Position numbers and translations under genes: made by a program
Assembly: GCF_008065095.1 (NCBI RefSeq)
Contig: NZ_CP042911.1
Location: forward strand, 8,880,001-8,912,000
Length of the DNA: 32,000 bases
Direction: 5' to 3'
Source of the DNA: Gemmata obscuriglobus
Lineage (GTDB): Bacteria; Planctomycetota; Planctomycetia; Gemmatales; Gemmataceae
Shown here: positions 1 through 32,000 of the stretch, piece by piece
Layout: the number at the start of each line of letters is the position of its first letter
Position numbering within the stretch: position 1 is the stretch's first letter
The notes under the pieces: model-generated
The model's input: the letters and a program-made list of their open reading frames with translations, nothing else
The model's database searches: none
What the model was told of the DNA's origin: nothing

Positions 1-119
1 TAGTTGCCGCGGTGGGCGTTGCCCTTGATCGGCCCGTTGTACTTCCGGCGGGTCGTGCGCCCGCGGACGACGCCGCGCTGCGCCTTGCGGAACTTGACCC
101 GTTTGGGCATCTGTGGCAT
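1..119 (-). CDS. rplP: 50S ribosomal protein L16, N-terminal part (gene runs off the window edge)
   Basis: Hand translation of the minus strand from ATG at 119 (an in-frame ATG also lies at 110) gives MPQMPKRVKFRKAQRGVVRGRTTRRKYNGPIKGNAHRGN. This matches the conserved L16 N-terminus (PKRxKFRK). It lies directly downstream of rpsC, as in the S10 operon. Confidence 0.9.
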   Translation of the reverse strand, partial: MPQMPKRVKFRKAQRGVVRGRTTRRKYNGPIKGNAHRGN

Positions 120-265
120 CGCCGCTCTCCCTCACACACAAGAGAGGTCAGAGGTCAGAAGGCAGAGGGCCAGAAGTTCCCGGCCACGCTCCGCCCACAG
201 CGCTCTTTCCGACCTCAGGCCTCTGATCGCTGACTTCCAGCAGTTGCAATCGGAATCCGCAGCCT

Positions 266-1039
266 TTAGCGAGGACCGCCGCCGCCACCGTCCCCCCGCC
301 CACCGCGACGGGGCCGCCGCCGCTGCTGCTGGCCCGCACCGGCTTCGGTCGTATCGGCAATGTCACCGGTCAGGTAGTCGCCCTGGTTCACCCAGGCCTT
401 GATACCGATGTTGCCCTGCGGCGTGACGGCCTCAGCGAACCCGTACTCGACCTTCACCCGCAGCGTCGACAGCGGGATGGAGCCTTCCATCCCCTTCTCG
501 CAGCGGGCCATTTCGGCGCCGCCGAGGCGGCCCGACAGTTGGAGCTTCACGCCCTTCGCGCCGCCTTCCATCGCCCGCTGCATGGCCTGCTTCATCGTGC
601 GACGGAAGCTCGCCCGCTTTTCGAGCTGCTCCGCGATGTCTTCCGCGATGAGCTGGGCGTCGATCTCCGGCCGGGTCACCTCGACGGTCTTCACCTCGAT
701 GTGCCGCCGGGTGAGCTTCTCGAGCGCTTTGGTCAGCTTCTCGATCTTCTCGCCCTTCTTGCCGATGATCGCACCGACCCGGCTGGACGCGACCACGACG
801 GTCACCCGCTCCCGGGTCCGCTCGATGCGGATGTCGGCGATGGCGGGCCGCTGCTCTTTGCGGTCCTTCTTGTTCGTCAGGTACTTCTGGATGAACGCGC
901 GGATGGCGACGTCTTCCAGCAGCAGGTCCGCGAACGAGTTGCCGTCGGCGGCCGGGGAGTTCTTGGGCGCGTACCACGTACTCCGCCACGGCCGCATGAT
1001 GCCGGTCCGGAACCCCGTCGGTCGAACTTTCTGGCCCAT
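266..1039 (-). CDS. rpsC: 30S ribosomal protein S3, with an Arg/Gly-rich C-terminal tail
   Basis: 257-aa ORF with an MGQKVRPTGFRTGI start, a KH-type GKKG motif (IIGKKGEKIEKL) and the S3 C-domain (LSGRLGGAEMARCEKGMEGSIPLSTLRVKVEYG). It sits between rplV and rplP. Confidence 0.97.
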   Translation of the reverse strand: MGQKVRPTGFRTGIMRPWRSTWYAPKNSPAADGNSFADLLLEDVAIRAFIQKYLTNKKDRKEQRPAIADIRIERTRERVTVVVASSRVGAIIGKKGEKIEKLTKALEKLTRRHIEVKTVEVTRPEIDAQLIAEDIAEQLEKRASFRRTMKQAMQRAMEGGAKGVKLQLSGRLGGAEMARCEKGMEGSIPLSTLRVKVEYGFAEAVTPQGNIGIKAWVNQGDYLTGDIADTTEAGAGQQQRRRPRRGGRGDGGGGGPR

Positions 1040-1147
1040 ATCAAAAACCCCGGTGTCTTCCTATCTTTCGCCGACCGCACGACGCCTGGAGTGTAACAGG
1101 CGAGGGGCCGGACCGGCCGGCCCCCAGCACTACGCTTTTTGCACCGC

Positions 1148-1549
1148 TCACGCCGTCGGAGCAACGGTCTCGGCTGGCGTCGTCGCAGCGGACGGAGCCG
1201 GAACAGGCTCGCTTGCCGCCGGATCGGACAGCGTCACGTGAATGTGCGACATCCGTCGCAGGATACCGAACGCGGTGCCACGAGCGCGGGGCTGGATCCG
1301 CTTGAACGTCGGCGCGCCGTCGACGCGGCACTCCGAAACGATCAGGCTGTCCGGGTCCGGACACTCGCGGTCGTCGGCGTTGCCGTACGCGCTCTTCACA
1401 ACGGCCAGGAGCAACTTCGCTCCGCGGTTGTGGTAGAAGGTCAGCAGTTGGAGCGCCTCGTCCACGTTCTTACCGCGGATCAGGTCGGCGAAGAGCCGAA
1501 TCTTACGCGGGCCGACGTCGGCGAACCGGTGAATCGCTTTGTAGTCCAT
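1148..1549 (-). CDS. rplV: 50S ribosomal protein L22
   Basis: From the internal ATG at 1549 the protein reads MDYKAIHRFADVGPRKIRLFADLIRGKNVDEALQLLTF...APTFKRIQPRARGTAFGILRRMSHIHVTL, which is typical L22. The 15 codons upstream in the ORF track entry are not L22-like. A Pro/Ala-rich C-terminal extension is present. Confidence 0.93.
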   Translation of the reverse strand: MDYKAIHRFADVGPRKIRLFADLIRGKNVDEALQLLTFYHNRGAKLLLAVVKSAYGNADDRECPDPDSLIVSECRVDGAPTFKRIQPRARGTAFGILRRMSHIHVTLSDPAASEPVPAPSAATTPAETVAPTA

Positions 1550-1674
1550 AGCAATCAGTGGCCAGTGTGCCGTCGGCAGTGCTGTTCGCGACATCGGGTG
1601 CCGTTGTCACCACGCGACAACGTCTCGGTCGGTCGGCACTGCCCACTGCCCACCAACCACTGCCCACTTTTTCG

Positions 1675-1947
1675 TTACTTGGCCGCAGCCTTCTTCCCGC
1701 CCGAGTGGCCCTTGAAGGTCCGCGTCGGGGAGAACTCGCCGAGCTTGTGCCCGACCATGTCTTCCGTGCAGTAGACCTTGAAAAAGGTCTTACCGTTGTG
1801 GACAAGGAACGTCGCGCCGATGAATTCGGGGACGATCGTGCAGTCCCGCGACCACGTCTTGATCGGTTCCTTGCCTTGGCCCTGCTTCTCGACCTTCGCC
1901 AGCAGACGGAGGTCGACGTGCGGACCTTTCTTCAGCGACCGGCTCAT
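1675..1947 (-). CDS. rpsS: 30S ribosomal protein S19
   Basis: From ATG at 1947 the protein reads [16 protein letters not shown]...[24 protein letters not shown]...[18 protein letters not shown], the canonical S19 sequence. It sits between rplB and rplV. Confidence 0.96.
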
Positions 1948-2106
1948 GCTTTCTTTCGCCTCGTGAACTCGGCGCCCCGGACAAAGCAAAAACCCGGCAC
2001 ATTCAAACCGGGAAGAATCACTATATGAACGCTTCGAGAGGGAGGCCAGTTGTTTTTAGCTAACCGGCCTTCCCGGCAAACAATTCGCTACCGAACCAGA
2101 ACGCGA

Positions 2107-2985
2107 TCAGGCGGTGTTCTGGAACCGACCCGCCGGACGGCGGCGAATGATCGCCTTGCCGCCGGGCTTCCGCTTGTGGCGGGTCTTGCCGCCCTTCGCG
2201 GGCACGCCGGTCTTCGAGCACGGGTTGCGACCGCCGGCCGTCCGCCCTTCGCCGCCGCCCATCGGGTGGTCGGTCGGGTTCATCGTCGTGCCGCGGTTGT
2301 GGGGCTTGCGCCCCTTCCACCGCATACGGCCGGCCTTGCCGATGCTGATGTTCATGTGCTCTGCGTTCGACACCACGCCGATCGTCGCGCGGCACTTGCT
2401 CGACACGCGGCGGATTTCGCCGCTCGGCATGGTGAGCTGCGCCCACTCCTTCTCGCGTGCCGTCAGCACCGCACCGCACCCGGCCGAGCGGCAAATCTGG
2501 CCGCCCTTGCCCGGCACCAACTCGACGTTGTGGACCGTCATGCCGAGGGGCACCTTCCACAGCGGCATGCAGTTGCCCGGCTTCGGCTCGACCGCGTCGC
2601 CCTCGCCCGAGATCACCTTGTCGCCGGCCTTCAGGCCGTTCGGCGCAAGGATGTACGCCCGGGAGAAATCGTGCTTCTCGTCGCGAGGGTACTCGATCAG
2701 GGCGATACGACTGGTCCGGTTCGGGTCGTACTCGACGCTGATGACCGTCGCGGCCACATCGTCACGCTTCCGCTTGAAATCGATGACGCGGTAGCGCTGC
2801 TTGTGACCACCCCCACGGAACCGTGACGTCACGATCCCCTGGTTGTTGCGCCCGCCCTTTTTCTTCTTGGGCTTGAGCAGCTTTTTCTCGGGGCTGTTCG
2901 CGCGGGGGGTGGTGCAGTCCGCGAAGTCGGACACCATCCCGGCCCGGCGGCCCGCGGAAGTCGGTTTGTATTGTTTAACGCCCAT
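2107..2985 (-). CDS. rplB: 50S ribosomal protein L2
   Basis: From ATG at 2985 the protein reads MGVKQYKPTSAGRR...GGGHKQRYRVIDFKR...EYDPNRTSRIALI...HNVELVPGKGGQICRSAG...MNPTDHPMGGGEGR, which carries the L2 hallmark motifs. The 22 upstream codons in the ORF track are not L2-like. Confidence 0.97.
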   Translation of the reverse strand: MGVKQYKPTSAGRRAGMVSDFADCTTPRANSPEKKLLKPKKKKGGRNNQGIVTSRFRGGGHKQRYRVIDFKRKRDDVAATVISVEYDPNRTSRIALIEYPRDEKHDFSRAYILAPNGLKAGDKVISGEGDAVEPKPGNCMPLWKVPLGMTVHNVELVPGKGGQICRSAGCGAVLTAREKEWAQLTMPSGEIRRVSSKCRATIGVVSNAEHMNISIGKAGRMRWKGRKPHNRGTTMNPTDHPMGGGEGRTAGGRNPCSKTGVPAKGGKTRHKRKPGGKAIIRRRPAGRFQNTA

Positions 2986-3086
2986 GGCAGTTCTCAGTGG
3001 TCGGTGTTCAGTGTGCAGTCGAAACCAAGTCAGCCGGCGGCCCAGTTGCACTCAACTGCTCACAGCCCACTGACCACTACCCACTG

Positions 3087-3452
3087 TTAGAAGAACTCGA
3101 TCTTGTCTTCCGCGTTCAACGTGACGATGGCCTTCTTCCAGGTCGGGAGCTGGCCGATCGACTGCCGGAACCGCCGCTTCTTGCCCTCGCGCACCTGGGT
3201 GCGGACAGCCTCGACGCGGACGCTGAACAGCTCCTCGATCGCCGCCTTGATCTGCGTCTTGGTGGCGAGCGGGTTCACCTGGAACGTGTAGGCGTTGTAC
3301 CGGGTGCTCTGGTGAGTGCCCTTCTCGGTGACGAGCGGGCGGAGCACCACCTGGTACGGCCGCAGCTCGATGCCGCTCTCGCCGTGAACGCAGGGCTGGC
3401 GCAGCGCCAGCTTGCGCCGGTACTTTTTCGGATGCGGTCGTGTGGTCGCCAT
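3087..3452 (-). CDS. rplW: 50S ribosomal protein L23 with an N-terminal extension
   Basis: 121-aa ORF. The core VLRPLVTEKGTHQSTRYNAYTFQVNPLATKTQIKAAIEELFSVRVEAVRT...KKAIVTL is L23-like. It sits between rplD and rplB. The start is uncertain because of the roughly 30-aa basic N-terminal extension. Confidence 0.9.
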   Translation of the reverse strand: MATTRPHPKKYRRKLALRQPCVHGESGIELRPYQVVLRPLVTEKGTHQSTRYNAYTFQVNPLATKTQIKAAIEELFSVRVEAVRTQVREGKKRRFRQSIGQLPTWKKAIVTLNAEDKIEFF

Positions 3453-3525
3453 CTCTCGCCCTCATCTCCGCCCGACCTGCCGGCCGGAGCTTGCCTCGTG
3501 TGTGTGCCCAGCGGTCCCCGACGCG

Positions 3526-4293
3526 TTACGACTTGGCGGCACCCACCGCCCGCAGCGCCTCGAACGCAGCCTTCGTCAACACGAGCCGCTTCTGCTTCAG
3601 CACCGTGTAGCAGTTGAACTCGGCCGCCGGCAGAACCTTCACGCCTTCGATGTTGCGGGCCGACTTGTAGACGTTCGGGTCGAGTTTCTCGGTCCCGATC
3701 AGCACCGTCGTGTCCGCCAGCGTCAGCTCGATCTCTTTCTCGCCCTGTTCCGTCTTTTTCTTCTTTTTGCCGATCTTGATCGCCTTCAGCACGCCGACGA
3801 CTTCTTTCGTCTTCGGGGCCGCGAGCGCGAACTCGTCGAGAATGACCACTTGCCCGTCCAGGAACTTGGACAGGATCGCCATCCGCGTGGCCGCCTTCAC
3901 CGACTTCTTCGGCAGGTGGTACTCGTAGTCGCGGGGCTTCGGCCCCTTCGCCGTGCCACCACCGCGACGCTTGTTGGTCCGCTTGGTACCGGCACGAGCG
4001 TTACCCGTGCCCTTCTGCCGGAACAGCTTCTTCGTGCTGCCCGCGACCTGACCGCGGCGGAGCGTGTGGTGGGTACCGGCCCGCTGGTTAGCGAGGTACA
4101 TCAGCACCACGTCGTGCATCAACTGGCGGCTGATCTTCCCGCCGAACTCGGACGGGTTGATGTCAACCGTACCGACTTCCGCGCCGGACCGGTTCACGAC
4201 CGGCACCTTCAGGGTGCCCGTGACCTCGATCAAACGAGCAACGGGAGCCGCAACCCCGTTTTCAGGGGCCGATGCCACAGTATTTTCCGCCAT
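3526..4293 (-). CDS. rplD: 50S ribosomal protein L4
   Basis: 255-aa ORF containing LMHDVVLMYLANQRAGTHHTLRRGQVAGSTKKLFRQKGTGNARAGTKRTNKRRGGGTAKGPKPRDY, the L4 signature region. An AGGAG lies about 11 nt upstream of the ATG on the minus strand. Confidence 0.95.
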   Translation of the reverse strand: MAENTVASAPENGVAAPVARLIEVTGTLKVPVVNRSGAEVGTVDINPSEFGGKISRQLMHDVVLMYLANQRAGTHHTLRRGQVAGSTKKLFRQKGTGNARAGTKRTNKRRGGGTAKGPKPRDYEYHLPKKSVKAATRMAILSKFLDGQVVILDEFALAAPKTKEVVGVLKAIKIGKKKKKTEQGEKEIELTLADTTVLIGTEKLDPNVYKSARNIEGVKVLPAAEFNCYTVLKQKRLVLTKAAFEALRAVGAAKS

Positions 4294-4523
4294 TGTTCAG
4301 CCACTCCTGACCATCTCGCCTGCGCCGGTTTGCCCGGCGTAACCGCGGTGTTGAGCAACTCGGCCCTTAACGGGCGGCATGAAGCTCGGCGGTGAAGCGT
4401 GGTCGCGTTCTTCGCATGAAGCCGCCCGCGATGGTGCTTCGATTGAAGCGTCCGCCGCGGGCGGGAGTTAATCTTTGTAGCACTCGTACCGAAAGCGACA
4501 ACAGCGATCCGTGAAAGTTTTGC

Positions 4524-4874
<351 letters not shown>

Positions 4875-4912
4875 CCCCGCACTGCGGCGGGGCGGAAATT
4901 CAGGAAAGTGTA

Positions 4913-4941
4913 AACGTAAGGGTTGTGCGTTCGGGCGTCAA
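4913..4941 (-). promoter_or_regulatory. Candidate sigma70-like promoter for the S10 operon (-35 TTGACG, 17-nt spacer, -10 TACGTT)
   Basis: On the minus strand TTGACG (4941-4936) and TACGTT (4918-4913) are separated by 17 nt. They lie between the terminator-like hairpin of the upstream gene and the rpsJ ATG. Planctomycete promoter rules are poorly defined, so this is a by-eye match only. Confidence 0.3.
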
Positions 4942-5012
4942 GGCTTGAGCGCTACGCGGCATTGCGAATTGTGCGTTCGCTGTTGCCGATCTCTGCCGCC
5001 GCGCATTGAGCC

Positions 5013-5059
5013 GCCGACGCGGTGGCGGTGTGTTTGTTGCGCACCGCTACCGCGTCGGC
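5013..5059 (-). terminator. Long stem-loop 20 nt downstream of the met-zincin stop codon
   Basis: Arm gccgacgcggtggcggtg (5013-5030) pairs with caccgctaccgcgtcggc (5042-5059). This gives 18 bp with one mismatch and an 11-nt loop. There is no U-run, so it is not a canonical intrinsic terminator. Confidence 0.5.
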
Positions 5060-5079
5060 TCACGTGTCAAAACGGTGAG

Positions 5080-7575
5080 TCACTTCTTCTTGTCCGCGGC
5101 GAGCAGCGCGACGATTTCGCTCCGCAGGTCCGCGATGTGCGCCACCGTCAGCGGGTCCTGTGCCTTGCCCTCGGCCGCTTCCAGTTGCTCACCGAGTTTC
5201 GCCAGCGACTGCCGAGCCACGGCCCGCAGCTCGCTCGCCGGGCGCGGGCCGGCCGACCCCGTGCTGAGTCCCGGAATCGATGGCGTGGCCGCCGCAGCCG
5301 GGGGCGCGAACTCCGCCTTCAGCGTGTCGAGGTAGGCCCGCTGGAGCTGGCGCCGCAGCGGGTCGATCTTGGGCGCATCGGCCTTCAGTTCCGAGAACAC
5401 CCCGTCCTGAATGTCGGCGACCAGTTCCGCCGCGGTGTAGGCCTTCTCGGGGGCGAGCAGTTCCGCGTCCGTCAGGCGTGCGAGCCGGACGGGGCTGAGC
5501 AGGCTGCGCAGCAGCAGCCGCTGCTGGTTCGAGACGTCCGAACCGGTCCCGCTGAACTTGAACTGGTTCACCAGCCCCGGGGCCAGCAGCTTGGTCGGCG
5601 TGGTAAACGCGTGGTCGAGCAGGAACTTCACTGCCTCCTTCTGCTTCTCCTTCGACACGCGCGAGAACGCCTCCCCGCCGCGGCCGCCGAGCGTCCGGCT
5701 CTCGACCACCCCGCCCACCTGTTTCGCCACCGCGCCGAACCACCCCAGCCGGGCCTGGAGCATGTCGCCGTACACCTCCTCAAGCAGCGAGTAGTCCTCG
5801 CCCTTCTCCGTGGTCGCCGCGAGCAGGTGCCCCGCGACGCGGTCGAGGTTCTTCAGCCCCAGCGCGGTCACCTGGACCGGGTCGCTGCCGATGTTCTCGG
5901 TCAGCACCGTCGGGTCCACGGACGACGGGCCGTCTTCGCCGCCGAACCGCAGGAACGGGTTGGTGAGCTGCTTCGCGGCCCACTCGTCGAGCGTCTTGCG
6001 CTCCTCGTCCGGGGTCTTCGCGGACGGGATCGGCTTGTACCCCCACTCGATGGCGAAGTAGTCGTACGGCGCGAGCTTCGGCAGCAGGTGCTTGGGGTCC
6101 ACCTTGTCCTCGGGCTGCGCGACGTAGTTGCACCGGCCGTAGGACATGATCGACGCCACGCTCCCGTGCTCGGCGCAGAACTTCGGGTCGCGGAGCTGGC
6201 TCACGGAGTACGCCTGGCTGGCGCGGTGGTTGTGCCGCAGCCCGATCGTGTGCCCGACCTCGTGGGCGCACACGTACCGGATCATGGCCCCGGTGGTCTC
6301 GTCGGGGAGCGGGAACTTGCGGGCCTTCGGGTCCACCGCCGAGCACTGCACGAAGTACCACGTCTGGCAGGTCTTCACGATGTCGTGCCAGAAGATGATG
6401 TGGGCCGAGATCACCTCGCCGGACCGCGGGTCGTGGACGTGCGGCCCCATCGCGTTCTGCACCGGCTCGGCCACCCAGCGGATCACCGAGTGTCGCGCGT
6501 CCTCGGGGTCGAAGTTGGGGTCCTCGGCGCGGGTCGGCACGTCCCGGCACACGATCGCGTTCTTGAACCCGGCCTTCTCGAACGCCGGCGCCCAGTCCTC
6601 GACGCCCTGCTTCATGTACGACCGCCACTTCTCCGGGATCTCCTTCGACAGGTAGAAGGTGATCGGCTTCACCACCTCGCTGACGGCGTCGTTCGGGTTC
6701 TTCTTTTCGAGCCGGAACCGGGTGATGTACTCCCGGGAAACGGCCCAGTTCTTCGGGTGCGCGTAGTCCGCGAACTCCTCGGTGAAGTACCCGACGCGCG
6801 GGTCGAACAGCCGCCCCTGCATCGGCGCCTCGGGCAGCAGCACGAGGCTGTGGTGGACCAGCGCGGTGACGCTCCGCGCCCCGCCGCCCAGCCCCGGCGC
6901 GCCGAACGGCGAGCCGCCGCCGCTGGCGCGGAACGTGATCGTCGCGCGGGCCTCGATGTTCGAGGGGAACGCTTTCACCTCCGACAGGTACGAGCGCGAG
7001 GAGTCCACGCTCGCCCCGCTCACCCCCGCCGCGCGGGTAATGGGCAGGTCCGTCAGCCCCAGGATGAACGTGTCCGACACGTTGACGACCGCGGCCCGGT
7101 CCTTGCCCTCGCACTCCACGTTGAACACCGCGACGATGGCGTCGGTGGCGCTGGCGTCGATGGCCGCCTGCACGGCCTTGCCGTCGGACCGCTTGGAGAA
7201 CCCGACCTTCCACAGGTACATCTTGTTGCCGCGGCGCTCGAACTTCAGCACCGTGTGCCCGAGGTCCGCGCCGCCCCAGCTCCCGCCCATGCCGCCGCCC
7301 GGCCCCTTCGCGACCTCGGCGCGCCAGAGGAGCAGCCGGCCCTGCTTGTCCTGTGGGATCTCGAAATACAACTTGTCCTCGTGTCGGTGGACCGCGAACA
7401 CCCCCGGTGAGGTCGTGAAGTCCTTGGTAATAACGTCGTCGTACTTCTTGAGGTCGCCGAGCTTGGAGACGCTCCGGGGCGGCGGGGCCGGCTGCTTCGC
7501 GCCGGCCGTGTCGGCACGGGAGGTGAGGAGGGCGAGCGCGGCGACGAAGCCGGCGCTCGCAAGGCGGGTGCGCAT
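5080..7575 (-). CDS. Secreted zinc-dependent metalloprotease (met-zincin; large DUF4953/DUF5117-type architecture)
   Basis: The HEVGHTIGLRH (HExxHxxGxxH) motif is encoded at 6232-6264. From ATG at 7575 the N-terminus MRTRLASAGFVAALALLTSRADTAGA looks like a Sec signal peptide. Protein length is about 831 aa. The ORF extends to an upstream ATG at 7620, which is an alternative start. Confidence 0.88.
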   Translation of the reverse strand: MRTRLASAGFVAALALLTSRADTAGAKQPAPPPRSVSKLGDLKKYDDVITKDFTTSPGVFAVHRHEDKLYFEIPQDKQGRLLLWRAEVAKGPGGGMGGSWGGADLGHTVLKFERRGNKMYLWKVGFSKRSDGKAVQAAIDASATDAIVAVFNVECEGKDRAAVVNVSDTFILGLTDLPITRAAGVSGASVDSSRSYLSEVKAFPSNIEARATITFRASGGGSPFGAPGLGGGARSVTALVHHSLVLLPEAPMQGRLFDPRVGYFTEEFADYAHPKNWAVSREYITRFRLEKKNPNDAVSEVVKPITFYLSKEIPEKWRSYMKQGVEDWAPAFEKAGFKNAIVCRDVPTRAEDPNFDPEDARHSVIRWVAEPVQNAMGPHVHDPRSGEVISAHIIFWHDIVKTCQTWYFVQCSAVDPKARKFPLPDETTGAMIRYVCAHEVGHTIGLRHNHRASQAYSVSQLRDPKFCAEHGSVASIMSYGRCNYVAQPEDKVDPKHLLPKLAPYDYFAIEWGYKPIPSAKTPDEERKTLDEWAAKQLTNPFLRFGGEDGPSSVDPTVLTENIGSDPVQVTALGLKNLDRVAGHLLAATTEKGEDYSLLEEVYGDMLQARLGWFGAVAKQVGGVVESRTLGGRGGEAFSRVSKEKQKEAVKFLLDHAFTTPTKLLAPGLVNQFKFSGTGSDVSNQQRLLLRSLLSPVRLARLTDAELLAPEKAYTAAELVADIQDGVFSELKADAPKIDPLRRQLQRAYLDTLKAEFAPPAAAATPSIPGLSTGSAGPRPASELRAVARQSLAKLGEQLEAAEGKAQDPLTVAHIADLRSEIVALLAADKKK

Positions 7576-7898
7576 CGGGTGGGAACCTCGGAATAGGCCG
7601 GTCCGGTCGTCGCGGGCCAACGGACGCGCGGGCAGCCGTCGCCCCTGGTCCGCAGGGGAACACGGCAGAACCGTTGGCCCGGCGTCGCCGGATTCAGGTT
7701 GGGGTAACTAGGAATATCCTACCGCCTGGGTAAAGAATGCGGGGGCCACATGTCGAAAAGCGCGCGAGGCCATGTCGCTACAACCGGAATATCAGGCCCG
7801 GCCGCGAGTCTCGAAGGCCCCGCGGCGCGGAACCGCGCGAAACGGCCGCGACCTGTGCCCGATACTCTTCTGGCGCTGCGCGCACAGGAGCTTCCGGT

Positions 7899-8768
7899 AT
7901 GACGCCGCTCTGTCTGGTCACCCTCTGCGCGATCGGCGCCGACCCGGCGCCATACCCGTACCCGAGCGCCCCCCCCCTGACCCCGCCCGACGTCGCGGCG
8001 CGGCGGGTGCCGTTCTACCTGAAGCCGGTCGAGAAGCGGATGCGCGAGCGGGTCGCGCAACTGGCGTTCGTCGGTGCAGGGCGCCCCGCACCGGCCCAAT
8101 CGTTCCTGTGGCAGCCGGCGTTTCAGGAGGACCACATCCTCCGCACCCCGGTGCGCGAGTACGTTCCGCAGCCGGGCGACATCGTGCTGAGCGCCGACGG
8201 CTCCCTGTTCTGGAAGACGATGCACAACCTCGCGGGCACCAGCCACCCGACGCACTCGATGATCGTGTTCCAGATGCCCGACGGGAAAATGGGCATCATT
8301 GAGGGCGGGCCGCACGACACGCTGAAGTGTCGCGTGCTGGAGGCCCTCCCGCACATGCTCTCCTACGAGAACGAGGGGCGCGTGTGGGTGCGGCGCCGCG
8401 CGTGCCCGCTCACGCCCGAGCAGTCGGCCCGGCTGACCGAGTTCGCGCTGGCCGTGGACGGGCGCGAGTTCGCCATCAAGCGGCTGGCGCGACAGCTCAC
8501 GCCGTTCCGCACCCGCGGCCCGGTGCGCACGTTCTTCGTGGGTCAGCCCCACGGCATCGGCCACGACAGCTACTTCTGTAGCGAGTTGGTGACCGAGGCG
8601 TGCGTGTACGCGGGCCTGCTGGACCCGCGCACGGCGCGCCCGTCGGCGACGTACCCGCGCGACCTGTTCATGGACCACTCGCTGAACCCCTACCTGAACC
8701 GCTATCTGAAGCTGGCCCCGGCGTGGGACCCGCCGGCCCGTTGGACCAGTTGGGCGCCGGGGCGTTGA
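7899..8768 (+). CDS. Permuted papain-like (NlpC/P60-related, YiiX/YaeF C92-like) protein with a hydrophobic N-terminus
   Basis: From ATG at 7899 (AGGAG at 7886-7890) the protein has GDIVLSADGS...SHPTHSMIVF (His segment) followed by the Cys segment SYFCSELV (Cys codon 8577-8579). His before Cys is the order expected for the circularly permuted C92 family. The N-terminus is MTPLCLVTLCAIG. Confidence 0.7.
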   Translation: MTPLCLVTLCAIGADPAPYPYPSAPPLTPPDVAARRVPFYLKPVEKRMRERVAQLAFVGAGRPAPAQSFLWQPAFQEDHILRTPVREYVPQPGDIVLSADGSLFWKTMHNLAGTSHPTHSMIVFQMPDGKMGIIEGGPHDTLKCRVLEALPHMLSYENEGRVWVRRRACPLTPEQSARLTEFALAVDGREFAIKRLARQLTPFRTRGPVRTFFVGQPHGIGHDSYFCSELVTEACVYAGLLDPRTARPSATYPRDLFMDHSLNPYLNRYLKLAPAWDPPARWTSWAPGR

Positions 8769-8820
8769 TTCCGGGCGGCGGGTGGGGGAGAATGGCGCCC
8801 CCGCCTTTGCCGGAGGCGCC

Positions 8821-11793
8821 ATGCGCTGCCTGCTCTCCCTGTGCCTGCTGCTGTGCGCGACGCGCGCCGGTCGCAGCGCCCCGCCCGACTTCGACACCCA
8901 CGTTGCGCCCGTGCTGGCGTCCCGCTGCTTGAGCTGCCACAGCGGGGACAAACCCAAGGGCGGGTTCGACGTGTCCCGCAAGGGCACGGTGCTCGGCGGC
9001 GAGGCGCCGGCAGTGGTGCCCGGTAAGCCCGCCGGCAGTTCCCTCTGGGAACGGGTCGCCGCGGGCGAGATGCCGCCCAAGAAACCGTTACCCGAAGCCG
9101 AACAGAAGCTGCTCAAAGAGTGGATCGAGGGCGGGGCGAAGTGGGGCACCGACCCCATCGACCCGTTCCGCTTCACCACCTCGTCCCGCGCCGGCCGCGA
9201 CTGGTGGGCGCTGCAACCGATCCGGACCGGCTCTGTCCCGGCCGCAGGAAACGGCATCGACCACTTCGTAACTGCGAAGCTGGCCGAGAAGGGGCTCTCG
9301 CTCTCACCGGAAGCCGACCGCCGGACGCTGATCCGCCGGGCGTACTTCGACCTCATCGGGTTACCTCCGACGCCCGAAGAGGTGAGCGTGTTCGTCGCCG
9401 ACAAGGCCCCCGACGCTTACGAGAAGGTGATCGACCGGCTGCTCGCCTCGCCGCATTACGGCGAGCGCTGGGCGCGCCACTGGCTCGACGTGGTGCGCTA
9501 CGGCGAGAGCGACGGGTTCGAGCGCAACACCCCGCGCCCGAACGCGTGGCACTACCGCGACTGGCTGATCCGCGCGCTGAACACCGACCTACCCTACGAC
9601 CAGTTCGCCAAGCTCCAACTCGCCGGCGACGTACTCCGCCCCGACGACCCGGAGGCGGCCCGCGCCACGGGCTACCTCGTCGCCGGGGTCCACAACACCG
9701 TTCTGGGCAACGATCAGATGCGCGCAGTCGCGCGGCAGGACGAGTTGGAGGACATCGTCGGCGGGGTCGCGCAGACGTTCCTGGGCTTAACGGCGAACTG
9801 CGCGCGGTGCCACGACCACAAGTTCGACCCCGTCGCACAAGCGGACTACTACCGGCTCGCGGCCGCGCTCGGCGGGGTCGGGTTCGGCGAGCGCGGCTTG
9901 CCCGATCCGAAGGGGCGTGCGGCAATCGCCCGGCTCCAACAGCAGCTCGACGATGCCATTGCAAAAGTGACCGCCATCGAAGAACCGGCCCGTGCGGCCA
10001 CTCTAGCGGCGAAAGGAGCCGGGCGACGGGCCGCTCCCGCGCCGGTCGCGGCGTGGGACTTCCGAAGCGGCGGCGTGGATCTCATCGGGACGCTCCACGC
10101 AAAACCCGTTGGCGGGACAACGCTCGCGCCCGCCGGCGCGGCCTTCGACGGCAAGACGGGGCTGCTGCGCACGCCCCCGATCCCATTCGAGCTGCGCGCC
10201 AAAACGATCGAAGCCTGGGTGCGGTTGGACTCACTCGCTCAGCGCGGTGGAGGCATCATGACCGTTGAAACGCCCGACGGGGCGGAGTTCGACGCGATCG
10301 TGTTCGGCGAGAACGAGCCCGGGCGCTGGATGGCCGGGAGCAACGGGTTCGTGCGGTACAAGTCGTTCGGCGGCCCGGAAGAAACCGACGCCACAAAAGA
10401 GCCGGTTCACGTCGCCATCACGTTCGCCACCGACGGGACCGTCACGGGCTACCGCAACGGGAAACGGTACGGCAAAGGCTACGTCTCGCGAGAGCCGGTC
10501 ACGTTCAAGGCCGATAAGGCCATAATCGTGTTCGGGTGCCGACACGAACCGGCGGGCGGGAACCGGATGCTGGCGGGCGCGGTCAGTGCGGCCCGGCTCT
10601 ACGACCGGGCGCTGTCGGCGGAAGAAGTCGCCGCGTCGTTCGGCGCCGGGGCCGCGTTCGCCACAGCCGCCGAAATCGAAGCGAAGCTCACAACCGAACA
10701 ACGGGCCGCCCGCGCCGAGGCGGCCCGGTTGCGCGACCGGCTCGCAACGGACCTCGCGCAACTCAAGACCCGGGTGGTGAACGCGAAGGCGTACACCAAC
10801 GTGCCCCAACCGCCGGGCACGACGCGGTTCCTGGCCCGGGGCGACGTGGCGAGCCCCGGCGCGATCGTGCCCCCCGGAGGGCTGCCCGCGCTCGGCCCCA
10901 GCGCCGACTTCGGTCTCGCTCCCGACGCCCCCGACGCCGAGCGCCGCAAGAAGCTCGCGGAGTGGATCACGCACCCGAGTAACCCACTGTTCGCCCGGGT
11001 CATCGCGAACCGGATCTGGCACTACCACTTCGGAACGGGGCTCGTCGAGACACCCAACGACTTCGGTTTCAACGGCGGCCGACCGTCGCACCCGGAGTTG
11101 CTCGACTGGCTCGCGGCGTATTTGGCGAACCCCGACCGCAAGAGCGGCGCCGCATGGAGCCTCAAGGCGCTGCACAAACTGATCGTGACATCGGCCACGT
11201 ACCGGCAGGCGAGTGCGCCGCGCAACGACGCGCTCGCGAAGGACGCGGACAACCGCTTGCTATGGCGCTATCGCCCGCACCGAATGGAAGGCGAGGCGGT
11301 GCGCGACGCGATGCTCGCGACCAGCGGGCTCCTGAACCCGGCGGTGGGCGGGAAGGGGTTCAGCGACTACAAGACGCGCGACTTTAACGGCACTGCGTAC
11401 TTCGACCCGTTCGACCCGGTGGGGCCGGAGTTCCACCGCCGCAGCGTCTACCGGTTCACCCCCCGCGGTGCGAACCTGGGGCTGCTCGACACGTTCGATT
11501 GCCCTGACCCGGCCGCAGCGGCGCCGCGCCGCGCGACCACAACTACCCCGCTCCAGGCGCTGGCACTGTGGAACAACGGGTTCGCGCTCCGGGCCGCCGG
11601 TGCGCTTGCGGATCGTGTGGCCAAAGAGGCGAACGGAACCGAGGGCCAGGCACGCCGCGCGTGGGCGCTAACCTACCAACGTGCCCCAACCCCCGAAGAG
11701 TTGAAGCTCGCCACGAAGCTCGTCGGCGACCACGGATTAAAGGCGCTGTGCCGTGTGCTGTTCAACAGCAACGAATTTGTGACCATTGAGTGA
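8821..11793 (+). CDS. PSCyt1 (planctomycete cytochrome c-like) - DUF1549 - LamG-like - DUF1553 protein
   Basis: From ATG at 8821 the signal-like MRCLLSLCLLLCATRAG is followed by a CxxCH motif (CLSCH, 8926-8940). DUF1549-like RRAYFDLIGLPPTPEEV...SPHYGERWARHWLDVVRYGESDG comes next. A central concanavalin/LamG-like segment follows (FDGKTG...IEAWVRLD...LYDRALSAEEV). A DUF1553-like C-terminus ends the protein (NRIWHYHFGTGLV...FDCPD...LFNSNEFVTIE). Confidence 0.92.
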   Translation: MRCLLSLCLLLCATRAGRSAPPDFDTHVAPVLASRCLSCHSGDKPKGGFDVSRKGTVLGGEAPAVVPGKPAGSSLWERVAAGEMPPKKPLPEAEQKLLKEWIEGGAKWGTDPIDPFRFTTSSRAGRDWWALQPIRTGSVPAAGNGIDHFVTAKLAEKGLSLSPEADRRTLIRRAYFDLIGLPPTPEEVSVFVADKAPDAYEKVIDRLLASPHYGERWARHWLDVVRYGESDGFERNTPRPNAWHYRDWLIRALNTDLPYDQFAKLQLAGDVLRPDDPEAARATGYLVAGVHNTVLGNDQMRAVARQDELEDIVGGVAQTFLGLTANCARCHDHKFDPVAQADYYRLAAALGGVGFGERGLPDPKGRAAIARLQQQLDDAIAKVTAIEEPARAATLAAKGAGRRAAPAPVAAWDFRSGGVDLIGTLHAKPVGGTTLAPAGAAFDGKTGLLRTPPIPFELRAKTIEAWVRLDSLAQRGGGIMTVETPDGAEFDAIVFGENEPGRWMAGSNGFVRYKSFGGPEETDATKEPVHVAITFATDGTVTGYRNGKRYGKGYVSREPVTFKADKAIIVFGCRHEPAGGNRMLAGAVSAARLYDRALSAEEVAASFGAGAAFATAAEIEAKLTTEQRAARAEAARLRDRLATDLAQLKTRVVNAKAYTNVPQPPGTTRFLARGDVASPGAIVPPGGLPALGPSADFGLAPDAPDAERRKKLAEWITHPSNPLFARVIANRIWHYHFGTGLVETPNDFGFNGGRPSHPELLDWLAAYLANPDRKSGAAWSLKALHKLIVTSATYRQASAPRNDALAKDADNRLLWRYRPHRMEGEAVRDAMLATSGLLNPAVGGKGFSDYKTRDFNGTAYFDPFDPVGPEFHRRSVYRFTPRGANLGLLDTFDCPDPAAAAPRRATTTTPLQALALWNNGFALRAAGALADRVAKEANGTEGQARRAWALTYQRAPTPEELKLATKLVGDHGLKALCRVLFNSNEFVTIE

Positions 11794-11871
11794 CGCTCCT
11801 GGTGCCCTTGCGGGAGCAGTCAGTCCCGCCAAGCGAAACGCTGTGCGCCTCACTGTGAAGCGAGAATAGCC

Positions 11872-13257
11872 ATGCTTCCGAACCGCCGCGACTTCTTCTG
11901 CTCCGCGTCGGCCCTTGGGGCAACCGCGGCGCTTCACCTACTCGCGGGTGCGAAACCGCACCACGCGCCGAAGGCCAAGCGCGCGATCCAGATTTCACTC
12001 GTCGGCGGGTTGAGCCATCTCGACTCGTTCGACTATAAGCCCGATCTCACGCGGCTGCACGGGAAGGCGCTCGCGAGCGACACCAAACCGGACGTGTTCT
12101 TCGGACAGGTCGGGCTGCTGCGCAAGCCCGACTGGGAGTTTAAGCGGCGCGGGAAGAGCGGGCTGTGGGTGTCCGAGCTGTTCCCGCACCTCGCCGGCGT
12201 AGCCGACGAACTCACGGTCATCAACTCGATGACCGCGGACAGCGCGAACCACACTCCGGCGCTATTCGTGCTCAACAGCGGGTTCCAGTTCAATGGCTAC
12301 CCGGCGCTCGGCGCGTGGCTCTCCTACGGGCTCGGGAGCGAGGCCGAAGACCTGCCCGCGTTCGTCGTGCTGCCCGACGGCCGCGGCGACGCGAACGGGG
12401 CCGCGTCGAACTGGTCGAGCGGGTTCCTGCCGGCCCAGCACCAGGGCGTCATTTTTCGCGGCGGCGACGCGCCCGTGCGTGACCTCTTCCCCGAAAAGCC
12501 AATACCGGCGGGCGAAGAAAGCGCCTCACGCGCCGCGCTCGACGCTCTGAACGTGCTTCACCTTCAGAGGAGCGGCAACGAAGACGCGCTCGCGGCGCGG
12601 ATGCAGAGCTACGCCCTGGCCGCCAAGATGCAACTCGCGGTGCCCGCGGTCGCGGACCTCTCGAAAGAGTCGGCGAAGTTGAAATCGCAGTACGGCCTCG
12701 ACGACCCGAAAACCGCTGACTGCGGGCGGCGGTGCCTGCTCGCCCGGCGGCTGTTGGAAAAGGGCGTGCGGTTCGTACAGGTTTACAGCGGCGGGCCGAT
12801 CGCAGGCACGCCACGAACGAGCTGGGACGCGCACGAGAACGTGCTGGAGAACCACGGCGCCGAGGCGGCGCGCATCGACCGGCCCGTGGCGGCGCTGATC
12901 CAAGATCTGAAGCAGAAAGACATGCTGAAGGACACGCTCGTGCTCTTCACCACGGAGTTCGGCCGCACGCCGTTCACGCAGAGCGCCGGCAACGTGGTGG
13001 GCACCGGCCGCGACCACAACAAGTACGGCTTCACCTGCTGGCTCGCGGGCGCCGGGTGCAAGCCCGGAACCGCGTTCGGCTCGACCGACGACATCGGCTG
13101 GAAGGCGAGCGAGCACCCGGTGGCGTGGCACGACTTCCACGCCACCGTGCTGCACCTGCTGGGCATCGATCACGAGAAGCTGACGTTCTACCACAACGGC
13201 ATCAACCGCCGGCTCACCAACGTTCACGGCGAGGTGGTAAAGGGTGTGCTGGCGTGA
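11872..13257 (+). CDS. DUF1501 (sulfatase/AP-superfamily-like) protein with a Tat signal
   Basis: 461-aa ORF with a twin-arginine N-terminus MLPNRRDFFCSASALGATAA. DUF1501-like blocks are present (TADSANHTPA, FTTEFGRTP, GRDHN). It lies 78 nt downstream of the DUF1549/DUF1553 gene, the standard pairing in Planctomycetota. Confidence 0.92.
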   Translation: MLPNRRDFFCSASALGATAALHLLAGAKPHHAPKAKRAIQISLVGGLSHLDSFDYKPDLTRLHGKALASDTKPDVFFGQVGLLRKPDWEFKRRGKSGLWVSELFPHLAGVADELTVINSMTADSANHTPALFVLNSGFQFNGYPALGAWLSYGLGSEAEDLPAFVVLPDGRGDANGAASNWSSGFLPAQHQGVIFRGGDAPVRDLFPEKPIPAGEESASRAALDALNVLHLQRSGNEDALAARMQSYALAAKMQLAVPAVADLSKESAKLKSQYGLDDPKTADCGRRCLLARRLLEKGVRFVQVYSGGPIAGTPRTSWDAHENVLENHGAEAARIDRPVAALIQDLKQKDMLKDTLVLFTTEFGRTPFTQSAGNVVGTGRDHNKYGFTCWLAGAGCKPGTAFGSTDDIGWKASEHPVAWHDFHATVLHLLGIDHEKLTFYHNGINRRLTNVHGEVVKGVLA

Positions 13258-13293
13258 GCCGACAAGTTACGGACACGGTCCTCGCGTCGTGCG

Positions 13294-13415
13294 GTGTTTT
13301 GAGTGTGGTCCGCTCGCGGAGCGAGCGGTGCTTCGCGCATGCAATTAACCACATCCAATGGCCCTTGCGCGATGTGGCTACCGCTCGCGGAGCGAGCGGA
13401 CCACACGCAAAACAC
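13294..13415. repeat. Compound palindromic element in a convergent intergenic gap
   Basis: Two 35-nt arms are reverse complements except at 4 positions: 13294-13328 gtgttttgagtgtggtccgctcgcggagcgagcgg and 13381-13415 ccgctcgcggagcgagcggaccacacgcaaaacac. Each arm also contains its own 8-bp hairpin (ccgctcgc-gga-gcgagcgg), present as a 19-nt direct repeat 71 nt apart. An inner hairpin ccacatc/gatgtgg lies at 13349-13377. Confidence 0.85.
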
Positions 13416-13449
13416 GACCTTCATCACACAGCGCAGCCGCACGTGTGCC

Positions 13450-14115
13450 TTAACGACGCCGGCGATCCTCGCTCGCGTCCCACTCCTCCCACCTACTCTC
13501 GCGCGGCTCTTCTTCTTCATCGTCCGGAACCTCGACGCCGAGCTGGTTGAACAGTTCGCGTTTCCGCTCAGCGCCAGCATGATCGAAGAGCCGCGTCAGG
13601 CCGAACAGGAGCAGGCCGACGTTCGCAACGAACAGCAAGAACAGTCCGAAGTTTGTCGCGTCGGCGGCCTTGCGGTTCGCGGCCCCGCCGCTGAGTACGA
13701 ACCACATCACCACCGAAACGACGTGCGCGGCCACCTGGAACCCGGCCCCGACCTTTCCGTTGACGAAGAACGAGAGCAGCCCGAGGACACCGGCGGCGAT
13801 CAGCCCGAGCAGCAGCGCGCCGTCCATTTGTCGCGCCAGGAGCGCCCGGTTCAATTCGGCACCGGCGCCGATCCCGGCGAGTATCGTCAGCGCCCCGATC
13901 CACACCCGCGCGTAGCCCGCGATCATCGACTTCAGGCTGACGCCGATCTGCTTCCCGCGGAACTCGCCCCCGCTCTCCGTGCCCTCGATCACGATGTACG
14001 AGCGGAGCGGGAACAGGGGAAGGTAGTTCAGGTGCGCGAAGGTGGTGACGACGTAACAGACCCCGGGCACCCGATCGACCTTCCCGTACGACTTCTCACC
14101 GAAAATGATAATCAT
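13450..14115 (-). CDS. Hypothetical multi-pass membrane protein with an acidic/basic C-terminal tail
   Basis: 221-aa ORF. It has several hydrophobic segments (VWIGALTILAGIGAGA, ALLLGLIAAGVLGLLSFFV, AHVVSVVMWFVLSG, FGLFLLFVANVGLLLFGL). The tail is VPDDEEEEPRESRWEEWDASEDRRRR. No family is recognised. Amino-acid composition and third-position G/C are more protein-like than for the antisense ORF 13303-14253. Confidence 0.7.
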   Translation of the reverse strand: MIIIFGEKSYGKVDRVPGVCYVVTTFAHLNYLPLFPLRSYIVIEGTESGGEFRGKQIGVSLKSMIAGYARVWIGALTILAGIGAGAELNRALLARQMDGALLLGLIAAGVLGLLSFFVNGKVGAGFQVAAHVVSVVMWFVLSGGAANRKAADATNFGLFLLFVANVGLLLFGLTRLFDHAGAERKRELFNQLGVEVPDDEEEEPRESRWEEWDASEDRRRR

Positions 14116-14156
14116 GGGCGAACTTCACTCCCGGGTTTGGTTGTGCGGAACGCGGG

Positions 14157-16058
14157 TCACTTTATCACGCCCACGGTGACCCGTGAAGGGTGTTCGGCGT
14201 CGCGGTACACGCGGTGCGTTTGCTTCTTGAAGTCCTTCGCGTCGGCCTTGTAGATGTCGCAGAACGTTTGCGGGTTGCGGTCCACGAGCGGGAACCACGT
14301 GCTCTGCACCTGCACCATGAGGCGGTGCCCGGGGCGCAGGGTGTGGAACACGTCGGGCATCGTGAACTTGACCTTCGTGACCTCGCCGGGCTTGAACGGC
14401 TCGGGCGTCTCGAAGCTGTTGCGGAACTTGCCGCGGAACGGCTCGCCCCGGATGAGCTGCTGGTAGCCGCCCATTCTCACGCCGGTGGGGTTCGGGTCGA
14501 GATCGGGGAAATCGTCCGGGTACACGTCGATCACCTTGACCACCCAGTCGGCGTCGGTGCCGGTCGTGGAGACGTACAGTTCCACCTCGACCGGCCCGGC
14601 GAGGGTGAGATCGGACTTCAGCGCCTCGGTCTGGTACACGAGCACGTCCGGCCGCGTGGCCGCGAACCGCTGGTCGGCGGTCATGTACTCGCGCACCATG
14701 CCGACATCGGTCTTGTTGACGAACGGCACCGGCTTCGCCGGATCACTGACGAACTCGTCGAACGGTTCCGACAGGGGGTGAGGAAGGTGCCCGGGTGTTC
14801 CCAATTCGCCCTTGCCGAAGAATTGATAAGCGGTTTTCTCGGCGGCCTTCGGCGGCCAGGCATCGAACTTGCGCCACACGTTGGTCCCGGTCTCGAACAC
14901 CCACGCCTTCGGGTGCGTGCTCTTGCCGTCGCCCTTCAGGTGCTGCTCGAAGAACGGGAACTCGATCTTCTCGCGGTAGAACTCGCTCGTGTTGGAGTTG
15001 AACCGCACGTCGCCCAGGTGGTCGCCGGTGCCGCGGCTCCAGCCGCCGTGGTCCCACGGCCCCATGACGAGGTGGTTGTTCGGCGGCGGGCTGTTGGCCT
15101 CCGCGTGCTTGTAGACCTCCAGCGCCCCGAACAGGTTCTCGGCGTCGAACCAGCCCCCGACCGTCAAGACCGCCGGGCGGATGTTCTTGACGTGCTGGCG
15201 GATGTTGCGGGCCTTCCAGAACCCGTCATAGGTGCCGTGCTCCATCACCTCGTTCCAGAACGCGATCTCGCCTTTGTAGTACTTGGCGTCGGCGTTCTTG
15301 AGCGGCCCCATATCGAGGAAGAACTTGTACCCGTCGGGGGTCTCGTGGTCGAACCGGTCGCGGCTGAACTTCTTGGTCGGCTCCGGCCGCGCCTTGCCGA
15401 ACCCGGACATGAAGTTGAAGCAGTGCGGCAGGAACAGGCAGCCGTTGTGGTGGAAGTCGTCACCGATGAACCACTCGCTCACCGGCGCCTGTGGGGAGAC
15501 GGCCTTCACCGCCGGGTGGGCGTCGATCATCCCGCACACGGTGTAGAAGCCGGGGTACGAGATGCCCGTGATCCCCACGCGCCCGTTGTGCCCCTTCACG
15601 TTCTTGACGAGCCACTCGACGGTGTCATAGGTGTCGCTGGACTCGTCGATGTCCTTGCCCTTCTTGGCGGGGTTGTGCGGGCGCACGTTCACGTACTCGC
15701 CCTCGGACATCCACCGCCCGCGCACGTCCTGCTGCACGAAGATGTAGCCGCTCTGGACGAACAGCGCGCCGGGGCGGAGCGCGTCGGGGTACTTGTCCGG
15801 GCCGTAGGGCGCCACGCTGTACGGCGTGCGGGTGAGAATCATCGGGTACGTTTTGGCGTCGTCCTTCGGAACGTAAACGGTGGTGAACAGCTTGACCCCG
15901 TCGCGCATCGGAATCTGGTACTCGTACTTCGTGTAGTTGGCGCGGATGTGGTCCTTGAGTTCCGCCCCCGCGAGAGGCTTCGGCGGGGCCGCGGGCTGTG
16001 CGAACAGCGGTTGCGGGGCGAAGACCAGTGCGAGCGCGAGTGCGAACCAGCGGGGCAT
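14157..16058 (-). CDS. CocE/NonD family hydrolase (X-Pro dipeptidyl-peptidase, S15 family), secreted
   Basis: 633-aa ORF with signal-like MPRWFALALALVFAPQPLFAQ. The nucleophile elbow GISYPG (GxSYxG) is present. The family-typical N-terminal block is TRTPYS...GYIFVQQDVRGR, and there is a C-terminal beta-sandwich-like region. Confidence 0.9.
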   Translation of the reverse strand: MPRWFALALALVFAPQPLFAQPAAPPKPLAGAELKDHIRANYTKYEYQIPMRDGVKLFTTVYVPKDDAKTYPMILTRTPYSVAPYGPDKYPDALRPGALFVQSGYIFVQQDVRGRWMSEGEYVNVRPHNPAKKGKDIDESSDTYDTVEWLVKNVKGHNGRVGITGISYPGFYTVCGMIDAHPAVKAVSPQAPVSEWFIGDDFHHNGCLFLPHCFNFMSGFGKARPEPTKKFSRDRFDHETPDGYKFFLDMGPLKNADAKYYKGEIAFWNEVMEHGTYDGFWKARNIRQHVKNIRPAVLTVGGWFDAENLFGALEVYKHAEANSPPPNNHLVMGPWDHGGWSRGTGDHLGDVRFNSNTSEFYREKIEFPFFEQHLKGDGKSTHPKAWVFETGTNVWRKFDAWPPKAAEKTAYQFFGKGELGTPGHLPHPLSEPFDEFVSDPAKPVPFVNKTDVGMVREYMTADQRFAATRPDVLVYQTEALKSDLTLAGPVEVELYVSTTGTDADWVVKVIDVYPDDFPDLDPNPTGVRMGGYQQLIRGEPFRGKFRNSFETPEPFKPGEVTKVKFTMPDVFHTLRPGHRLMVQVQSTWFPLVDRNPQTFCDIYKADAKDFKKQTHRVYRDAEHPSRVTVGVIK

Positions 16059-16076
16059 GAGGCACCGGGGAACGGG

Positions 16077-16529
16077 TCAGGGGGTGAAGACCGGAACCGC
16101 GGCCGACGCCGCGGCGGAGAGGAGAGCGGGAGAGGTTGTCGCGAGCGGGAGAGCGGTGCGCAAGGCAAGTTCGAGGCTCGCCGCCTCGTGAACCGGAAGG
16201 CCGTAGGTGCGAGCGAGATCAAGTACTTCGGGCCAGGCCAGGTGCGGGGCGCGTTCGTCGAGGTAGATCCGGTAGGCCGGCAGCGCCACAAAAACGCCGT
16301 CCGTCCGGAGCCAGTTCGTGTCGTTTCGACGGACCGCCGCCAGCAGTTCCTCGGCTAATTCAAGCGGCCAGCCCGTGGCAACGACCGCGGCCGTCCCGGC
16401 GGCCAATCGAAAACGAACGCGGTGGGAGTAGATGGTGTACCGCGCCGGGATGCCCCAGTCCGCGGCGACGGACGTGTGGAGAACAAACGCCGGCGGAGCG
16501 CTCGCCGGAGCGGACGTCGGGAAAATCAT
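16077..16529 (-). CDS. PIN (VapC)-like protein with apparently substituted catalytic acidic residues
   Basis: The ATG at 16529 overlaps the antitoxin stop (ATGA at 16526-16529). The C-terminus HEAASLELALRTALPLATTSPALLSAAA resembles the VapC block YDAAYLELA..G.PLATLD..L..AA. The N-terminus VLHTSV resembles hLDTsV. The longer 209-aa ORF version would overlap the antitoxin by 180 nt and is Arg/Ala/Pro-rich. Confidence 0.6.
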   Translation of the reverse strand: MIFPTSAPASAPPAFVLHTSVAADWGIPARYTIYSHRVRFRLAAGTAAVVATGWPLELAEELLAAVRRNDTNWLRTDGVFVALPAYRIYLDERAPHLAWPEVLDLARTYGLPVHEAASLELALRTALPLATTSPALLSAAASAAVPVFTP

Positions 16530-16804
16530 GCGGCGGGCGACTCCGGCAGCGGCCGCCCTTGCGGGAGCGATTCGGGGGGGTAAGGCAGCCCGTCTTCCGC
16601 GTGCCATCGGGCGATGTTGCGTTCGAACTCGTCCAGGACGCGCTGGCGCTCGGTTTCGTCCATTCCGGGCGCCACCTGCGGAGCCGCGCCGAGCGAAGCG
16701 AGCCACGTGCCGTTGTCCGCGATCACGATCTGCTCGCCCGCGGCGGCGCGCCGGATTAAATCGGGAAGGTGCTCGCGGGCCTCCGCGATCGTCACGACCG
16801 TCAT
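16526..16804 (-). CDS. Phd/YefM-type antitoxin-like protein
   Basis: 92-aa ORF. The N-terminus MTVVTIAEAREHLPDLIRRAAAGEQIVIADNGTWLASL matches the Phd/YefM antitoxin N-domain pattern (seaR.nL..ll..v..ge.v.I...G...a.l). It is translationally coupled to the PIN-like ORF. Confidence 0.75.
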   Translation of the reverse strand: MTVVTIAEAREHLPDLIRRAAAGEQIVIADNGTWLASLGAAPQVAPGMDETERQRVLDEFERNIARWHAEDGLPYPPESLPQGRPLPESPAA

Positions 16805-16819
16805 GTTCGCCTCCGCGGG

Positions 16820-17782
16820 TCAGGCCGGGTTCGCTTTCAGGAACACATCTATCTCACCAATCTCGGCGGGCGTCAACCGCCAGTCGGCGGCGCCGAGCAG
16901 TTCTTTCAACTGGCCCGGCCGGCGCGCCCCCACGATCGCCGCAGTAACGGCCGGGTGCCGCAGCACCCACGCGATCGCCACCGCGCCCGGTGCGCGCCCG
17001 TGCCGGGCGCCGATCGTCTTCAGCAGGTCCACGAGGTTCAGGTTGCGCGTCAGCAGCGGCTCCTGGTAGTGGCGGTTCTTCTCCTTGCGCCAGTCGTCGG
17101 CGGGCATGGCCACGACCCGCTCGCGGGTCATGGCCCCGGTGAGCAGCCCGCTCGCCATCGGCGAGTAGGCGATCACCCCGATGTTGTGCGCCTGGCAGTA
17201 CGGAAGGATGCTCTCCTCGACCTCCGGCCGGATCATGGAGTACGGCGGCTGGAGCGAGGTGATCGGCCCGAACTTCGACACCTGGGCCATCTGCTCGGCG
17301 CTGAAGTTGGACACGCCGGCCCAGCGGATCTTGCCCTCCTCCTTGAGCTTCACGAGCGTTTGCCAGCCCTCGTCAATGTCCTCCGGCGGCTCGGGCCAGT
17401 GGATCTGGTACAGGTCGATCACGTCCACCTTCAGCCGCTTCAAGCTGGCCTCGCACTCGGCGCGGATGCTGTCGGCCGTCAGACGCTTCCCGATCTGCCG
17501 GCTCTCGTCCCACACGCGGGCGCACTTGGTGAACACGTACGGCCGCTTCGGCACGCCCGCCAGGGCCTTCGCGACCACCTCTTCCGAGTGGCCGAGCCCG
17601 TACACCGCCGCGGTGTCGATCCAGTTGACGCCCAGGTCGAGCGCCTCGCGGATGGTCGCGACGCTCTCGGCGTCGTCCTGGGCGCCCCAGGCGAACGCCC
17701 ACCCCCCGCCGCCGATGGCCCACGCGCCGAACCCGATGGGGGTGATGCTCAGGTCCGAGTGGCCGAGTTGTCGCAGTTGCAT
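16820..17782 (-). CDS. Aldo/keto reductase family oxidoreductase
   Basis: From ATG at 17782 the protein reads MQLRQLGHSDLSITPIGFGAWAIGG...LDLGVNWIDTAAVYGLGHSEEVV...DLYQIHWPE...IRWAGVSNF...IAYSPMASGLLTG, which are classic AKR blocks. It is 320 aa. The track ORF 16820-18595 is a run-on into antisense of the neighbouring gene. Confidence 0.93.
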   Translation of the reverse strand: MQLRQLGHSDLSITPIGFGAWAIGGGGWAFAWGAQDDAESVATIREALDLGVNWIDTAAVYGLGHSEEVVAKALAGVPKRPYVFTKCARVWDESRQIGKRLTADSIRAECEASLKRLKVDVIDLYQIHWPEPPEDIDEGWQTLVKLKEEGKIRWAGVSNFSAEQMAQVSKFGPITSLQPPYSMIRPEVEESILPYCQAHNIGVIAYSPMASGLLTGAMTRERVVAMPADDWRKEKNRHYQEPLLTRNLNLVDLLKTIGARHGRAPGAVAIAWVLRHPAVTAAIVGARRPGQLKELLGAADWRLTPAEIGEIDVFLKANPA

Positions 17783-17860
17783 TCGTGTGATCTCTGTTCG
17801 CCGACTGATGAGAGCCGCCCCGCACTTTGCGGCCGGGGTCCGCCTTGATAGCGTGACCGG

Positions 17861-19240
17861 ATGCCACCCATCGTACTGATTAACGCCGTCGGCCTCACGC
17901 CCCGGCTGCTGGAACACGCCCCGCGGCTGAAGGCGCTCGCGGACGGCGGCTGGTACATGGACATGCCGGAGGTGCTCCCGGCGGTCACCTGCACGGCGCA
18001 GGCCACGCTGCTGACGGGCACACTGCCGAACAAGCACGGCGTCGTCGCCAACGGGTGGCTGTTCAACAGCACCAACGAGGTGCGGTTCTGGCAGCAGTGC
18101 AACCGGCTGGTGCAGGCCGAGCCGGTGTACGAGACGGCCCGGCGGCGGGCCGCGGAGCGCGGGGTGCCGTTCAAGAGCGCGAAGCTGTTCTGGTGGTTCA
18201 ACCAGGGCGCCGCGGTGGACATCTCCGTCACCCCGAAGCCGCACTACGCGGTCAACGGCGATAAGGCGTTCGGGATCGCCGGCACGCCGCCCGGCGTCGC
18301 CGAGGGGCTGGAGCGCGTGTTCGGCCCGTTCCCGTTCCCGTCGTTCTGGGGGCCGATGGCCGGCCTGCCGGCCACCGAGTGGATCGCCAGCGCGGCAGCC
18401 AACGTGCTCCAGTTCGAGAAGCCCGACCTCACGCTCGTGTACCTCCCGCACCTCGACTACGACCCGCAGCGGTTCGGCCCGAGCGGGTGCGACATGCGGG
18501 CGTGCGTGAAGGAACTCGACGACGCGTGCGCGCCGATCTTCGACGCCGCGAAGGAGGCGGGCGCGCAGATTTGGGTTGTGAGCGAGTACGGGCACTGTGA
18601 TGTGTCGCGCCCGGTGTACCTGAACCGCGCCCTGCGCGAGGCCGAGCTACTCGAGGTGCGCCCCGGGCCGTTCGGCGAACAGCTCGACCTGTACGGGTCG
18701 CGGGCGTTCGCGGTGGTGGACCACCAGGTCGCGCACGTGTACCTCCGCAACCCGGCGGAACTGGCCCGCGTCCGGGCGGTGCTGGCCGAGGTGCCCGGGG
18801 TCGCCAAGTTGCTCGCCGGCGAGGAGATCGCCGAGATCGGGCTGAACCACCAGCGGAGCGGAGCGCTGGTGCTGCTCGCCGAGCCGGACGCGTGGTTCGC
18901 GTACCCGTTCTGGCTCGACGACGACGAGGCCCCCGACTACGCCCGCGCCGTGGCGATCCACCACAAACCAGGGTTCGACCCGTGCGAGCTATTTTTCGAC
19001 CCCAGGTTCCGGTTCCCCAAGCTGCACGCGGCCCGAAAGCTGGTCCAGAAGAAGCTGGGGTTCCGCACGACGTTCGACGTTGTGCCGCTCGACGCGGGCG
19101 TCGTGCGGGGCAGCCACGGGTTGGCTGCGGCCGACCCGCTGGACCGGCCCATCCTCATCGGCCACGGCCCCATGCCCGCCGCCAGCGTCCCGATGACGCA
19201 GGTGAAAGACATGCTGCTCGCTGCGCTGGAACTGCAATAA
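17861..19240 (+). CDS. Alkaline-phosphatase-superfamily protein (type I phosphodiesterase / nucleotide pyrophosphatase-like), no signal peptide
   Basis: 459-aa ORF. The N-terminal block is VLINAVGLTPRLL...LPAVTCTAQATLLTGTLPNKHGVVANGW. This matches the NPP-type metal/nucleophile region (iDG...P..T.P....l.TG..P..HG). Confidence 0.85.
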   Translation: MPPIVLINAVGLTPRLLEHAPRLKALADGGWYMDMPEVLPAVTCTAQATLLTGTLPNKHGVVANGWLFNSTNEVRFWQQCNRLVQAEPVYETARRRAAERGVPFKSAKLFWWFNQGAAVDISVTPKPHYAVNGDKAFGIAGTPPGVAEGLERVFGPFPFPSFWGPMAGLPATEWIASAAANVLQFEKPDLTLVYLPHLDYDPQRFGPSGCDMRACVKELDDACAPIFDAAKEAGAQIWVVSEYGHCDVSRPVYLNRALREAELLEVRPGPFGEQLDLYGSRAFAVVDHQVAHVYLRNPAELARVRAVLAEVPGVAKLLAGEEIAEIGLNHQRSGALVLLAEPDAWFAYPFWLDDDEAPDYARAVAIHHKPGFDPCELFFDPRFRFPKLHAARKLVQKKLGFRTTFDVVPLDAGVVRGSHGLAAADPLDRPILIGHGPMPAASVPMTQVKDMLLAALELQ

Positions 19241-19273
19241 AGGCAGGGCTGGCAGCACAAAGGGCGAAGTCAT

Positions 19274-19410
19274 CAGAGGATTGGCCACAAACAAGCACAA
19301 AGGGCACAAAAGAAAACCAAAGACGAAGACAGAAAAGTGAATTTGAAACGCTTCTATTTGTCTTCAGTTTTCCTTTGTGCCCTTTGTGCTTGTTTGTGGC
19401 CAATCCTCTG
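19274..19410. repeat. 137-nt near-perfect long inverted repeat (hairpin) in a convergent gap; locally A+T-rich
   Basis: Left arm cagaggattggccacaaacaagcacaaagggcacaaa (starting at 19274) is the perfect reverse complement of the right arm ending at 19410, over 37 nt. Pairing continues inward with mismatches. The central part is purine-rich (aaagacgaagacagaaaagtgaatttgaaacg). Confidence 0.9.
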
Positions 19411-19423
19411 CCTTTTGAACTTC

Positions 19424-20314
19424 TCAGCCTGAGATGAGTTTGCGCAACTCTCTGGCATACTTCGGCACCGCGACCTTCGGATCGTCCTTCGCCTCGTATT
19501 CAAGCGCGACGTACCCGTGGAAGTTCGCGTCCTTCAGGATCCTTACCACTCTTGCGAGGTCGGCGTCCTCGCGCTTACCGCCGGGGAACACTTCGGTCTT
19601 CACCTGTGACACCACCCCATAGGGGGCGATCTTGGTTAGGTCCGCATAGGGGTCCGCGGTCTTGAAGTTACCGGTGTCGATGTTCACGCCCAACGCCGCG
19701 CTCTTCACCGGCTTCACCAGTGCGAGCAGTTGGTCCGGGGTCGCGGTGATGCCGCCGTGATTCTCCATCGCGAGCACGACCCCGTGCTTCTCTGCCACCG
19801 CGCAGCACTCCTCGATCGCAGCGACCACGCGCTTCTGGACCGCTTCGAGCGTGTCGCCCTTCTCCAGGTTCCCGGCGAAAATGCGGACCGTCTTCGCCCC
19901 CACTTTCGCCGCCCGTGCGGTCCAGTCTTTCACCTTCTGAATCTCAGCCCGGTACTTCGTTTCATCTGCCACACAGAAGTTGTTACCGACCGGCACGCCC
20001 GAGATCGCGAGTTTCTTCTTCTCCGCATGCGCTTTGAGCTTTTCGGCGTACGCGTCGGTCGTTTCGGCCCAGTAGTAGGAGGTGATTTCGACCGCATCGA
20101 GCGGCAACCCCGCGGCGAGGTCGATGAACTCGAACAGGTCCATCGACGGCTTTTTCAGGTCGAGCAACTTGTTAAAGCTGTACGCGGCGAGGCTGAGCTT
20201 GAGATCGGTTTGAGCGCCGGGCCGCTTGATCGGGTCGATGGCCCCGGCGAGTTGGGGGCGGAGTCCCCCGACAGCCGCGAATGCGGTCGCGAGGAACTGG
20301 CGGCGTGAGAGCAT
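19424..20314 (-). CDS. Sugar phosphate isomerase/epimerase (xylose isomerase-like TIM barrel) with a Tat signal
   Basis: From ATG at 20314 (GGAGG 5 nt upstream on the minus strand) the protein starts MLSRRQFLATAFAAVGG, a twin-arginine signal. The body has LAMENHGG and other AP-endonuclease-2/xylose-isomerase-like TIM-barrel blocks. It is 296 aa. Confidence 0.85.
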   Translation of the reverse strand: MLSRRQFLATAFAAVGGLRPQLAGAIDPIKRPGAQTDLKLSLAAYSFNKLLDLKKPSMDLFEFIDLAAGLPLDAVEITSYYWAETTDAYAEKLKAHAEKKKLAISGVPVGNNFCVADETKYRAEIQKVKDWTARAAKVGAKTVRIFAGNLEKGDTLEAVQKRVVAAIEECCAVAEKHGVVLAMENHGGITATPDQLLALVKPVKSAALGVNIDTGNFKTADPYADLTKIAPYGVVSQVKTEVFPGGKREDADLARVVRILKDANFHGYVALEYEAKDDPKVAVPKYARELRKLISG

Positions 20315-20484
20315 GGGACCTCCGGGTAACAGGGCAGCGGGGGACAGTTTACACCGCCTCGCGAGGCGGTGTATCATCTGTTTCGCCCGTACCTTTTCCG
20401 CAGGTGAGCGTTCCAAAGGAGGGTGGCTTTTTGTCGCAGGGCGTGAGCAAGTCTTCGCCCCTTACCGATCGCCGCTGACGAACA

Positions 20485-20967
20485 ATGATCCTACGTGAAG
20501 CGACTGAAGCCGACTGGCCTGCCGTGTGGCACCTGTTTCAGAGCGTGACAGCGAGCGGGGACGCATTCGCTTACGACGAATCGACACCCGAAGCCGTCGC
20601 CCGGAAGCTGTGGCTCGACCCGCCCGCCGTTTGCGTCGTTTGTGAAGATGAGTCGCGGTTTGCCGGGACATACTACGTCCGCCCGAACTATCCGGGCCGC
20701 GGCGGCCACGTGGCGAACGCGGGGTATATGGTCGCCCCCGAGTCCCGCGGGCGCGGGCTGGCGGTCGCGATGTGCGAGCACTCGCTGGAAACGGCCCGAC
20801 GGCTCGGGTTCACTGCGATGCAGTTCAACTTCGTGGTGGGTACGAACGCGGCTGCGGTGCGCGCATGGGAGCGGTGTGGGTTCGCAACAGTCGGGCGCCT
20901 GCCGCTCGCGTTCAAGCACAAAGAGTTGGGATTCGTCGACGCGCTGGTGATGTTCCGCGCGCTGTAA
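20485..20967 (+). CDS. GNAT family N-acetyltransferase
   Basis: 160-aa ORF. The acetyl-CoA binding motif A is RGRGLAVAM, followed by a typical GNAT C-terminal segment AVRAWERCGFATVG. Confidence 0.88.
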   Translation: MILREATEADWPAVWHLFQSVTASGDAFAYDESTPEAVARKLWLDPPAVCVVCEDESRFAGTYYVRPNYPGRGGHVANAGYMVAPESRGRGLAVAMCEHSLETARRLGFTAMQFNFVVGTNAAAVRAWERCGFATVGRLPLAFKHKELGFVDALVMFRAL

Positions 20968-20971
20968 GTGT

Positions 20972-21015
20972 GTTATCGCCCTGCGACCGACTGGGAGCAG
21001 CCGCAGGGCGATAAC
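20972..21015. terminator. Bidirectional terminator-like hairpin between convergent genes
   Basis: gttatcgccctgcg (20972-20985) pairs perfectly with cgcagggcgataac (21002-21015) around a 16-nt loop. It starts 5 nt after the GNAT stop and ends 27 nt before the stop of the minus-strand gene. Confidence 0.5.
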
Positions 21016-21041
21016 CAGCACAGCGAAGGCGGCGTGCCGAA

Positions 21042-21326
21042 TTACGGAGCCGGTGGAGTGTCGCTGCCCTTCGGCGCGGCCGCGGGCGCTCCCGCAGTCG
21101 CAGGCGGTGCCGCTTCGCCGAGCTTCAGCACCGCCGGAACCGGCGTCGAGGGGGCCGACTTGCCGCCGTACTCGCTGAAATCGAGGTACAGCAGCACGCA
21201 GCCGATAGTGACGGCCATAAAGGTGATGAACAGCATCACCACGTACGGGCCGTCTCGCTTCACCGGCTCTGGCCGTCGGGGGCGGTCATCATCACGGTCA
21301 CGGTCGCGATCCTTTTTTCGGGCCAT
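21042..21326 (-). CDS. Small single-pass membrane protein (protein D of the coiled-coil cluster)
   Basis: 94-aa ORF. The charged N-terminus is MARKKDRDRDRDDDRPRRPEPVKRDG. One hydrophobic helix follows (PYVVMLFITFMAVTIGCVLLYL), then a Pro/Ala-rich tail. It starts 34 nt downstream of the preceding gene. Third codon positions are mostly G/C. Confidence 0.6.
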   Translation of the reverse strand: MARKKDRDRDRDDDRPRRPEPVKRDGPYVVMLFITFMAVTIGCVLLYLDFSEYGGKSAPSTPVPAVLKLGEAAPPATAGAPAAAPKGSDTPPAP

Positions 21327-21360
21327 TGGTGCGGCCTCCGTAATGCGTTAGGGTGCGCGG

Positions 21361-22272
21361 TCAGCGGTTCGGGCGCGGGTCACCAACGATGCTCACCTGG
21401 TCGCCCTTGCGGGGCAGCTCCTCAGGCTTTAGTTGTGAAACGGGCACTTGGCGGGCCGGGCGGAACTCGGCCACGGCGTTCTTCGGGTACGCCGACTTCG
21501 TTACCACCAGGGTGCCCAAATACCGGCCGCCATTAGTCTCGCGGAACACGTCCAGACGTGCCCCGGGTGTCACGCCGGCATCAAGGCCGACACTGATTTC
21601 GACGAAGCTACCCGCGAGATCGCTCACCACCGTGCCGCGGACGTTTTCCGGGACCGGTGGTGGGGCCTTATCGACGGAACGAAGTACAGTCGCCGCACCG
21701 CCGCCGCCGCCGGACTGCCTCAGCTCCGAGAGCTGGGCCTGGAGCGACGCGGCCCGGGCCACGTTTTCGTCGGAGATCGCCCGCGCGAGTTTGGCGTCGT
21801 TCTCGGCGCGGAGCCGCTCGCGGTTAGCGTTCTCCGCGTCCCGCACCAACTGAACCCGGTCGTTCTCGAGTACCGTGTTGCGCTTGCGGGTGTCTTCGAG
21901 TTCGCTCAGCGTGGCCTTCTGCTGGGCCACCAGGAGCCGCTCGCGCTGCTCGACGGCGGCGTGGTTGGTGGTCCACTTCCGAAAGTCCTCGTCGCTCTTG
22001 CTGCTGCTGGCCAACTGATCCGCAATCGTTTTGTCCAGGTCGGCGGTGCGGCTCCGCTCGGCGCTCAACAGGTTCGCAATCCGCGCCACTTCGGCGGCGC
22101 TGGTGCTCAGTTCGGTGCGGCGGTTCGTCTCACTCTCCTTGAGCGCCTTTTCGGCCGCATCGGCCCGTGCCTTCCAGTTGGTCCGCGTGACGTACACGTT
22201 GAGCGTCAGCGCCATCCACGCGACGGAGGCGATGAGAACCAGGAACGTCAGGATCTTGCCGAGCCAACTCAT
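21361..22272 (-). CDS. N-terminally anchored long coiled-coil protein with a C-terminal beta-rich domain (protein C)
   Basis: From ATG at 22272 the anchor is MSWLGKILTFLVLIASVAWMALTLNVYVTRTNW. About 155 aa of E/R/K/Q/A/L-rich heptad-like sequence follows, then a GGGGG linker. The last ~90-aa segment is VRGTVVSDLAGSFVEISVGLDAGVTPGARLDVFRE...GTLVVTKS...GDQVSIVG. No known family is recognised. Confidence 0.8.
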   Translation of the reverse strand: MSWLGKILTFLVLIASVAWMALTLNVYVTRTNWKARADAAEKALKESETNRRTELSTSAAEVARIANLLSAERSRTADLDKTIADQLASSSKSDEDFRKWTTNHAAVEQRERLLVAQQKATLSELEDTRKRNTVLENDRVQLVRDAENANRERLRAENDAKLARAISDENVARAASLQAQLSELRQSGGGGGAATVLRSVDKAPPPVPENVRGTVVSDLAGSFVEISVGLDAGVTPGARLDVFRETNGGRYLGTLVVTKSAYPKNAVAEFRPARQVPVSQLKPEELPRKGDQVSIVGDPRPNR

Positions 22273-22414
22273 CGCACGCCCTCCCGCGGTGTGAGTCCCG
22301 AGTGCTGAATTCCAGATACCGGGTCCGGCCCGGGGCCGCCGACGCGCGGGAGGCACTACGGCCCCACGACGCGCGGCACGAGCCTGGGAACCCGGAGCCC
22401 GGAACGCATTGTTC

Positions 22415-23185
22415 TCACGGGTTCGAAACGCCGAGCAGTTTCAACCGGCCGCGCAACTGGCTTGCGCGCCGCTGCACCGTCTCCCGGGTCTCGAACACAT
22501 CCACCTCGAACGTGTCCAAGAAAAACAGTTCGGCCTGGACGCTGTCGCGGATCGTATTCATGGCCACCAGCCGTTTCTCAGTGGCGAGCACCTCGGCACT
22601 GAGGGTGTCGTACAGCCGGCGCTGGTCGGTGATCTCCTTCGTCAGCAACTCGATGCGCTGCGTGTCGGCCGACACCGAGTTGGTCAACGCGTCGAGCCCC
22701 GGCAGCGGCAGCGCCTTGCCGTCGGCGCCCACCTCGCTCCCCAGGACCGCCTCCCCCTTGGGCCGACCGGCGGCGTCGAAGCTCAGATCGTACAGCCGGG
22801 TCTTCGGGTCCACGACCGGAAGATAAAAGCCCTTACCGCTCTTCGGGTTCGCGGGATCGATCAGGTCCTTCGGGTTCCCCTTGTGCGCGTACTCGATGAG
22901 TTGGGCGTACCCGTTGCGCCGGTTCGCGCGGAACCGCTCGTGCGCCTCCAGGGACTTGAGGGTCTCCCCCCACAGCCCGCTGGCCGCCTTCGCGGCCTCG
23001 CCCAGCGAGTCGATCTCGGCCTTCAGCTCGGCGTAGCCGGCCGCCCCTTCGCCCTTCTCCGCCCCGCCTTCCGGGACCGGGTTGAACCACGTCGGGCGCT
23101 GCGCGTACACGCCCACCGCCCACGTCATCATCGTGAGCCCGACGACGAGGAGCAGGAAGGCCAACAGCTTGCCGATTGCCGTCAT
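22415..23185 (-). CDS. N-terminally anchored coiled-coil protein (protein B)
   Basis: From ATG at 23185 the anchor is MTAIGKLLAFLLLVVGLTMMTWAVGVYAQRPTW. A short helical segment and a central non-repetitive region follow (GNPKDLIDPANPKSGKGFYLPVVDPKTRLYDL). The C-terminal heptad-like segment is QRIELLTKEITDQRRLYDTLSAEVLATEKRLVAMNTIRDSVQAEL. No known family is recognised. Confidence 0.8.
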   Translation of the reverse strand: MTAIGKLLAFLLLVVGLTMMTWAVGVYAQRPTWFNPVPEGGAEKGEGAAGYAELKAEIDSLGEAAKAASGLWGETLKSLEAHERFRANRRNGYAQLIEYAHKGNPKDLIDPANPKSGKGFYLPVVDPKTRLYDLSFDAAGRPKGEAVLGSEVGADGKALPLPGLDALTNSVSADTQRIELLTKEITDQRRLYDTLSAEVLATEKRLVAMNTIRDSVQAELFFLDTFEVDVFETRETVQRRASQLRGRLKLLGVSNP

Positions 23186-23293
23186 GGTCGCACCTGGCCC
23201 GGTGAATGCCTCGTCCCGATCGATCCCGGCACAGTCGAAAGCCCGTGCCGCACCCGAAACACCTCTAACACCAGCCAACAACCCGCCCCGCGA

Positions 23294-24535
23294 TCAGGGC
23301 CGGGCGGACGGCGGCTGCCCGTACCGTTCGCGCTCGACGTCCACCAGCAGGGCCTCGAGCCGGTACACCTCGTCGAGGGTCAGCGCGACCTCGCGCTGGA
23401 TCTCGTACAACTGCCTCTCGATGTTACTTTGGCGCACCAGCGACTGGTCGACCTCGGCCCGAACCTTTTCCAGTTGGGCGCCCAGGTCCCTCAGTTGCGT
23501 CCGGCGGCGGCTGACGGCGTCGTCCGCCGCGGCCTTCGCGTCGTCCAGCTTGGCCCGCTCTTGGGAAACCGTCCGCGCCCGGTCCAGGCTGTGCCGAGTC
23601 TCGTTCAGCAGCACATCGTTGCGGAGCTGAAACACCGCTTGGTCCGCCATAATCGGCTGGTCCACTTGCTCGCGCATCAGCCGGAAGCGAACGGCCTGGC
23701 TGGCGATCGCACGCACATAGTGCCGGAGCCCGACCACTGTCGCCACCCGCTGCTGCCACGCGCTGTCCTGATCGAGGTGAACCAGGAGCTGAGCGATCCG
23801 GTCGCGTCGGTCGCCCTCGTCGGTCGGCGCCGCCGGCTTGATCGCCGCGAGCGCGTCGGGGTTACCGGCGGCCTCGTCCATCTTCTTCTTGAGTTCGCCC
23901 CATTTGGCGGGAGCCAGTGCGCCGGACTCGGAATCGTACAGCTTCGGCGCAACGCGGTAGAACTTGCGGTCCAACAGGTGAACGAGCTGCTCCGCGTCCG
24001 CGGCGTATTGCTCCGCGGTCTTCGGCTTGCCGTCGGCACCGGCCGGCGCGGCGAGCGACTGAAACAGCAGCCGCTCGTCCATCGTCTCCGCCTGGAGCAG
24101 CAGCCGCTTCAGCACAGCAGCCACACGCTGGGCGGCCTCGGGGGCCGCGCCCAACTCGGCCTTCACGATGCCGTGGACCCGCAAGACCTCGGCCGACTGG
24201 CTCACCACCGCTTCGGTCGAGGCGAGCCCGGAGGGCGGCCCGCCCTTGGCCCCGGCGTTGGCCGGCGCCTTCGCCATGTCGGCGAAGTGCTTGTCGAGCA
24301 GGGCCTTGCCGACCGTACTGGTCTGCTGGCCGCCGCCCATCGCCGCGACGAACGGGGTCTCGTTGTCCGGGGCGAACCGGTCGCCGTCGAGCGGCATGCC
24401 GCGCAAAACCAGCACGTGGCGGAGCCCCGCCGCGTTGAGCTGCTGGCGGCCCTTGTAGTCCTGCGCGCCGAAGTAGACGTACGCAACCCCGGCGACGAGG
24501 GTCAAGAACACCAGCAGGATGCCGAACAGTCTCAT
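23294..24535 (-). CDS. N-terminally anchored alpha-helical / coiled-coil protein (protein A)
   Basis: From ATG at 24535 the anchor is MRLFGILLVFLTLVAGVAYVYFG. About 270 aa of mixed helical sequence follow, then a C-terminal ~120-aa coiled-coil-like stretch (RAKLDDAKAAADDAVSRRRTQLRDLGAQLEKVRAEVDQSLVRQSNIERQLYEIQREVALTLDEVYRLEALL). No known family is recognised. Confidence 0.8.
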   Translation of the reverse strand: MRLFGILLVFLTLVAGVAYVYFGAQDYKGRQQLNAAGLRHVLVLRGMPLDGDRFAPDNETPFVAAMGGGQQTSTVGKALLDKHFADMAKAPANAGAKGGPPSGLASTEAVVSQSAEVLRVHGIVKAELGAAPEAAQRVAAVLKRLLLQAETMDERLLFQSLAAPAGADGKPKTAEQYAADAEQLVHLLDRKFYRVAPKLYDSESGALAPAKWGELKKKMDEAAGNPDALAAIKPAAPTDEGDRRDRIAQLLVHLDQDSAWQQRVATVVGLRHYVRAIASQAVRFRLMREQVDQPIMADQAVFQLRNDVLLNETRHSLDRARTVSQERAKLDDAKAAADDAVSRRRTQLRDLGAQLEKVRAEVDQSLVRQSNIERQLYEIQREVALTLDEVYRLEALLVDVERERYGQPPSARP

Positions 24536-24920
24536 GGCGTTCGTGTCCCTGCACGGGCCGGGCGCGAGTCCCCGGCGGCCCAAGGTTGAGTTCTGTGAAA
24601 GGCGCTCAAACGCGCTTCCAGACTGCGATTCTGCCGGACAACACGGACCTTGACAAGCGCGGAACGTCCACAAACAGCGGGAGTTCGGAAACTTGGAAAG
24701 GCGGTGGCGGTCCTACCGGTTATGTGGCGCCCGAGGTGAACCTTTCAGGTATTCTACCCCGGGCAGAACGCGCCTGCGCGACCACGTGTCGGGTTCGGGT
24801 CACAGTGAGGGAACCGGCGGCGTGTCGTGCGCGACGGCCGCGCACGGCGGCCACATTTGAGCTATAAGTAAACTAATCCGCGCGCCGATCCCTACCGGCG
24901 CTTACGGCCGGAGCGCTCAC

Positions 24921-26321
24921 ATGGCAGTCGAACCGCCGGTCCCGCAGCAACTCGGCAACTACGACATTACGTCGAAGATCGCCGAGGGCGGGATGGGCAC
25001 CGTGTATAAGGCCCGCAACCGCGCCACGGGCGAGGTTGTGGCCATAAAGGTCATCGCGCCGGCCACCGCCAAAAACCCGATCCTGCTCCAACGGTTCGAG
25101 CGCGAGTTCCTCGCGGCCAAGGTGCTCGACCACCCGAACGTCGTGCGGGCCCTCGACTACAGCGGCGCGCCGCCGCACCCGTTCCTGGTCATGGAGTTCG
25201 TGGACGGCCTGTCGATCGGCCAGTGCATTGAGCAGAAGGGTAAGTACGCCGAGGAAGAGGCGGTCCGGCTCGTCGCACAGGTGTGCGACGGGCTCCAGCG
25301 GGCGCACAAGCAAGGGTTGGTACACCGCGACGTCAAACCCGACAACATCCTCGTGGACAAAGAGGGCGTGGCGAAGCTCACCGACATGGGGTTGGTTAAG
25401 GAGGTCGAGGGCGATTTGAACCTGACCCGCACCGGGCGCGGGTTGGGCACACCGCACTACATGGCCCCCGAGCAGTTCCGGAACGCCAAAACGGTCGACG
25501 TGCGCGGCGACATCTACTCCCTGGGCGCCACCCTGTACGCGATGGTGACGGGTGTGGTCCCGTTCGACAACGCCAGCCCGCTCGACTGCTGGATGCGCAA
25601 AATCCGCAACGAGTTCCGCACCCCGAAAGAGCTGAACCCGGCCCTTTCCGACCGCGTGGACTGGGCGATCCGGCGCGCCATGAGTGCGGAACCGGCCCAG
25701 CGCCCGGCGAGTTGCCGCGAGTTCCTTGAGGACCTGACCGGCCAGAGCCGACCGTCCCAGCAAAACCCGAACCAGCAAGGCCAGCCCGCACCTGGGGCCG
25801 ACGTGTGGTATCTGGTGTACCGCGACGAGAACGAAAAGCCGCACACGGTAAAGGGCAGCACGGAGGGGATCCGCAACGCGCTGCGCGACAGCCTGCTCGG
25901 CGATCCGTCGGAAGTGCTGGTGAGCCGCACAAAGCACGGGCAGTTCACCCCGCTCGCGAGCGTGCCGGAGTTCCGCGACCTCGTGGTCACCCCCGCCCCG
26001 GTCGCGGTCCCGGCGGCCCGCACCCCCAACCCCGACGAAACGGTCGAATACCGCGAAGCAGCGGCCCCCGGCCCCACTTCCTCCGGAAACCTGGGCCGGC
26101 GCCCGGCCCCGAAAGCCTCCACCGCCCCGAAGCCCCCGCCCTACAGCTACAACAGCCCTTCGGGCGCGTACCCGCCACCCAAGGGTAGCCGTGAGCACAA
26201 GGTGCGGGTCGAAGCGCGCGCGCCTCGGGAAGAACCGAAACCGTTCAACTGGACCCCGGTGCTAGCGATCATCGTTCTGGTCCTCACCGCGATCATCGGA
26301 TACCTGGTCCTGGCGAAGTGA
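24921..26321 (+). CDS. Hanks-type Ser/Thr protein kinase with a GYF_2-like domain and a C-terminal transmembrane anchor
   Basis: 466-aa ORF. Kinase motifs are the Gly-loop region IAEGGMGTVYKA, VAIK, HRDVKPDNIL, DMG (in place of DFG) and GTPHYMAPE. A GYF_2/DUF4339-like segment follows (VWYLVYRDENEKPHTVKGSTEGIRNALRDSLLGDPSEVLVSRTKHGQFTPLASVPEFRDL). A Pro-rich linker leads to the terminal helix WTPVLAIIVLVLTAIIGYLVLAK. Confidence 0.93.
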   Translation: MAVEPPVPQQLGNYDITSKIAEGGMGTVYKARNRATGEVVAIKVIAPATAKNPILLQRFEREFLAAKVLDHPNVVRALDYSGAPPHPFLVMEFVDGLSIGQCIEQKGKYAEEEAVRLVAQVCDGLQRAHKQGLVHRDVKPDNILVDKEGVAKLTDMGLVKEVEGDLNLTRTGRGLGTPHYMAPEQFRNAKTVDVRGDIYSLGATLYAMVTGVVPFDNASPLDCWMRKIRNEFRTPKELNPALSDRVDWAIRRAMSAEPAQRPASCREFLEDLTGQSRPSQQNPNQQGQPAPGADVWYLVYRDENEKPHTVKGSTEGIRNALRDSLLGDPSEVLVSRTKHGQFTPLASVPEFRDLVVTPAPVAVPAARTPNPDETVEYREAAAPGPTSSGNLGRRPAPKASTAPKPPPYSYNSPSGAYPPPKGSREHKVRVEARAPREEPKPFNWTPVLAIIVLVLTAIIGYLVLAK

Positions 26322-26346
26322 CAACTCTCTGTGGAGCGCGGGCATC

Positions 26347-26583
26347 TTGCCCGCTTTTGCACCTGCCGTCGAACCGCACTCCCTCACGACGACCGTCACG
26401 CACCTCGTTTACGCAATCCGCCCCAGCAGCGCATTCGATCAACTACCGGTCCTCGCGGACGCGCTCCAGGACGCCGGCTGCGACGCCGAAGAGTTGCTCC
26501 GTCACTGCCGGCACGACACGGCCCACGGCCCGCACTGCTGGGCGATCGGAGCGGTGCTGGCGGTGCCCCCGCCTCCAAGCTGA
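26347..26583 (+). CDS. Small hypothetical protein with an LPVLADALQDAGCD...LRHCR...GPHCW module
   Basis: 78-aa ORF starting 25 nt after the kinase stop. The segment AFDQLPVLADALQDAGCDAEELLRHCRHDTAHGPHCW resembles, from memory, a short Cys/His-containing module recurrent in Gemmata and myxobacterial hypothetical proteins. This is not verifiable here. Confidence 0.45.
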   Translation: MPAFAPAVEPHSLTTTVTHLVYAIRPSSAFDQLPVLADALQDAGCDAEELLRHCRHDTAHGPHCWAIGAVLAVPPPPS

Positions 26584-26749
26584 ACAACCAACGCCAATTG
26601 CCTTAAGCTGAAGCATTAATCCCAATGCCCCCTTTCCGGGGCCGTCATCCAGAGCGGCTAACTTCACCTTTTTTTCGCCACGGGGTGTCGCTAATGTCCG
26701 CGCCGTCGGGGAGAGATAGAGAAGGCTTCTCAGGAAGGGGCGTGGGTTT

Positions 26750-27553
26750 ATGCGTCGAGCAACGGCGTGGATCGTCGTGGTCGGCGTCGCGTGTCTCGGG
26801 ACCCCGGCGTCGGCCGCGGCCGACACGATCGACGGGTTCTGGGTGTCGATCGCCTCCGGCGTGGCGGGGTCGTCCACCGCGACCGGGTACCAGGACTTGT
26901 GGTTCGAGACCCCGCACGGACCGCCGCCTATAGCGGTGACCCAATTGACGGGTGGAAACGTCGAAGCCACTACCGGCGGCGGGAGCAGTTTTTTCACCGG
27001 CGGTGCGGTTCCCGTGGTGCTGCCCACCACTGACGGCTACGCGTACCTCGCGGGCGGCGCCAAGCCCAGCGACCTCAGCGACGCTCTGAAGCGCCAAACG
27101 AGTGGCGGGCAAGGGCTCGCGACCGCGGCCCCGGACGCGACCGCGACCACCCCCCCGGAGAACGCGGCGCTCTTGACCGCCAACCTCGGCGACCCGGACA
27201 CCAACGGCACCCGTGCCCTCACCGTCACACTCACCGATGCTGCGTCGAATCCGATCGGGACCGGAACCGTGACCGTCCCCGACGGCGGCTGGTGGGTCAT
27301 CGGCCTCGGGCCGGGCACAAAGGAACAGTCGGGTGGCGGTGGCGACAACGGCGGTGGTGGGAACAATGGCGGCGGTGGAGACGGTGGCAACGGTGGTGGT
27401 GGGAACAATGGCGGCGGTGGGGACGGTGGCGGGAACAATGGCGGCGGTGGCGGGCCGGTCGCGACGCCCGAACCGGCAACGGGGGTGCTCCTGGGCATCG
27501 GCGGGTTGGGCGCGGCCGGGTGGAGGCTCGTGAAGCGCCGACGCGGCAACTGA
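26750..27553 (+). CDS. PEP-CTERM sorting-domain protein with a Gly/Asn/Asp low-complexity region
   Basis: 267-aa ORF with signal-like MRRATAWIVVVGVACLGTPASAAA. The C-terminal PEP-CTERM motif is TPEPATGVLLGIGGLGAAGWRLVKRRRGN (PEP, hydrophobic helix, Arg cluster). It is preceded by GGGGDNGGGGNNGGGGDGGNGGGGNNGGGGDGGGNNGGGGG. Confidence 0.9.
   Translation: MRRATAWIVVVGVACLGTPASAAADTIDGFWVSIASGVAGSSTATGYQDLWFETPHGPPPIAVTQLTGGNVEATTGGGSSFFTGGAVPVVLPTTDGYAYLAGGAKPSDLSDALKRQTSGGQGLATAAPDATATTPPENAALLTANLGDPDTNGTRALTVTLTDAASNPIGTGTVTVPDGGWWVIGLGPGTKEQSGGGGDNGGGGNNGGGGDGGNGGGGNNGGGGDGGGNNGGGGGPVATPEPATGVLLGIGGLGAAGWRLVKRRRGN
27331..27456 (+). repeat. Imperfect in-frame tandem DNA repeat encoding the Gly/Asn/Asp tract
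   Basis: ggtgggaacaatggcggcggtgg occurs at 27356-27378 and 27398-27420. A one-mismatch copy (ggcgggaacaatggcggcggtgg) lies at 27428-27450. The spacings of 42 and 30 nt are both multiples of 3. These copies are embedded in ggY-rich sequence. Confidence 0.85.
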
Positions 27554-27747
27554 TTCCCCTCCCCGACACGGAGCACATTTGAAGCACGGCCCTCGGGCCG
27601 TGCTTCCTGTTTTCCCGGCCCGCATCGGACGGGCCGATGCCTTCCCTTCGCGGCCCCCGCTGGAAACGCCCCTTCCGGTCCCTAATGATGTCTCCGAGGG
27701 CCGCTTCGGCGCGGCCCGCAACTTTGTGTTCACCAACGGAGACACAT

Positions 27748-28344
27748 ATGCCGGCTCAGGTCACGAAGGAAGCCCCGGACTTCACCGCGAAGGCAGTCGT
27801 CAACGGCCAGATCGTTAACGAGTACAAGCTGTCCAGCACCCGCGGCAAGTACACCATCCTGTTCTTCTACCCGCTCGACTTCACCTTCGTGTGCCCGACC
27901 GAGATCATCGCGTTCAGCGACCGGATCGCCGAGTTCGAGAAGCGCAACTGCCAGGTGGTCGGGGTGTCGGTGGACAGCCAGTACTCGCACCTCGCGTGGA
28001 TCGAAACCCCGCGCGCCAAGGGGGGCCTGGGCGAACTCAAGTACCCGCTGGTGGCCGACCTGACGAAAACCATCAGCACCGACTACGGCGTGCTGCTCGA
28101 GGGCGCGGGGGTGGCACTCCGCGGGCTGTTCCTGATTGACACGAAGGGCATCATCCGCCACATCACCATCAACGACCTGCCGCTGGGCCGCAGCGTCGAT
28201 GAGGCGATCCGGGTGCTGGACGCGCTCCAGTTCTTCGAGAAAAACGGCGAAGTGTGCCCGGCCGACTGGAAGCCCGGCGCGATGACGATCAACACGAACA
28301 ACGCAAAGGAATATTTCGAGAAGGCCGCGGCTGGTCAGAAGTAA
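27748..28344 (+). CDS. Typical 2-Cys peroxiredoxin (AhpC/Prx1 subfamily)
   Basis: From ATG at 27748 the protein starts [17 protein letters not shown]. The peroxidatic Cys motif is [14 protein letters not shown] and the resolving Cys motif is GEVCPADW. It is 198 aa. The upstream part of the track ORF (27637-) is not Prx-like. Confidence 0.95.
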
Positions 28345-28355
28345 GTACAAGCGAT

Positions 28356-28380
28356 CCGGCGCCGCAAACCGCGGCGCCGG
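28356..28380 (+). terminator. GC-rich hairpin 12 nt after the peroxiredoxin stop
   Basis: ccggcgccgc (28356-28365) pairs perfectly with gcggcgccgg (28371-28380) around a 5-nt loop. No U-run follows. Confidence 0.45.
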
Positions 28381-28653
28381 GTACTCAATTCGCACACCCG
28401 GCGCCGACTTCAGCCCACGCAATACTCGAAGCAACTACTCACACCTTCGCGTCTTACGCCGCCTCTGATCCGGTGCTCGTGTCCCGTTGTACTGACGGGT
28501 GAGTTCTGCCCGCACCTCTCATGCGTCCTGGCCCGCCGCCTTCACAATTTGCACACAAAACCCTCTCGAAATCCTGATGTGACTTTCACGCTAGTGAAAG
28601 TAAGAAATTGCTTCCGGACACAGTGGTCGTCCTTATTTCGTTTGAGAGCTAAT

Positions 28654-29562
28654 ATGTCCCAGTTCCGGCGTCGCGCGTTTACGCTGATCGAGTTGTTGGT
28701 GGTGATCGCGATCATTGCGATCCTGATCGGGCTCCTCCTGCCGGCCGTTCAGAAAGTACGCGAAGCCGCTGCCCGGATGAGCTGCCAGAACAACCTCAAG
28801 CAGTTCGGCCTAGCAATTCACAACTACGCGAACACAAATGACAACAAGTTCCCGGCCACGCGGGTGACGGTCGGCGGGGACGCTAAGTTCCGCGCCTGGA
28901 CCCCACTCGCCCTACCGTACGTCGAGCAGGACAACGTCGCCAAGCAGTGGAACTTCACGGTCAAGTGGAACCAGGGTACGAACCTGCCCGTGTCCCAGAC
29001 CTCCTTCAAGCTGTTCAAGTGTCCGTCTGCCCCGGACTCGCGGCGGCAAGGGACGTACGGCGCGCTGGGTCTGGGCGACTACGGCACCATGAACGCGGTG
29101 CGGCGCCGGTTCTACACGGCCAACAGCATCCCGAACTTCCCGGTGGCCGGCACCGCCGCCGGCGACGAGGCCAACGGGGCGATGGCCAAGGTCACCGACA
29201 CGCCGATCGTCGGCGTTACCGACGGCACGTCCAACACCATCCTCCTGGCTGAGGACGCCGGGCGCCCGAACCTGTTCCAAAAGGGCAAGGACCTCGGCAC
29301 CAACACCGCAGACGGGCACGGCTGGGCGGACCCGGACGGCGTCGGCATCAGCCTCGACGGCGTCCAGGCCAACCTGGTCACCACCGGAGGCACCTGCTTC
29401 ATTAACTGCACCAACGACAGCGAAGTCTACGCGTTCCACTCCGGCGGCACCAACGTCCTGATGGGCGACGGAAGTGTGCGATTCATCCGCGAAGGGATCT
29501 CGGCCGCTACGTTCGCGGCTCTGGTCACCGCCAGCGCCGGTGATATCCCGGGCGACTTCTAA
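28654..29562 (+). CDS. DUF1559 / H-X9-DG protein with a prepilin-type N-terminal cleavage/methylation domain
   Basis: From ATG at 28654 the protein starts [50 protein letters not shown], a class III signal. The C-terminal H-X9-DG motif is [17 protein letters not shown]. It is 302 aa. Confidence 0.93.
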
Positions 29563-29582
29563 ACCACCACGCATGCTGACCA

Positions 29583-29614
29583 CGCCGCCCGAAGTTCGGG
29601 CGGCGTTTTTATTT
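29583..29614 (+). terminator. Canonical rho-independent terminator
   Basis: cgccgcccgaa (29583-29593) pairs with ttcgggcggcg (29595-29605). This is followed immediately by tttttattt. The hairpin starts 21 nt after the DUF1559 stop. Confidence 0.8.
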
Positions 29615-29633
29615 CCCCCCTCAGATCTCATCC

Positions 29634-30875
29634 ATGTTGCGACCGCGCACGTTTACCGCTTGCTTGCTACTCGCCGCGTGTGCCTCCGCGGCACAAGCGG
29701 ATGTTGCCCTCATCGGGGTAGGCACGATCCCCGGCGACGCGGCCGACCTCTCGGGGCTCAAAGGCAAAACCAGCGACGGCACGCCGCACAACCGGCTCGG
29801 CGGAATGGGGTCCGCCATCGCGTACACCGGCCAGGGGAATGAATACCTCCTCGTGTCCGATCGCGGACCGAAGGACGGTGCGACGGACTTCGTGTGCCGC
29901 TGGCACCAAATGGAAGTCGGCGTTGCTCCGGGCGCGAAAACGCCCGTCACGCTTAAACTCACTGCGACCACGCTGCTGACCAACGAGAGCGGCAAGCGGT
30001 TCGTCGGCTCGCTCGACGCGTTCGAGCACACGGCCCCGGCGAAAAACCTGCGTTTGGACCCTGAAGGCGCACGGGTCGGGCGCGACGGAACCGTGCACCT
30101 CTCAGACGAGTACGGTCCGGGGCTGTACGCGTTCAACCAAAGCGGTACGCGGGTCGCGAGTTTGCCAATGCCGGCTCACTTCTTGGCGCCGAAACCCGGG
30201 AAGATGCCGGCTGACGAATTACCGCCGAAGAGCGCATCGGGCCGGCAACCGAATCGCGGCATGGAAGGGCTCGCAATTTCCCCGGACGGCAAAAAGCTGT
30301 TCGGGATCATGCAAAGCCCGCTCATCCAGGACGGCGCACTCGACGACAAAAACAACCGCACGGGCCTCAACTGCCGCATCCTCGAACTCGACCTCACGAC
30401 CCAGAAATCTCGCGAGTTCGTGTACCCGCTCGAAAACGCCGGGTACGGCGTGAATGAGATCCTGGCGGTCAACGATCACGAGTTCCTCGTGCTGGAGCGA
30501 GACGGCAAAGGCGGTAACGAAGCCGAGTTCAAGCGGCTCTATCTGATCGATCTGACGGACGCGACTGACGTGAGCGCAGTGGCCGCGCTACCTGCGAAGG
30601 GCTTGCCCGGAGCCGTAAAGTCTGTGAAGAAAAAGCCGTTCCTGGACCTGCTCGCGAAGAAGTACGGAATCGCGGGGCCGGAATGCCCCGAAAAGTTCGA
30701 GGGGTTGGCGTTCGGCCCCGACCTGCCCGACGGGCGCCGACTGCTACTCGTGACCGCAGACAACGACTTTCTCGCGAACAAGCCGTTCCGGGTGTATGCG
30801 TTCGCGGTGGATCGGGGCGAATTGCCGGGCTTCCGGCCGCAGCAGTTCGATCCGCAGCCACTCAAGAAGCGTTAG
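29634..30875 (+). CDS. Secreted esterase-like activity of phytase family (beta-propeller-like) protein
   Basis: 413-aa ORF with signal-like MLRPRTFTACLLLAACASAAQA. The blocks LLVSDRGP, DPEGARVGRDGTVHLSDEYGPGLYAF, NRGMEGLAISPDGKKLFGIMQSPLIQDG and KFEGLAF are typical of the phytase-like esterase family (PF13449-type). Confidence 0.8.
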   Translation: MLRPRTFTACLLLAACASAAQADVALIGVGTIPGDAADLSGLKGKTSDGTPHNRLGGMGSAIAYTGQGNEYLLVSDRGPKDGATDFVCRWHQMEVGVAPGAKTPVTLKLTATTLLTNESGKRFVGSLDAFEHTAPAKNLRLDPEGARVGRDGTVHLSDEYGPGLYAFNQSGTRVASLPMPAHFLAPKPGKMPADELPPKSASGRQPNRGMEGLAISPDGKKLFGIMQSPLIQDGALDDKNNRTGLNCRILELDLTTQKSREFVYPLENAGYGVNEILAVNDHEFLVLERDGKGGNEAEFKRLYLIDLTDATDVSAVAALPAKGLPGAVKSVKKKPFLDLLAKKYGIAGPECPEKFEGLAFGPDLPDGRRLLLVTADNDFLANKPFRVYAFAVDRGELPGFRPQQFDPQPLKKR

Positions 30876-30901
30876 CCGCCGGCCGTGCCCCGTACATACG
30901 C

Positions 30902-31888
30902 TCAGCGGCCGAGGTGCAACAACAATTCACGCTGCCGTAACGCCTGGAGCCGCTTCAGCCCGCCGCACCGCTCCAGGTACTCTGTGAAGTCACTCACGCC
31001 GAAAAGGTGATCGTCCAGGAACTGCGCGTGAGCGGCAGGGTCCTTCTCGACTTCCATCCAGAGTTTGAGGTGTTCCTCGTCCGAGAAGTACTCACCCGGC
31101 ATGTTCCCGGGGTACGACCCGTAGGGCACCTCGCACACCGCGTCCACGCACAGGAACGGGATCTGTGTCCGGTGCGGGTCGCGGCGCATCTCGTCGTGCG
31201 GCACCAACCGCTCGCAGGTGATAATGACCTTCTTCGCCGCTCGCGCGAGGTCCACGTCGGCGACCGAGGTGCCGCTGAAGCGACAGTTGCCGTACCGGTC
31301 GGCCTCGTGAACGTGGATCGCCGCCACATCGGGATACAGGGCCGGCACCGCGACCAGTTTCTCGCCGGTAAACGGGCACTGAATTTCCTTCGCCGGGCCG
31401 TGTGCGAGCGTGTCGGTCCCGAGCAGCGAGCGGGCCGGAACGAACGGCACACCCATCGCGGCCGCGGTGTACCGCAGCGCGAGTGTGTAGTTCGACCACT
31501 CCGCCACGTCCAGCGCCCCTGACTCCATTACACGCCGGGCGTGGGCCGACAGCCCCCGCGCCTCCAGACCGACGACGTAAGCCGCGTCGACGCGATTGAG
31601 CAACTGCCCGCGGCCCGTCAGGTTGCCGGCGCAGAGGATCTGGAAGTCGTGGGTGGTCGTATGACCCGAAAACCCGAGGTTCTGCCGCCTCTGGCGGACG
31701 ATCTCGTGGCACACCGCCGTCGGGATGCGGTTCGCCCCGAACCCGCCGGTGGCGAAGTAATCGCCGTCGCGCACGAAGCGCGAAACGGCTTCGCTCACGG
31801 ACATTATTTTGTCGACAAGGCCGCGCGGCTTGGCCGCAAACGCGGCCCTCGCCTCGTCGGACGCGGGAGAGGTGAAGAGGGTAGTCAT
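30902..31888 (-). CDS. CoA-transferase family I, subunit A-like (glutaconate/3-oxoacid CoA-transferase type)
   Basis: From ATG at 31888 the protein reads MTTLFTS...KIMSVSEAVSRFVRDGDYFATGGFGANRIPTAVCHEIVRQ.., the typical subunit A N-terminal block (..ea...i.dGd.i..gGF......P.al..el.r). It is 328 aa. The upstream 36 codons of the track ORF are not family-like. Confidence 0.8.
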   Translation of the reverse strand: MTTLFTSPASDEARAAFAAKPRGLVDKIMSVSEAVSRFVRDGDYFATGGFGANRIPTAVCHEIVRQRRQNLGFSGHTTTHDFQILCAGNLTGRGQLLNRVDAAYVVGLEARGLSAHARRVMESGALDVAEWSNYTLALRYTAAAMGVPFVPARSLLGTDTLAHGPAKEIQCPFTGEKLVAVPALYPDVAAIHVHEADRYGNCRFSGTSVADVDLARAAKKVIITCERLVPHDEMRRDPHRTQIPFLCVDAVCEVPYGSYPGNMPGEYFSDEEHLKLWMEVEKDPAAHAQFLDDHLFGVSDFTEYLERCGGLKRLQALRQRELLLHLGR

Positions 31889-32000
31889 GCAGAAGAATTT
31901 ACCCTCCGGTCGGCACGAGCGGGCAGAGATTTTAAAGGCAAAAGAACGGCTCTTTGTCTTTGAAATTTCCGCCCGTCCGCACCGACCAGATGGCAAATTT

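Follow-up and report, generated by a model that had tools for sequence, protein, structure and literature searches.

Four adjacent genes of the planctomycete Gemmata obscuriglobus, here called A to D, form a conserved, syntenic unit without a recognisable family. On balance they probably encode an undescribed scaffold or tether of Gemmata-type planctomycetes that is anchored in the inner membrane, lies in the periplasm and is coupled to a Ser/Thr kinase (K), a function that we infer. The genes lie in a window of 32,000 nucleotides, the whole stretch of DNA analysed. A first-pass annotation had proposed an envelope or scaffolding module; this reading held as regards a conserved, syntenic unit without family and was refined in that the periplasmic side is most likely and the three larger proteins are not uniform.

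Gene organisation and boundaries

All four annotated ORFs are present on the minus strand (Table 1), and direct arithmetic on their coordinates returned the same A/B, B/C and C/D gaps (108, 142 and 34 nt, respectively); the gaps fall to 2–27 nt in some genomes. The ATG starts chosen for the ORFs match the N-termini of the homologues (MRLFG.., MTAIGK.. and MSWLGK..).

The hairpin described at the 3' end is real, with a folding energy of -48.7 kcal/mol (z = -7.4) that was equalled by 0 of 200 shuffles. It is likely a bidirectional terminator, though it has no T-tract, and it was not called by the consensus terminator scan because no T run follows it. The 385-nt divergent spacer between A and a Hanks-type kinase whose C-terminus carries a membrane helix was also found as described. 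One non-coding block of this spacer is 64–97% identical across 10 other loci, against 29–52% for the remaining spacer, and holds a sigma-70-like promoter candidate (TTGTCA-17-CAGAAT, at 24656-24628), which is conserved and is the sole promoter-like match within 20400-25000; none was called inside the A–D string. Consensus RNA structure was searched for in the block and none was found. With a promoter-like element before A, none internal and a hairpin after D, the sequence suggests that A–D are an operon-like unit.

Table 1. Features of the A–D string and its surroundings, with positions in the window.
Feature	Position	Strand	Basis or remark
Hairpin, GC-rich, strong	20972..21015	.	between the convergent stop codons of D and a GNAT gene
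Gene D, 94 aa	21042..21326	-	ORF and translation; orthologues downstream of C
Gene C, GobsT_75220, 303 aa	21361..22272	-	ORF and translation
C residues 212-294, small beta-barrel	21391..21639	-	model and alignment
C residues 35-187, rod (coiled-coil segment)	21712..22170	-	model helix, period 3.50, fixed length
Gene B, GobsT_75230, 256 aa	22415..23185	-	ORF and translation
B residues 165-250, C-terminal coiled coil	22436-22693	-	heptad periodicity
Gene A, GobsT_75240, 413 aa	23294..24535	-	ORF and translation
A residues 270-404, heptad-periodic coiled-coil segment	23324..23728	-	model helix and periodicity
A residues 46-268, beta-hairpin and helical globular domain	23732..24400	-	model and alignment motifs
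Conserved non-coding block in the K/A divergent spacer	24612..24757	-	holds the sigma-70-like promoter candidate
Kinase K, Hanks-type Ser/Thr, 466 aa	24921..26321	+	divergent from A; Pfam Pkinase
K kinase domain	24960-25706	+	Pfam Pkinase
K middle domain, ~65 aa, conserved	25800-25994	+	no Pfam match
K C-terminal tail anchor FNWTPVL...	26244-26318	+	end position in orthologues

Conservation and synteny

The order A-B-C-D is unbroken in all loci that are long enough (~40 loci, GC content from 55% to 74%), and it holds even where the C proteins of the relatives are only ~23–40% identical; D orthologues follow C in every locus extending that far. The flanks beyond A–D differ between loci; MotA_ExbB/ExbD genes lie 4 kb off in two of them (L003 and L004) and are not kept elsewhere. 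Reach past Gemmatales is suggested by metagenome contigs and by one annotation string pointing to Blastopirellula. The co-occurrence check proposed for the adjacent kinase gave the same K orthologue, divergently upstream of A, at 34 of 38 informative loci, with E from 1e-125 to 0 compared to ~1e-30 for other kinases of the same loci. The other four loci retain A–D without an adjacent kinase, and therefore K is not obligatory in cis. Membership of a known family, or want of synteny or conservation, had been named as grounds against the envelope reading; we found no known family, and the unit is both syntenic and conserved.

Domain anatomy of the four proteins

A, B and C each start, as annotated, with a stub of 2–6 residues followed by an uncharged span of ~23–28 residues. 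These anchors are homologous: hhalign aligned C with B at E 7e-8 over 64 columns and C with A at E 1.4e-5, and a common motif, M-[ST]-x-[LF]-G-K-x-L-x-F-x-N-L ... R..W, is visible in all three families, the most distant loci included. The heptad-like stretches were recovered as well. In A 270-404, B 165-250 and C 35-187 the family-averaged hydrophobicity peaks at a period of exactly 3.50 residues, and 4–21 of 500 shuffles equalled this power (4 in the case of A). The claim that the three proteins have the same layout stood for the anchor plus coiled coil and failed for the rest, which is globular in A, a Pro/Gly-rich middle in B and a barrel in C.

In protein A (83 word-indexed homologues, none named), the N-terminal membrane anchor is followed by a beta-hairpin and a helical globular domain, with a long coiled coil as the C-terminal part. 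The secondary structure of its AlphaFold2 model (pLDDT 90, pTM 0.71) places the hairpin at residues 59-76 and gives one long helix for residues 270-404, and motifs within residues ~46-268 are conserved in the family alignment. A Foldseek comparison of the model with the PDB gave no structural match (best E 0.16) and the profile of A found nothing among PDB sequences; as modelled, the globular domain appears to be a novel helical fold without an assigned relative. Protein B (88 word-indexed homologues) consists of the anchor, a conserved Pro/Gly-rich middle, where the heptad signal is absent, and the C-terminal coiled coil.

In protein C (107 word-indexed homologues), the anchor bears a TRTNW motif and leads into a helical rod of ~150 residues, which a linker joins to the C-terminal beta-barrel; in the C model (pLDDT 83) the helix spans residues 3-187. 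The length of the rod is kept: the spacing from TRTNW to GxDxG has a median of 194 aa (IQR 192–195) over 168 members. Invariant residues of the barrel are R212, G213, G229, G233, R244, L252, G253, D291 and V293. Its best structural matches in Foldseek were FlgT 3w1e (E 3.6e-4), the N-terminal barrel of F1-ATPase beta, 1fx0_B (1.5e-3), and MreC 2j5u (2.5e-3); all matches of the barrel are weak, with E between 3.6e-4 and 1e-2 and a TM-score of ~0.2 for the full chain, and this type of fold is generic. The model shows a weak, fold-level likeness to barrels of the FlgT, MreC and F1-crown type. The likeness to the FlgT middle domain and to the crown barrel of F1-ATPase alpha and beta covers only ~95 residues at 14–21% identity, and there is no flagellar or ATPase context; the barrels of FlgT and F1-ATPase pack side by side into rings.

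The profile search with C retrieved 4237 cluster representatives at E<=1e-3, of which 1741 reached E<=1e-10. At least 12 of the top 150 are paralogues (C2) with an apparent cleavable signal peptide (..ARA|DD..) in place of the anchor, followed by coiled coil and barrel. Judged by eye on a positive N-terminal region, a hydrophobic core of ~10–15 residues and an A-x-A-type cleavage site, the C2 N-termini read as classical signal peptides, e.g. MRRIGLAAFVTALAVILAPGTNPVRA|DDKK and MPRRLLALCFIVLGAANLRA|DDKK. A C2 paralogue is encoded within the operon, between C and D, in L045, L046 and L040, and in L037 a C-type barrel (56% identical) forms the end of an ECF-sigma-TM-Pro-rich protein.

Protein D proved to be single-pass, with the K/R/D-rich N-tail and the Pro/Ala tail that had been described, and it carries a conserved motif, YLD..EYGGK.PPKE...LGE. 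The N-tail is presumably cytoplasmic; in G. obscuriglobus it contains no Ser or Thr, and therefore D is not an obvious kinase substrate.

The kinase K

K matches Pfam Pkinase (PF00069) at E 2.7e-50 with 171.7 bits, above the cut-off of 31.7, and its catalytic motifs can be read directly (VAIKV at residue 40, HRDVKPDN at 135, DMG at 155 and APE at 182). A low-complexity linker joins the middle domain to the tail anchor, which stops 1–5 residues before the stop codon in 25 out of 25 orthologues that are not cut by a contig end. The annotated membrane-anchored Ser/Thr kinase is therefore an anchored Hanks kinase indeed, more precisely a tail-anchored one with no ectodomain. In the PADLOC search K matched generic kinase models only (e.g. 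PD-T4-6). K resembles membrane kinases of the PknB/StkP class in its complete Hanks kinase domain and single TM helix, but these have extracellular PASTA sensors after the TM helix, whereas K ends 1–5 residues past it; any extracytoplasmic input would therefore have to come from partner proteins.

Comparison with known families and systems

No match to A–D was found in Pfam, NCBIfam or PADLOC or among PDB sequences, as the by-eye reading had anticipated, and the Foldseek check showed that A and C are not claimed by any known family by structure. The stated lack of likeness to PilN/PilO, HlyD, Wzz, FliL and MreC held for profiles and gave way in one point, the weakly MreC/FlgT-like fold of the C barrel.

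C was rejected as MreC (PF04085 / PRK13922), with no Pfam or NCBIfam match at E<=1; distant C homologues reached at best E 0.21 and 10.8 bits with the MreC profile, against a cut-off of 343. MreC is likewise bitopic, with a periplasmic coiled coil and then a beta-barrel, and the C barrel aligns to L. monocytogenes 2j5u (rmsd 14.9 over 107 columns). However, C as modelled has a single barrel after its TM helix and long helix, whereas the MreC plan is a TM helix, a periplasmic coiled coil and two barrels, and neither the window nor the flanks of related loci showed linkage to mreB/mreD. A–D gave no Pfam or NCBIfam match to DivIC (FtsB), FtsL or POTRA_FtsQ, and the A, B and C profiles found no FtsQ, FtsL, FtsB or MreC chain among all PDB sequences at E<=10. 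The automatic IMG name of one C homologue (P0393), 'cell division protein FtsL', was not reproduced. PilN/PilO was rejected for want of a profile match, with stubs lacking INLLP and no pil genes nearby. FtsQ-FtsL-FtsB and PilN-PilO are also small co-encoded bitopic sets joined via TM helices and periplasmic coiled coils, but the proteins here are 2–4 times larger, have no POTRA or ferredoxin-like domain and lack a dcw or pil gene context.

TolA is anchored in the inner membrane at its N-terminus, spans the periplasm with a long helical domain and ends in a small globular tip domain; conserved residues in its TM helix serve contacts inside the membrane. C shares this plan, but no sequence or profile similarity to TolA was found, the tip of C is a beta-barrel and not a domain III, the module is partnered by a Hanks kinase, and neither tolQ-tolR adjacency nor any other TolQ/TolR (MotA/ExbB-type) gene is conserved beside A–D. 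HlyD/membrane-fusion adaptors, Wzz and FliL gave no profile match to the Gemmata proteins at E<=1, and distant C homologues returned only noise (HlyD E 0.29, FliL E 0.15), far under the cut-offs; Wzz needs two TM helices, whereas A–D have one. Anti-phage defence was rejected on the PADLOC result.

Topology and alternative explanations

We read the rods and other soluble parts of A–C as most likely periplasmic, because the in-operon C2 paralogues carry apparent signal peptides and the barrel lies at the outer end of the ECF-sigma-TM protein; A–D would thus form an envelope-side complex rather than a scaffold in the cytoplasm, within direct reach of phosphorylation by the kinase. The opposite arrangement, with A, B and C head-anchored and their coiled coils serving in the cytoplasm as kinase substrates or docking sites, is known from other systems: EzrA and RNase Y have this topology, and DivIVA, GpsB, MapZ and EzrA are substrates or docking sites of StkP/PknB in Gram-positive bacteria. 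The very short stubs, the co-conserved kinase with its cytoplasmic catalytic domain and weak NCBIfam noise matches to the RNase Y N-terminus would suit it, and the K+R count after versus before the TM helix (2.9 vs 0.9 in A, 3.9 vs 1.0 in C), taken alone, favours it for A and C. Yet this charge difference is about zero if acidic residues and the N-terminal amine are taken into account, and the C-terminal flank of the TM helix in B is net negative. Together with the paralogues and the ECF-sigma-TM protein, this makes a cytoplasmic scaffold quite unlikely. It is also very unlikely that A–D serve a trans-envelope machine whose genes lie elsewhere (pilus, secretion system or crateriform structure) as its accessory or alignment sub-complex, in the manner of PilN/PilO/PilP or GspL/GspM. 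Three small bitopic proteins in a row with a small fourth, and TadE-like genes 0.5 kb downstream of the module in L003 and L004, are compatible with such a role, but among the varying flanks no ATPase, secretin, platform protein or pilin is conserved, and no GspL/GspM or PilN/PilO profile or INLLP-type cytoplasmic tail was matched.

A diverged morphogenetic or divisome complex, in which A–D would be the MreC and/or FtsQ-FtsL-FtsB counterparts that site wall synthesis in budding, FtsZ-less planctomycetes, is unlikely as well. Planctomycetes lack canonical division genes or can dispense with them (PMC10632474), which leaves room for it, and the bitopic plan with periplasmic coiled coils, the 2j5u match of C and the IMG name all point the same way. 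Against it stand the failed profile searches even at E<=1-10, the single barrel and much longer rod of C, and the absence of any mreB, mreD, PBP or SEDS gene from the window and the conserved neighbourhood. Nothing was found that links the module to FtsZ-independent division, and such a link stays speculation. Finally, long spurious ORFs are frequent in high-GC genomes and coiled-coil profiles attract noise matches, so four unrelated low-complexity ORFs might lie together by chance; the strict gene order across divergent genomes, the conserved start sites and anchor motif, the full-length homologues with invariant non-coiled motifs and the confident models effectively refute this, and it is extremely improbable.

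In the periplasmic scaffold or tether that we favour, A–D would be subunits of one envelope complex with its bulk in the periplasm. The homologous anchors would fix A, B and C in the membrane, leaving essentially nothing of them in the cytoplasm, and the heptad segments would extend from the membrane in parallel, forming a heteromeric rod of constant length (~22–28 nm for C). At the tip of this rod the C barrel may face the wall, the outer-membrane side or adjacent copies. D would contribute a fourth TM helix and a charged cytoplasmic tail. Cytoplasmic K, tail-anchored to the same membrane, could contact the complex only inside the membrane or via the D tail; either the TM bundle would pass the state of the scaffold or tether on to K, or K would control assembly of the bundle. 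If this is true, the module would couple envelope geometry to cytoplasmic phospho-signalling.

Organisation and conservation of the locus

We recovered the four minus-strand genes A, B, C and D where the first-pass annotation had placed them, and its intergenic gaps (108, 142 and 34 nt) were correct, as were its ATG starts, which coincide with the N-termini of all homologues. The C, B and A proteins were 100% identical to GobsT_75220, GobsT_75230 and GobsT_75240, respectively, which identifies the window as Gemmata obscuriglobus. The hairpin reported 3' of D is strong (-48.7 kcal/mol, z = -7.4) and separates the stop codon of D from that of a convergent GNAT acetyltransferase gene. At the other end, the 385-nt spacer between A and the divergent Hanks-type Ser/Thr kinase K (Pfam Pkinase, E 2.7e-50) was also as described. 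None of the proteins A–D belonged to a recognised family, as had been claimed: the Pfam, NCBIfam and PADLOC scans were empty.

HMMs built from alignments A1 (C), A2 (A) and A3 (B) were searched against the translated ORFs of all contigs fetched from related genomes. The annotation had left conservation and gene order to be checked, and we found A-B-C-D in the same order and orientation in every contig that was long enough. This synteny held in L038, L039, L040, L043 and L044, where C was only ~23–40% identical, and the syntenic loci ranged from 55% to 74% GC. An orthologue of K was present, divergent and upstream, in 34 out of the 38 informative loci (E 1e-125 to 0; the other kinases of these loci scored ~1e-30); L027, L029, L031 and L044 had other genes in its place.

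For A, B and C, word-indexed searches returned 83–107 homologues apiece, all of them unnamed. The exhaustive search with the C profile retrieved 4237 cluster representatives at E<=1e-3, of which 1741 passed E<=1e-10 and 239 passed E<=1e-30, thus the C family is far larger than the word-based search implied; the best 150 representatives were mostly full-length matches (280–305 aa). In a scan pattern-limited to close relatives, the labelled genomes with the module were Gemmata, Frigoriglobus, Urbifossiella, Gemmataceae and Gemmatales, with a few further MAGs labelled Isosphaera or Singulisphaera. One Gemmata massiliana annotation refers to a Blastopirellula marina protein. The flanks of distant loci contained the planctomycete hallmark families PSCyt/PSD1, DUF1501, DUF1559 and DUF1573.

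Regarding neighbouring genes, a PEP-CTERM protein and a 1-Cys peroxiredoxin adjoin the module beyond the kinase in the window. The same two genes lie beyond D in L046, the N-termini of both PEP-CTERM proteins look homologous, and a peroxiredoxin is present in L042 as well; this proximity may reflect residual synteny or a functional link. In a single distant lineage (L003/L004), the module is followed within 0.5–6 kb by a pair of TadE-like genes and by a MotA_ExbB gene with two ExbD genes; these were not seen in other loci. The unassigned proteins of 609 and 611 aa that lie close to the module in L003 and L044 were considered as an extra conserved partner and discarded, as they are not homologous. 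Other long ORFs of the window (putative genes, one of them encoding 861 aa) had no Pfam family.

Coordinates of the module, its regulatory sequences and related or neighbouring features
Feature	Sequence	Position	Strand	Remarks
A	Window	24535-23294	-	413 aa
B	Window	23185-22415	-	256 aa
C	Window	22272-21361	-	303 aa
D	Window	21326-21042	-	94 aa
Kinase K	Window	24921-26321	+	466 aa
Conserved domain of K	Window	25800-25994	+	residues 294-358
Conserved non-coding block	Window	24612-24757		146 nt, in K/A spacer
Sigma-70-like match	Window	24656-24628	-	TTGTCA-17-CAGAAT
C2	L045	8001-8975		signal peptide cleavable-looking
C2	L046	8001-8744		signal peptide cleavable-looking
C2	L040	11442-12125		signal peptide cleavable-looking
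ECF sigma factor–barrel fusion	L037	5619-7664		Sigma70_r2/r4
TadE-like, MotA_ExbB and ExbD genes	L003/L004	11820-13043; 14909-17066
PEP-CTERM protein and peroxiredoxin	Window	26750-27553; 27637-28344		AhpC/TSA
PEP-CTERM protein and peroxiredoxin	L046	9217-10741
Peroxiredoxin	L042	3061-3651
ORFs without Pfam family	Window	4825-7410; 7737-8768; 13303-14253; 16769-17848	+
PSCyt1/PSCyt2/PSD1 plus DUF1501 pair	Window	8782-13257		typical of planctomycetes

Domain architecture of A, B, C and D

A, B and C had been described as sharing the same layout. Profile comparison with hhalign bore this out for the N-terminal anchors, which are homologous (C vs B, E 7e-8 over 64 columns; C vs A, E 1.4e-5), but not for the remaining domain content: beyond the anchors the three profiles share nothing, and we therefore rejected the view of three paralogues with the same layout. 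The anchors follow the consensus M-[ST]-x-[LF]-G-K-x-L-x-F-x-N-L..., with R..W (TRTNW in C) coming after the helix.

The C model (pLDDT 83) consists of a single helix (3–187), a linker and a small beta-barrel (212–294). Among 168 family members, the spacing from TRTNW to the GxDxG of the barrel has a median of 194 residues (IQR 192–195), which indicates a constraint on length. The A model (pLDDT 90, pTM 0.71) comprises the anchor helix, a beta-hairpin (59–76), a helical globular domain (113–268) and a further helix (270–404). Foldseek comparison, proposed in the first-pass annotation and run on the A and C models, left its claim of unrecognised families standing. The best PDB match of the A model had E 0.16 and we found no relative; its fold, confidently predicted, is novel. 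The C model matched only as a generic barrel, with FlgT (3.6e-4), the N-terminal crown barrel of F1-ATPase (1.5e-3) and MreC (2.5e-3) as its best PDB matches. The B alignment has a strongly conserved Pro/Gly-rich middle (GNPKDLIDP.NPKS.GKGFY.PV.DP), then a C-terminal helix-type region. D combines a K/R/D-rich N-tail and a single TM helix with the conserved YLD..EYGGK.PPKE...LGE motif and a tail rich in Pro.

A crude heptad score over 28-residue windows left C uncalled, so hydrophobicity averaged over each family was examined by Fourier analysis instead. The period was exactly 3.50 residues in C 35–187, A 270–404 and B 165–250, with no such peak in B 35–165. Searches against all PDB sequences (phmmer and profiles) gave only coiled-coil noise (e.g. 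EscO, CdvA, myosin). Seven distant C homologues, scanned against NCBIfam at E<=10, likewise matched only coiled-coil noise (SMC, Rad50, RNase Y, FlbB, DotF), and for this reason the IMG names of C homologues, 'FtsL' and 'myosin heavy subunit', were rejected.

Membrane topology

Positive-inside counting for A–C is ambiguous and runs opposite in direction to the evidence from signal peptides. On K+R counts alone, the C-terminal parts of A and C would be cytoplasmic, while the net charge of their flanks is about balanced and the flank of B is acidic. Among the 146 sequences fetched from the best 150 C representatives, 121 begin with the anchor motif and at least 12 with a classical cleavable signal peptide (..ARA/DD.., ..VRA/DDKK.., cleavage at the slash), judged by eye; in the latter, the coiled coil and the barrel follow the signal peptide. 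A paralogue of this kind, C2, is encoded within the operon, between C and D, in three of the related loci (L045, L046 and L040), and the G. obscuriglobus locus has none. In addition, L037 encodes an ECF sigma factor followed by one TM helix, a long Pro-rich region and a C-terminal barrel that shares 56% identity with the C barrel, an architecture that puts this C-type barrel outside the cytoplasm. Judging from these homologues, the C-type barrel appears to be a mobile extracytoplasmic module, which is also the outer end of a sigma/anti-sigma-like fusion. Based on the signal-peptide paralogues, the in-operon C2 and the L037 barrel, A–C are probably N-in bitopic proteins with their bodies in the periplasm.

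The divergent kinase

The catalytic motifs of K (VAIK, HRD, DMG and APE) are intact. After the kinase domain there is a conserved domain of ~65 aa (DVWYLVYRDE...PEFRDLVVTP), retained even in the distant locus L043; by eye it looked GYF-like, and it had no Pfam match even at E<=10. A low-complexity linker leads to a C-terminal anchor, F[ND]WTPVL..., that ends 1–5 residues before the stop codon in 25 out of the 25 orthologues that are not truncated at the edge of a contig; therefore, K is without an ectodomain.

Regulatory sequences

The sole sigma-70-like match in 20400-25000 falls within the conserved non-coding block of the K/A spacer. This block is 64–97% identical in ten other Gemmata-like loci, and the remaining spacer 29–52%. 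Its conserved motifs include (minus sense) GACATAACCG.TAGGACCG and GCCTTTCC..GTTTCCGA.CTCCC. RNAalifold gave no consensus RNA structure for the upstream 103 nt, which is why we propose that protein-binding regulatory sites probably make up the block; Rfam had no match anywhere in the window. The promoter-like element, the hairpin after D and the small gaps in other genomes (down to 2–27 nt) would fit a single A–D transcript.

Discussion

Within the reach of sequence analysis, our results support the annotation in proposing an uncharacterised envelope module and a kinase that goes with it; for the module's link to cell division we found no supporting evidence. The best explanation, we infer, is a fixed-length periplasmic scaffold or tether whose state would be coupled across the membrane to a sensor-less kinase. 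The heptad segment of C would begin at the membrane, and those of A and B after membrane-proximal domains; all three could run parallel, away from the membrane, which would make a heteromeric rod tipped by the C barrel geometrically plausible. In F1-ATPase and FlgT, barrels with this fold assemble laterally into rings, and in MreC they mediate contacts, so the C barrel at the tip could oligomerise or bind a wall or outer-membrane partner. Only K and the N-tail of D would be cytoplasmic. Since the anchors of A–C, the TM helix of D and the tail anchor of K are all conserved, they may form a specific TM bundle. Against the coupling to K stand the four loci without an adjacent kinase, and the N-tail of G. 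obscuriglobus D, with no Ser or Thr, is a counter-point to the mechanism.

Known systems resemble the module in part: TolA shares with C the anchor, long helix and tip domain, MreC the anchor, coiled coil and barrel, and FtsQLB and PilNO resemble the protein set as a whole. Membership in any of them was rejected, as there were no profile matches, no solved-chain matches and no characteristic gene neighbours. PknB/StkP have an extracellular domain, whereas K is a bona fide Hanks kinase without one. A–D are thus new families within a familiar kind of system, the bitopic periplasmic coiled-coil complexes; their function is what we infer here. A more specific reading seems to us improbable: a planctomycete-specific periplasmic 'ruler' or skeleton, in which membrane-anchored A, B and C (and C2) would form a heteromeric, fixed-length rod with a ring- or lattice-forming barrel tip, setting or sensing the distance from the cytoplasmic membrane to the wall or outer membrane and signalling it by TM contacts to a dedicated kinase, tail-anchored and sensor-less. 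If true, this would provide Gemmata-type cells with control over a periplasm that is unusually large and invaginated, and possibly over budding.

To our knowledge, very few components of planctomycete envelope architecture are assigned to genes. We found no publication on the module in literature on the locus tags, on Gemmata/planctomycete coiled-coil, kinase and budding proteins, or on tail-anchored kinases. The periplasm of planctomycetes is enlarged and deeply invaginated, their budding or division proceeds without FtsZ, and of their hundreds of phylum-specific genes with no known function, 108 are essential in Planctopirus limnophila (PMC10632474). Four 'hypothetical proteins' now become a defined, testable unit of four new families with a common anchor motif, a probable periplasmic location, a length-conserved, barrel-tipped rod and, in A, a confidently predicted novel fold, to which one specific kinase, tail-anchored, adds a genetic handle. 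Should K indeed read the complex across the membrane, it would exemplify a Hanks kinase whose sensor domain has been handed over to separate bitopic proteins; a module that proved dispensable or purely structural would still be a new, widespread set of families meriting Pfam/NCBIfam models.
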